From positions 1 through 32,701 of the forward strand of contig JALVIU010000206.1 of NCBI GenBank assembly GCA_027028665.1: a stretch of DNA of 32,701 nucleotides, written 5' to 3'. Of this stretch, positions 1 through 32,701 are shown piece by piece. The position numbers and the translations under genes were made by a program. The notes below the pieces were generated by a model. It had not been told where the DNA came from and made no database searches. It saw nothing but the letters and a program-made list of their open reading frames with translations. The number at the start of each line of letters is the position of its first letter. The stretch's first letter is position 1. Source of the stretch: Candidatus Atribacteria bacterium (GTDB lineage Bacteria > Atribacterota > JALVIU01).

Positions 1-737
<737 letters not shown>

Positions 738-900
738 TTTGCACCTCCATAATTTCTATTAACTATTATAACATTTTATCGTGAGATTGCGAAGAGTTCC
801 TTAGTGTTTAGAGCAATAATGTAATGATTTTTGAAATAAATAAAATGGCTTATCTTTTTATGATATAATATTTTAAAAATAAACAAGGGAGAAGATATGT

Positions 901-1665
901 ATGAAAAAAGAAAATATAAATATACTTCCAGAGGGTGAACCCCTTTCCCATATAGGGGACAGTAATGTAGGTATTCTTTTTATCCATGGTTTTACCGGTA
1001 TGCCTGAGAGTATGAGAGATGTAGCTATTTATTTTGCAGATAAGGGATATCATGTGGAGCTTCCAAGGTTAAGGGGGCATGGTACAGATAACTGGAGGGC
1101 CCTAAAAGATGTGACATATAAGGATTGGGAAGAGGATGTAGATGAGGCCTTTCTTTCCCTTACAAAACGTGCAGATTCCCTGTTTGTGGTGGGCCTTTCT
1201 ATGGGTGGGACCCTTACACTATATCTTGCAGAGAAATATCCTGATGATGTAAAGGGCATAGTCCTCATAAACCCTGTAATATTTGTCCATGATAAGCTTG
1301 TGCGCTTTGTTCCTATTTTGAAATATATATTGCCTCCCCATCCAGGTATCGGTTCTGATATAAAGAAGGATGGGGTATTTGAGCCTGCATACAAAAAGTT
1401 TCCTGTGGATGCGGCGTATGAACTATTCAGACTTGTAGAACATGTGCGAAAAGACCTTAAAAAGGTGGTGGCCCCCCTTCTTATGGTGGCATCTGAACAT
1501 GATCACCTTGTGCCTGTGATTGATAAGAAGCATATATATGGAAATGTTTCATCTGAGGTAAAAGATATTATTGTACTTGAGGATTCTTATCACGTTGCTA
1601 CAATGGATAATGACAGGGAAAAAATCATAAAAGGAATAGAGGAGTGGATTCAAAAGAATAAATAA
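901..1665 (+). CDS. Alpha/beta-hydrolase carboxylesterase (Est30/YvaK-like, monoacylglycerol-lipase-like)
   Basis: 254 aa. Contains an HG oxyanion motif (LFIHGFTG), a GLSMGG nucleophile elbow (G-x-S-x-G) and a C-terminal DSYHVAT catalytic His region. AAGGGAGAAG SD lies upstream of the ATG at 901. Confidence 0.8.
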   Translation: MKKENINILPEGEPLSHIGDSNVGILFIHGFTGMPESMRDVAIYFADKGYHVELPRLRGHGTDNWRALKDVTYKDWEEDVDEAFLSLTKRADSLFVVGLSMGGTLTLYLAEKYPDDVKGIVLINPVIFVHDKLVRFVPILKYILPPHPGIGSDIKKDGVFEPAYKKFPVDAAYELFRLVEHVRKDLKKVVAPLLMVASEHDHLVPVIDKKHIYGNVSSEVKDIIVLEDSYHVATMDNDREKIIKGIEEWIQKNK

Positions 1666-1695
1666 AATTTTATTTATTTTTTTTGTATTTTTTTC

Positions 1696-1724
1696 TTGAC
1701 TTTTGGTTTTTTTATTTCTATAAT
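1696..1724 (+). promoter_or_regulatory. Near-consensus sigma-70-type promoter of the DUF2877-fdrA-arcC operon
   Basis: TTGACT (1696-1701), 17-nt spacer, TATAAT (1719-1724). Only 7 nt separate the -10 from the ATG at 1732. Confidence 0.55.
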
Positions 1725-1731
1725 TAAATTA

Positions 1732-2649
1732 ATGAAAAAAAAGGCCTATTTTTTCAGTAAAAAAAGTACAAACTTACTTGATGAGCTAAGATCTGGGGGA
1801 GAGGTGCATTCTGTTTTTGACACCTCTCTTAATATACTCATTCCCCCTTCCTCCTTCCTTACCCTTCTTGCAAAGAAAAAGGAGATCTATAGAAATCCTA
1901 TATCTATTGTAATAGATGTAGATTCTTTTAGAGGCTTGTCCATACTACCAGAAGACCCGGTGATCTATACAGGAGATACTATCATAATTGGAGATAAGAA
2001 ACTTATTATAGATACGAAAGATAGGATTACATGGGATGCCTCTTTTAGATATTTTGGCCCTCTTTTATCTCCTTCTTCAATTGAAAAAAATGTAGATACC
2101 CTGAAATTTTTTATTAAAATCATGAATTGGAACAAAGGGATGTTGCCCCTTGTTATAGAAGAATTTCCCCATAGCCACTATACACAAAAGGCAAAATTTG
2201 CAATAGAACGCCTAAGAAGGGAGGATATACTGTCTGAAGCCAGGCTTTCCTTTGTGGGAGAGGGACTTATAGGACTTGGGGATGGACTTACCCCATCTGG
2301 TGATGATTTTCTCTCCGGGTTTTTGGTGATCCTTTATTATTTTGCAAAATATTTGGATCTTGAAGATGTGATAGGGAAGAAGATAAAAGAGATACTTTCC
2401 CGGGTTTTTGTCCGTACAAACCTTTTAAGTGCTGTATTTCTTACCCTTGCAGGACAGGGATATGCCTTTTTCCTCCTAAGGGAGATTATAAAAGATCTCC
2501 TTGGACGAAGGGGATTTGATATGGAGAACATAAGAAATCTCATAGAGTATGGAGATTCATCTGGGGCAAGTATCCTTGCAGGTCTTATATTTGGGATTGA
2601 GTATACTTTAAGATATCTATACAGAGAAACCAAGGAGGTACTTGTATGA
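1732..2649 (+). CDS. DUF2877-family protein (YlbF/AllH-like subunit candidate)
   Basis: ORF-track frame 1696-2649. I place the start at ATG 1732 because the TTG at 1696 is the -35 hexamer. The GLIGLGDGLTPSGDDFLSGF motif resembles the DUF2877 signature as I remember it. A 4-nt ATGA overlap joins it to fdrA. It has the same partner set (FdrA, DUF1116, carbamate kinase) as E. coli ylbF. Confidence 0.6.
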   Translation: MKKKAYFFSKKSTNLLDELRSGGEVHSVFDTSLNILIPPSSFLTLLAKKKEIYRNPISIVIDVDSFRGLSILPEDPVIYTGDTIIIGDKKLIIDTKDRITWDASFRYFGPLLSPSSIEKNVDTLKFFIKIMNWNKGMLPLVIEEFPHSHYTQKAKFAIERLRREDILSEARLSFVGEGLIGLGDGLTPSGDDFLSGFLVILYYFAKYLDLEDVIGKKIKEILSRVFVRTNLLSAVFLTLAGQGYAFFLLREIIKDLLGRRGFDMENIRNLIEYGDSSGASILAGLIFGIEYTLRYLYRETKEVLV

Positions 2650-4202
2650 TAGTCAAGACACTGGTGAAGAAAAACGCGTATTATGATTCAGTAACACTTA
2701 TGATTATTACAAATGACATCAAAAAGCTCGATGGTGTGGAAGAGGTCCTTGTAGGTATGGGCACAGAGCATAATATAAGCCTTGCGAAAGACCTCGGGCT
2801 ATTCACAAAAGAGCTTGAAGATGTAACAGCAAATGACCTCATCATCTCCATGAAGGTAAAGGATGAGGGTGTATTTAGTGAAGCTGTTTCTAAAGTTGAA
2901 GAGCTTCTCTCGGCCAAGCAAGAGGAAGAAGAGAGTGAAGAGGTAAAACCACAATCTATCGATTCTGCAATGGATGCAAATCCCGATGCAAATCTTGTAC
3001 TTATCTCCGTTCCTGGCCAGTTTGCTGCAAGAGAGGCAAGAAAGGCACTTATGGGTGATAGGCATGTACATCTTTTCAGTGATAATGTCACCATTGAAGA
3101 GGAATTGGAGCTTAAAAAACTTGCTCATGAGAGAGGCCTATTAGTAATGGGTCCTGATTGTGGAACAGCCATTATAAATGGTGTTGCCCTTGCATTTGCA
3201 AATGTAGTTACAAAGGGACCTATTGGAATAGTTGCTGCATCTGGTACAGGTGCACAGGAGACATCTACTATTATTGCTAAAAATGGTAGTGGTATAACCC
3301 AGCTTATTGGGACAGGGGGAAGAGACCTTAAAGAAAGTATCGGTGGTATAATGATGATCGATGGTATAAAGGCGCTTGCCGAAGATCCTGATACAAAGGT
3401 AATACTGCTTGTTTCCAAGCCTCCTGCAGAATCTGTTGCAAGGAAGGTCCTTGAAGTGGCAAAGGATACAGGAAAGCCTGTTGTAGTACACTTTATTGGT
3501 GGTACAGCAGAGCTTGTAAGTGAATATGGACTTGTATTCTCTGAAAGTTTAGAGGATGCAGCGCTTAAGGCAGTGGCCCTTTCGAAAGGGGAAGCTCCGA
3601 AAGATGCACCAGAATTTTCTATACCTGAGGAAAAGGTGAAGGAGATAGTAGAGAAAGAAACCAAAGGTATGAAACCAGAGCAGAAGTATATAAGGGGACT
3701 TTACTCTGGAGGAACCCTTTGTGATGAGGCTATGTTGTTTATGACAAGGGAGTTTGGTGGTGTATACTCCAATGCGCCTTTATCTCCTGAATTTAAGCTG
3801 GAAGATTCATTGAAGAGCAAAGAACATACTGTAATTGACCTTGGTGAAGATGAGTTCACAGTGGGTAGGCCACATCCTATGATAGACTCTACTCTTCGTT
3901 CAGAAAGAATTATAGCTGAGGCAAAAGATCCAGAGGTTGCTGTAATCCTTCTTGATGTGGTATTGGGTTATGGTTCAAATCCGGATCCTGCAGGTTCCCT
4001 TCTGGATGCTATAAAGAAGGCAAAGAAAGAGGCAGATGCAGATGGTAGATATCTCTCCATTGTAGCATCTGTATGTGGAACAGAGGAAGATCCACAGCCA
4101 CTTTCTGAACAGGTAGCAAAGCTTGAAAGTGCTGGTGTTGTGGTGATGCCAAGCAATATACAAGCAGTGAGAATGGCTATGAAGATTGCGAAAAGGGGGT
4201 GA
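2646..4202 (+). CDS. fdrA: FdrA-family protein (SucD-like CoA-ligase fold; AllF-like)
   Basis: 518 aa. MIVKTLVKKNAYYDSVTLM, GPDCGTAIINGVALAFANV, GIVAASGTGAQE, IGTGGRDL, LVSKPP and EFTVGRPHPMID align with E. coli FdrA as I remember it. Confidence 0.85.
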   Translation: MIVKTLVKKNAYYDSVTLMIITNDIKKLDGVEEVLVGMGTEHNISLAKDLGLFTKELEDVTANDLIISMKVKDEGVFSEAVSKVEELLSAKQEEEESEEVKPQSIDSAMDANPDANLVLISVPGQFAAREARKALMGDRHVHLFSDNVTIEEELELKKLAHERGLLVMGPDCGTAIINGVALAFANVVTKGPIGIVAASGTGAQETSTIIAKNGSGITQLIGTGGRDLKESIGGIMMIDGIKALAEDPDTKVILLVSKPPAESVARKVLEVAKDTGKPVVVHFIGGTAELVSEYGLVFSESLEDAALKAVALSKGEAPKDAPEFSIPEEKVKEIVEKETKGMKPEQKYIRGLYSGGTLCDEAMLFMTREFGGVYSNAPLSPEFKLEDSLKSKEHTVIDLGEDEFTVGRPHPMIDSTLRSERIIAEAKDPEVAVILLDVVLGYGSNPDPAGSLLDAIKKAKKEADADGRYLSIVASVCGTEEDPQPLSEQVAKLESAGVVVMPSNIQAVRMAMKIAKRG

Positions 4203-4390
4203 TTACCATTTCTAAGATAAATGAGACCCTATTTGGGAAAAAGTTAAAGGTAATAAATCTTGGCCTTGAAAGCTTTGCAGAGGATCTGAAGAGGCAGGGT
4301 GTAAAGGTAGTAGAGGTAGATTGGAAGCCGCCTGCAAAGGGAAAGAAGGAACTTTTAGATCTGCTTGATAAATTAGAGGCTATTAAATAA
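4199..4390 (+). CDS. 63-aa protein resembling the C-terminal tail of long FdrA proteins
   Basis: The GTG start overlaps the fdrA TGA (GTGA). LKVINLGLESFAEDLKRQGVKVVEVDWKPPAKGKKELLDLLDKL aligns with the last roughly 45 residues of 555-aa E. coli FdrA (VAVINIGLRSFALELQ...VVHYQWSPVAGGNKKLARLLERLQ, from memory). It ends 10 nt before the DUF1116 gene. Confidence 0.5.
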   Translation: MITISKINETLFGKKLKVINLGLESFAEDLKRQGVKVVEVDWKPPAKGKKELLDLLDKLEAIK

Positions 4391-4400
4391 GGAGGCTATC

Positions 4401-5648
4401 ATGGCTATAAGTATTGAAAAGGCAAATAAAGAAGCCATAGAAAGGATGCAAAAGAGTCAGCCTACACTGGTAGGACTTGATATTGCTGGTAATGTTGTTC
4501 CCGGAATGAAAAAGAAGATGATCCTCCATGCAGGTCCACCTATTACATGGGATAGGATGTGTGGACCTTTGAAAGGAGCAGTAATTGGTGGTCTCATATA
4601 TGAAGGACTTGCAAAGAACGAAGAAGAGGCAATAGAGCTTGCATCATCTGGTGAGATAGAGTTTTCCCCATGGCATCACCACAATGGTGTGGGACCTATG
4701 GCAGGTGTTGCTACATATTCTATGCCTGTCTTTATTGTGGAAAATACCACTTATGGCAATAAGGCATATTGTACCATGAATGAAGGACTTGGAAAGGTGC
4801 TTCGTTATGGTGCATATGATGATGAAGTAATTTCGAGACTCAAATGGATGGAGGAAGAACTCTATCCTGTACTTCGTGATACATTGAAGCTTTCAGGTCC
4901 TATAAACCTTAAAAACCTCATTGCACAGGCACTTCAGATGGGTGATGAGTGTCATAACAGGAATAAGGCAGGTACATCTTTGTTTATAAGAGAGATTGCA
5001 CCATATCTTGTAGAGACAGATTATTCTGAAGAGGTAAAATCTCGTGTATTAAAGTTTATACATGGAAACGACCACTTCTTCCTGAATCTGTCTATGCCTG
5101 CAGGTAAGGCAACAACCCAGGCAGCAGAGTGGATAGAAGGGAGCACTATTGTGACTACTATGGCAAGAAATGGTACAGATTTTGGTATAAGGGTAAGCGG
5201 TCTTCCTGATCAGTGGTTTGTAGGTCCTGCCCTTCAGGTAAAGGGACTTTTGTTCCCTGGGTTTACAGATGATGATGCAAACCCAGATATTGGTGATAGT
5301 ACCATTACAGAGACTGCAGGATATGGTGGTTTTGCTATGGCATCTGCACCTGCTATTGTACAGTTTGTAGGTGGTACACCAAAGGATGCTATGAACTTTA
5401 CATTGAAGATGTATGAGATTACCGCAGCGGAAAATGAGACATATAAGGTACCATATCTCAATTTCCGTGGCACACCAACGGGAATAGATATAAGAAAGGT
5501 TATAGAAAAGGGTATACTTCCTCAGATAAATACAGGTATTGCTCATAAAAAACCAGGTGTTGGTCAGGTGGGTGCAGGCCTTGTAAATCCACCTGAAAAT
5601 ATATTTGAAGATGCTTTAAGGGCATTTGTTGAAAAATATGTGGGATAA
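4401..5648 (+). CDS. DUF1116 protein (YlbE/AllG-like)
   Basis: 415 aa. LHAGPP, VGPMAG, NEGLGKVLRYGAY, FFLNLSM, RNGTDFGIRVSGL, ANPDIGDSTITET and INTGIAHK match E. coli YlbE along the whole length (from memory). AAGGAGG SD upstream. Confidence 0.85.
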   Translation: MAISIEKANKEAIERMQKSQPTLVGLDIAGNVVPGMKKKMILHAGPPITWDRMCGPLKGAVIGGLIYEGLAKNEEEAIELASSGEIEFSPWHHHNGVGPMAGVATYSMPVFIVENTTYGNKAYCTMNEGLGKVLRYGAYDDEVISRLKWMEEELYPVLRDTLKLSGPINLKNLIAQALQMGDECHNRNKAGTSLFIREIAPYLVETDYSEEVKSRVLKFIHGNDHFFLNLSMPAGKATTQAAEWIEGSTIVTTMARNGTDFGIRVSGLPDQWFVGPALQVKGLLFPGFTDDDANPDIGDSTITETAGYGGFAMASAPAIVQFVGGTPKDAMNFTLKMYEITAAENETYKVPYLNFRGTPTGIDIRKVIEKGILPQINTGIAHKKPGVGQVGAGLVNPPENIFEDALRAFVEKYVG

Positions 5649-5663
5649 AGGAGAGATGTGAAG

Positions 5664-6611
5664 ATGGCAAGGATCGTTGTGGCACTGGGAGGAAATGCTA
5701 TACTGCAACCAGGGCAAAAGGGGACATATGAAGAACAACTTACAAATGTAAAGAATACAACTACACAGATTGCAAAGATGGTACAAGAGGGACATGAAGT
5801 AGTCATAACACATGGAAATGGACCACAGGTAGGTGCAATACTTTTGCAAAATGAAGCTGGAGAGAAGCTGTATAATGTACCATCTATGCCTATGGATGTG
5901 TGTGGTTCTGAGACTCAGGGTTTTATAGGTTATATGATACAGCAATCACTTATAAATGAGTTTGTAAAAGAAAATATTAAAAAACCTGTAGCAACAGTAG
6001 TTACCCAGGTTCTCGTAGATAAGGATGACCCTGCATTTTCTCATCCTACAAAACCTGTAGGCCCTTTCTATACAAAGGAAGAGGCAGAAAAGAGGCAGAA
6101 GGAGCACCCAAATGAGGTCTGGATAGAGGATGCAGGTAGGGGATATAGAAGAGTAGTCCCATCCCCTGACCCAAAGGCGATAGTAGAAAAAGATGCGGTA
6201 AACTGTCTTGTGGCAAATGGAAGTATAGTTATTGCATCAGGCGGCGGCGGCATTCCTGTAATAAAAGAAGTAGATGGTACATATAAAGGGGTAGAAGCAG
6301 TGATAGATAAAGATCTTGCAGGGGAGAGACTTGCACAAGAGGTGGGTGCAGATATATTACTCATTCTCACAGATGTACCAAATGCCTATATAAATTATAA
6401 AAAGGAAAATGAAAAGGCCCTTGGCGAAGTTAAAGTGGAAGAAATTGAAAAATATCAAGAAGAGGGCCATTTTAAGGCGGGAAGTATGGGGCCGAAGGTA
6501 AAGGCAGCCATTCGTTTTGTGAAAGACGGTGGCAAAATGGCTATTATTACAGCACTTGAGAAGGCAGTGGATGCACTTTCAGGTAAGGCAGGCACAAGAA
6601 TAGTCCCGTAA
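5664..6611 (+). CDS. arcC: Carbamate kinase
   Basis: N-terminus [14 protein letters not shown], plus [18 protein letters not shown] and [11 protein letters not shown] prefer ATG 5664, which lies 8 nt after the AAGGAGAG SD, over the track GTG at 5658. Confidence 0.9.
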
Positions 6612-6623
6612 TTTATAGAGAAA

Positions 6624-6640
6624 GGGGGCTTTATGCCCCC
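6624..6640. terminator. Bidirectional hairpin between convergent arcC and the ABC ATPase gene
   Basis: GGGGGC-TTTAT-GCCCCC stem-loop in the 69-nt gap between the two stop codons. Confidence 0.6.
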
Positions 6641-6680
6641 CCTCCTTTAATTAATAAGTCTATCTCCTATTAAGAAACAC

Positions 6681-7745
6681 CTATTCTTTTATAAAGTAAA
6701 GATCTCTGTTTAATACCTTTATTCCTACTTTTTCCCCTGCAGGGAATACTCCTTCCTCCATGGTATAATCCACGACAGAGAGCTCTCCCCATGGACTATC
6801 AAGAAGGTATTCTGCTATCTGTCCGAGATAGAAAGAGGTCTTAACAGTAGCTTCAACCCCTGTCTTTTCTTTGGTAAGTCTTATGCTTTCGGGTCGTATT
6901 ACTACTACCCCTTCTGTTCCAGGAGAGAATTCCTTATCTATATCAAATTCTATTTCAGTTCCTTCAAGTGCTATCTTTACCTTTCCATTATCGTATGATA
7001 CGACCTTTCCATTTACCAGATTGGCCTCTCCGATAAAGTCTGCAACAAACTTATTGGCGGGACGCCTGTAGAGGGTTTCAGCATCTCCGATCTGTTGGAT
7101 CTTACCCTGAGACATGACCACAATCATATCTGACATGGACATGGCCTCTGATTGGTCATGTGTTACATATACTGCAGTAATACCAAATTGTTGCTGTATA
7201 TTTCTTATTTCTCCACGCATCCTCCGTCTCAGTTTTGCATCGAGATTGGAAAGAGGCTCATCAAAGAGGATTACCTTTGGTCTTAGGATCAATGAACGTG
7301 CAAGTGCAACACGCTGTTGCTGTCCCCCTGAGAGCTCTCTTGGAGACCTATTTTCAAGACCAGAAAGACCCATAAGCTCCAGGATCTCTCGTACCATATC
7401 TTTTATCTCTTGTTCTTTATATCCTTTTATTTTAAGACCATATGCAATATTGTGATACACGGTAAGATGTGGGAAAAGTGCATAGGATTGGAAAACCATG
7501 GTAACATCTCTTTCATTTGCCAGGAGTCCTGTTACATCGTCATCACCGATAAATACCCTTCCTTTGGTTACCTCTTCAAGCCCTGCTATAATGCGAAGGG
7601 TAGTAGTTTTTCCACACCCTGAAGGCCCGAGGAGTGTATAAAACTTTCCTGCTTCGATCTCAAGGGTTATGCCATCTACTGCCTTTACATTCCCAAAATA
7701 TTTATATACATTATCCAAATAGACTCTTGATGCCTCTATTTTCAT
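6681..7745 (-). CDS. ABC importer ATP-binding protein (FbpC/AfuC/PotA-type with C-terminal TOBE-like domain)
   Basis: Walker [10 protein letters not shown], signature [13 protein letters not shown], Walker [10 protein letters not shown]-loop VTHD. About 110 aa of C-terminal regulatory domain. A 4-nt overlap joins it to the permease gene. Confidence 0.9.
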
Positions 7746-9757
7746 AAGCTAATCTCCTGTCTTACCCCAATTTTGTTTACCAGGGAGTACATGATAAGGA
7801 TAACCGCAAGTATAATAGCTATTAAAACTGTACTATATGCGGATGCAACCCCCAATGTACCTGCCTCTATACGATTTAAGATAACCACTGTTGCAACTCT
7901 TGTTCTTGCTGTGGTTAAGAATATAACTGCACTTATTGCTGTAATAGAACGTACAAATCCAAACACCCATCCTGAGACAATTGCAGGTTTTATAAGAGGA
8001 AATACTACCTTAAATAATGTATCTGAGTTTTTCCCTCCCAGTGTAGTAGATGCCTCTTCAAGGGATGGGTCAAGTTGTGAAAGTGAAGCAATACCTGATC
8101 GTATCCCCACAGGCATATATCTAAATATAAATGAAAGTATTACAATGGTTGCTGTACCTGTAAGCATAAGGGGATATCTATTAAATCCTATAAGATATCC
8201 TATACCAATAACGGTTCCTGGTATTGCAAAGGATAAAAGTGACGAAAATTCAAGATAACCTCTGCCCGGGAATCTTTGTCGTGTAATAAGGTATGAAATC
8301 ATTATGCCTATTGCGGCTGTGATAAATGCTGATATGAATGCAAACTTCATTGTAATCCACAATGTATCTGTGTATTCGTTGAAAAACCTTGCATAATGGG
8401 CAAAGGTGAATTTATTATTTATTCCCCAGAGTTTCACGAAACTACCATATATTACTGTACCGTATAGAATGGCTGTAAATGAGAACCATGCAACCATGAT
8501 TGTAGTAATTGTGGATTCAAATGTTTTGGGTAGAGGAATAAACCTTCCTCCTGCAGGCTTTCCTGTAACAGTTATATAGGATTTCTTACCAATCCAGTAT
8601 TGTTGCAATAGGAATATAAAGAGTGTTGATGCAAGAAGTACTATACCCAGTGTTGATGCAAGGGTTTCATCATATCTTCCTACTATACTAAAGTAAATTT
8701 CTGTGGCAAGTACGTCGTAGTCTCCACCAAGTACGATAGGGTTTCCAAAATCTGCCATGGATTCTATAGCTGTAAGTAAAAAGGAGTTGGCCACTCCTAT
8801 ACGCAAAAGGGGCCATACCACCTGGGTAAAGGTCTTCCATCTGTTTGCCCCTAATGTAGTAGATGCCTCTTCAAGAGAGGGGTCGAGGGATTTGATAAGC
8901 CCATCTAAGAGCATGTATGATATAGGAGCAAATGACAGAGTCTGGGCAAGTATAAGACCATTTAGACCAAATATTGCCTTTGTGTGTAGATGTAGTAAGG
9001 TTTTTGTTACAAATCCCTGTACGCCAAACATATATATAATTGCAAGACCTATAAGAAAAGGTGGTGTAATTATAGGTAATAAGGAGAAAACAGATATGAC
9101 CTTTCCTATCCACTTTATCCTGGATCTATTTGCCAAAAGGGCGAAAATAAATCCTAACAGAGTAGATGTTACCCCAACGATGGCTGCCAGGGTAAATGTA
9201 TGCCTTAGTACCCTGAAGAGCTGGAAGTATCCCTTTAAGGTGGTAATAAACTGCTTAGGTACCAAAACCCCATATTGTGTAGTGATACTCCTTATGAGTA
9301 TAACTATAAGAGGATAGACTATAAACATTGTTACAACAAGCATGGATACCCAGATAGACCAGGATAGAAATCTATCTCCCTTTATAAAGGAGATGTCAGA
9401 AAGAGAAAAGGCAAAAATAGAGTAAAAAATAGAGAATATTAACGTAGAGCCAAATCCGAACGCCTCTTCTTTAGTAGGTCCAAATACGAGATACACAGTA
9501 ATTGCTGCACCTAATACAGATATAATAAGAGAGATATATCCCTTTGCCTTTTTGTTTTTCAAAAACAGTGGAATAATAAATAGAAGTAGTAAAATACCAA
9601 CTACATAAAATAGAGGGATCCTTGTCCCATATTTTATTGCAGCCTTTGCGGGATCAAAAAAATGATAGAATTTTTTATCATAATTTGCCCATGGTAGGGC
9701 TATATAAGCATATAGCCCTACCAATAAGGAAATAAGTATTCCCTTATCCAGTTTCAT
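7742..9757 (-). CDS. Fused double-domain ABC permease (FbpB/AfuB/ThiP-type)
   Basis: 671 aa and highly hydrophobic. It has two EAA loops with the same core, LDPSLEEASTTLG (ANRW and GKNS variants), about 285 aa apart. This is an internal duplication typical of this permease family. Confidence 0.85.
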   Translation of the reverse strand: MKLDKGILISLLVGLYAYIALPWANYDKKFYHFFDPAKAAIKYGTRIPLFYVVGILLLLFIIPLFLKNKKAKGYISLIISVLGAAITVYLVFGPTKEEAFGFGSTLIFSIFYSIFAFSLSDISFIKGDRFLSWSIWVSMLVVTMFIVYPLIVILIRSITTQYGVLVPKQFITTLKGYFQLFRVLRHTFTLAAIVGVTSTLLGFIFALLANRSRIKWIGKVISVFSLLPIITPPFLIGLAIIYMFGVQGFVTKTLLHLHTKAIFGLNGLILAQTLSFAPISYMLLDGLIKSLDPSLEEASTTLGANRWKTFTQVVWPLLRIGVANSFLLTAIESMADFGNPIVLGGDYDVLATEIYFSIVGRYDETLASTLGIVLLASTLFIFLLQQYWIGKKSYITVTGKPAGGRFIPLPKTFESTITTIMVAWFSFTAILYGTVIYGSFVKLWGINNKFTFAHYARFFNEYTDTLWITMKFAFISAFITAAIGIMISYLITRQRFPGRGYLEFSSLLSFAIPGTVIGIGYLIGFNRYPLMLTGTATIVILSFIFRYMPVGIRSGIASLSQLDPSLEEASTTLGGKNSDTLFKVVFPLIKPAIVSGWVFGFVRSITAISAVIFLTTARTRVATVVILNRIEAGTLGVASAYSTVLIAIILAVILIMYSLVNKIGVRQEISL

Positions 9758-9758
9758 T

Positions 9759-10793
9759 TTACCTTGGTAAAGAGTATATCTCTTTTGTCCATTTATCTAC
9801 GATTTCTTTTCTGTGCTCTCCCGCCCACTTGAAATCGTATTTTATAAGTTTTACATCATCAAAGGATACACCATACTTCCTTATAACTTCAGGAAGAGGT
9901 GCTTTTTTGTTACTTGGAAGCTGATAAGATTCTGCCTTTGGTGCAAGTGCCTGGATATCTGGACGAAGTACAAAATCTACAAACTGCTTTGCAACCTGTG
10001 GATGTGGGCACCAGTTTATAATACTTAATCCACCGATCTCATAACCTGTTCCATCTGCAGGAGGAATAGGAACTATAGGATAACCCTGTTCTGCAAACTT
10101 AACTACATCGTGGAGGAAGATAATAGAGATTGCAATCTCTCCCTTTCCAGCCATAGGACCAGATGCAGCACCAGACTTTGTATAGACTGCAATGTTTTTA
10201 TGGAGTCTTGCAAGGTAGTCCCAACCTTTTTCCCATCCCATAAGCTGTAATATGGTAGAAAGTGTAGTAAATGCGGTACCTGAGGTATTTGGATTTGCCA
10301 TACCTATAAGGCCTTTGTAACATGGTTTTGTAAGATCTTCCCATACCTTTGGAATAGGAAGTCCTTTAGATTTTAAGAGCTCTACATTTACACCCCAGCC
10401 AAGAGGACCTGCATATAAACCCTTTACCATATAAGCAATAGCAGGGTTCTTTGCCCAATCTCTGAGCTCAGGGATCATTGGAGATGTTGGATATGGCTGT
10501 AATAATCCCTCAAGTGCTGCTTCATAGTGAGGGTCAAGGGTACCACCAAACCATACATCACCTTGAGGATTGTTCATCTCTGCTTTGATCTTTGCCAGGG
10601 TCTCACCGGAGGATCTTCTTGTCCAGTCAACAGGGATACCTGTTGCTTTGGTGAATTCATGTGCAACAAGTGCAACCCACTTCTCTGCAGGGCTACCATA
10701 AAGTACTAATCTCTTTTCCCCTGCAAATGCAGAAAATGAAAAGGCAAAAATCAAAAGTAATGAAACGAGTAAGAATACCTTAAAGGTACGCAT
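9759..10793 (-). CDS. Periplasmic substrate-binding protein, FbpA/AfuA family (copy 1, promoter-distal)
   Basis: 344 aa from ATG 10793, which has an AAAAGGAGGT SD; the track ORF extends to 10823. SPI signal MRTFKVFLLVSLLLIFAFSFSAFA. GETLAKIKAE, NPQGDVWFGGTLDPH, NPNTSGTAFT, YTKSG and GTGYEIGG resemble AfuA as I remember it. Confidence 0.8.
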   Translation of the reverse strand: MRTFKVFLLVSLLLIFAFSFSAFAGEKRLVLYGSPAEKWVALVAHEFTKATGIPVDWTRRSSGETLAKIKAEMNNPQGDVWFGGTLDPHYEAALEGLLQPYPTSPMIPELRDWAKNPAIAYMVKGLYAGPLGWGVNVELLKSKGLPIPKVWEDLTKPCYKGLIGMANPNTSGTAFTTLSTILQLMGWEKGWDYLARLHKNIAVYTKSGAASGPMAGKGEIAISIIFLHDVVKFAEQGYPIVPIPPADGTGYEIGGLSIINWCPHPQVAKQFVDFVLRPDIQALAPKAESYQLPSNKKAPLPEVIRKYGVSFDDVKLIKYDFKWAGEHRKEIVDKWTKEIYSLPR

Positions 10794-10828
10794 AATAAAA
10801 ACCTCCTTTTGTAATTTATTCATCTTTA

Positions 10829-10857
10829 ATTATACTTCTTGTGAAAATCTTTGTCAA
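10829..10857 (-). promoter_or_regulatory. Consensus promoter internal to the SBP tandem, driving copy 1 and the rest of the transporter operon
   Basis: On the minus strand: TTGACA (rc of 10852-10857), 17-nt spacer, TATAAT (rc of 10829-10834). Confidence 0.6.
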
Positions 10858-10891
10858 GGAGGTAACATGCCCTATTCTATTTTTTCTGTTG

Positions 10892-11926
10892 TTACCTTGG
10901 TAAAGAGTATATCTCTTTTGTCCACTTATCAAGTATCTCTTTTCTGTGCTCTCCCGCCCATTTGAAGTCGTATTTTATAAGTTTTACATCATCAAGAGAT
11001 ACCCCATATTTTGTCATAACAGGGGGAAGAGGTGCTTTTTTATTGCTTGGAACTTGATTTGCCTCTGCCTTTGGTGCAAGTGCCTGGATATCTGGACGAA
11101 GTACAAAATCTACAAACTGTTTTGCAACATGTGGATGCGGACACCAGTTTATAATACTTAATCCACCGATCTCATAACCTGTTCCATCTGCAGGAGGTGT
11201 AGGCTTTAGAGGATAACCTTTTTCTGCAAATTTTACTGCATCATCTAAGAAGATAATTGCAATAGCAATCTCTCCCTTTCCAGCCATAGGACCAGATGCT
11301 GAACCAGATTTTGTATAGACTGCGATGTTTTTATGCAGTTTTTTTAGATAATTCCAACCCTCATCCCAACCTTTTAATTGTAGAATAGTGGCGAGTGCAG
11401 TAAATGCGGTACCTGAAGTATTTGGATTTGCCATACCTATAAGGCCTTTGTAACATGGTTTTGTAAGATCATCCCATACCTTTGGAATAGGAAGTCCTTT
11501 GGACTTTAAAAGTTCTACATTTATGGCCCAACCAAGAGGTCCAGCATATAAACCCTTTACCATATAAGCAAAGGCTGGATTTTTTGCCCATTCCTTAAGT
11601 TGCGGAATCATTGGGGATGTTGGATATGGCCATAATAATCCCTCAAGTGCTGCTTCATAGTGAGGGTCAAGGGTACCACCAAACCATACATCACCTTGAG
11701 GATTGCTCATCTCTGCTTTAATCTTTGCCAGGGTCTCACCTGTAGATCTTCTTGTCCAGCTTACTGGAATGCCAGTTTGCTTCTGAAATTCCTGAGCAAT
11801 AAATGAGACCCAGGTTTCCTCAGAACTGCCGTAAAGTACAAGCCTTTTTTCCCCGGCAAGTGCAGAAATAGTAAACATGAAGATAAATGCTAAAAGAAAA
11901 ACTAAAAAGATTTTAAAAATACGCAT
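10892..11926 (-). CDS. Periplasmic substrate-binding protein, FbpA/AfuA family (copy 2, promoter-proximal)
   Basis: 344 aa. SPI signal MRIFKIFLVFLLAFIFMFTISALA. Aligns without gaps to copy 1. GGAGGGGG SD upstream. Confidence 0.8.
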   Translation of the reverse strand: MRIFKIFLVFLLAFIFMFTISALAGEKRLVLYGSSEETWVSFIAQEFQKQTGIPVSWTRRSTGETLAKIKAEMSNPQGDVWFGGTLDPHYEAALEGLLWPYPTSPMIPQLKEWAKNPAFAYMVKGLYAGPLGWAINVELLKSKGLPIPKVWDDLTKPCYKGLIGMANPNTSGTAFTALATILQLKGWDEGWNYLKKLHKNIAVYTKSGSASGPMAGKGEIAIAIIFLDDAVKFAEKGYPLKPTPPADGTGYEIGGLSIINWCPHPHVAKQFVDFVLRPDIQALAPKAEANQVPSNKKAPLPPVMTKYGVSLDDVKLIKYDFKWAGEHRKEILDKWTKEIYSLPR

Positions 11927-11960
11927 TTTGTAACCCCCTCCTTTAAAATTTATTTAATAA

Positions 11961-11989
11961 ATAATACATCTTATAAAAGTTTTTGTCAA
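11961..11989 (-). promoter_or_regulatory. Promoter of SBP copy 2
   Basis: On the minus strand: TTGACA (rc of 11984-11989), 17-nt spacer, TATTAT (rc of 11961-11966). Confidence 0.55.
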
Positions 11990-12029
11990 CAATAATTAAA
12001 AAATTTTTTTAAATTTACTTTTAACTGCT

Positions 12030-12983
12030 CTATATCCCAGATATTTTTATAGCGAGCATTACAAAGAAAGGGAAAGTAATAAGACTTAACATGTACATGA
12101 TAAATGCAGATTGACTTGCAATTACGTCGTTTCCTCCATAGAAACGGATATACACGCTTACACTTATAGCAACAGGGGATGCCCCTTCCATTATAAGCAT
12201 AAATTTTAGATATCCTGGCATGGGGATAAGTATAGCAATAATGAGGAAAATAGTAGGTATAATAATAAGCTTTAAAAAACTTGCCCAGAGTGCATGGGAA
12301 TAATCTATTGGTCTTTTATTTTCAAATGAATAATAGAGAATACCACCCAATGTAAATAGTATAATAGGTATAGTTATGTTGCCCACTCGTTCAAATGCAT
12401 TCATAAGGACTTTGGGCATGTAATTATTAAAATGCAGGAAAACAAAGAGAAGGGCAATAGTAAGCGCTATAATAGGCATGCTGAGGAAGGTTTTTATCCC
12501 TATACCATCCTTTTTCTCTGGTGCAAAAAAGAATTTTGTGGTAGAGATGATAATGGGCCCATAGAACATACAGAACAAAAAAATGTATACGAAAAATAGG
12601 GAAGCCTTTTCAGGAGAAAATAGAGAAGAAACTACTACAAGCGGAAGATATGCTCCATTTTGAAAGGCAGAAAGCATGATAAATTCTCTTTTATAGGTTA
12701 TCTTTTTATTAATTTTTAAGAAAATATAGGCAATGATTACTCCGCCAAACATTACCAGTATGTTTGCAAGAGGTAATAGATACCAGTAGGGGGTAGAACT
12801 TGCCTGGGAAAACTTTTTAGTAATATTTACAAATATTAATAAAGGATATGTAAGATTTACGGTAAGTGCTCCCAGGTGTTTGGTATCCTCTCTGGATAGC
12901 CATCCAAAGTGAAAGGCCAAGACTCCTAATATTGCAACAATAGATATTTCAATTATCGCTTTGAATACTACCCAGATTGTCAT
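12030..12983 (-). CDS. AEC-family (auxin efflux carrier / malate-permease-like) membrane transporter
   Basis: 317 aa with about 10 hydrophobic segments split by a short central loop. The N-terminus MTIWVVFKAIIEISIVAILGVLAFHFGWLS is typical of the Mem_trans family. GGGAGGGA SD upstream. Confidence 0.7.
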   Translation of the reverse strand: MTIWVVFKAIIEISIVAILGVLAFHFGWLSREDTKHLGALTVNLTYPLLIFVNITKKFSQASSTPYWYLLPLANILVMFGGVIIAYIFLKINKKITYKREFIMLSAFQNGAYLPLVVVSSLFSPEKASLFFVYIFLFCMFYGPIIISTTKFFFAPEKKDGIGIKTFLSMPIIALTIALLFVFLHFNNYMPKVLMNAFERVGNITIPIILFTLGGILYYSFENKRPIDYSHALWASFLKLIIIPTIFLIIAILIPMPGYLKFMLIMEGASPVAISVSVYIRFYGGNDVIASQSAFIMYMLSLITFPFFVMLAIKISGI

Positions 12984-13152
12984 ATTTCCCTCCCTTACTT
13001 TTTATTATATCATGAAGTTTGATTTTAATAAATGGTAAAAATATAAAAGGTTATATTTAATAGTGAATAATATAAGCTTTTATAAAAAGGGAAACTTTAT
13101 GGTGTATTTAGGTTTCCTTGTGTTATAATAGATAAAAAATGGGAGGAGGAAT

Positions 13153-14277
13153 ATGGAAAAAAGGAGTTTAGGGACCAGTGGTATTGAGGTATCCATTTTG
13201 GGTCTTGGTGGCTTTCATCTCCTGGAAATAAAGACAGCACAGGTGGCACAACTTGTTGATTATTTTATAGATCAAGGTGGTAACTATTTTGAAACAGCAG
13301 CAGAATATGGAAATGGAGAGTCAGAGAAAAAACTTGGATATACACTAAAAGGAAAGAGAGATAAGATTGTGCTTGCATCTAAAGTACATAAAAGGGATAA
13401 AGAAGGGGCAAGGCACTATCTTGAGAGGACTTTAAAGAATTTAGATACAGATTATCTGGATATATGGTTTTTACATCATGTAGTAACACCAGATGACCTC
13501 TCTTCACTTCTGGATAGGCCTTCTGCGCTGGATGTGGCTCTATCTGCAAAAAAGGAGGGTAAGATAAGGCTTATAGGTGTATCTACCCATGGAAGGCCAG
13601 ATTTTGCCATGGAACTTATAGAGAAAACAGGCGAGATAGATGTGGTTATGACACATTTTAATTATTTCGATAAGTTTAATTTTCCCAAGATAGAGGATGA
13701 GCTTATTCCTCTTGCAAGGGAGAAGGGAATGGGTATAGTGGGTATGAAGGCATTTGCAGATGGCTTTTTGCATAGGCATCCAGAAGATGCCTTAAGATAT
13801 GCCCTATCTTTGGATGTTGACACTATGGTAGTTGGTGCAAATAATATAGAGCTTCTAAAAAAAGATATAGGGATCCTGAATAACTTTACTCCTATGTCTA
13901 AGGATGAGATGGAAGAACTTTTTCTAAACGCAGAAGAGCTGGGAAACTATGTATGTAGACAGTGTGATAAGTGTCTTCCATGTCCAGAGGGTATAGAAAT
14001 ACCAGAGATATTTAAATACGAGGGCTGGTATGATAGACAGATGAGAGATTATAATATACACCCTATCGAAGAGCATATAATGAGGGAACACCTTGCATTC
14101 TGGTTTAATGGTGATTACAAGGATGCACCGATAGAGGCATACAAAGAGCTTAAGGTAAATTACCTTGCATGTACACATTGTAATATATGTAGTAGTCGCT
14201 GTCCTTACAATATAGACATACCTGAAAAGCTAAAGATCGTACATAAAAAACTTGCAGAAGGAGAGCTTCTTATATAA
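13153..14277 (+). CDS. Aldo/keto reductase fused to a C-terminal 2x[4Fe-4S] ferredoxin-like domain (COG1453-type)
   Basis: N-terminal AKR barrel (LGTSGIEVSILGLGG, FETAAEYGNGESE, LASKV, DIWFLHH). The C-terminus carries CRQCDKCLPCP and CTHCNICSSRCP cysteine clusters. GGGAGGAGG SD upstream. Confidence 0.8.
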   Translation: MEKRSLGTSGIEVSILGLGGFHLLEIKTAQVAQLVDYFIDQGGNYFETAAEYGNGESEKKLGYTLKGKRDKIVLASKVHKRDKEGARHYLERTLKNLDTDYLDIWFLHHVVTPDDLSSLLDRPSALDVALSAKKEGKIRLIGVSTHGRPDFAMELIEKTGEIDVVMTHFNYFDKFNFPKIEDELIPLAREKGMGIVGMKAFADGFLHRHPEDALRYALSLDVDTMVVGANNIELLKKDIGILNNFTPMSKDEMEELFLNAEELGNYVCRQCDKCLPCPEGIEIPEIFKYEGWYDRQMRDYNIHPIEEHIMREHLAFWFNGDYKDAPIEAYKELKVNYLACTHCNICSSRCPYNIDIPEKLKIVHKKLAEGELLI

Positions 14278-14279
14278 AA

Positions 14280-14308
14280 AAGGATTGAGGGGGTAGCCCT
14301 CAATCCTT
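14280..14308. terminator. Bidirectional hairpin shared by the convergent AKR and cytochrome-b5-like genes
   Basis: 12-bp perfect stem: AAGGATTGAGGG (14280-14291), loop GGTAG, CCCTCAATCCTT (14297-14308). It overlaps the stop codon of the minus-strand gene. Confidence 0.6.
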
Positions 14309-14533
14309 AAGTACCCCTACCATGGGGAACCTCTTAATGAATTCTGATCCATGAGGTGCATCTTTTAGTGCATCTGTAAGGTCTTCTCCTGCCCTATGTA
14401 AGGCCTGGTGTTTTCCACCCATCCAGAGAAAGCTCTTTGTAACATCATATACTTTTCCTTCAAAGGCTATATAGGAAGGTTTACCATTTTCACCATTGAA
14501 GTAAGAAAGCTCTTCCTTTGTAAATATCTTCAT
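14300..14533 (-). CDS. Cytochrome b5-like heme/steroid-binding domain protein
   Basis: 77 aa. FTKEELSYFNGENGKPSYIAFEGKVYDVT, followed by GGKHQALHRAGEDLTDALKDAPHG, follows the cyt-b5/MAPR domain pattern (two candidate axial His). It starts 4 nt after the upstream stop. Confidence 0.65.
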   Translation of the reverse strand: MKIFTKEELSYFNGENGKPSYIAFEGKVYDVTKSFLWMGGKHQALHRAGEDLTDALKDAPHGSEFIKRFPMVGVLKD

Positions 14534-14537
14534 GTTT

Positions 14538-15089
14538 TTACCTTAAAAATTTTGATACAAAGGGTGATGTCTCTCCACGTCTTAAGAAATGTCCAGATGG
14601 CCCCTCTCCTAAGAACTCAGAAAACCAGGATTCATGTTCAATCTCCTCATGGAGTATGGAAAGTGCAAGATCGTATGTTCTGTGATCTTTCCCTGCTGTC
14701 ATATTACAGATCTGGGTATATCCTCTTACTGCACATCTTTCTGCCTCTACCAATATCTTCAGGATTCCCTCTACATCATTAGGTGAATCTGGAAGATTTG
14801 CTGGGGGACATGCAGACATATCATGAAATTCTTTCATGCTGTTTGGGAGGCTCCCTCCAAGCTCATAGATCCTGGGAACTAATGCCTCAAAATGATTTCT
14901 GTCTTCAATTCTTGCAGTTTCTGCAATCTCTTTTAAGCCCTCTCCTTGAAGTCCTATGAGATTTACCCTTAGTATCGTGTAGTAGTAAAATGTTGTAAGC
15001 TCTGCTGCTGCGTTTTTAACCAAAAGTTCTACCAGCTTATCTACATTTACCCCGGATCTTTCCACCATTTCCCGTGTTACTTTAGCCAT
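14538..15089 (-). CDS. Ferritin-like di-iron protein, Dps-like (DPSL) type
   Basis: 183 aa four-helix-bundle-type sequence with two E-x-x-H type motifs (IEDRNHFE, HEEIEHESW). Length and N-terminus resemble archaeal/anaerobe DPSL proteins. AAGGAGG SD upstream. Confidence 0.7.
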   Translation of the reverse strand: MAKVTREMVERSGVNVDKLVELLVKNAAAELTTFYYYTILRVNLIGLQGEGLKEIAETARIEDRNHFEALVPRIYELGGSLPNSMKEFHDMSACPPANLPDSPNDVEGILKILVEAERCAVRGYTQICNMTAGKDHRTYDLALSILHEEIEHESWFSEFLGEGPSGHFLRRGETSPFVSKFLR

Positions 15090-15111
15090 AATATTGACCT
15101 CCTTATAGTGT

Positions 15112-15139
15112 ATAATTATTCTTAACTAAGAATAATTAT
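15112..15139. promoter_or_regulatory. 28-bp perfect palindrome (candidate Fur/PerR-family operator) between the promoter and SD of the DPSL gene
   Basis: ATAATTATTCTTA-AC-TAAGAATAATTAT. Each arm contains the mini-palindrome ATAATTAT, centred 20 bp apart. Confidence 0.5.
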
Positions 15140-15151
15140 TAGTTGATATAT

Positions 15152-15179
15152 ATTATACTATAAATTTTCTATTTGTCAA
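15152..15179 (-). promoter_or_regulatory. Promoter of the DPSL/cyt-b5-like bicistron
   Basis: On the minus strand: TTGACA (rc of 15174-15179), 16-nt spacer, TATAAT (rc of 15152-15157). Confidence 0.55.
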
Positions 15180-15217
15180 GGGGTTTGTTGTAAATTTTTT
15201 AAAAAATTAGGTGGCAA

Positions 15218-16693
15218 TTAGACATAGAGCCCTTTTGCCACCTCAAATGCCTTATCCCAGGATACCTTATGCTGTGAAGGTGTAAACTCTTCCATAGGAA
15301 ATGATGTACTCACTATAGCCCTTCCCTCTTTTAGATCTTTTATTAAACCTAAGGATATAGCTTGAACGAGGATATTTCCTATAGTAGTTGCCTCTTGGGG
15401 TCCTGTTATAACTCTTTTTCCTATGGCATCTGCTGTAAATTGTGAGAGTAGCCTATTCTTTATACCACCACCTACGATATGAAGAACTTCTATTTCCCTT
15501 TCTGTTATTTCTTCTAAGAGTTCAAATATGTATCGATACTTTAGGGCAAGGCCTTCAAGTACTATCCTTACAATACTTCCAAGGTCAGATGGTACCTTTT
15601 GTCCTGTCTTTTTGAGGTATTCTTTCACTGCATCTATCATGTCAGGAGGGTTAAAAAATATGGGGTTATCAGGATCTATGATACCAATAAATGGTTCTGC
15701 CTTTTTCGCAAGTTTTACCAATTCATCGTATGACTTTTCATCTCCCCTTTTCCCTGCAGAGCGCTTTATCCCCTGCATAAGCCATAGGCCCATTATATTT
15801 TTTAGAAGCCTTATATTTCCGAGTACACCACCTTCATTTGTAAAGTTATATTTATATGTTTTATTATTTATAATAGGTTTATCTATCTCTACTCCCATTA
15901 ATGACCATGTACCTGAACTGAGATATGCCCAATTTTCACCCTCTGCAGGCACAGAGGCTACTGCAGATGCGGTATCATGTCCTCCTGGTAATATAACAAT
16001 TCCAGAATTTATGCCGAGTTCTTTCTTAATATATGGAAGAGGTTCTCCCTGTTTTTCGCCTGCGGCCTTTATAGGTGGAAAGAGGTGTTTTGGTATCTCT
16101 AATGCATCTATGAGTTCCCAATGCCAATCGTTGTGTGTATAATCATATAACTGAGTAGTAGAAGCTATGGTAAACTCTACCTCCTTTTTCCCTGTGAGAA
16201 AGTAGGAAAATAGATTTGGCATCAAGATTAGTTTATCTGCAATCTCAAGCCCAGGGTCTTTATTTGTAACCATTGAAAAGAGCTGAAATATAGTATTAAG
16301 TTGCATAAATTGAATGCCTGTTTTAAAAAACACCTCTTTTCTGGGGATTATCTCAAATACTTTATCCATTATGTTATTTGTGCGAGAATCCCTATAGTGA
16401 TAAGGGTTTCCTATAATATTTCCCTGTCTATCCAGTAGACCAAAATCTACCCCCCATGTATCTATACCCAGTGAGGCCATTTTATCCCCATATGTAAGCT
16501 TAAACTTTAAAAGACCTTCCTTCATACTCTGAAACAGTCTTAGCACATCCCAAAATAGATGCCCGTTTACATATACAGGGATATTGGGAAATCTATGTAT
16601 CTCTTCTATTATTAGTCTATTTTCCTTTAATTTTCCTGCTACCAACCTTCCACTTTCTGCACCAAAATCAAAGGCAAGTATGTATTTATCCAT
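15218..16693 (-). CDS. rhaB: FGGY-family sugar kinase, rhamnulokinase (RhaB) subfamily
   Basis: 491 aa. FDFGAESGR, IHRFPN, IDTWGVDFGLLD, YHYRDSRT, GIQFMQLNTIFQL, YLSSGTWSLMG, NFTNEGG, LKNIMGLWL, LHIVGGG and GPQEATTIGN align with E. coli RhaB as I remember it. Confidence 0.75.
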   Translation of the reverse strand: MDKYILAFDFGAESGRLVAGKLKENRLIIEEIHRFPNIPVYVNGHLFWDVLRLFQSMKEGLLKFKLTYGDKMASLGIDTWGVDFGLLDRQGNIIGNPYHYRDSRTNNIMDKVFEIIPRKEVFFKTGIQFMQLNTIFQLFSMVTNKDPGLEIADKLILMPNLFSYFLTGKKEVEFTIASTTQLYDYTHNDWHWELIDALEIPKHLFPPIKAAGEKQGEPLPYIKKELGINSGIVILPGGHDTASAVASVPAEGENWAYLSSGTWSLMGVEIDKPIINNKTYKYNFTNEGGVLGNIRLLKNIMGLWLMQGIKRSAGKRGDEKSYDELVKLAKKAEPFIGIIDPDNPIFFNPPDMIDAVKEYLKKTGQKVPSDLGSIVRIVLEGLALKYRYIFELLEEITEREIEVLHIVGGGIKNRLLSQFTADAIGKRVITGPQEATTIGNILVQAISLGLIKDLKEGRAIVSTSFPMEEFTPSQHKVSWDKAFEVAKGLYV

Positions 16694-17995
16694 CTATTTT
16701 CCCTCCTTTGCTACAGGTATTACATATGGTCCTTCAGGGATAATGGCTATTTTTACATCATCTCCAAAGCTCTCTTTCGCAATAGTTATCCCCTCTTCTA
16801 TACTTTTTATCCTTTTTGTAAATGTAAGAGATTGATCATTATCTGAAAGAGAGGAATACATATATATCTTATCTGTCACCTTTAATACCTTTACAAGTTC
16901 TTCTACCTCCCATTGGTCAGGTACGAATTTTTCCATATCATATAGACGTTTGAGAAATTTATCATAATCTCCCATCTCTTTTAATTCTAAAAGTACATCT
17001 ACAAAATATTTGCTCCCAAGACCCTCACTGCATTCAGAAGCAATAATTACCATTCCCCCGGGTTCGAGGATATCCAGTGTACCCACAAGCCCTTTTACCG
17101 TCTGGTAATATGTTTTATCAAGGGGATATCCTGCTGATGTGGTGATCACCGCCTTTACCCTTTCATCTACCTCTATTGTAGAGTATTTCTTTGCAAATTC
17201 TACTCCCTTTAGATAGGCCTTTTTAAGGTCTCCTGTAAATATCCCCCCTATATTTCTCTCCTCATCTACCACTACATTTACAATAAAATCTACACCAGCA
17301 AGTTCTGCAATCTTTGTTGCACCTTCGTGGAATGGATTATCTTCTAATACAAGATTTCTTGCATTTTCTGATTCAAGTACATATGGGCTATGATAATATT
17401 TTACTGTCTCAAAAGAAGAGATGCCAGGAAGTACAGATTTTCTCCCCCCAGAAAATCCTGCCATAAAGTGTGGCTCTATGAGGCCTGTAAGGATTTTAAG
17501 TTCTGCATTTAAAAAGTATTTGTTTATGTATACATCTACATCCCCTGTTTTTCCCACATACCCCATATCATCCATATTCATTGCATTATGATTTATTATT
17601 CTGTAGCTGTTTGCAATCTCTTCTCCCACAAGTTCGATAAGTTCATCCCCTATATTTGGGCGGTGAATCCCTGTAGCAATTAAAATAGTGATTCCCTCTT
17701 TTTTTATACCTGCCTTTTCAAGGGTAGATAGTATAGGGGGTAATATAATTTTATTGGGTACAGGCCGTGTGATATCAGATATAACGATGGTTGCATTCCT
17801 TTTCCCTTTTGCAAGCTCTATGAGAGGAGGGCTTTCAATAGGGGAGGAGAGTGCCTGTTCTAAGGCCTTTGTAGGTTCTTCTACAATAGGCATCTCCCTT
17901 TTCCTTATTATCTTATATACATTCCTGGACGGGATAGAAAAATTAATACCTTCTTTTCCATATAGGAGTTTTATATCCATTATCCCCTCCTTCAT
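16694..17995 (-). CDS. larA: LarA-family nickel-pincer-nucleotide-dependent 2-hydroxyacid racemase/epimerase homologue (DUF2088)
   Basis: 433 aa. Equivalents of the L. plantarum LarA key residues are present: R77 (DITRP), H111 (ATGIHRP), H176 (EPH), K186 (SGGRK, codon 17438-17440), H202, and Y296-Q297-x3-K301 (YYQTVKG). The alternative ATG at 17980 has a stronger SD. Confidence 0.85.
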   Translation of the reverse strand: MKEGIMDIKLLYGKEGINFSIPSRNVYKIIRKREMPIVEEPTKALEQALSSPIESPPLIELAKGKRNATIVISDITRPVPNKIILPPILSTLEKAGIKKEGITILIATGIHRPNIGDELIELVGEEIANSYRIINHNAMNMDDMGYVGKTGDVDVYINKYFLNAELKILTGLIEPHFMAGFSGGRKSVLPGISSFETVKYYHSPYVLESENARNLVLEDNPFHEGATKIAELAGVDFIVNVVVDEERNIGGIFTGDLKKAYLKGVEFAKKYSTIEVDERVKAVITTSAGYPLDKTYYQTVKGLVGTLDILEPGGMVIIASECSEGLGSKYFVDVLLELKEMGDYDKFLKRLYDMEKFVPDQWEVEELVKVLKVTDKIYMYSSLSDNDQSLTFTKRIKSIEEGITIAKESFGDDVKIAIIPEGPYVIPVAKEGK

Positions 17996-18936
17996 TTTAT
18001 ATTTTTGAGATTTTCCATTACTTCATCACTCAATATACCAATCATTTCAAAACTCATAAGCAGGGCACCGCCTATAGGTGTAAGTACAGGTTCTCTAAGT
18101 TCAAAACCTAAGATTCTTAATTTTTCCTTGACTATCTTTTTATAATATGAAGATGTGAAAACTCCACCTGCATATGAGATATAGTCATCCTTTATCCCGC
18201 GTTTTACAGGTCCTACGCCCTTAAGGAGCTTTTCTATATTCTCTTCTATAATAGTTCTTGCTACAAAATCTCCTTTTTCTGCAGTGTTTATTACATGTGG
18301 AGCGAAAGAGGCCACCTTTTTTCTTCCTGCCTTTTTTATATAGAAAAAATTTACTACATCTGTGATGGTAGAAAGCCCAAAATGTTCTCTTAATGCTCCT
18401 TCGAGTGCTGTAGCAGGACCCATGCCCTCCCAATAGCTCATTACACTCCTTATGGCATCATACGATATACGAAAACCACTTCCCTCATCACCTAATAGAT
18501 GGCCCCATCCACCTGCCTTGTAGTGTTTTCTGTTTTCATCTATCCCTATTATCATAGAACCTGTGCCAGATAGTACAATCATACCCTTTTTCCTTCTACC
18601 TATTGCTCCAATAGTTGCTATGTAACAGTCATTTCGAACCTCTATTTTCTTTGATTTCACTACCTTTCCAAGCTCTTTGGCAAGATATATGTTCAATTCT
18701 CTTTCAAATCCAGCACCGCCAATTCCTGCAACTACTGCATCAAATTCTCTGTATTCAAAAGATGAGAGAGCTTCTTTTACTGAGTTTACCATTCCTTCTA
18801 CGCCTACTACAAGGTGATTTGATGGACCTCCCTTACCCTCATAAAGTAGGTTTCCCTTCTCATCTGTAACTGCCACCTTCGTTTTTGTGCCTCCACCATC
18901 TATTCCTAAGAACAAATTTAACCACTCCTTTCCCAA
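17992..18936 (-). CDS. BadF/BadG/BcrA/BcrD-type ASKHA ATPase (N-acetylglucosamine-kinase-like sugar kinase)
   Basis: LGIDGGGTKTK phosphate-1 motif, VLSGTGS and GGWGHLLGDEGSG. The likely true start is the TTG at 18915, 9 nt after an AAGGAG SD, rather than the track start at 18936. A 4-nt overlap joins it to larA. Confidence 0.75.
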   Translation of the reverse strand: MGKEWLNLFLGIDGGGTKTKVAVTDEKGNLLYEGKGGPSNHLVVGVEGMVNSVKEALSSFEYREFDAVVAGIGGAGFERELNIYLAKELGKVVKSKKIEVRNDCYIATIGAIGRRKKGMIVLSGTGSMIIGIDENRKHYKAGGWGHLLGDEGSGFRISYDAIRSVMSYWEGMGPATALEGALREHFGLSTITDVVNFFYIKKAGRKKVASFAPHVINTAEKGDFVARTIIEENIEKLLKGVGPVKRGIKDDYISYAGGVFTSSYYKKIVKEKLRILGFELREPVLTPIGGALLMSFEMIGILSDEVMENLKNIK

Positions 18937-19084
18937 GACTTCTTTTATAATAGTAGCATATTACAAAAGATACCGCAATTTTTTTGCTAATTTTTTCTAT
19001 AAGGATGGATCTATTGACAATATAGAAAAATATATGCTATCTTTCTTATGTAAAAGGTTTGTTTAGAATAATTTCTTAGATACC

Positions 19085-19113
19085 TTGACAAATATTTTTA
19101 CTTATTTTAAAAT
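19085..19113 (+). promoter_or_regulatory. Promoter of cheW
   Basis: TTGACA (19085-19090), 17-nt spacer, TAAAAT (19108-19113). Confidence 0.5.
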
Positions 19114-19133
19114 GAAATAAAGGCGTAAAAAGT

Positions 19134-19682
19134 ATGAAAGGGGGAAGGAGAGGTATGGATGAAGAAAAAAGAGATGTAGTCGAGCTTCAACTTGTAGTTT
19201 TTAAAATTGGAAGTGAAGAGTACGGTGTAGAGATCTCGGAAGTGCAAGAAATCAATAGAATGATTGAGATTACCAAGATTCCAAGAGCACCTGAGTTTGT
19301 AGAGGGTGTTATAAATCTCCGTGGTAAAGTTATCCCTGTGATTGACTTGAGAAAGAGATTTGGTATGCAGAAAAAAGAATATGATAAAAACTCCAGAATT
19401 ATAGTAGTGGAGATAGATGGCAAACTCGTAGGGATGATAGTAGATGCGGTTACAGAAGTATTAAGGATTACAAGTGATAATATAGAGCCTCCACCTCCTA
19501 TCATTGCAGGTATTGGTTCAGAATATCTAAAAGGTGTAGGAAAGTTAGATAATAGAATGCTTATCCTCCTTGACCTCTCTAAGGTGCTTACAGATGTAGA
19601 AAAGGAACATCTCCTTGAGCTCCAGGAAAGAAAAGATCTGGGAGCAGAAGAGGAGAAACAGGAAGCAGAAGTTACTACATAG
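19134..19682 (+). CDS. cheW: Chemotaxis coupling protein CheW
   Basis: LVVFKIGSEEYGVEISEVQEI, IPRAPEFVEGVINLRGKVIPVIDLRKRFG and IVVEIDGKLVGMIVDAVTEVL are classic CheW-domain motifs. The alternative start at ATG 19155 follows AAGGAG. The C-terminal tail is acidic. Confidence 0.85.
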   Translation: MKGGRRGMDEEKRDVVELQLVVFKIGSEEYGVEISEVQEINRMIEITKIPRAPEFVEGVINLRGKVIPVIDLRKRFGMQKKEYDKNSRIIVVEIDGKLVGMIVDAVTEVLRITSDNIEPPPPIIAGIGSEYLKGVGKLDNRMLILLDLSKVLTDVEKEHLLELQERKDLGAEEEKQEAEVTT

Positions 19683-19720
19683 ACTTAACAAAAACTTTAT
19701 AAGATAGGGTTAGTTTTCAT

Positions 19721-19750
19721 TAACTAAAGGGGCAGATGCCCCTTTAGTTA
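19721..19750. terminator. Bidirectional hairpin between cheW and the convergent DGC-domain gene
   Basis: 13-bp perfect stem: TAACTAAAGGGGC, loop AGAT, GCCCCTTTAGTTA. It overlaps the minus-strand stop codon. Confidence 0.65.
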
Positions 19751-20155
19751 ATTTTTTTCCTTTATTTTATTTATAATCTTATTAGATATTCTTTCTACAT
19801 CTTTTTCGTCAAAATCAAGTGTAGGAACCTTTTCTATACCTTCTTCTGAAACAGTAATTTCATAGTATGGTTTGATCCCTTTATCCTTAACTACCTTTGA
19901 TGCACACTTTAATGGACATCCATTTATTACTATTAATTTTGGAGATTTTTTTGCAATATCTACATGAAGCTTAGAACCCGCAGCAATTGCAGTAATGCAA
20001 CACATCCTTGCAGCCTCTATCTCTTTTGTGAGTTTTACAGCTACCATATGGCCTATTTGCCCTACACTTGATGCCCCATCGCATGCAACTATTATATCTA
20101 AGCGTTCTGCTTCTTTTCCGCAGTTTGGCAAAATTTGCCAGCCATTTTTTGTCAT
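19748..20155 (-). CDS. DGC-domain (putative zinc-binding, Cys-rich) protein
   Basis: 135 aa. The pattern ACDGASSVGQ ... MCCITAIAAG ... INGCPLKCA matches my memory of the Pfam DGC family. GGAGGG SD upstream. Confidence 0.5.
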   Translation of the reverse strand: MTKNGWQILPNCGKEAERLDIIVACDGASSVGQIGHMVAVKLTKEIEAARMCCITAIAAGSKLHVDIAKKSPKLIVINGCPLKCASKVVKDKGIKPYYEITVSEEGIEKVPTLDFDEKDVERISNKIINKIKEKN

Positions 20156-20274
20156 AGTATATCCCTCCTTTTTGGATTAATAATATGGTAGAAGGGGGAA
20201 TATACTATGAACCTACCCAACAGCAGTGACAGTGTTTATGTTTGCATTTAGACCTTATTTTTTTCATTATTAAT

Positions 20275-20303
20275 ATGATATATTGTAAATTGTTTTTTGT
20301 CAA
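20275..20303 (-). promoter_or_regulatory. Candidate promoter of the DGC-domain gene
   Basis: On the minus strand: TTGACA (rc of 20298-20303), 17-nt spacer, TATCAT (rc of 20275-20280). It would give a roughly 115-nt leader. Confidence 0.4.
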
Positions 20304-20393
20304 GCGAATATTCGAAGATTCGAAAATAAATATTTATTGTAATCCTATTTATGATATAATTGAGAAGATTTAATTGAGATAAAGGAGGGAGAT

Positions 20394-21758
20394 ATGGGAT
20401 TTTTAGGTGAAAACTATTTACTTACAAATTCTTATGCCAGGATACTCTTTGATACCATAAAGGATATGCCCATAGTAGATCCTCATAACCATGCAGATAT
20501 AAAGGAGATCGTGGATAATACTCCATGGACAGACATATGGGAGGTAGAGGGGGCTACAGATCATTATGTATGGGAACTTATGAGAAAAAGGGGTATCCCT
20601 GAGGAAAAGATTACAGGGAATGCAACAAATAAAGAAAAATGGATGGCATTATGTGAAGTATTTCCAGAATTTGTCGGAAACCCCGTTTATGAATGGGTAC
20701 ATCTGGATCTAAAACATATATTCGGTATAGATGATGTTATATCTTCTTATACAGCTGAAAAGATCTGGCAGGAGACTTCTCGTATCTTAAAAGAGGACAG
20801 GATGAGACCCCAGAGCCTTTTAAAATTAATGAATGTTGAGATATTATCTACCACAGATGACCCTACAGATGACCTTGCCTATCACGAAAGGGCAAGGGAA
20901 TTAGAGGGAGTACACATTACTCCTACATGGCGCCCAGATAAGGCAATGAACATAGAAAGCAAGGGATGGAGAGAGTATGTAAAGAGATTAGGTGATGCAA
21001 ACGGTAGAGATACCTCTACCTTTGATGGCTTCTTAGAGGCACTTTCTGTAAGCCATCAAAGATTTGCAGAACACGGGTGTGTGGCAAGTGATCATGGCAT
21101 ACTAAGACCCGTTTCTTTTCCTGTGGATAAAAAAGATATAAGTAAAATTTTTGATAAGGCAGTTAGAGGCGAAAAACTTAGCTCCCAGGAAGTTCTTTCT
21201 TTTAAATCTTATATGCTTCTGACGTTTGGAAAAATGAATAAAGAGAGAGGCTGGGTAATGCAGCTTCACATAGGGGCCCTTAGAAACTACCGGGATAGCC
21301 TATATAGAAGTTTGGGCCTTGATTCAGGTGGTGATATATCTACAAATGCATTGGATATAGCAGGAAATCTCCGTTATTTCCTTAATCAGTTTGACGGAGA
21401 GCTTAAAATAGTACTTTATGTACTTGATCCTACACATCTACCTACTATTGCCACTATTGCAAGGGCGTTTCCCAACGTGAGTCTTGGTGCTGCATGGTGG
21501 TATAATGATACACCCTTTGGCATGAAAATACACCTTGAATACATAGCTACCGTAGACCTTTTATATAACTTTGCTGGTATGGTAACAGATTCTCGAAAGC
21601 TCTTGTCTTATGGTTCTCGTACAGAGATGTTCAGGAGGGTGCTCTCCAGTGTGGTAGGGGAGTGGATAGAAAGAGGACAGATACCGCTGAAAGAAGGCAT
21701 GAGACTTGTAGAAGAGGTAAGCTACTATAGACCTCGTAAACTTTTTTACGGAAAATAA
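20394..21758 (+). CDS. uxaC: Glucuronate (uronate) isomerase
   Basis: 454 aa. MPIVDPHNH, GNPVYEWVHLDL, STTDDP, TWRPDKAMNIE, HGCVASDHG, LHIGALRN, GAAWWYND and MVTDSRKLLSY align with E. coli UxaC as I remember it. AAGGAGGGAG SD upstream. Confidence 0.9.
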   Translation: MGFLGENYLLTNSYARILFDTIKDMPIVDPHNHADIKEIVDNTPWTDIWEVEGATDHYVWELMRKRGIPEEKITGNATNKEKWMALCEVFPEFVGNPVYEWVHLDLKHIFGIDDVISSYTAEKIWQETSRILKEDRMRPQSLLKLMNVEILSTTDDPTDDLAYHERARELEGVHITPTWRPDKAMNIESKGWREYVKRLGDANGRDTSTFDGFLEALSVSHQRFAEHGCVASDHGILRPVSFPVDKKDISKIFDKAVRGEKLSSQEVLSFKSYMLLTFGKMNKERGWVMQLHIGALRNYRDSLYRSLGLDSGGDISTNALDIAGNLRYFLNQFDGELKIVLYVLDPTHLPTIATIARAFPNVSLGAAWWYNDTPFGMKIHLEYIATVDLLYNFAGMVTDSRKLLSYGSRTEMFRRVLSSVVGEWIERGQIPLKEGMRLVEEVSYYRPRKLFYGK

Positions 21759-21801
21759 GATTAAGTAGTATATGACTTAAAATTATAATATGTAAAGGAT
21801 A

Positions 21802-21829
21802 GGAGACTACTCTTATAAGAGTAGTCTCC
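21802..21829. terminator. Bidirectional hairpin between uxaC and the convergent DUF4332 gene
   Basis: Perfect 28-nt palindrome GGAGACTACTCTTATAAGAGTAGTCTCC. Confidence 0.65.
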
Positions 21830-21836
21830 TAATGTA

Positions 21837-22241
21837 TTAGTAGTTTATTATGCGGGGAAGCTCTTTTGCCTGTGCTATCCAATCCTCTACCTGTGAAAGG
21901 GAGGGAAGTTTGCGTACAAGTTTTTTCTTCTCATTTATTTCAGTCATCTTCTTCAGCAGGTTTTCAGGATTTCTCTGGGCAAGTTCAGGTACAGTGTCAA
22001 CTCCTGCAATCTCCAGTAGGTCTGCATACTGGGTACTTATTCCCTTTATCCTGGCAAGATCTGCCCTATTTACCCACTTTAATATGAGTTTTTCACTTAT
22101 ACCTGATTTCTCTGCTATCTCTTTGCGCCCTTTTCTTGTACTTCCCTTTTCCAGAAGTTCTTCAATGCTGCTGATCCCGATCTCTTCAAGTTTTTTTGCA
22201 TAGACCTCTCCTATGCCTTCGATATCTGCTAATTTAGCCAT
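21837..22241 (-). CDS. DUF4332 (helix-hairpin-helix) domain protein
   Basis: 134 aa. LADIEGIGEVYAKKLEEIGI, LILKWVNRADLARIKGI, VDTVPELAQRNPENL and LPSLSQVEDWIAQAKELP match the conserved DUF4332 small-protein family as I remember it. GGAGGAG SD upstream. Confidence 0.6.
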   Translation of the reverse strand: MAKLADIEGIGEVYAKKLEEIGISSIEELLEKGSTRKGRKEIAEKSGISEKLILKWVNRADLARIKGISTQYADLLEIAGVDTVPELAQRNPENLLKKMTEINEKKKLVRKLPSLSQVEDWIAQAKELPRIINY

Positions 22242-22320
22242 AAATTCTCCTCCTTTTTGGATTCTTACAATGAGGATAAAATAAAATTAATAAAATGTCA
22301 ATATAAAAATAGAAAATTTT

Positions 22321-24219
22321 CTACTTTATCTCAATAGTGTGTGCAGAAAACCAATCGAGGTCTTTTAGCTCCTTTGGGGTGGTGATATCAGATATATCAT
22401 AGACTACAATACCGTTTTCCCCATCTGCTATCCATAAAATATCCCCATCAATTACTATATTCCATGCATAACCCTTTGTGTCTATTGAGGAGGCCAATGT
22501 AGGAACAGTATATACAGAAGTTATCTTCAGTGCCTTTACACCCCCTTCTCCCAGTGCCAGAAAGAGATAATTACCATCTTTTTTTATCCTTACAATAGGG
22601 GATGTAAACTTCATGGTACCTATAACTTCGATCTTTTTTGGATTTTCAAGAGATATGATCTCTAATGTTCCATTTTTTTCTCCCAGATATATAATATCAT
22701 CTATCTTATAAATTGAGGTAACAGGGGATTTTGTTTTATATCTTCTTAAGACTTTTATACCCTTTTTATCTGTTATATCAATTACAAAAAATCCTGCCTT
22801 ACCATCTGCCATATATATGATATTACCTTCTGGATAAAGGTCGTATAAATTGCCATCTGTAGCATATTTTTTTACAAGTTCTGGAGCAGTTTTATCCTTT
22901 TTCGTACTGTAAAAGAAAAGCCCATAATCCAGTGCGCATACATATATATCATCTTCCTTTTTATACAATCGAAAGGCCCTTGGTGGAATATTTGATATAC
23001 CATCTATTCTATAAGGCTCTCCATCTTCCTTAATACTTAGGGCGCTTAAATACCCCTTTTGTAAAAAATATCCGTATTTTTTATCCTTGTAGAAATCCAC
23101 TGCTCCTTTTAACGTTCTATACCAGTTTATCGGCACCATTTTCTTTTTATCTAAAATGATTAAACCATCTTTTTCATCTACTGCATAGATGAATTTATTA
23201 TCTTTTGTAATTGATATACAGTCTGTATATAGATTGAGGGTTTTCTTTTTGAATATGCGTTCTATATTGTCAATATTTACTATCTCTATGCCATATTTCC
23301 CCATAGAAAGATAAATGTAGTTCATGAGATACACAAGGTCTTCTATGGAATGATTTGCCTTAAATATACCTACCTTTTTTATCTTTGCAGAGACCTCTGT
23401 ACCCTTTTTTGTCTTTTTCTTGTTTATCTGAAGCTCAAAGACCCTTAAGGTAAAGCCATTATCATCTACTGCAAATAGATAATCCTCATACAGTAAGAAA
23501 TATTCTATATTATCCCCTACCTTTTTGCTCTTTATGAGTTTGGGTGTTTCAGGTTCTCTAATATCATATATAGATAGTGTATCCCTCTTTACCACAAATA
23601 AATAGTTGTCTCTTACAGAAAGATGGAAGGAAAAAGGGGCATCTTTTTTTGTTTTAGGTATCAGGACAGTTACTTTTTTGGGGTTTTTGGGCTCTTTTGC
23701 ATTTATAATAACAAGGCCTTCAGAGGATGCAGTATATATATACCTATCCCTTGCTACCACATCATAGAATATATTATTATCATTGTATATACCCATTTTT
23801 GATGGTACCTTTTTATCCCTTAGATCTACAATTAATATACCTGATATGCCGTAAGGTATATACATCCTGTTTCTCTCTATAAATATCTTATGTGGATAGG
23901 AAGAGGGGTAGGGATACTTTTCTATTTGAGGTACAAACCTACTTATAAGCTCTGGATTTTCTGGATCTTTCAGTGAGTATATATAGACCCCGTTTTTATC
24001 CCCTATATATAGATAGTTATCTTCTACGTGTGTTGTAATGATCCCTGTATCTTTTAGAAGGTGTTTTTTTATCTCTAACTTATCTATTTTTTTAAATTTT
24101 ACTATATATAAACCTTCTTTACCACCTATATATAAGTGGTTTTTTATAGGTTTTTCTCCATATGCAATATTACATAATAAGAAAATGGTAAAAATTAAGG
24201 CCAATATGCCCTTTTTCAT
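22321..24219 (-). CDS. Secreted LVIVD-repeat beta-propeller protein
   Basis: 632 aa. Signal peptide MKKGILALIFTIFLLCNIAYG. There are at least 9 degenerate repeats of the type G-hydrophobic-x-I/V-hydrophobic-D/N-hydrophobic-x-D/N-P-x-x-P-K (GILIVDLRDKKVP, GLVIINAKEPKNP, LSIYDIREPETP, GVYIYSLKDPENP, GFFVIDITDKKG, GIVVYDISDITTP). Confidence 0.65.
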   Translation of the reverse strand: MKKGILALIFTIFLLCNIAYGEKPIKNHLYIGGKEGLYIVKFKKIDKLEIKKHLLKDTGIITTHVEDNYLYIGDKNGVYIYSLKDPENPELISRFVPQIEKYPYPSSYPHKIFIERNRMYIPYGISGILIVDLRDKKVPSKMGIYNDNNIFYDVVARDRYIYTASSEGLVIINAKEPKNPKKVTVLIPKTKKDAPFSFHLSVRDNYLFVVKRDTLSIYDIREPETPKLIKSKKVGDNIEYFLLYEDYLFAVDDNGFTLRVFELQINKKKTKKGTEVSAKIKKVGIFKANHSIEDLVYLMNYIYLSMGKYGIEIVNIDNIERIFKKKTLNLYTDCISITKDNKFIYAVDEKDGLIILDKKKMVPINWYRTLKGAVDFYKDKKYGYFLQKGYLSALSIKEDGEPYRIDGISNIPPRAFRLYKKEDDIYVCALDYGLFFYSTKKDKTAPELVKKYATDGNLYDLYPEGNIIYMADGKAGFFVIDITDKKGIKVLRRYKTKSPVTSIYKIDDIIYLGEKNGTLEIISLENPKKIEVIGTMKFTSPIVRIKKDGNYLFLALGEGGVKALKITSVYTVPTLASSIDTKGYAWNIVIDGDILWIADGENGIVVYDISDITTPKELKDLDWFSAHTIEIK

Positions 24220-25001
24220 TTTTTCTCCAGTATAGATGGGATCTCCTTTAATGAAAGAATCATATAGTCTGGCATAAATTCAAATATATCATCTCTCTGC
24301 AGGATCTCTTTTTTCCATGCCTCTTTATAAAATGGAATAAAATCGGGATGAGATACTCTTTCCCATGGGGAAAGTTCCTTTAGACTCTCTGGTACATCAA
24401 ATCTATAGATCCATATAAATTCTGCACCCACCCTCTTTGTTGGTATCATATCAAAATATAGCCAGTCTCCTACATATAGATGTCTTTCTCCTTTTTCCCT
24501 CATAAGGGTTTTTTCAAGGTAGTCTTTTATAGGTTTTCCGTATCCTACCATATCATTTGTATAGATTTCCTTAAAGTACTTATCAAGTCCTCTGCTTTTG
24601 AGTACAGGTATCTGGTAGGCAGTATAGCCATTTGTTATAAGGATCATGGTAAGGTCTTTTCTTTGACTCAAAAGTTCAAGGGTATCTTTTACATCAGGAT
24701 ATACATATACGGCATCTTCATTTTGCACCGCCTTTTTAACCCAATCTGATAGCTTTTCCTTAAATTCTATTTCGTATTTTTCCGCGATCTTTTTTACAAT
24801 GTCGTCCCAATCAAAAGGATATACAAATTTTTTGGATACATTAAGCCTTCTTCTATGTTCTTCTATGATTTCATTTATTATTTCCCTCTCTTCCTTATCT
24901 ACCCCGTTTTCTTTAAAATATTTTACAATCCAGGGAAATATATAGGGTCTAAAAGGTCCACGTACAAGTACACCATCCATATCAAATCCAAGTATTATCA
25001 T
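24216..25001 (-). CDS. HAD-superfamily hydrolase (phosphatase-like) with a large cap insertion
   Basis: Motif I FDMDGVLV directly follows the ATG at 25001, which has an AAGGAG SD 7 nt upstream; the track TTG at 25037 has none. Motif II is ILITNG, motif III GYGKP and motif IV GDWLYFD. Its stop overlaps the LVIVD gene start by 4 nt. Confidence 0.75.
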   Translation of the reverse strand: MIILGFDMDGVLVRGPFRPYIFPWIVKYFKENGVDKEEREIINEIIEEHRRRLNVSKKFVYPFDWDDIVKKIAEKYEIEFKEKLSDWVKKAVQNEDAVYVYPDVKDTLELLSQRKDLTMILITNGYTAYQIPVLKSRGLDKYFKEIYTNDMVGYGKPIKDYLEKTLMREKGERHLYVGDWLYFDMIPTKRVGAEFIWIYRFDVPESLKELSPWERVSHPDFIPFYKEAWKKEILQRDDIFEFMPDYMILSLKEIPSILEKK

Positions 25002-25037
25002 TTGTAAACTCCTTATTTTTATATTAAAGTTGTTCAA

Positions 25038-25066
25038 ATTTTATCATATAAATTCTTCTTTTACAA
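25038..25066 (-). promoter_or_regulatory. Candidate promoter of the HAD/LVIVD operon
   Basis: On the minus strand: TTGTAA (rc of 25061-25066), 17-nt spacer, TAAAAT preceded by TG (rc of 25038-25043). Confidence 0.45.
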
Positions 25067-25312
25067 GTTTACTATAAAGAAGTTGTCTTTTGTTATGTTA
25101 TCTTTTTGGAGGTATAGATTTTTATATTTGCATCTTTATATTTATGATTATTCCAGCAAAATTTGTATTTTATAATAAAAACTATAAAAAAACCAAAAAA
25201 ATAAAGATTGGCAAAGATATGTTTTTCTTAAGATATTAAGGCAATCCTTATTCCTTATTATACATAAATAGGTTATAAGAAAAAATAATTATTTAACAAT
25301 TGATTTGCAATA

Positions 25313-25342
25313 TTGACAAGAAGAGTGATTAAAGGTTATAAT
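25313..25342 (+). promoter_or_regulatory. Promoter of the DUF917-ABC operon
   Basis: TTGACA (25313-25318), 18-nt spacer, TATAAT (25337-25342). It gives a roughly 35-nt leader with a GGGAGATGG SD before the ATG at 25382. Confidence 0.55.
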
Positions 25343-25381
25343 TATTTACAATAACGTTAACCTAATCTGGGAGATGGATAT

Positions 25382-26428
25382 ATGAAGAGGAAGATCGATC
25401 CTTATTTTGCCAGGACTCTTGTGTATGGTGGCGCGGTGCTTGGTGGAGGAGGCGGGGGAAATATCGAAGAAGGCCTGGAATTTATAGATGAGCTCTCCAG
25501 GTATAAAAATCCGCTTCTTTTATCTCCAGATGAGATAGATGATGGATATATAGTAACTGTTGCGATGGTAGGTGCTCCTTCTTCAAAAAAGAAGCTTTCC
25601 TCATCTATTATTATCTCTTCATTTGAATTCTTTAGAGAAAATTTCAAACAAGAAATATCAGGTATTATTACAAATGAAATGGGTCCATTTGCCTCTGTAA
25701 ATGGGCTCTTACAATCTGCCTTCACCCTGGTTCCAATTATTGATGCACCTGCAAATGGGAGGGCTCATCCCCTTTCTGCTATGGGAGCCATGGGCTTGAG
25801 CAAGTTAAAGAACTATGTATCTTATCAGTCAGGTGTAAGTGATCTCCTCAAAGTCTATGTAGAAGGAGATATAAACACCACCTCTCAACTTATGCGGAGT
25901 GCCTCTGTGGTTTCAGGGGGTATTATATCTATTACAAGAAACCCGGTAGATATTGGATATCTAAGGGAAAATGGTGCAGTAGGGGCTATAGATTTTACCC
26001 ATAAACTTGGAGATATCTGGCTAAGCAGGAAAGAGCCCATGGAGAAGATAGATGGGTGTATATCTTTCCTAAAAGGTAATAATCTGGGCAGGTTCTCTAT
26101 AGATAATGTAACCTTATCTCAGGAGGGTGGTTTTGATATAGGAAGAGTAACCTTTGGAGATTTTGAGCTTATCTTCTGGAATGAATACATGACCCTTGAG
26201 AAAAAGGGAATACGAATAGCTACATTTCCCGATCTTATTGTACTCTTTGATCCTTTGACAGGGCTTCCTCTTTCATCCTATGAACTCACAAAGGGACAGG
26301 AGATTGTGGCTTCATATACAAGCTATAAAAACATTATTCTTGGAAGTGGCATGAGGGATAAAACCCTTTTTGAATATACAGAAAAGGTCATAGGTAAGGA
26401 TCTTATAAGATACCTTGACCTATTTTAA
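25382..26428 (+). CDS. DUF917-like protein (function unknown)
   Basis: 348 aa. The glycine run VLGGGGGGN near the N-terminus and IIDAPANGRAHPLSAMG resemble the DUF917 signatures (GTGGGG ... DAD-x-GRA-x-PE) as I remember them. The assignment is tentative. Confidence 0.45.
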   Translation: MKRKIDPYFARTLVYGGAVLGGGGGGNIEEGLEFIDELSRYKNPLLLSPDEIDDGYIVTVAMVGAPSSKKKLSSSIIISSFEFFRENFKQEISGIITNEMGPFASVNGLLQSAFTLVPIIDAPANGRAHPLSAMGAMGLSKLKNYVSYQSGVSDLLKVYVEGDINTTSQLMRSASVVSGGIISITRNPVDIGYLRENGAVGAIDFTHKLGDIWLSRKEPMEKIDGCISFLKGNNLGRFSIDNVTLSQEGGFDIGRVTFGDFELIFWNEYMTLEKKGIRIATFPDLIVLFDPLTGLPLSSYELTKGQEIVASYTSYKNIILGSGMRDKTLFEYTEKVIGKDLIRYLDLF

Positions 26429-26446
26429 AGAAGGAGGTGTAGGTTT

Positions 26447-28033
26447 ATGAAGAAGTTTTTGGTATTCTCTTTGGTATTAACACTTGTTTTGACCTCATTT
26501 GCACTTGTAGGATATGCAAAAGAGGTGGTATTTAAATATGCAACAGGGCAGGAAACTATGTGTTTTGATCCAGCACTTCATAGAGATGAGACACAGTCTG
26601 CAAATGTCTTCAACCTTTATGATCCACTGTTTTATCCTGTAAGAGGTGGGGCACCTATTCCATGGCTTGTAGAGTCTTATAAGGTCTCAGATGATGGAAA
26701 AGTCTATACCTTCAAACTGAAAAAAGGTGTAAAATTTCATGATGGAACAGAGATGACAGCAGAAGATGTTGCATTTTCTATGTTGAGAATGATAAAAATC
26801 AATCAGGGATTTTCCTGGCTATGGAAGGGTATAGTGGATCCAGAGAAGATAGAAGTATTGGATAAATACACGGTAAAGTTTGTATTGAACAAACCTTATG
26901 GTCCATTCATTGCAACACTTGTACAGTTTCATGTGGTAAATAAGGATCTACTTATGAAGAATAAAAAACCTGGTGATTGGGGTGAATACGGAGACTTTGG
27001 TATGGCATATCTCCAGGACCATGATGCAGGCTCAGGTCCATTTACCCTTGAGAAGGTACAACTTGGTGATAGGCTCACATTGAAGAAGTTTGATGGGTAT
27101 TTCAAGGGCTTTAAGGAAAATTCCCCTGATGTGGTGAACTGGCTTGTAGTTCCAGAGAAAGCTACATATGTAGCTATGCTCAAAAAGGGAGAAGTTGATA
27201 TGATAGATCAATGGCTCTCTCCTGAGAACTTTAAAGACCTTGCAAAAACAAAGGGTGTTGTGGTTCAGGAAGATCCAAATGTGCAACTCTTCTTCCTCCA
27301 GATGAACAATAAAAAGAAACCCCTTGATGATGTAAATGTAAGAAAAGCAATATCTTATGCATTTGATTATAAAGTGGCAGTAAATGATATATTTAAAGGT
27401 GGAAAACAGGCAGAAGGTCCTGTTCCTATCCTTATGCCAGGACATGCAAAAGATGTGACAGTTTATCATAAAGATCTCAAAAAGGCAAAAGAATACCTTG
27501 CAAAATCCAAGTATTCCAAAGCCGAACTTAAAAACATGGAACTTACATATGTATATGTAAATTCTCTTGATCTTGAGAGAAAAATAGGTCTTTTGCTTGC
27601 CAATGATCTTGCACAAATTGGTCTGAAGGTTAAGATAAAAGGTGAAACATGGTCAAGAATTACCCAGCTTGCAAAATCTCCTGATACTACACCACACTTT
27701 ACGGCTATATTCCATACTGCAAAATATCCATCCCCAGATAGCCATACATATCTTATGTACAATAAACATGCATGGGGTACCTATATTTCTATGAGTTGGT
27801 ATGATAATCCAAAGGTAGATGAACTTACCGAAAAGGCGAGACAGACCATTGATGTAAATGAGAGATATAAATTATATGAAGAAGTCCAGAGAATAGTAAC
27901 AGCTGATGCAGCATCTCTGTATATTGTAAACCCACTTCATAGGATCGCATTTAGAGATTGGGTAAAGGACTATAATTATGTAGGAATCCTTGGATACGAT
28001 CTTGAATTTGATCATTTGAAGATAGAAAAATAG
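26447..28033 (+). CDS. ABC transporter substrate-binding protein, family 5 (DppA/OppA/NikA-type)
   Basis: 528 aa. SPI signal MKKFLVFSLVLTLVLTSFALVGYA. Size and motifs (FKLKKGVKFHDGTEMTAEDVAFS, GSGPFTLEK, LVVPEKATYVAMLKKGEVD) are typical of SBP_bac_5. AAGGAGG SD upstream. Confidence 0.85.
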   Translation: MKKFLVFSLVLTLVLTSFALVGYAKEVVFKYATGQETMCFDPALHRDETQSANVFNLYDPLFYPVRGGAPIPWLVESYKVSDDGKVYTFKLKKGVKFHDGTEMTAEDVAFSMLRMIKINQGFSWLWKGIVDPEKIEVLDKYTVKFVLNKPYGPFIATLVQFHVVNKDLLMKNKKPGDWGEYGDFGMAYLQDHDAGSGPFTLEKVQLGDRLTLKKFDGYFKGFKENSPDVVNWLVVPEKATYVAMLKKGEVDMIDQWLSPENFKDLAKTKGVVVQEDPNVQLFFLQMNNKKKPLDDVNVRKAISYAFDYKVAVNDIFKGGKQAEGPVPILMPGHAKDVTVYHKDLKKAKEYLAKSKYSKAELKNMELTYVYVNSLDLERKIGLLLANDLAQIGLKVKIKGETWSRITQLAKSPDTTPHFTAIFHTAKYPSPDSHTYLMYNKHAWGTYISMSWYDNPKVDELTEKARQTIDVNERYKLYEEVQRIVTADAASLYIVNPLHRIAFRDWVKDYNYVGILGYDLEFDHLKIEK

Positions 28034-28036
28034 GAA

Positions 28037-28067
28037 ATAAATAAGGGGGGCTTCCCCCCTTATTTAT
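28037..28067 (+). terminator. Intra-operon hairpin after the SBP gene (partial terminator or mRNA stabiliser)
   Basis: 14-bp stem: ATAAATAAGGGGGG, loop CTT, CCCCCCTTATTTAT. It lies between the SBP stop (28033) and the permease start (28070). Confidence 0.45.
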
Positions 28068-28069
28068 AA

Positions 28070-29074
28070 ATGATTATGAACATAAAAAGTAGATTAATTC
28101 AGATAATATTTACACTTTTTGGACTTTCTGTGCTTATCTTCTTTCTTGCCCGTGTTATGCCTGGAGATCCTGCAAGATTGGCATTGGGACCTGAGGCTAC
28201 ACAGGAACAGGTTGAGGATCTGCGGCATAAGTTGGGACTTGACAAGCCACTTCCATATCAATATTGGGAGTTTCTGAAGGGACTTGCCCATGGAAAGATG
28301 GGGATCTCTCTTATTACAAAGAGAGATGTTTCAAAAGATATAAAAGATAGGCTCCCTGCAACCCTTGAGCTTATAATATTTGCGATGACATTCTCTGTCA
28401 TTGTAGGTGTACCTCTTGGAATCGTGGCTGCCTTAAAAAAAGATAAGTTTTTGGACAATTTTACAAGGGTATTTGCTTTTTCTGGGGTATCTTTTCCAAG
28501 ATTTTGGATAGGTATAATGTTTCAATTGATCTTTGCATATGCCTTATCGCTTTTACCCCTTACAGGAAGAATATCTGGTGACCCCCCTACCCATATTACG
28601 GGTTTTTATGTATTGGATAGCCTGCTTACTCTTAACTTTTCTGCCCTCTGGGATGCACTTTTACACCTTGCCTTACCTGTACTTACTTTGTCTTTGTCAC
28701 CTATTGCACAGATTACAAGGCTTATAAGGGCAAATATGGTGGAGCAGATGAGAAAGGACTATACTCTTGCTTTAAGGGTAAATGGTTTACCTGAAAATCT
28801 CAATATATATAAATACATGTTGAAAAATGCCTTTACATCAACCCTTACAATTATCGGTCTTTTATTTGGCTGGCTTTTAGGAAATGCATTTGTAGTGGAG
28901 ACTGTATTTGCATGGCCTGGTATGGCAAGATATGGTATAAATTCTGTTATTAGAAAGGATTTTAACGCAGTTGTAGGGGTTACTCTTGTGGTAGGGATTA
29001 CTTATGTTATTATAAATCTTATAGTCGATATATTATACAGATATCTTGATCCAAGGATAGGGCTTGAAAAATGA
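28070..29074 (+). CDS. Dpp/Opp-type ABC permease (DppB/OppB-like)
   Basis: 334 aa. The N-terminus RLIQIIFTLFGLSVLIFFLARVMPGDPA is typical of this family. Six hydrophobic segments. Confidence 0.85.
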   Translation: MIMNIKSRLIQIIFTLFGLSVLIFFLARVMPGDPARLALGPEATQEQVEDLRHKLGLDKPLPYQYWEFLKGLAHGKMGISLITKRDVSKDIKDRLPATLELIIFAMTFSVIVGVPLGIVAALKKDKFLDNFTRVFAFSGVSFPRFWIGIMFQLIFAYALSLLPLTGRISGDPPTHITGFYVLDSLLTLNFSALWDALLHLALPVLTLSLSPIAQITRLIRANMVEQMRKDYTLALRVNGLPENLNIYKYMLKNAFTSTLTIIGLLFGWLLGNAFVVETVFAWPGMARYGINSVIRKDFNAVVGVTLVVGITYVIINLIVDILYRYLDPRIGLEK

Positions 29075-29931
29075 AGAAATTTAAAGAGAGTTCTCTATAT
29101 CTTCCCTTATATAGGTTTTTTCAAAATAGACTATCGGTGGTGGGTGCAATTATCATAATAGTGGTGGTACTTATTTCTATATTTGCTCCTTATCTTGCGC
29201 CATATCCAGAGGATGCAGGGGGGGCAATTCATTTCTCTGATACATTTCAACCTCCAAGTAGAAAACACCTTCTTGGCACAGATGATGTAGGAAGAGATGT
29301 GTTATCAAGAATACTTATAGGATCACGTATATCACTTCTTTTAGGGGTGGTGGTTCTAACTATTGCCGTGCTTATTGGCATCCCACTGGGACTTATTGCA
29401 GGATATTTTGGAGGACTTACAGAGAAGATCATAATGCGTACCACAGATATATTTCTCTCTATTCCCCCTCTGGTTCTGGCCCTTGCTGTAAGTGCTGCCT
29501 TTGAACCAAATTTGAGAAATAGTATGATAGCTATAGCTTTTTCCTGGTGGCCCTGGTATACAAGGCTTGCATATGGTGAAACACTTTCCATAAAGGAAGA
29601 GGATTTTATAGAGGTGGCAGAATCCTTAGGTGCAAGTAAGTGGTACATAATATTTAGAGAGATCTTGCCAAATATGACATCTACCCTTGTTGTGAAGATA
29701 AGTCTTGATTTTGGTTATGCGATCCTGACAGGTGCAGCACTGGGATTTTTGGGTCTCGGTGCACAGCCTCCTACGCCTGAGTGGGGTACAATGGTGAGTC
29801 TGGGCAGAGAATACTTACCAAATGTATGGTGGATCTCTACATTCTCCGGTCTTGCCATATTCATTACAGTTCTCGGATTTAATCTCCTGGGTGATGGTCT
29901 AAGAGACTTTTTCGATGTTGAGGTAAACTGA
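29071..29931 (+). CDS. Dpp/Opp-type ABC permease (DppC/OppC-like)
   Basis: 286 aa. HLLGTDDVGRDVLSRILIGSRISL is the OppC/DppC signature. A 4-nt overlap joins it to the preceding gene. Confidence 0.85.
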   Translation: MKKFKESSLYLPLYRFFQNRLSVVGAIIIIVVVLISIFAPYLAPYPEDAGGAIHFSDTFQPPSRKHLLGTDDVGRDVLSRILIGSRISLLLGVVVLTIAVLIGIPLGLIAGYFGGLTEKIIMRTTDIFLSIPPLVLALAVSAAFEPNLRNSMIAIAFSWWPWYTRLAYGETLSIKEEDFIEVAESLGASKWYIIFREILPNMTSTLVVKISLDFGYAILTGAALGFLGLGAQPPTPEWGTMVSLGREYLPNVWWISTFSGLAIFITVLGFNLLGDGLRDFFDVEVN

Positions 29932-30929
29932 TGGATGCATTGTTAAAGGTAGAAGATCTCCATGTAAATTTTAAAACACCTTTTGGTATGGCAAAGGTAC
30001 TAAACGGTGTCTCTTTATACATAAAGCCCCAGGAGATCGTCTCTCTGGTGGGAGAGACAGGATGTGGAAAAAGTATTACTGCAAAATCTATCCTTGATGT
30101 TCTTCCTGAAACCTCAATAATCTCTGGTAAAATATCTTTAAAAGATAAGGATTTCCTTTCTATAGGGAAAAAAGAGAGAAGAACCCTTATAAGGTCACGA
30201 ATAGGATATATACCACAAAATCCTATGACCTCGTTAAATCCTGTATTTACTATAGGGGAGGTATTTTTTGACCTTATAAAATGGCATGGGAAAGAGATTG
30301 TACCTTGGAGGGCATATAGGAAATGGAAGAGGCATATAAAAGAAGAGAGAGATATTGCTATAGAACTTTTGAAAAAAGTGCATCTTCCACAGCCAGAAGA
30401 TGTGCTTAGTAAGTATCCTACTCAGCTTTCAGGGGGTATGAGGCAGAGGGTTCTTATCGCTATGTCTATGATAGGTAATAGAGAGTTTCTCATTGCTGAT
30501 GAGCCTACTACAGCCCTTGATGTAACAATTCAGAAGGGGATTGTAGAGCTTATAAAAGAAAAAGTAGAAGAAGAGAGATTATCGGTACTGTATATAACAC
30601 ATAATCTGGGAGTAGCAAAATACTTAAGTAATAGGATATATGTAATGTATGCAGGAGATATTGTGGAGTTTGGGCCATCTGAATCCCTTCTTAGAAATCC
30701 TCTTCATCCATATACGCAGGGTCTTCTAAATTCCATTCCAAAACTTGTAAAAACAGGTTTTTCTGGTATTCCTGGAAGGCTTCCATCATATATTACACCT
30801 CCTGAAGGTTGTAGATTTTCACCAAGATGTCCAAAGAGTATGGAGATATGTAATAATATAAAACCTCCCCTTAAGGAGGTGGAGGAAGGTCATTTTGTAA
30901 GGTGTCATTTATATGGAAAAGATAATTGA
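29931..30929 (+). CDS. Dpp/Opp-type ABC ATP-binding protein (DppD/OppD-like)
   Basis: Walker A GETGCGKS, signature LSGGMRQRVLIA, Walker B LIADEPTTALD. The C-terminal oligopeptide-ABC domain has 4 Cys. The start overlaps the previous stop (TGATG). Confidence 0.9.
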   Translation: MDALLKVEDLHVNFKTPFGMAKVLNGVSLYIKPQEIVSLVGETGCGKSITAKSILDVLPETSIISGKISLKDKDFLSIGKKERRTLIRSRIGYIPQNPMTSLNPVFTIGEVFFDLIKWHGKEIVPWRAYRKWKRHIKEERDIAIELLKKVHLPQPEDVLSKYPTQLSGGMRQRVLIAMSMIGNREFLIADEPTTALDVTIQKGIVELIKEKVEEERLSVLYITHNLGVAKYLSNRIYVMYAGDIVEFGPSESLLRNPLHPYTQGLLNSIPKLVKTGFSGIPGRLPSYITPPEGCRFSPRCPKSMEICNNIKPPLKEVEEGHFVRCHLYGKDN

Positions 30930-31866
30930 GGTAAAGGCATTATCAAAACATTTTAAAACTAAAAAGGGTCTTACAGTTAAGGCTGTAGATGAGGTGGATT
31001 TTTTTCTGGAAAAAGGTAAGACCCTTGCAATAGTGGGTGAGTCAGGTTCAGGAAAGACTACCCTTGGAAAAACCTTGCTTAAGATATATGAACCCACTGG
31101 AGGAAGGATATATTTCGAAGGTAAGGATATAACAAATTATTCTAAGGATAAGATGAAAGAATTAAGGGCAAATCTCCAGATGGTATTTCAAGACCCTACA
31201 TCTTCCTTAAATCCAAGAAAGAGTATAGGGAATATTATATCTTTACCCCTTAAAATCCATACAAGGATGACAAAAAAAGAGATAAAAGAAAAGGTGATAT
31301 GGCTTTTAGAACAGGTAGACCTTTCGCCTGCCTTTTATTCTCGTTATCCAAATGCCCTATCTGGAGGACAAAAACAGAGGGTAGGTATTGCTCGAGCGCT
31401 TGCCCTTAACCCAAAACTTATCGTTCTTGATGAGCCCACAGCATCTTTGGATGTCTCTGTCCAGGCAAAAATTTTAACTCTTTTGGAAGAGTTAAAAAAT
31501 CGCTTTGGCTTAAGTTACATATATATAACCCACGACCTTGGAGTTGTGAGAAATATGGCAGATTTTACACTTGTTATGTATCTCGGAAGGGTTATGGAAT
31601 ATGCATCTACAGAGGAGCTTTTTAGAAATCCTCTTCACCCTTATACTGTAGCCCTATTATCTTCTATACCTACTATAATGGATGAAGAGAAAAGTACTAT
31701 CCCTTATGAAATTACTCTATCAGGCGATATCCCATCCCTTACAGAGATTCCAGATTATTGTAGATTTTATTCCAGGTGTTATAAAAAAGAAAAGGAATGT
31801 ATGGAGAAAGAACCCGAATTAAGAGAGATGCTCTCAGGTCATTGGGTAAGATGCATAAGAGTTTAA
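30913..31866 (+). CDS. Dpp/Opp-type ABC ATP-binding protein (DppF/OppF-like)
   Basis: Walker A GESGSGKTT, signature LSGGQKQRVGIARAL, Walker B LDEPTASLD. The C-terminal domain has 4 Cys. A 17-nt overlap joins it to the preceding gene. Confidence 0.9.
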   Translation: MEKIIEVKALSKHFKTKKGLTVKAVDEVDFFLEKGKTLAIVGESGSGKTTLGKTLLKIYEPTGGRIYFEGKDITNYSKDKMKELRANLQMVFQDPTSSLNPRKSIGNIISLPLKIHTRMTKKEIKEKVIWLLEQVDLSPAFYSRYPNALSGGQKQRVGIARALALNPKLIVLDEPTASLDVSVQAKILTLLEELKNRFGLSYIYITHDLGVVRNMADFTLVMYLGRVMEYASTEELFRNPLHPYTVALLSSIPTIMDEEKSTIPYEITLSGDIPSLTEIPDYCRFYSRCYKKEKECMEKEPELREMLSGHWVRCIRV

Positions 31867-31878
31867 AGGAGGAGTAAT

Positions 31879-32701
31879 ATGAAATTTGATTGGGAAGTCA
31901 AAAGTGCTGCTTTTAAAGTAATAAATGATATGTGCAATCTCAAAAAGGGTGAGCATTTACTCATATATGCAGATACAAAAGTAGATCAAGATGTGCTCTC
32001 TGCAATAGCTGAGGCAGGACATGTAGCAGGGGGAGAAGTAGGTGTATACCTTTACAGGACAAGGGAAGAGGTGGGTATGGAGCCTCCTCCGCCTTTGAGA
32101 GAGGCAATGAAGGCATCAGATGTCATAATAGAGCTTGCAGAAAAATACCTCATACATACAAAAGCATATCATGATGCGTTGGATAATGGTTCGAGAAATC
32201 TCTGTCTTACAGGGATGGATAAGGATATGCTTACGAGGTGTATTGGGGATATAAACTATAAAGCAATGGTGGAATTTGGGGATAAACTTATGGAGATCCT
32301 GTCCAGAGGAAATAAGATGGAGATCACAACACCAGCCGGGACACATCTTGTATCAGAGATAGGCGGGAGGCCATTTTACCATAACTCAGGTATCATAGAT
32401 AGCCCTGGCCAGCAGAGTTTTTTAGGTGGACAAATATCATGGGCACCTATTGAAGAGACGATAAATGGAACAATGGTGTTTGATGGTTCTGTTTGGCCCC
32501 CTGATGAATTGGGACTCTTAAAAGAACCTATAGTTATGAAAATAGAGAAAGGTAGAGTAGTTGAAATAGAGGGCGGAAAAGAGGCCATGATATTTAAAAA
32601 ATGGCTTGCAAGTTTTAATGATCCCAATATGTTTATGATTGCCCATTTTTCATACGGTTTTAACCCTGGTGCAAGGCTCACAGGTAAGATATTGGAAGAT
32701 G
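31879..32701 (+). CDS. M29-aminopeptidase-like / NicX (2,5-dihydroxypyridine dioxygenase)-like family protein, N-terminal 274 codons; continues beyond the right edge
   Basis: Open frame from ATG 31879 (AAGGAGGAG SD) to the window end. It is absent from the ORF track because it is unterminated. MKIEKGRVVEIEGGKEAMIFKKWLASFNDPNMFMIAHFSYGFNPGARL parallels the NicX segment IEKG-I-GI-GG-EA ... FNDPEVYGISHIGWGLQPRA as I remember it. Confidence 0.6.
   Translation, partial: MKFDWEVKSAAFKVINDMCNLKKGEHLLIYADTKVDQDVLSAIAEAGHVAGGEVGVYLYRTREEVGMEPPPPLREAMKASDVIIELAEKYLIHTKAYHDALDNGSRNLCLTGMDKDMLTRCIGDINYKAMVEFGDKLMEILSRGNKMEITTPAGTHLVSEIGGRPFYHNSGIIDSPGQQSFLGGQISWAPIEETINGTMVFDGSVWPPDELGLLKEPIVMKIEKGRVVEIEGGKEAMIFKKWLASFNDPNMFMIAHFSYGFNPGARLTGKILED

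Follow-up and report, generated by a model that had tools for sequence, protein, structure and literature searches.

Positions 901-6648 of the window, by which we mean the whole 32,701-nucleotide stretch of DNA analyzed here, carry a block of six genes encoding a lipase-like hydrolase, AllH, AllF, a 63-aa ORF, AllG, and carbamate kinase. On balance, we favor the reading that this block specifies a phosphorolytic N-acylurea carbamoyltransferase, together with a carbamate kinase, that belongs to a clade of molybdenum hydroxylase-linked clusters (clade M), has lost its upstream steps, and serves a scavenged ureide. By homology to E. coli AllFGH and AllK, the AllH, AllF, and AllG subunits and the 63-aa peptide would assemble into an AllFGH-type carbamoyltransferase that uses phosphate to split an N-acylurea (R-CO-NH-CO-NH2) at its carbamoyl-N bond, the products being the amide R-CO-NH2 and carbamoyl phosphate. 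From the latter and ADP, the kinase encoded in the same transcript would then make ATP, NH3, and CO2. The window lineage is probably thermophile-like, and its closest named relatives are Thermotogae.

Gene content and operon anatomy

The block comprises the following features:
901..1665, + strand: alpha/beta-hydrolase (254 aa), the first gene of the block; Pfam Hydrolase_4, 4e-27
1652..1683, no strand: A+T-only palindrome with 16-nt arms, followed by a T-run; inverted repeat I8, 94% complementary
1696..1724, + strand: sigma-70-type promoter, TTGACT-17 nt-TATAAT; 11/12 matches
1732..2649, + strand: AllH / DUF2877 subunit (305 aa); PF11392, 1.1e-19
2646..4202, + strand: AllF / FdrA subunit (518 aa); NF004760, 549 bits
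4199..4390, + strand: 63-aa mini-protein; FdrA profile positions 508-554
4401..5648, + strand: AllG / DUF1116 subunit (415 aa); PF06545, 8.5e-102
5664..6611, + strand: carbamate kinase (315 aa); TIGR00746 arcC, 451 bits
6624..6640, no strand: G+C hairpin GGGGGC-TTTAT-GCCCCC, an intrinsic terminator between the convergent arcC and ABC-ATPase genes

An initial annotation had described the last five genes (DUF2877, FdrA, a 63-aa ORF, DUF1116, and carbamate kinase) as a translationally coupled cassette with its own promoter and terminator. All five ORFs were found on the + strand, at or near the coordinates it assigned, and their coupling was confirmed: an ATGA overlap joins the allH stop to the allF start, with AGGAGG 7 nt upstream, a GTGA overlap joins the allF stop to the start of the 63-aa ORF, and the short spacers before allG (10 nt) and arcC (15 nt) each contain a Shine-Dalgarno (SD) sequence. 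No transporter gene and no biosynthetic tailoring genes are present in the six-gene block, and no window ORF scanned had a Pfam match to the OTCace_N or OTCace domains of ATCase/OTCase-fold transcarbamylases.

Both the promoter and the terminator are kept in related loci. The TTGACT-17-TATAAT element is the top-scoring promoter site in 7 kb, and four related loci share its hexamers, their spacing, and the distance to the ATG without change; identity to L091 is 89% across the intergenic region, compared with 62-70% for the adjoining genes. A start of allH at TTG 1696, as proposed initially, places that codon in the -35 hexamer of the conserved promoter, and the resulting 317-aa ORF was rejected as an over-extension; the conserved start is ATG 1732, giving 305 aa. 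Because this ATG lies only 7 nt past the -10 box, allH is probably leaderless. The palindrome at 1652..1683, also present in L091, L097, and L098, may serve as an operator, as a weak terminator for the hydrolase gene, or as both. For arcC, GTG 5658 was rejected in favor of ATG 5664, which has AGGAGA 9 nt upstream; the GTG is too near the SD sequence, and gene callers also give 315 aa. The terminator hairpin at 6624..6640 has a counterpart at the same place in L097 and L091, with compensatory changes, and delimits the block on the right.

Each subunit was assigned by profile and pairwise comparison. AllH scored 71.5 bits against PF11392 (Pfam AllH/DUF2877; cut-off, 25) and shares 31% identity with E. 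coli YlbF across its C-terminal 110 aa; it has an invariant motif, G181xG183xG185LTPSGDD192. An AF2 model of AllH (pLDDT 92.7) predicts an N-terminal beta domain and a helical bundle, for which no solved structural relative was found using Foldseek (best E, 0.12). AllF scored 549 bits against NCBIfam NF004760 (cut-off, 433), is 40% identical to E. coli FdrA, matches PDB 3DMY at 1.3e-92, and carries CoA_binding and Ligase_CoA domains. The most conserved component is AllG, at 61-77% identity to relatives across many phyla; it scored 339.6 bits against PF06545 (Pfam AllG/DUF1116; cut-off, 27), is 45% identical to E. coli YlbE, and matches PDB 3CLQ at 1.3e-140. The carbamate kinase scored 451.3 bits against TIGR00746 (cut-off, 358.25), with residues 5-316 on profile positions 2-308 of 309, and is 41% identical to E. 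coli AllK/YbcF.

In keeping with the initial description of a SucD-like FdrA that lacks a phosphohistidine loop, none of the seven His residues of AllF lies in a GHAG(A) motif. Its residues 100-288 align to SucD 52-239 (hhalign probability, 97%), and the match ends at SucD residue 239, short of GHAGA / His246. Among 58 FdrA-family sequences, the sole invariant His is H410, in GRPHPM. The missing loop is not a peculiarity of this locus; it characterizes FdrA proteins as a family, that of E. coli among them. None of the block proteins had a family match to an ATP-grasp partner subunit or domain.

The 63-aa ORF is a real coupled gene, called identically in six assemblies, but it is not the anonymous frame it had been taken for; its product is the FdrA tail / AllG head in detached form. 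The match covers positions 508-554 of the 555-position FdrA profile (E, 1.8e-10), and identity to residues 509-555 of E. coli FdrA is 43%. The homologous module is a C-terminal tail in E. coli AllF and an N-terminal extension in most AllG proteins, with fusions to AllG in Thermosipho, Marinitoga, and others; in 72 loci, it occurs in 48 AllG fusions, as 21 stand-alone proteins, and in 3 F-tail-G fusions. A representative library contained 784 matches to the module, and the best 150 of these include 117 of 100 aa or less. The fused form has a predicted beta-alpha-beta-alpha fold. These fusion patterns (F-tail in E. coli, tail-G, F-tail-G, and free tail) suggest that F and G form a complex via the module, which would thus act as an F-G docking element.

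Genomic context and clade membership

The proposal that the genes form a portable module was confirmed, as the same block, with abrupt limits to the homology, recurs in at least three or four different genomic settings. Homology to L097 by blastn runs exactly from 900 to 6648, and the flanks are unrelated, those of L097 being a transposase gene upstream and dnaG-rpoD downstream; the blocks of L091 and L098-L100 have other, differing flanks. In the window, L091, and L097-L100 alike, arcC lies within the same transcription unit. The hydrolase gene (901-1665), formerly viewed as a flanking esterase, is part of the conserved block: it is directly upstream of allH in L091, L097, and L098-L100 and is kept there while the flanks differ. 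Its product is a close homologue of thermostable monoacylglycerol lipases / LipS (PDB 7e04, 1.8e-55; 3rli, 3e-49), the strongest resemblance being to ordinary monoacylglycerol lipases.

Ureide genes were reported to be missing nearby, and this was found to extend to about 62 kb of scaffold. Pfam searches of window ORFs of at least 110 aa and of called scaffold genes from about -10 kb to +42 kb detected no allantoinase, allantoate amidohydrolase, ureidoglycolate dehydrogenase, xanthine dehydrogenase (XDH), or cyclase. The flanks of L091 and L097-L100 contain no allantoin genes. In 80 related loci, tblastn gave no match to allC/D/E/A at E <= 1e-6, and AllB had one ORF-level blastp match in one locus that was not reproduced. 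An orphan cassette of this kind is not unprecedented, as allFGHK without upstream purine genes was reported in 2025 in ammonia-oxidizing archaea and comammox metagenome-assembled genomes (PMC12625717).

The comparison set comprised 80 loci of the Mo-hydroxylase-linked clade, designated clade M. The homology of the cassette to that of E. coli stands; the cassette is nevertheless not simply the E. coli homologue relocated, but falls in a separate, much larger clade with other partners. A neighbor-joining tree places the window with L091 as the sister group of Thermotogae loci bearing the full Mo-hydroxylase cluster, and E. coli as a distant, long-branch outgroup. The window matches clade M at 20/20 signature positions of AllG and 7/8 of AllF, where the contrast is with one allantoin-type sequence (E. 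coli), and shares with it the gene order H-F-(t)-G. In this analysis, E. coli AllFGH appears as an outlier: the family is far larger, extends across many anaerobic phyla, and normally accompanies a molybdenum hydroxylase and a uracil-type permease rather than allantoin genes.

The usual neighbors of clade M are an XDH-type molybdenum hydroxylase, a uracil-type permease, and a cyclase-family amidohydrolase; the hydroxylase large subunit is encoded in 44/80 loci, and the PF04199 cyclase in 51/80. Other neighbors encode an amidase, a family III CoA-transferase, thiolase/DUF35, a biotin-dependent (methyl)malonyl-CoA decarboxylase, a ~230-aa GNAT-like protein, and a PucR regulator. These partner genes provide a concrete lead on the substrate class. 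Neither the XDH-family hydroxylase (MoCoBD + FAD_binding_5 + Fer2_2) nor the PF04199 cyclase after allG is present in the window or the extended scaffold, and no homologue of the block's hydrolase was detected in the 80 clade-M loci. The presence of arcC in the shared unit of the window, L091, and L097-L100, and inside four full clade-M clusters (L021, L033, L050, and L070), ties clade M to carbamoyl phosphate as well; however, arcC is near just 7/80 clade-M loci, so carbamoyl phosphate is not secure as the clade-M product. We found no paper on clade-M AllH-AllF-(tail)AllG-cyclase clusters.

Proposed reaction and competing explanations

To our knowledge, AllFGH is the sole transcarbamylase acting on an amide nitrogen, and we know of no solved mechanism for it. 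E. coli allFGH encode oxamic transcarbamylase (PMC11326118) and ybcF/allK a catabolic carbamate kinase (PMC9843812), as the initial annotation had correctly stated. The E. coli enzyme was assayed in the synthetic direction only, with a Km for oxamate of 36.9 mM (PMC11326118). Under the reading that we favor, the window lineage would have lost the hydroxylase, the permease, and the ring-opening amidohydrolase and would have kept or gained arcC, although genes for the upstream steps may lie elsewhere in the genome. Given those losses, the putative N-acylurea is most likely taken up ready-made or freed by the lipase-like hydrolase, although the block encodes no transporter to bring it in and the hydrolase may be a passenger. 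Oxalurate could be the substrate of the module; ureidomalonate may be named speculatively.

An alternative that we hold to be unlikely is a conventional AllFGHK oxamate carbamoyltransferase with oxalurate as its substrate, supplied by an allantoin/ureidoglycolate pathway encoded elsewhere in the genome or by other community members. Oxamate carbamoyltransferase activity is the sole one demonstrated for the family (PMC11326118), the same four components, kinase included, are present, and published allFGHK sets without upstream purine genes have been read as using cross-fed oxalurate (PMC12625717). Yet AllF and AllG are just 40-45% identical to the E. coli proteins, the 20/20 clade-specific AllG residues of the window differ from those of E. 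coli, the locus nests in a clade without allB/C/D/E neighbors (0/80 loci), and allantoin genes are absent from the scaffold of about 62 kb and from the L091 and L097-L100 flanks. Carbamoyl phosphate can also be made by carbamate kinase-like enzymes, as the CK-like carbamoyl-phosphate synthetase of hyperthermophilic archaea does. A block run in the biosynthetic direction, with its kinase as a carbamoyl-phosphate synthetase and AllHFG carbamoylating an amide to an N-acylurea, would suit the direction in which the E. coli enzyme was measured and an operon lacking a transporter as well as upstream catabolic genes. We consider this very unlikely, as the clade neighbors are catabolic (nucleobase permease, Mo hydroxylase, amidase, CoA-transferase, decarboxylases, and PucR regulator), arcC scores as a catabolic equivalog, and biosynthetic tailoring genes are missing.

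The CoA_binding and Ligase_CoA domains of FdrA, and the richness of clade-M clusters in CoA-ester enzymes (thiolase/DUF35, family III CoA-transferase, and biotin-dependent (methyl)malonyl-CoA decarboxylase), would fit an FdrA/DUF1116 enzyme that resembles NDP-forming acyl-CoA synthetases or performs CoA-dependent acyl transfer, converting an N-acylurea or acid to an acyl-CoA, with the kinase loosely associated. Against this, the block has neither the phosphohistidine loop nor an ATP-grasp partner, the published E. coli AllFGH assay runs without CoA or nucleotide, and six related loci show translational linkage of arcC; such an enzyme is very improbable. A broader proposal, which we put forward tentatively and consider unlikely as it stands, is that clade M represents an anaerobic oxidative pyrimidine pathway, not described before, of which the window block is a mobile, stripped-down scavenging module leading from ureidomalonate/N-acylurea to ATP. 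Ureidomalonate is malonylurea, the CH2-homologue of oxalurate. The route would run from uracil/thymine via barbiturate to ureidomalonate, then to carbamoyl phosphate plus malonamate, malonyl-CoA, and acetyl-CoA, with ATP gained from carbamoyl phosphate. Its core set would be AllH-AllF-tail-AllG, the XDH-type Mo hydroxylase, a uracil/RutG-type permease, and the PF04199 ring-opening amidohydrolase, followed by an amidase plus family III CoA-transferase, by the GNAT-like protein plus thiolase/DUF35, or by a Na+-pumping (methyl)malonyl-CoA decarboxylase. In the window, the lipase-like hydrolase would stand in for the step that opens the ring or cleaves the amide.

Should clade-M enzymes likewise yield carbamoyl phosphate, nucleobases would feed a widespread but overlooked route of substrate-level phosphorylation. 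The window holds the smallest natural version, with five proteins plus the hydrolase, one promoter, and one terminator, and is therefore convenient for expression, substrate screening, and structural studies of the F-G-H complex with its 63-aa connector.

Comparison with known systems

Succinyl-CoA synthetase alpha and the NDP-forming acyl-CoA synthetases share with AllF a SucD-type scaffold of CoA_binding and Ligase_CoA domains. In contrast to succinyl-CoA synthetase alpha, AllF has no GHAGA loop and no ATP-grasp beta subunit, and it possesses two further domains, one HMA-like at the N terminus and a second one of the Ligase_CoA type. E. coli AllFGHK resembles the window in combining three enzyme families and a carbamate kinase in one operon, in an FdrA without the SucD phosphohistidine loop, in the presence of the ~50-aa module, and in the presumed conversion of an N-acylurea and Pi to carbamoyl phosphate and on to ATP. 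Identities between the two are 40-45% (31% for AllH), and the gene order is H-F-t-G-K in the window but F-G-H-K in E. coli, where the tail is the AllF C terminus rather than a separate 63-aa protein. The window also differs in having no allECD/allB neighbors, in the lipase-like hydrolase within the block, and in its clade, which has other usual neighbors.

The closest sequence relatives of the window are the clade-M clusters (AllG, 61-77% identity), as in Thermosipho (L088), Alkaliphilus transvaalensis (L045), Anaerocolumna aminovalerica (L068), and Clostridium rhizosphaerae (L064). They have the H-F-(t)-G order and the signature residues in common with it, free-standing tails in 21/72 loci, and occasionally arcC inside the cluster. 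Missing from the window are their three-subunit XDH-type hydroxylase, uracil-type permease, PF04199 cyclase-family amidohydrolase, ~230-aa GNAT-like protein, thiolase/DUF35, amidase/CoA-transferase pair, and decarboxylase genes; in their stead are arcC and the lipase-like hydrolase. The cassettes of nitrifiers (ammonia-oxidizing archaea and comammox Nitrospira) likewise consist of AllFGHK without upstream purine/allantoin genes and have been read as scavenging ureides made by other organisms (PMC12625717). Those cassettes belong to aerobes and adjoin biuret/triuret-hydrolase genes (PMC12625717), whereas the window comes from a fermentative, Thermotogae/Atribacteria-like anaerobe and combines a lipase-like partner with an affinity to clade M.

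Composition, boundaries and expression signals of the six-gene block

All five open reading frames described in the initial annotation were present on the + strand of the window, at 1696-6611. Profile searches identified AllH/DUF2877 (PF11392, 1.1e-19), FdrA/AllF (549 bits to NF004760, whose cut-off is 433; the protein also shows CoA_binding and Ligase_CoA domains), AllG/DUF1116 (PF06545, 8.5e-102) and carbamate kinase (451 bits to TIGR00746, cut-off 358). In pairwise comparison with the E. coli K-12 proteins, identity was 40% for AllF, 45% for AllG and 41% for AllK, and AllH aligned with its E. coli counterpart over the C-terminal 110 residues only (31%). The account of these genes in the initial annotation was correct: allFGH encode oxamic transcarbamylase and form an operon with the catabolic carbamate kinase gene allK, directly beside allECD (PMC11326118; PMC9843812). 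Rfam and tRNA scans of the window gave no match.

An alpha/beta-hydrolase gene (901-1665), previously set aside as a flanking esterase, belongs to the conserved unit, because synteny holds across different flanks; its reading as an unrelated neighbor was ruled out on the same grounds. At L097, a related locus with 97% identical AllG, the same block lies in wholly different surroundings: genes for a transposase and a PDDEXK protein precede it, and dnaG-rpoD follow. The two loci are homologous at the nucleotide level from 900 (the hydrolase start codon) to 6648 (just past the terminator), and no homology was detected beyond these limits. In three further MAGs (L098-L100) the block again adjoins dnaG-rpoD and its upstream side differs once more; in L091, an 88% relative, it is preceded by an aldo-keto reductase gene. 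With the same genes in several contexts and such sharp homology limits, the block is portable, as had been proposed. No convincing terminal repeats marking a mobile element were found at its ends. Transposase_mut and PDDEXK_9 genes were observed at 49-2285 of L097, approximately 1 kb upstream of the block. This was the only locus among those compared with a transposase near the block, a placement that would fit a recent relocation.

Sequence comparison places the hydrolase among ordinary thermostable serine hydrolases of the monoacylglycerol-lipase/LipS type (PDB 7e04, 1.8e-55); it has no counterpart in the 80 more distant loci listed. Conservation along the block is very uneven: relative to L097, identity is 97% for AllG, 92% for AllF, 92% for the 63-aa product, 90% for ArcC, 77% for the hydrolase and 60% for AllH, which diverges far faster than its partners.

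Expression signals around the block were as follows.

1652-1683: A+T palindrome of 16+16 nt, just 5' of the promoter and likewise conserved
1696-1724, + strand: promoter TTGACT-17 nt-TATAAT, matching at 11 of 12 positions, the best promoter-like site in 7 kb
1732, + strand: ATG of allH, giving a product of 305 aa (302 aa for the L091 orthologue)
6624-6640: hairpin GGGGGC-TTTAT-GCCCCC, between arcC and the convergent ABC-ATPase gene

The TTG at 1696 was ruled out as a start codon, as it opens the promoter. The 66-nt spacer between the hydrolase gene and allH was aligned for four related loci that come from different samples. All four retain the two hexamers at an unchanged distance from each other and have an ATG exactly 7 nt past the -10 box, which sets the start of allH at ATG 1732. 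This spacer shares 89% identity with its L091 counterpart, whereas the flanking genes reach just 62-70% at the DNA level. Space for a Shine-Dalgarno sequence is absent before this ATG, and allH is probably leaderless. The intergenic stretch at 1652-1731 is more conserved than the surrounding coding DNA and includes the perfect-looking A+T palindrome; this conservation, with a palindrome beside the promoter, suggests a putative regulator binding site. A regulator gene is absent from the block. Further downstream, allH and allF overlap at ATGA with AGGAGG in front, allF and the small ORF overlap at GTGA, and a 10-nt gap separates the small ORF from allG, which lies in a different frame behind GGAGG. 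The best start for arcC is ATG 5664, 9 nt past AGGAGA. In relatives, a hairpin of different sequence occupies the site of the 6624-6640 hairpin.

The 63-aa module and the AllH, AllF and AllG proteins

The 63-aa ORF (4199-4390) had been left anonymous, but its FdrA-profile match and its fusions identify it as a widespread module. It corresponds to positions 508-554 of the 555-position FdrA profile (E 1.8e-10), is 43% identical to residues 509-555 of E. coli FdrA, and reappears as the N-terminal ~50 residues of the 465-478-aa AllG of Thermosipho, Marinitoga and many others; no Pfam family matched it. Across 72 related loci, this tail belonged to AllG in 48 and was a separate protein in 21; in the remaining 3 it lay within one ~1050-aa F-tail-G fusion. 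When 1.84 billion representative proteins were searched, 784 relatives were obtained, with 117 of the best 150 no longer than 100 aa. Overall, four arrangements were observed: a free 54-100-aa protein, the AllF C terminus, the AllG N terminus, and the interior of a ~1050-aa AllF-tail-AllG protein (L020, L038 and L050 among the examples).

Sequencing error or pseudogene formation as the origin of the ORF was ruled out by the identical split in six independent assemblies of the source species. The same reading is countered by the difference in frame from allG, which has its own Shine-Dalgarno sequence, and by the free-standing form in 21 of 72 other loci and in hundreds of database proteins. Because the tail is attached to AllF, to AllG or to both in different organisms, we infer that it serves to dock one to the other. 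In a predicted model of the fused form (moderately confident as a whole, pLDDT 75.8), it adopts a beta-alpha-beta-alpha mini-domain.

AllF aligned with residues 52-239 of succinyl-CoA synthetase alpha (SucD; hhalign, probability 97%), the alignment stopping just before the GHAGA phosphohistidine loop, and no GHAG motif was found in AllF. The missing loop pointed out in the initial annotation is thus real but not peculiar to this locus; because the same holds for E. coli FdrA, it is a family trait. The only histidine invariant across 58 family members is H410, in a GRPHPM motif. For the second Ligase_CoA domain, hhalign to SucD/SucC was non-significant (probability <1%) and yielded no phosphohistidine equivalent, so no residue equivalence is claimed. 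AllG has a solved, uncharacterised homologue, 3CLQ. For AllH, neither a sequence match nor a fold match was found in the PDB; its predicted model, a confident one (pLDDT 92.7), comprises an N-terminal beta domain and a helical bundle bearing an invariant GxGxGLTPSGDD. AllH length was observed to vary by lineage, from ~210-224 aa in Thermotogae clusters to 271 aa in E. coli and 305 aa in the window.

A Mo-hydroxylase-linked clade of AllHFG clusters

Comparative neighborhood analysis was conducted by an AllG-alignment scan of one genome per GTDB species, which gave at least 80 loci among the matches listed, at 61-75% identity and from phyla including Thermotogota, Bacillota, Spirochaetota, Chloroflexota and Riflebacteria. 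The source species is not one of these 80. AllF was present in 76 and the tail in 73 of the 80 listed loci, always 5' of AllG. Within 10 kb of AllG, arcC was present in only 7 of the 80. No match to E. coli allB/C/D/E/A was obtained in these loci (tblastn, E <= 1e-6).

Neighbors were compiled from clustered neighbors and representative scans and counted among the same 80 loci; the set proved strikingly constant. A PF04199 "cyclase"-family amidohydrolase stood directly 3' of allG in 51 and AllH was present in 47, while the XDH-family Mo hydroxylase was represented by its large subunit in 44, FAD subunit in 42 and 2Fe-2S subunit in 37. An NCS2 permease was found in 29 loci, scoring 275 bits as uracil permease and 270 bits as RutG versus 198 bits as xanthine permease. 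Less frequent were a ~230-aa protein with a borderline GNAT match (26 loci), a thiolase-like protein (24) and its DUF35/ChsH2 partner (19), PucR regulators (11), a family III CoA-transferase (10) and an amidase-signature enzyme (10); several loci also carried a biotin-dependent Na+-type decarboxylase set (Carboxyl_trans, OAD_gamma, Biotin_lipoyl, OAD_beta). Across many anaerobic phyla (L008-L087, L088, L089, L093), the recurring cluster combines the XDH-type Mo hydroxylase, the uracil/RutG-like NCS2 permease, AllH, AllF, (tail)AllG and the PF04199 cyclase. Its back ends vary among the GNAT-like ~230-aa protein with thiolase and DUF35, the amidase with family III CoA-transferase, and the biotin/Na+ (methyl)malonyl-CoA-type decarboxylase. 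Full clusters are present in isolates such as Alkaliphilus transvaalensis, Anaerocolumna aminovalerica, Clostridium rhizosphaerae, Flavonifractor porci and Marinitoga arctica.

The closest named relatives, L088 from Thermosipho and the 77% relative L093, have exactly this Mo-hydroxylase cluster. In a neighbor-joining tree, the window and L091 were sister to the Thermotogae cluster loci, with E. coli as a long-branch outgroup. The gene order H-F-(t)-G of the window is that of the Mo-hydroxylase-linked clade (clade M), in contrast to F-G-H-K in E. coli. Of the positions that are at least 95% conserved in the clade but not shared by E. coli, the window matches the clade at 20 of 20 in AllG and 7 of 8 in AllF. 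Tree, gene order and signature residues thus mark the block as a reduced, re-wired member of this clade that has retained or gained arcC and taken on a lipase-like partner.

Genomic surroundings, candidate substrates and relation to known systems

The window lies on a 110.5-kb metagenome scaffold and is also represented in several MAGs; carriers of the block include GCA_054005955.1, GCA_027024605.1 and GCA_026991775.1, with GCA_054020355.1 and GCA_053994595.1 as relatives. Pfam scans covered all window ORFs of at least 110 aa and extended along this scaffold from approximately -10 kb to +42 kb. The reported lack of nearby ureide genes held throughout these ~62 kb, where no allantoinase, allantoate amidohydrolase, ureidoglycolate dehydrogenase, XDH or cyclase was detected. 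Three gene groups lie downstream.

6681-11926, - strand: genes of an ABC importer, convergent with arcC, for an ATPase of PotA/PhnT2/ferric type, a double permease fused into 671 aa and a pair of paralogous binding proteins
15218-18936, - strand: co-directional genes for a BadF/BcrA-type ATPase, a LarA-like (lactate-racemase family) protein and an FGGY sugar kinase
25382-31866, together with L095 10967-13552: S-Me-THD-like (DUF917) protein and Dpp/Opp-type ABC importer, then NicX, DUF1177 and AroM (Asp/Glu/hydantoin-racemase-like)

Because relatives do not keep the first importer at this position beside the block, it is probably unrelated to the block, in agreement with the initial annotation. 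The second group may be a sugar-acid epimerisation/kinase module. The third, at a distance of 19 kb from the cassette, looks like an uncharacterised system for uptake and conversion of a small, possibly hydantoin-like nitrogenous compound. Other window genes encode an AEC-family transporter, aldo-keto reductase, ferritin, CheW, UxaC and further unrelated proteins, and the scaffold extension adds NicX, DUF1177, AroM, sugar enzymes, more ABC transporters and an NADH-dependent oxidoreductase. The best named matches for UxaC and AllG are from Thermotogota (63-75%), and a close relative with a name was found for just one window protein, CheW (at least 90%, labelled Candidatus Atribacteria).

By homology with E. 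coli AllFGH/AllK, AllH, AllF and AllG would form a complex, held together through the 63-aa module, that releases the carbamoyl group of an N-acylurea by phosphorolysis as carbamoyl phosphate; ArcC would convert the latter to ATP, NH3 and CO2. The main evidence that clade M also produces carbamoyl phosphate is the position of arcC, which is fused into the operon in the window and five related loci and lies within four full clade-M clusters (L021, L033, L050, L070).

The N-acylurea may be oxalurate made elsewhere or by neighbors, for which nitrifier MAGs that hold allFGHK and no upstream purine genes provide a precedent (PMC12625717). It may also be another N-acylurea, released by the lipase-like hydrolase. 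Purely as a hypothesis, we propose that enzymes of the Mo-hydroxylase clade naturally act on ureidomalonate, which is one CH2 apart from oxalurate. In this scheme, hydroxylation of uracil or thymine would give (methyl)barbiturate, whose ring would be opened by the cyclase-family amidohydrolase; the product, ureidomalonate, is itself an N-acylurea, and its phosphorolysis would give carbamoyl phosphate and malonamate. Ureidomalonate would explain the uracil-type permease, amidase, dicarboxylate-type CoA-transferase and (methyl)malonyl-CoA-type decarboxylases of clade-M clusters. The aerobic barbiturase/ureidomalonase pathway is established; our literature search found no paper on an anaerobic, carbamoyl-phosphate-forming barbiturate/ureidomalonate route, nor on the Mo-hydroxylase/cyclase/FdrA cluster. 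This widely conserved Mo-hydroxylase/AllHFG cluster, whose pathway is unassigned, may represent an anaerobic oxidative pyrimidine route and is a more interesting lead than the block itself.

Neither the components nor the presumed chemistry of the block is new, and orphan allFGHK cassettes had already been described. New are its portable six-gene architecture with sharp boundaries, its conserved promoter, which is probably leaderless, the identification of the 63-aa ORF as a shuffled, putative docking module, the lipase-like partner and, above all, the placement of the enzyme in a large, uncharacterised Mo-hydroxylase-linked clade and not with the allantoin enzyme.

Follow-up and report, generated by a model that had tools for sequence, protein, structure and literature searches.

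A LarA homologue paired with a rhamnulokinase-type kinase gene in a clade of Atribacterota

LarA homologues (LarAHs) differ in their substrate-pocket residues, and the published signatures read F-F-W-E/Q in lactate racemases, L-M-W-Q in LarA_Ip, which was crystallised with D-lactate, and E-V-A-H in gluconate epimerases (PMC11770544, PMC11851776). The preferred substrate of LarAH51 from Clostridium pasteurianum is lactate, with glycerate and 2-hydroxybutyrate accepted as well (PMC11770544). The combination of a LarA homologue with an FGGY (COG1070) kinase has a published precedent in GntE2 (LarAH20), the D-gluconate/D-mannonate 2-epimerase of Thermotoga maritima, which is encoded beside an FGGY gluconokinase (86% association; PMC7583248). 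COG1070 FGGY kinases are listed both with LarAH group 20 (86%) and with group 22 (25%) in Table S1 of Desguin et al. 2020, and a view that LarA homologues are never kinase-linked is too strong.

We analysed a window of 32,701 nucleotides from a Candidatus Atribacteria bacterium, in which a LarAH gene lies between two sugar kinase genes. The protein belongs to the same two-domain fold family as LarA_Ip (LarAH2 'Sar', the short-chain aliphatic 2-hydroxyacid racemase of Isosphaera pallida; PDB 9EIA/9EID; PMC11851776), with identical cofactor, catalytic and carboxylate residues. Its pocket is formed from the same four positions, of which M and W are identical, but it reads F-M-W-E instead of L-M-W-Q; moreover, group 2 has no reported conserved gene context, whereas the clade of the window LarAH is locked to a rhamnulokinase-type gene. 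With the lactate racemases LarA1 (L. plantarum) and LarAH51 (PMC11770544) it shares three of the four F-F-W-E/Q positions, including the Glu of LarAH51, while it differs in having Met rather than Phe at the second position and in lacking adjacent larBCE, lactate permease or aquaglyceroporin genes. GntE2 is very distant (27 bits for 4NAR; 26 bits with the hexonate-epimerase model, cut-off 500), and its gluconokinase acts directly on the epimerase product, whereas the kinase here would act several steps before the racemase.

The other genes recall two further systems. Canonical rhamnose/fucose clusters (RhaM, RhaI, RhaB/K, class II aldolase, lactaldehyde oxidation) and the planctomycete-type fucose/rhamnose microcompartment use the same kinase subfamily. 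The window's relatives also carry a XylA/RhaI-like isomerase, a RhaS-like binding protein and a DeoR-type regulator, and related LarAHs occur inside aldolase/AOR or aldehyde dehydrogenase/PduL/BMC clusters. However, the Atribacterota loci lack aldolase and mutarotase genes, and their isomerases stay below the RhaI cut-offs. No published rhamnose or fucose cluster with a LarA-type racemase was found in our literature search. The BadF-family kinase resembles MurK/NagK-type enzymes that accompany AnmK in cell-wall sugar recycling, as it matches 8ZO3 best and has orthologues (L094/95) translationally coupled to AnmK; in the window, however, AnmK is absent and LarAH-FGGY follows BadF instead.

Gene structure and predicted enzymes

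The existence of three co-directional minus-strand genes was confirmed, and the families first assigned to their products (Pfam BcrAD_BadFG, Lar_N with LarA_C, and FGGY_N with FGGY_C) were all correct. The longest LarAH reading frame reaches 17995 (16694-17995). A perfect Shine-Dalgarno sequence, AGGAGG (17991-17986), lies 5 nt ahead of the second ATG at 17980, and a start there gives 428 aa, the LarAH length in homologues and in the same-species annotation (GCA_054005955.1, L090). LarAH therefore most likely occupies 16694-17980 (minus strand), and its junction with BadF is an 11-nt spacer (17981-17991, minus strand, by direct sequence reading) containing the ribosome-binding site, which abuts the BadF stop codon TGA (17994-17992). 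The tight coupling noted earlier holds for all three genes and for the 0-nt LarAH/FGGY junction, where TAG is followed at once by ATG, whereas the supposed 4-nt overlap of BadF and LarAH does not. The BadF/NagK-type ASKHA sugar kinase gene (minus strand) has a longest frame that reaches TTG 18936 (17992-18936), and its start is most likely TTG 18915, with AAGGAG 9 nt upstream and a product of 307 aa (17992-18915), the length of all BadF orthologues (56-62% identity). The rhamnulokinase-subfamily FGGY ketose kinase gene spans 15218-16693 (minus strand; 491 aa).

The only candidate promoters for a three-gene transcript lie in the divergent intergenic region between BadF and cheW (18916-19133, minus strand). 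These are weak sigma-70-like consensus matches, for example TTTACA-16-TATTTT at 19054-19027 (minus strand), and their number does not exceed shuffle expectation. Because a perfect sigma-70 consensus match, TTGACA-16-TATAAT at 15179-15152 (minus strand), serves the downstream ferritin-like gene, the operon ends with the FGGY gene, which sets the 3' boundary of the unit.

LarAH matches Lar_N (8e-66) and LarA_C (4e-24). Among solved structures, LarA of Isosphaera pallida matches best (9EID; 369 bits, 43% identity, full length), while LarA_Lp reaches only 232 bits. All residues for the cofactor tether, the Ni ligand, the catalytic histidines and carboxylate binding are kept, namely R77, H111, H176, K186, H202, Y297, Q298 and K301 in 433-aa numbering; the first pass had recognised this full set, with the Tyr-Gln pair misplaced by one position at Y296/Q297. 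Judged by its residues, the pocket (F177, M178, W362, E363) is of the small lactate/short-chain type and not of the hexonate type, and the LarAH14/15/16 model likewise gives just 70 bits against a cut-off of 740. We thus regard LarAH as a predicted nickel-pincer-dependent short-chain 2-hydroxyacid (lactate-type) racemase, a member of a known enzyme kind in an undescribed but explainable gene context. In a neighbour-joining tree built without support values it falls in the F-M-W-E branch, and LarA_Ip in the other major branch. Twenty-six alignment positions set the kinase-linked clade apart. Some of them adjoin the Ni ligand or the tether (Y201, L189) or lie close to the pocket helix (P359), and these substitutions may have shifted specificity.

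The FGGY kinase (FGGY_N 3e-28, FGGY_C 2e-37) aligns over its full length to S. pneumoniae FucK (4C23, 371 bits) and E. coli RhaB (2CGJ, 312 bits) and keeps the motifs GIDTWGVDF, YRDSRT and HDTASAV. It scores 487 bits with the rhamnulokinase model TIGR02627 (cut-off 528) and 45 bits with the gluconokinase model (cut-off 649). Beyond the phylum, its closest homologue (55% identity) is encoded in a cluster of RhaM, isomerase, AOR, class II aldolase and kinase. The protein is predicted to be an L-rhamnulose/L-fuculose 1-kinase. LarAH, with 405 bits for Ni_dep_LarA (cut-off 460), and the FGGY kinase each stay below their own NCBIfam equivalog cut-off.

Among solved structures, the BadF kinase (BcrAD_BadFG 7e-32) is closest to 8ZO3, a MurNAc/GlcNAc kinase, and to 2E2N, the hexokinase of S. 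tokodaii. It is only about 30% identical to characterised kinases and scores 116 bits with NagK_SO3507 (cut-off 370). It contains a single Cys, so a role as a [4Fe-4S] activator is ruled out.

Conservation of the LarAH-FGGY pair

A tightly linked LarAH-FGGY pair was present in all eight distinct Atribacterota relatives whose LarAH has an identity of 67% or more (L001, L005, L087/88, L089, L098, L099, L086 and L090/91). The two genes overlap slightly or lie up to about 15 nt apart, and this short junction persists down to 67% protein identity, where synonymous sites are saturated (dS 1.3-2.7). In six of the eight, a DeoR regulator lies upstream, together with XylA/RhaI-like TIM-barrel isomerases and/or a RhaS/RbsB-like ABC transporter. 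BadF adjoins LarAH in only two of the eight, the window's own species and one 92% relative, and the functional kinase-epimerase-kinase triad envisaged at first was not borne out when its conservation was checked across genomes. At L093 the pair has been deleted together, as DeoR is followed by only the last 39 kinase codons. A comparison of the two triad-bearing genomes shows purifying selection on each of the three genes (dN/dS 0.05-0.16; against L086, 0.11 for LarAH and 0.05 for the FGGY kinase). The conserved functional unit is the two-gene core, LarAH followed by the rhamnulokinase-type FGGY kinase, and not the triad.

BadF occupies this chromosomal spot independently of the pair, as a lineage-specific upstream neighbour outside the conserved core. 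The arrangements there include UxaC-CheW-GNAT / BadF-AnmK in L094/95, BadF / ferritin in L096/97, and CheW followed by isomerase-DeoR-LarAH-FGGY in L099. In L094/95 the BadF orthologue overlaps AnmK (392 bits, cut-off 387) by 1 nt. Since its orthologues elsewhere are paired with AnmK, BadF is probably a GlcNAc/MurNAc-type amino-sugar kinase brought beside LarAH by rearrangement.

Outside the phylum, F-M-W-E LarAHs adjoin class II aldolases, aldehyde-oxidising enzymes, microcompartment shells and GlcD-like D-2-hydroxyacid dehydrogenases. Locus L026 reads GlcD-like FAD dehydrogenase, aldehyde:ferredoxin oxidoreductase, class II aldolase, LarAH, class II aldolase, isomerase; L058 reads PduL, aldehyde dehydrogenase, BMC, BMC, LarAH, GlcD-like, GlcF-like; and Mahella L002 reads LarAH, aldehyde dehydrogenase, acetate kinase, BMC, ETF, FAD oxidase. 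Among 80 metagenome loci whose LarAH is 42-56% identical, 16 have lactaldehyde/lactate-type neighbours (12 of 50 among loci of at least 6 kb), and none of the 80 has this kinase nearby.

A possible deoxy-sugar pathway and its alternatives

On balance we lean towards placing the LarAH-FGGY core in a sugar-utilisation locus of one Atribacterota clade, the sugar being most likely a 6-deoxyhexose (L-rhamnose/L-fucose) and LarAH racemising lactate. This route through L-lactaldehyde and L-lactate had been one of two initial proposals and is the one best supported by the comparative context. We infer the substrates and the order of steps as follows. The sugar would enter by the RbsB/RhaS-like ABC transporter, be converted to a ketose by the XylA/RhaI-like isomerase and be phosphorylated at C1 by the FGGY kinase. 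A class II aldolase encoded elsewhere would cleave the ketose-1-phosphate to DHAP and L-lactaldehyde, which would be oxidised to L-lactate. LarAH, through proton-coupled hydride transfer with a Lys-tethered nickel-pincer nucleotide and two histidines, would interconvert L- and D-lactate (possibly glycerate too), and so allow the stereospecific 2-hydroxyacid dehydrogenase of the cell to bring the product to pyruvate. In the window's lineage the BadF-type kinase gene has probably taken the place of the regulator and isomerase. Its product probably phosphorylates GlcNAc/MurNAc in the recycling of cell-wall sugars, so that the gene would share the transcript of the pair and not its pathway.

Genes for an aldolase and for lactaldehyde or lactate dehydrogenase, as well as larBCE, are absent from both the window and the Atribacterota loci fetched. 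The middle steps of the pathway and the cofactor supply are therefore assumed, with the genes for cofactor synthesis, aldol cleavage and aldehyde oxidation presumably elsewhere in the genome. For the window, a scan of all ORFs of at least 100 aa, antisense shadows of annotated genes excepted, agreed with the first-pass annotation that larB, larC and larE are missing. The cultured Atribacter laminatus grows on rhamnose, which counts for the deoxyhexose pathway, and reportedly makes no lactate from glucose, which counts against it (PMC7736352). It is also unusual that an end-product racemase gene should directly precede the kinase gene while the aldolase is encoded elsewhere.

The other initial proposal, in which LarAH would be a novel enzyme that epimerises a sugar acid or ketose phosphate at C2 (e.g. 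gluconate/mannonate feeding uxaC) between the phosphorylations of the flanking kinases, appears very improbable. LarAH is indeed transcriptionally sandwiched by two sugar kinases, uxaC is 1.5 kb away, FGGY kinases and UxaC do associate with LarAH groups 20 and 22, and the clade-specific substitutions exist. However, the F-M-W-E pocket is the same as in kinase-less relatives and differs from that of the GntE enzymes, the hexonate-epimerase and LarAH14/15/16 models score far below their cut-offs, and the kinase is of the rhamnulokinase and not the gluconokinase type. Moreover, six of eight lineages keep LarAH-FGGY without BadF, and UxaC-CheW-BadF synteny survives where AnmK replaces LarAH-FGGY.

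It is unlikely, though less so, that the sugar is no 6-deoxyhexose and that the aldolase frees L-glyceraldehyde or another aldehyde. LarAH would then mainly racemise glycerate (or 2-hydroxybutyrate/2,4-dihydroxybutyrate), with D-glycerate passing to glycerate kinase or a D-2-hydroxyacid dehydrogenase. Lactate-racemase-group enzymes do racemise glycerate, some better than lactate (PMC11770544), and the isomerases (40-101 bits against RhaI/XylA cut-offs of 447-531) and binding protein of the Atribacterota loci fit no specific sugar model. In L099, a glyoxylate/hydroxypyruvate-reductase-like D-2-hydroxyacid dehydrogenase (416 bits, cut-off 455) is encoded two genes upstream. Yet the characterised LarAH51, with Glu at the fourth pocket position, favours lactate about 10-fold over glycerate, and the glycerate-preferring enzyme has Gln; related F-M-W-E enzymes adjoin lactaldehyde-type microcompartment genes and GlcD-like dehydrogenases; and the kinase family is that used for rhamnulose and fuculose. 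We give similarly little credence to the absence of any pathway link, with LarAH as a general racemase of exogenous D/L-lactate and the kinase adjacency as an inherited accident. In its favour, neighbourhoods in the wider family are very heterogeneous (the 119 immediate neighbours represent 100 Pfam families, and no family occurs in more than 5 of them) and the pairing is limited to one clade of one phylum. Against this stand the short junction kept despite synonymous saturation, the joint deletion of both genes in L093 and the position of the pair behind a sugar-type DeoR regulator with isomerase and sugar transporter. The grouping of F-M-W-E LarAHs with genes for a class II aldolase, AOR and an isomerase has, moreover, recurred independently in other phyla.

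Gene layout and active site of the LarA homologue

The three adjacent minus-strand ORFs recognised in the first-pass annotation are indeed present, and Pfam assigned them to BcrAD_BadFG (BadF, a BadF/NagK-type kinase, 17992-18936), Lar_N + LarA_C (the LarA homologue, LarAH, 16694-17995) and FGGY_N + FGGY_C (FGGY, a rhamnulokinase-subfamily kinase, 15218-16693), respectively. Reading of the sequence revealed a perfect AGGAGG 5 nt before the second ATG of LarAH (17980), and 428 aa is the length both of the LarAH homologues and of the protein annotated in the same species (locus L090, GCA_054005955.1). Therefore, the BadF and LarAH genes most likely do not overlap by 4 nt, as had been proposed, but are separated by an 11-nt spacer, in which the ribosome-binding site abuts the BadF stop codon. 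BadF itself most likely starts at TTG 18915 (307 aa), and its orthologues (44-62% identity) are mostly 307 aa long. The LarAH/FGGY junction was confirmed to have a 0-nt gap, with TAG followed directly by ATG.

Because a perfect sigma-70 consensus promoter (15179-15152) lies 5' of the downstream ferritin-like gene, the transcript unit is taken to stop after FGGY. This promoter was the sole noteworthy match in the promoter/terminator scan of the window, whose counts did not exceed the shuffled expectation. The terminator scan found none 3' of FGGY, and no riboswitch or leader emerged when the window was compared with Rfam (0 matches).

LarAH showed the two-domain architecture of the LarA superfamily, with PF09861 (7.9e-66) and PF21113 (4e-24) each matched over the full length. 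Its cofactor residues R77, K186 (the tether, in SGGRK) and H202 (the Ni ligand) correspond to R75, K184 and H200 of the L. plantarum lactate racemase (LarA_Lp or LarA1), while the catalytic H111 and H176 and the carboxylate/2-OH binders Y297, Q298 and K301 correspond to LarA_Lp H108, H174, Y294, Q295 and K298. The presence of these functional residues had been claimed correctly; the numbering Y296/Q297 is corrected by the alignment to Y297/Q298. Each of them was invariant in 122/122 aligned relatives. The nickel-dependent lactate racemase model NF033504 of NCBIfam was the top-scoring model at 405.4 bits, below its equivalog cut-off of 460. Among solved structures, the best match was 9EID, the LarA of Isosphaera pallida (LarA_Ip, of the LarAH2/'Sar' type; 369 bits, 43% identity), followed by Thermoanaerobacterium LarA (261 bits), L. 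plantarum LarA (232 bits) and the malate racemase Mar2 (227 bits).

The four specificity positions of LarA enzymes are F175, F176, W358 and T359 in LarA1, and they read F-F-W-E/Q in lactate racemases and E-V-A-H in gluconate epimerases (PMC11770544). In LarA_Ip these positions are L174, M175, W356 and Q357, and the structure with bound D-lactate shows them surrounding its C-alpha substituent (PMC11851776). LarAH carries F177-M178-W362-E363, which agrees with F-F-W-E/Q at three of the four positions. The Met at the second position is shared with the broad-spectrum LarA_Ip, and the Glu at the fourth is also found in LarAH51, an enzyme with an approximately 10-fold preference for lactate over glycerate. 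Judged from these residues, the pocket of LarAH is predicted to be small and of the lactate type. The F-M-W-E signature occurred in 43/122 sequences overall, including all kinase-linked relatives and also relatives without a nearby kinase. In an NJ tree, built without support values, the kinase-linked LarAHs formed one clade nested within the F-M-W-E group, and LarA_Ip fell in the L-M-W-Q group.

Conservation of the LarAH-FGGY pair and the site of BadF

To assess conservation of the BadF-LarAH-FGGY triad, species-representative genomes were scanned; the one relative found was an Atribacterota MAG, and the window is assigned to Atribacterota on this ground. Exact-protein context look-ups then defined eight distinct lineages whose LarAH shares at least 67% identity, and the FGGY gene lay directly 3' of LarAH in 8/8 of them. 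In six (loci L001, L005, L087/88, L089, L098 and L099), the gene immediately upstream of LarAH encodes a DeoR-family regulator, and the locus also contains a TIM-barrel isomerase of the XylA/RhaI-like kind, a divergent RbsB/RhaS-like ABC transporter, or both. BadF stood upstream of LarAH only in L090/L091, which belong to the window's own species (100% identical), and in locus L086 (92%), and it occurred without LarAH in L093-L097. Hence, a conserved kinase-LarA-kinase triad, as envisaged in the first-pass annotation, was not borne out, and the conserved functional unit is LarAH-FGGY. In 80 metagenome loci with more distant LarAHs (42-56% identity), neither FGGY nor BadF was found nearby (0/80).

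The two triad genomes displayed purifying selection on all three genes, with dN/dS values of 0.155 for BadF, 0.109 for LarAH and 0.054 for FGGY. The possibility that LarAH-FGGY is a remnant, decaying since DeoR and the isomerase were lost, was rejected on dN/dS values of 0.05-0.11. At locus L093 (GCA_053938705.1, 3765-4731), all that stands between the orthologous DeoR gene and hutH is the final 39 codons of FGGY (residues 453-491); LarAH and the greater part of FGGY were lost there in one clean co-deletion.

LarA genes next to FGGY kinases do have a precedent (Desguin et al. 2020). In that survey, COG1070 kinases were associated with LarAH20 (GntE) in 86% and with LarAH22 in 25% (Desguin et al. 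2020, Table S1), and LarAH2-type enzymes had no conserved neighbour. LarAH20 and LarAH22 are hexonate epimerases (the GntE hexonate 2-epimerases comprise LarAH18-20), whose product is the substrate of the associated kinase.

BadF possesses the motifs DGGGTKT and GWGHLLGDEGSG and a single Cys. Against the NCBIfam N-acetylglucosamine kinase model NagK_SO3507 it scored 116 bits, short of the 370 required, and its best structure matches were a MurNAc/GlcNAc kinase and a hexokinase. With ASKHA motifs present and cluster-binding cysteines absent, BadF is of the kinase type and not a BadF-family [4Fe-4S] activase. A function as 2-hydroxyacyl-CoA dehydratase activator, which would have provided a link to lactyl-CoA chemistry, was likewise rejected by the single Cys, the kinase motifs and the kinase-type structure matches.

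The orthologues of BadF were found in several arrangements. Loci L094/95 show UxaC-CheW-GNAT and then BadF-AnmK, with BadF coupled to AnmK; L096/97 show BadF and then ferritin; and in L093 the order is GFO-BadF-x-DeoR, BadF being two genes upstream of DeoR. Locus L099 has CheW followed by isomerase-DeoR-LarAH-FGGY, which is the window's chromosomal spot with isomerase-DeoR in place of BadF. Because of the structure matches to MurNAc/GlcNAc kinase and hexokinase and the coupling to AnmK in relatives, BadF is probably an amino-sugar kinase resident at a rearrangement-prone site. Genome reading should thus be cautious here, as the kinase-racemase-kinase sandwich is the product of a local rearrangement and not a pathway.

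The interval separating uxaC from the BadF operon holds an orphan cheW and a DGC-domain gene (19134-20155), and cheW is the only chemotaxis gene in the window. The uxaC-cheW-BadF neighbourhood is kept in L094/95, and cheW flanks the locus in L099 as well.

Proposed role in deoxy-sugar breakdown

To our knowledge, the physiological roles of most LarA homologues, including the LarAH2/Sar-like radiation, are not established. FGGY scored 487 bits against the rhamnulokinase model TIGR02627 (cut-off 528) and 414 bits against NF007925 (cut-off 639), both below the equivalog threshold; rhamnulokinase was nonetheless the best assignment by far, the next model being fuculokinase at 148 bits. FGGY residues 4-470 aligned with the L-fuculokinase FucK of S. 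pneumoniae (371 bits) and residues 6-474 with the rhamnulokinase RhaB of E. coli (312 bits), and the catalytic HDTASA segment is kept (GGHDTASAV). No other rhamnose/fucose pathway gene (isomerase, aldolase or mutarotase) was found in the window. Atribacterota relatives of the LarAH-FGGY locus have the isomerase and the ABC transporter, but neither aldolase nor mutarotase. The nearest FGGY homologue outside the phylum (Chloroflexota, 55% identity) is accompanied by the full set, its cluster running RhaM, isomerase, aldehyde:ferredoxin oxidoreductase (AOR), class II aldolase and kinase.

In other phyla, LarAHs with the F-M-W-E signature were independently found in lactaldehyde/lactate contexts. 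Locus L058 reads PduL, aldehyde dehydrogenase, BMC, BMC, LarAH, GlcD-like and GlcF-like, with partial versions in L040 and L082, and Mahella (58% identity) has LarAH, aldehyde dehydrogenase, acetate kinase, BMC, ETF and FAD oxidase. At least one lactaldehyde/lactate-type neighbour was observed in 16/80 metagenome loci, and in 12/50 when only loci of at least 6 kb were counted. In a Pfam census the immediate neighbours were highly diverse, the commonest family accounting for no more than 5/119, and the census is only weakly informative alone. Metagenome locus L026 (Ga0334885_1009532, 1-6627) is an independent example of a LarA-type racemase within a ketose-phosphate and aldehyde pathway cluster: on one strand it encodes a GlcD-like FAD dehydrogenase, AOR, class II aldolase, LarAH (49% identity, F-M-W-E pocket), class II aldolase and a XylA/RhaI-like isomerase.

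Cleavage of rhamnulose-1-P and fuculose-1-P yields DHAP and L-lactaldehyde. In the proposed pathway, a 6-deoxyhexose would be isomerised, phosphorylated by the FGGY kinase and cleaved to give L-lactaldehyde; this would be oxidised to L-lactate, which LarAH would equilibrate with D-lactate for a stereospecific dehydrogenase. Lactate racemisation after deoxy-sugar breakdown, one of the two roles raised in the first-pass annotation, is favoured by the rhamnulokinase-type kinase, the lactate-type pocket and the lactaldehyde/lactate contexts of F-M-W-E LarAHs. It is the most economical reading, and its substrate assignments rest on sequence signatures and gene context. The other role raised, C2 epimerisation of a sugar or sugar acid with phosphorylation before and after, was not supported for hexonates: LarAH scored 26 bits against NF052594 (cut-off 500), its pocket reads F-M-W-E and not E-V-A-H, and the T. 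maritima gluconate epimerase structure 4NAR gave 27 bits only.

A glycerate-producing variant of the same pathway logic is a live rival, because the isomerases and the binding protein of the locus score far below every specific model and thereby leave the sugar assignment uncertain. Two XylA/RhaI-like TIM-barrel isomerase families, 24% identical, accompany DeoR-LarAH-FGGY, one in L001/L005 (2141-3271) and the other in L087 (61-1185), L089 (3509-4633) and L099 (2035-3159). Neither family reached the curated isomerase cut-offs. We also weighed a shift in specificity, by which the kinase-linked LarAH clade would apply its nickel-pincer cofactor to an intermediate found only in this ketose-kinase pathway. 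The substrate might then be a 6-deoxy or 4-deoxy sugar acid or lactaldehyde hydrate, and LarAH might provide a step that the locus otherwise lacks, such as epimerisation or internal redox isomerisation. This clade has 26 specific alignment positions, several of them near the Ni ligand, the tether and the pocket helix. We regard the shift as improbable. If true, a little-studied phylum would have a novel sugar catabolic route that depends on nickel.

For the favoured lactate route, the suggested role of LarAH is a stereochemical clean-up of lactate formed from L-lactaldehyde in fucose/rhamnose-type sugar breakdown. It is suggested because the racemase-rhamnulokinase pair is locked together in one Atribacterota clade, and because racemases of the same signature in other phyla lie within clusters of class II aldolases, aldehyde oxidoreductases, microcompartments and D-2-hydroxyacid dehydrogenases. 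If true, nickel dependence would be added to deoxy-sugar fermentation in subsurface anaerobes. Our literature search found no link between lactate racemase and rhamnulokinase, rhamnose catabolism or fucose/rhamnose microcompartments. LarAH is therefore a new member of a familiar enzyme type, whose genomic context is undescribed yet rationalisable. Since Atribacter laminatus, a cultured member of Atribacterota, grows on rhamnose (PMC7736352), the role is directly testable.

Cofactor supply and other genes of the window

As noted earlier, larB, larC and larE are absent from the 32.7-kb window, in a scan of every ORF of at least 100 aa apart from antisense shadows of annotated genes. LarC (PF01969) was an immediate neighbour of the LarAH relative in 1/80 distant loci. 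A plus-strand gene at 13153-14277 encodes an AKR of 374 aa with a C-terminal 4Fe-4S dicluster domain, whose best solved structure match was NphT (9YEB), a nickel-pincer-dependent AKR described in 2026 (PMC13524815). His146 and Lys199 of the window AKR occupy the Ni-ligand (H144) and tether (K200) positions of NphT. The same His and Lys were found in 139 of its 150 best cluster representatives, 109 of which also had a Cys-rich C-terminus. This AKR/[4Fe-4S] fusion, of an uncharacterised AKR + Fe-S subfamily, is thus a second candidate for a nickel-pincer enzyme, located less than 3 kb from LarAH. Its presence makes cofactor synthesis by the organism more plausible.

The remaining genes belong to other systems. 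At 1696-6611 (plus strand), a series of AllH-like, FdrA-like CoA-ligase-domain, AllG-like and carbamate-kinase-family genes resembles the branch of anaerobic allantoin or ureidoglycolate breakdown that uses oxamate carbamoyltransferase and carbamate kinase. They are followed on the minus strand (6681-11926) by an ABC transporter whose double permease is fused into one protein (671 aa) and which also comprises a TOBE-domain ATPase and a tandem pair of paralogous SBP_bac_8/6-type binding proteins; next to it lies a Mem_trans (auxin-efflux-carrier family) permease (12030-12983). At 25382-31866 (plus strand), an S-Me-THD-like (DUF917-type) gene precedes a complete Opp/Dpp-type peptide ABC transporter made up of SBP_bac_5, two permeases and two ATPases.

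What the first reader, a model, noticed from the sequence alone, without database searches (positions are those of the whole stretch)
25382..32701. DUF917-like gene leading a Dpp/Opp-type ABC operon that ends in a NicX/M29-like gene
One promoter (25313-25342) appears to drive seven genes or more: a DUF917-like protein of unknown function, a family-5 binding protein, two permeases, two ATPases, and a protein of the M29-aminopeptidase / NicX ring-cleaving dioxygenase family that runs off the window.

No peptidase of a standard family, glycoside hydrolase or regulator is present. Established knowledge: family-5 Opp/Dpp transporters in thermophiles often import non-peptide substrates such as oligosaccharides or nickel. 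DUF917 is usually found beside hydantoinase/oxoprolinase-type enzymes.

Placing an uncharacterised enzyme first and a metal-dependent M29/NicX-like enzyme last around a transporter suggests an uptake-plus-catabolism locus. The substrate could be an unidentified peptide-like or N-heterocyclic compound.
Basis: inference. Interest (0 to 1): 0.65.

Follow-up and report, generated by a model that had tools for sequence, protein, structure and literature searches.

The report
Peptide-derivative uptake operon with four orphan enzymes
A tightly packed bacterial operon couples a dipeptide-type importer to four poorly understood enzymes, a gene set that recurs across many anaerobic and heat-loving bacteria and archaea and probably breaks down an unusual, possibly cyclic, peptide-derived compound.

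Summary
Seven co-directional genes start at 25382 behind a perfect sigma-70 promoter. They are a DUF917 (now S-Me-THD-like) protein, a family-5 binding protein, two permeases, two ATPases and a NicX-like protein that starts at 31879.

An identical 110-kb public scaffold shows the operon continues with DUF1177 and AroM, giving nine genes. It does not end at the NicX-like gene.

In 34 species-level loci with full flanks around NicX-like homologues:
- 30 have a peptide transporter (Opp ABC or OPT).
- 28 have an AroM or hydantoin-racemase-like gene.
- 13 have DUF917 plus DUF1177.
- 7 have cyclodipeptide oxidase genes, including the closest relative found (Aerophobetes).

Enzyme features:
- The NicX-like protein keeps three of four NicX iron ligands but loses Ser302 and two substrate-binding residues. 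Many hosts, such as Thermococcus and Sporomusa, are known strict anaerobes, so a dioxygenase role is unlikely.
- The DUF1177 model has an M17/M28 aminopeptidase-like fold.
- AroM has two invariant cysteines.
- The binding protein is closest to DppA but lacks DppA's two peptide-terminus anchors.

Best reading: import, stereo-inversion and hydrolysis of a non-canonical, probably cyclic, peptide derivative of diketopiperazine or hydantoin type. The substrate is inferred, not shown, and no paper found characterises this module.

The parts
25313..25342 (+). Sigma-70-type promoter, TTGACA-18 nt-TATAAT, 40 nt upstream of the g1 start codon
   Evidence: It is a 12/12 consensus match and the only perfect one in 24900-32701. 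The -35 TTGACA sits at the same position in relative L091. Function is inferred, not shown.
25333..25363 (.). Imperfect inverted repeat (AGGTTATAATTATT / AATAACGTTAACCT) overlapping the -10 box; a candidate operator
   Evidence: The arms are 14 nt, 79% complementary, with a 3-nt spacer. It is not visibly conserved in L091, so the status is weak.
25382..26428 (+). g1: DUF917 / S-Me-THD-like protein, 348 aa
   Evidence: PF06032 scores 64.2 bits and PF20906 54 bits. NCBIfam thiohydantoin and S-methyl-thiohydantoin desulfurase models score 183 and 209 bits, below their cut-offs of 440 and 450. A family profile hits PDB 2o3i at E=1e-15. The AF2 model has pLDDT 91, and Foldseek finds only 2o3i, at TM 0.74.
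26447..28033 (+). g2: family-5 solute-binding protein, 528 aa, with a signal peptide and no lipobox cysteine
   Evidence: SBP_bac_5 scores 279 bits. The closest solved structure is E. coli DppA at E=1e-44. DppA Asp408 aligns to Lys, which is invariant in 10 module-linked orthologues. DppA Arg355 aligns to Val, Ile, Ser, Ala or Pro. No NCBIfam equivalog cut-off is reached.
28037..28067 (+). Intercistronic 14-bp GC-cored hairpin between the binding-protein gene and the first permease gene
   Evidence: Free energy is -21.2 kcal/mol, z = -3.75, and 0 of 200 shuffles fold as well. A hairpin of different sequence lies at the same position in L091. The likely role is mRNA stabilisation or partial termination that raises binding-protein expression; this is inference.
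28070..29074 (+). g3: OppB/DppB-type permease, 334 aa
   Evidence: BPD_transp_1 plus BPD_transp_1_N. The best NCBIfam model is Opp2B at 281 bits, below its cut-off of 350.
29071..29931 (+). g4: OppC/DppC-type permease, 286 aa; overlaps g3 by 4 nt
   Evidence: BPD_transp_1 plus OppC_N. The best NCBIfam models are the D,D-dipeptide permease at 302 bits (cut-off 434) and Opp2C at 292 bits (cut-off 300).
29931..30929 (+). g5: OppD/DppD-type ATPase, 332 aa
   Evidence: ABC_tran plus oligo_HPY.
30913..31866 (+). g6: OppF/DppF-type ATPase, 317 aa; overlaps g5 by 17 nt
   Evidence: ABC_tran plus oligo_HPY.
31879..32701 (+). g7: NicX-like (M29-superfamily) metalloenzyme. The first 274 of 338 codons lie in the window. 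On the identical scaffold L001 it is followed by g8 (DUF1177, 301 aa, L001:11985-12890) and g9 (AroM, 221 aa, L001:12887-13552). These correspond to window-frame positions 32897-33802 and 33799-34464, beyond the window end.
   Evidence: - Homology: PDB NicX 7cn3 matches at E=3e-15 and E=2e-27 with a profile. PF26233 is on record.
- Conserved residues: H93, H256, R276, H302 and D304 correspond to NicX H105, H265, R293, H318 and D320.
- Lost residues: NicX S302 aligns to Gly, E177 to Asn, and H189 falls in a gap.
- Downstream genes: DUF1177 scores 424 bits and AroM 228 bits.
- Scaffold identity: L001 matches the window with 0 mismatches over 11,789 nt.

Best explanation
This is a nine-gene operon for uptake and breakdown of a small, non-canonical peptide derivative.

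Proposed steps:
1. A DppA-like periplasmic binding protein (g2) captures a dipeptide-sized ligand that lacks the usual free peptide termini.
2. The ABC transporter (g3-g6) imports it.
3. In the cytoplasm, AroM, a two-cysteine racemase-like enzyme, inverts a stereocentre.
4. Three hydrolase-like enzymes then open and cleave the molecule to amino acids. They are the DUF917/S-Me-THD-like protein, the NicX/M29-like metalloenzyme and DUF1177, which has an aminopeptidase-like fold.

The favoured substrate class is a cyclic amide derived from amino acids or peptides. A 2,5-diketopiperazine (cyclic dipeptide) is most likely, and a 5-substituted hydantoin-type ring is the alternative.

What is shown: gene identities, operon architecture, the cross-phylum linkage of these genes, and the conserved residues.
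What is inferred: the direction of the pathway, the order of the steps, and the substrate.
For: Operon integrity:
- Gaps between genes are -17 to +36 nt.
- The same nine-gene order occurs in a relative (83% NicX-like identity) with entirely different flanking genes.

Linkage across 80 species-level loci around NicX-like homologues. Among the 34 with at least 8 kb on both sides:
- 30 have a peptide transporter: 23 Opp ABC and 7 OPT.
- 28 have AroM or a hydantoin-racemase-like gene.
- 13 have DUF917 plus DUF1177.
- 7 have CDO genes.
- Only 1 has none of these.

The same enzyme set occurs with other transporters:
- OPT in Pyrococcus horikoshii, a Thermoanaerobacteraceae MAG and Brevibacillus borstelensis.
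- An NCS1 permease plus Hydantoinase_A in Alicyclobacillus.
- The racemase-like neighbour in P. horikoshii is PDB 2EQ5, deposited as 'hypothetical hydantoin racemase'.

Link to cyclic dipeptides:
- In the closest relative found (Aerophobetes; permeases 72-73% and NicX-like 68% identical), the orthologous transporter is followed by AroM, the NicX-like gene, CDOA (PF00881) and CDOB (PF19585).
- CDOs are known to act on cyclic dipeptides.
- Non-CDPS CDO clusters were reported as enriched in DUF917, AroM, hydantoin racemases, Opp and OPT transporters and peptidases (PMC11055893).

Enzyme features:
- AroM has two invariant Cys (C96, C186) in 28 homologues.
- The DUF1177 model (pLDDT 82, pTM 0.87) matches M17 and M28 aminopeptidases at E about 1e-9.
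- The NicX-like protein keeps a His/His/Asp metal site. Its paralogue in homologous clusters passes the Pfam M29 threshold.

Binding protein:
- Closest to DppA.
- A conserved Lys replaces the alpha-amino-binding Asp408, and there is no Arg at the position of Arg355.
Against: - No component has been assayed and no ligand is known.
- CDO genes are absent from this operon and its 20-kb surroundings. They occur in only 12 of the 80 loci.
- The DUF1177 fold match is moderate (TM about 0.5), and its conserved loops are modelled with low confidence.
- The DppA residue mapping rests on an alignment with few identical residues, and the Arg355 region is poorly aligned.
- Opp-family systems also carry nickel, opines and sugars. 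The permeases score closest to nickel-type Opp2 models.
- The characterised DUF917 relatives remove sulfur from thiohydantoins rather than open rings.
Confidence: 0.55

Rival explanations
1. The substrate is a linear peptide containing D-amino acids, for example a heat-racemised peptide or a cell-wall-derived peptide. AroM epimerises a residue, and the peptidase-like enzymes cleave L-D or D-L bonds that standard peptidases cannot.
For: - One or two racemase-like genes accompany the NicX-like gene in 28 of 34 loci.
- g4's best NCBIfam model is the D,D-dipeptide permease, at 302 bits against a cut-off of 434.
- The transporters are peptide transporters, Opp or OPT.
- Two or three aminopeptidase-like enzymes are present.
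Against: - It does not explain the DUF917-like enzyme, the CDO association or the NCS1/Hydantoinase_A variant.
- The binding protein lacks the DppA residue that binds a free alpha-amino group.
Confidence: 0.15
2. This is ordinary nutritional uptake of di- and oligopeptides, with general aminopeptidases that happen to be encoded alongside.
For: - The binding protein is closest to DppA.
- Annotation pipelines name g7 homologues 'aminopeptidase' or 'aminopeptidase T'.
- The DUF1177 model is aminopeptidase-like.
Against: - A plain peptide system has no evident need for the racemase-like and DUF917-like genes that are conserved across phyla.
- DppA's terminus-binding Asp408 and Arg355 are not conserved.
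- No NCBIfam equivalog threshold is met for DppA or OppA.
Confidence: 0.15
3. The cluster makes or modifies a peptide-based secondary metabolite, as was suggested for CDO clusters that lack a CDPS, rather than breaking a compound down.
For: PMC11055893 raises this possibility for clusters enriched in DUF917, AroM and racemases.
Against: - Binding-protein-dependent ABC systems and OPT transporters are importers (established knowledge).
- No synthetase, CDPS, NRPS or ligase is present in the operon.
- Peptidase-like folds dominate the enzyme set.
Confidence: 0.07
4. The transporter imports nickel or a metallophore (NikA/Opp2-like), and the flanking enzymes are functionally unrelated or process a chelator.
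For: - The top NCBIfam hits are nickel-type: nikA at 151 bits, Opp2B at 281 of 350, and Opp2C at 292 of 300.
- Both OPT and Opp families include metal-chelate importers (established knowledge).
Against: - All these scores are below their cut-offs.
- The enzyme set stays linked while the transporter type changes between Opp, OPT and NCS1. That pattern points to a shared organic substrate.
- No nickel enzyme or nickel regulator lies in the operon.
Confidence: 0.05
5. g7 is a true NicX-type Fe(II) dioxygenase that cleaves a hydroxypyridine-like N-heterocycle after import.
For: - The only match in the PDB is NicX.
- NicX His265, His318, Asp320, Arg293 and His105 are conserved.
Against: - The essential ligand Ser302 aligns to an invariant Gly. 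The S302A mutant of NicX is inactive (PMC7910607).
- Substrate-binding Glu177 and His189 are not conserved.
- Many homologues come from taxa known as strict anaerobes, such as Thermococcus, Pyrococcus, Bathyarchaeia, Thermoanaerobacterales and Sporomusa.
- No other nic-pathway genes were found nearby.
Confidence: 0.03

Closest known systems
Non-CDPS cyclodipeptide-oxidase (CDO) gene clusters described by Andreas et al. 2024 (Nat Commun 15:3574, PMC11055893)
   Same: The accessory gene repertoire matches: DUF917, AroM or hydantoin racemase, Opp ABC or OPT transporters, and peptidases. Homologous loci, including the closest relative found, carry CDOA and CDOB directly after the NicX-like gene.
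   Different: This operon and its 20-kb surroundings have no CDOA or CDOB. DUF1177 is not mentioned in that paper's main text (0 occurrences). The function of those clusters is itself unknown.
E. coli Dpp dipeptide ABC importer (DppABCDF)
   Same: It has the same five-component architecture. The binding protein is the closest solved relative (E=1e-44). The ATPases carry the oligo_HPY C-terminal domain.
   Different: The DppA equivalog score is 139 bits against a cut-off of 1005. Asp408 aligns to Lys, and Arg355 is not conserved in the module-linked orthologues. Four enzyme genes are embedded in the operon.
NicX, the 2,5-dihydroxypyridine 5,6-dioxygenase of Pseudomonas putida (PDB 7CN3)
   Same: The fold family is the same (PF26233). 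His265, His318, Asp320, Arg293 and His105 are conserved.
   Different: Ser302 aligns to Gly, Glu177 to Asn, and His189 falls in a gap. g7 has an extra invariant Glu-Asp-Glu-Arg motif. Many hosts belong to anaerobic taxa. The genomic context is peptide transport and racemases rather than the nic cluster.
Classical hydantoin-utilisation (hyu) clusters: permease, hydantoin racemase, hydantoinase and N-carbamoylase
   Same: The logic is the same: a transporter, a two-Cys racemase-type enzyme, a ring-acting enzyme and metallo-amidohydrolase-like enzymes. Homologous clusters carry a hydantoin-racemase-like protein (2EQ5), and in Alicyclobacillus an NCS1 permease plus Hydantoinase_A.
   Different: No dihydropyrimidinase-type hydantoinase, HyuA/HyuB, or M20 or nitrilase-type carbamoylase is present in this operon. 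The transporter here is Opp-type rather than NCS1.
Thiohydantoin and S-methyl-thiohydantoin desulfurases (NCBIfam NF058529 and NF058532), the named members of the DUF917 family
   Same: The two-domain architecture is the same, with full-length alignment to both models.
   Different: Scores of 183 and 209 bits fall far below the equivalog cut-offs of 440 and 450. No companion genes of an ergothioneine-type pathway (recalled from memory as the context of those enzymes) were seen nearby.

Membership tests
DUF917 / S-Me-THD-like family (PF06032 + PF20906) | Both Pfam domains score above the gathering threshold | tested here: met
   64.2 and 54.0 bits against a threshold of 27.
DUF917 / S-Me-THD-like family (PF06032 + PF20906) | Fold of the family's solved member, PDB 2O3I | tested here: met
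   A family profile hits 2o3i at E=1e-15. The AF2 model matches 2o3i at TM 0.74 and nothing else at E<=0.001.
S-methyl thiohydantoin desulfurase / thiohydantoin desulfurase (NCBIfam equivalogs) | Score above the curated equivalog cut-off | tested here: not met
   209 bits against 450, and 183 bits against 440.
Opp/Dpp (PepT-type) ABC importer | A family-5 binding protein, two BPD_transp_1 permeases with OppB-N and OppC-N domains, and two ATPases with the oligo_HPY domain | tested here: met
   All five components are present and adjacent.
DppA dipeptide-binding protein | Equivalog score, and the residues that anchor the dipeptide termini (Asp408 and Arg355 of E. coli DppA; residue roles from memory of the DppA structure literature) | tested here: not met
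   139 bits against a cut-off of 1005. Asp408 aligns to Lys, which is invariant in 10 orthologues. Arg355 aligns to Val, Ile, Ser, Ala or Pro. The alignment is weak around Arg355.
NikA-type nickel-binding protein | Equivalog score | tested here: not met
   151.5 bits against 393 for TIGR02294, and 135 bits against 600 for Opp5A_nikA.
NicX family (PF26233) | Sequence homology to NicX | tested here: met
   PF26233 is on record for the full-length protein. PDB 7cn3 matches at E=3e-15 and E=2e-27. The local Pfam copy gave no PF26233 hit for g7 or for its homologues on record as PF26233, so it could not be used to re-test the domain.
NicX 2,5-dihydroxypyridine dioxygenase (function) | The four Fe(II) ligands: His265, Ser302, His318 and Asp320 | tested here: not met
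   His265, His318 and Asp320 are conserved as H256, H302 and D304. Ser302 aligns to the invariant Gly284.
NicX 2,5-dihydroxypyridine dioxygenase (function) | The substrate hydrogen-bond network: His105, Glu177 and His189 | tested here: not met
   His105 is kept as H93. Glu177 aligns to Asn169, and His189 falls in a gap.
Peptidase M29 (PF02073) | A Pfam hit above the gathering threshold | tested here: not met
   g7 has no hit at E<=1. The A1 profile hits no M29 peptidase in the PDB. However, the paralogue in homologous clusters scores 54 and 47 bits against a threshold of 27, and it is 33% identical to g7 (E=1.5e-39).
AroM family (PF07302), Asp/Glu/hydantoin-racemase-like | A Pfam hit, plus two catalytic-type cysteines about 90 residues apart | tested here: met
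   228 bits. C96 and C186 are invariant in 28 homologues. Racemase activity itself was not tested.
DUF1177 (PF06675) | A Pfam hit | tested here: met
   424 bits. It is 63-68% identical to homologues in Pyrococcus, Thermococcus and Tepidanaerobacter.
CDO-containing cluster (CDOA PF00881 + CDOB PF19585) | Presence of both CDO subunits | tested here: not met
   Neither subunit is in the window or in L001. They are present in homologous loci L007, L054, L065, L079 and L082.
Classical hyu hydantoin-utilisation cluster | A hydantoinase (amidohydrolase or HyuA/B type) and an N-carbamoylase | tested here: not met
   Neither family was detected among the nine gene products.

The most novel reading that the evidence does not exclude
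The anaerobic NicX-like enzymes may be the long-sought hydrolases that open 2,5-diketopiperazine (cyclic dipeptide) rings.

- NicX's substrate, 2,5-dihydroxypyridine (5-hydroxy-2-pyridone), is a six-membered lactam that is nearly the same shape as a 2,5-diketopiperazine.
- On this view the dioxygenase NicX would be a late aerobic offshoot of an ancient family of metal-dependent cyclic-dipeptide hydrolases.
- AroM and the hydantoin-racemase-like proteins would epimerise cyclic dipeptides.
- DUF917, DUF1177 and the M29-type paralogue would finish the breakdown.
- The whole module would be a widespread pathway in thermophilic and anaerobic peptide fermenters for salvaging cyclic dipeptides that form spontaneously from peptides in the heat.

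The shape similarity and the heat-driven formation of cyclic dipeptides are chemical reasoning and general knowledge, not tool results.
Probability: 0.25. Interest if true: 0.8.

Novelty: new variant of a known kind. Interest (0 to 1): 0.6.

Why it matters
Four protein families lack a biochemically defined role in this context: DUF1177, AroM, the non-dioxygenase branch of NicX/M29, and this branch of DUF917.

- At least 7,990 DUF1177 homologues were found, and the family is 63-68% identical between this bacterium and Pyrococcus.
- Here these families form one transporter-linked module, conserved from Bacillota to Thermococcales and Thermoproteota.
- That gives a concrete, testable handle on all four at once.
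- If the substrate is a cyclic dipeptide, the module would supply genes for diketopiperazine degradation. A 2013 study stated that little is known about that process (PMC3852281).
- It would also explain the many CDO clusters that lack a cyclodipeptide synthase (PMC11055893).
- It would place the origin of the unusual dioxygenase NicX among anaerobic hydrolases.

Tried and rejected
- **Riboswitch or leader RNA.** An Rfam scan of 24900-32701 at E<=0.1 gave only a sub-threshold sraA hit on the intercistronic hairpin (33.6 bits against 56). It was rejected as a match to the hairpin alone.
- **Literature.** Searches for DUF1177, DUF917, PF06032, thiohydantoin desulfurase, the AroM family and diketopiperazine hydrolases found no functional study of this module.
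- **Solved structures by sequence.** DUF1177 and AroM gave nothing significant. g1 alone gave nothing, but its family profile found 2o3i.
- **Fold search for g1.** It gave no informative fold beyond 2o3i, so no mechanistic lead came from structure.
- **Source organism.** Cluster look-ups returned no names. The best species-level relative is Candidatus Aerophobetes, at 68-73% identity. The phylum of the window remains unresolved.
- **Candidate operator.** The inverted repeat over the -10 box is not conserved in L091 and is not relied on.
- **Dioxygenase reading of g7.** Considered and rejected on the ligand and substrate residues and on host physiology.
- **Nickel-uptake reading.** Considered. 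It is not excluded but is disfavoured, because the transporter type changes while the enzymes stay.
- **Extra paralogues in the window.** No second NicX-type paralogue, CDO subunit or hydantoin-racemase-like gene was found.

Full report
**1. Observation**

The region holds seven co-directional ORFs at the coordinates given.

| Gene | Coordinates | Identity | Evidence |
|---|---|---|---|
| g1 | 25382-26428 | DUF917, now called S-Me-THD-like | PF06032 64 bits, PF20906 54 bits, threshold 27 |
| g2 | 26447-28033 | family-5 binding protein | SBP_bac_5, 279 bits |
| g3 | 28070-29074 | permease | BPD_transp_1 with OppB N-terminal domain |
| g4 | 29071-29931 | permease | BPD_transp_1 with OppC N-terminal domain |
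| g5 | 29931-30929 | ATPase | ABC_tran plus oligo_HPY |
| g6 | 30913-31866 | ATPase | ABC_tran plus oligo_HPY |
| g7 | 31879 to window end | NicX-like | PDB 7cn3, E=3e-15 |

- Gaps between genes range from a 17-nt overlap to 36 nt.
- The promoter at 25313-25342 is a perfect TTGACA-18-TATAAT, the only 12/12 match in the region.
- Its -35 box is conserved in a relative.
- No Rfam element lies in the leader.

**2. Extension beyond the window**

The g6 protein was found on public contigs. One of them, a 110-kb metagenome scaffold (L001), matches the window with no mismatch over 11,789 nt.

- On that scaffold g7 is 338 aa, with PF26233 (NicX) on record.
- One nucleotide downstream lies DUF1177 (301 aa, 424 bits).
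- AroM follows, overlapping DUF1177 by 4 nt (221 aa, 228 bits).
- Convergent genes come next, so the operon has nine genes.
- A related genome (NicX-like 83% identical) has the same nine genes in the same order between unrelated flanking genes. This argues that the block is a unit.
- A strong hairpin follows the binding-protein gene at 28037-28067 (-21.2 kcal/mol, z = -3.75).
- The relative has a hairpin of different sequence at the same place. This looks like the differential-expression element often seen in ABC operons (general knowledge).

**3. Comparative genomics**

A profile of NicX-like homologues retrieved 80 species-level loci from GTDB genomes. I searched them with the nine operon proteins, plus OPT, hydantoin-racemase-like, CDOA, CDOB, M20 and PucR proteins taken from related loci.

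Among the 34 loci with at least 8 kb on both sides:

| Feature within 10 kb | Loci |
|---|---|
| Peptide transporter (23 Opp ABC, 7 OPT) | 30 |
| AroM or hydantoin-racemase-like gene | 28 |
| DUF917 plus DUF1177 | 13 |
| Two or more NicX-type paralogues | 13 |
| Cyclodipeptide-oxidase genes | 7 |
| None of these | 1 |

The taxa include Bacillota, Anaerolineae, Armatimonadota, Aerophobetes, Desulfurococcales, Sulfolobales, Caldarchaeales, Nitrososphaeria, Bathyarchaeia and Thermococcus.

Annotated examples:
- *Pyrococcus horikoshii*: hydantoin-racemase-like (identical to PDB 2EQ5), DUF917, DUF1177, AroM, NicX/M29, OPT, NicX, AsnC.
- *Tepidanaerobacter syntrophicus*: DUF917, racemase, DUF1177, NicX/M29, AroM.
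- A Thermoanaerobacteraceae MAG: PucR, NicX, OPT, racemase, DUF917, DUF1177, AroM, CDOA, CDOB, M20.
- *Brevibacillus borstelensis*: OPT, DUF917, DUF1177, AroM, NicX/M29, racemase, IclR.
- *Alicyclobacillus acidiphilus*: PucR, NCS1 permease, DUF917, Hydantoinase_A, DUF917, DUF917, DUF1177, NicX/M29.

In most loci DUF917 and DUF1177 are adjacent. In this window the transporter and g7 separate them.

The closest relative found is an Aerophobetes MAG (permeases 72-73% and NicX-like 68% identical). Its operon ends AroM, NicX-like, CDOA (PF00881), CDOB (PF19585).

**4. The individual proteins**

*g1.* It belongs to the DUF917 family by sequence, profile and fold. It scores 209 and 183 bits against the two named NCBIfam equivalogs, whose cut-offs are 450 and 440. 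Its specific reaction is therefore unknown.

*g7.* By alignment to NicX, read against the NicX structure paper (PMC7910607):
- Kept: His265, His318, Asp320, Arg293 and His105.
- Lost: the essential ligand Ser302 aligns to an invariant Gly, Glu177 aligns to Asn, and His189 falls in a gap.
- Gained: an invariant Glu-Asp-Glu-Arg motif.
- g7 does not hit Pfam M29. It is 33% identical to the paralogue found in homologous clusters, and that paralogue passes the M29 threshold.
- Homologues come from taxa that are known strict anaerobes, such as Thermococcus, Pyrococcus, Sporomusa, Thermoanaerobacterales and Bathyarchaeia. I therefore read g7 as a metal-dependent hydrolase, not a dioxygenase. This is inference.

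*DUF1177.*
- It has no sequence relative in the PDB.
- Its AlphaFold model (pLDDT 82, pTM 0.87) matches the catalytic domain of M17 leucyl aminopeptidases and the M28 *Streptomyces griseus* aminopeptidase (E about 1e-9, TM about 0.5).
- Many His, Asp, Glu and Cys residues are invariant.
- Several low-confidence loops in the model coincide with invariant motifs.

*AroM.* It keeps two invariant cysteines, C96 and C186, in 28 homologues. This is the hallmark of two-base racemases of the Asp/Glu/hydantoin-racemase type (established knowledge).

*g2.*
- The binding protein is closest to *E. coli* DppA among solved structures.
- The position of DppA Asp408 is Lys here. That Lys is invariant in 10 orthologues (47-56% identical) from bacteria and archaea that also carry module genes.
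- The position of Arg355 is not basic.
- No NCBIfam equivalog threshold is reached for DppA, OppA, NikA, GsiB or CntA.

**5. Interpretation**

Shown:
- A nine-gene operon in which an importer and four enzyme families are co-inherited across domains of life.
- The transporter type can change between Opp, OPT and NCS1 while the enzymes stay.

Inferred:
- The enzymes act on the imported compound.
- The compound is small and related to peptides or amino acids.
- A stereocentre must be inverted.
- Several non-standard amide bonds must be hydrolysed.

Several observations point to a cyclic amide, either a 2,5-diketopiperazine or a hydantoin-type ring:
- The recurrent link with cyclodipeptide oxidase.
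- The link with hydantoin-racemase-like proteins.
- The NCS1/Hydantoinase_A variant in Alicyclobacillus.
- The loss of the terminus-binding residues in the binding protein.

Andreas et al. (PMC11055893) had already noted that CDO clusters without a CDPS are enriched in DUF917, AroM, hydantoin racemases, Opp and OPT transporters and peptidases. They left the function open. Their main text does not mention DUF1177 (0 occurrences).

I put 0.55 on the general mechanism. Within it, I put about 0.25-0.3 on diketopiperazines specifically.

**6. Rivals**

- D-residue-containing linear peptides: 0.15.
- Ordinary peptide uptake: 0.15.
- Secondary-metabolite tailoring: 0.07.
- Nickel or metallophore uptake: 0.05.
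- True NicX-type dioxygenase chemistry: 0.03.

The evidence for and against each is given in the rival entries.

**7. Novelty and verdict**

The kind of system, a substrate-specific importer with its catabolic enzymes, is well known. This enzyme module is uncharacterised in the literature I could search.

It is a new variant of a known kind. It is of moderate to high interest because it makes four orphan families testable together. It may also bear on diketopiperazine degradation, about which a 2013 study said little is known (PMC3852281).

Its interpretation is supported, with the corrections listed above.

Noticed in passing
window 1696-6611 (+): A cluster of AllH-like (PF11392), CoA-ligase-like AllF-type, AllG (PF06545) and an amino-acid (carbamate-type) kinase, preceded by an alpha/beta hydrolase at 901-1665. 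It looks like an oxamate carbamoyltransferase plus carbamate kinase set, as in anaerobic ureide or purine catabolism.
   Followed up: no
window 15218-18936 (-) and 20394-21758 (+): A LarA-like protein (Lar_N plus LarA_C), a BadF/BcrAD-type ATPase and an FGGY sugar kinase lie in a row, near glucuronate isomerase UxaC. This may be a nickel-pincer racemase or epimerase in a sugar-acid pathway.
   Followed up: no
window 6681-11926 (-): An ABC importer with two tandem paralogous binding proteins (354 and 344 aa, SBP_bac_8/6/1), one 671-aa fused double permease and a TOBE-domain ATPase.
   Followed up: no
window 28037-28067; L091 6155-6185: An intercistronic hairpin after the binding-protein gene is conserved in position, but not in sequence, between the window and a relative. 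A sub-threshold Rfam sraA hit (33.6 bits against 56) falls on it.
   Followed up: partly
window 25333-25363: A 14-nt-arm inverted repeat overlaps the -10 box and is a possible operator. No regulator gene lies in or next to the operon, and the repeat is not conserved in L091.
   Followed up: partly
L093 (Alicyclobacillus acidiphilus) 2658-11079: Three DUF917 paralogues surround a Hydantoinase_A gene, with an NCS1 permease upstream and DUF1177 plus NicX/M29 downstream. This variant joins the 'DUF917 beside hydantoinase' context to the DUF1177/NicX context.
   Followed up: no
L007 6165-8231 (-): In the Aerophobetes locus, an aldehyde:ferredoxin oxidoreductase with a C-terminal ThiS-like domain lies convergent to the CDOA/CDOB genes.
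   Followed up: no
window 22321-24219 (-), 24216-25037 (-), 19134-20155: A 632-aa LVIVD-repeat beta-propeller protein and a HAD hydrolase are divergent from the operon. An orphan CheW gene (19134-19682, +) and a DGC-domain gene (19748-20155, -) lie further upstream. The ORF at 174-737 (-) has no Pfam match.
   Followed up: no
DUF1177 model (protein P0121; L001 11985-12890): The five stretches with pLDDT below 50 (residues 76-82, 125-132, 162-165, 211-218, 247-252) coincide with runs of invariant residues. These are probably active-site loops that need a metal, a ligand or a partner to become ordered.
   Followed up: no
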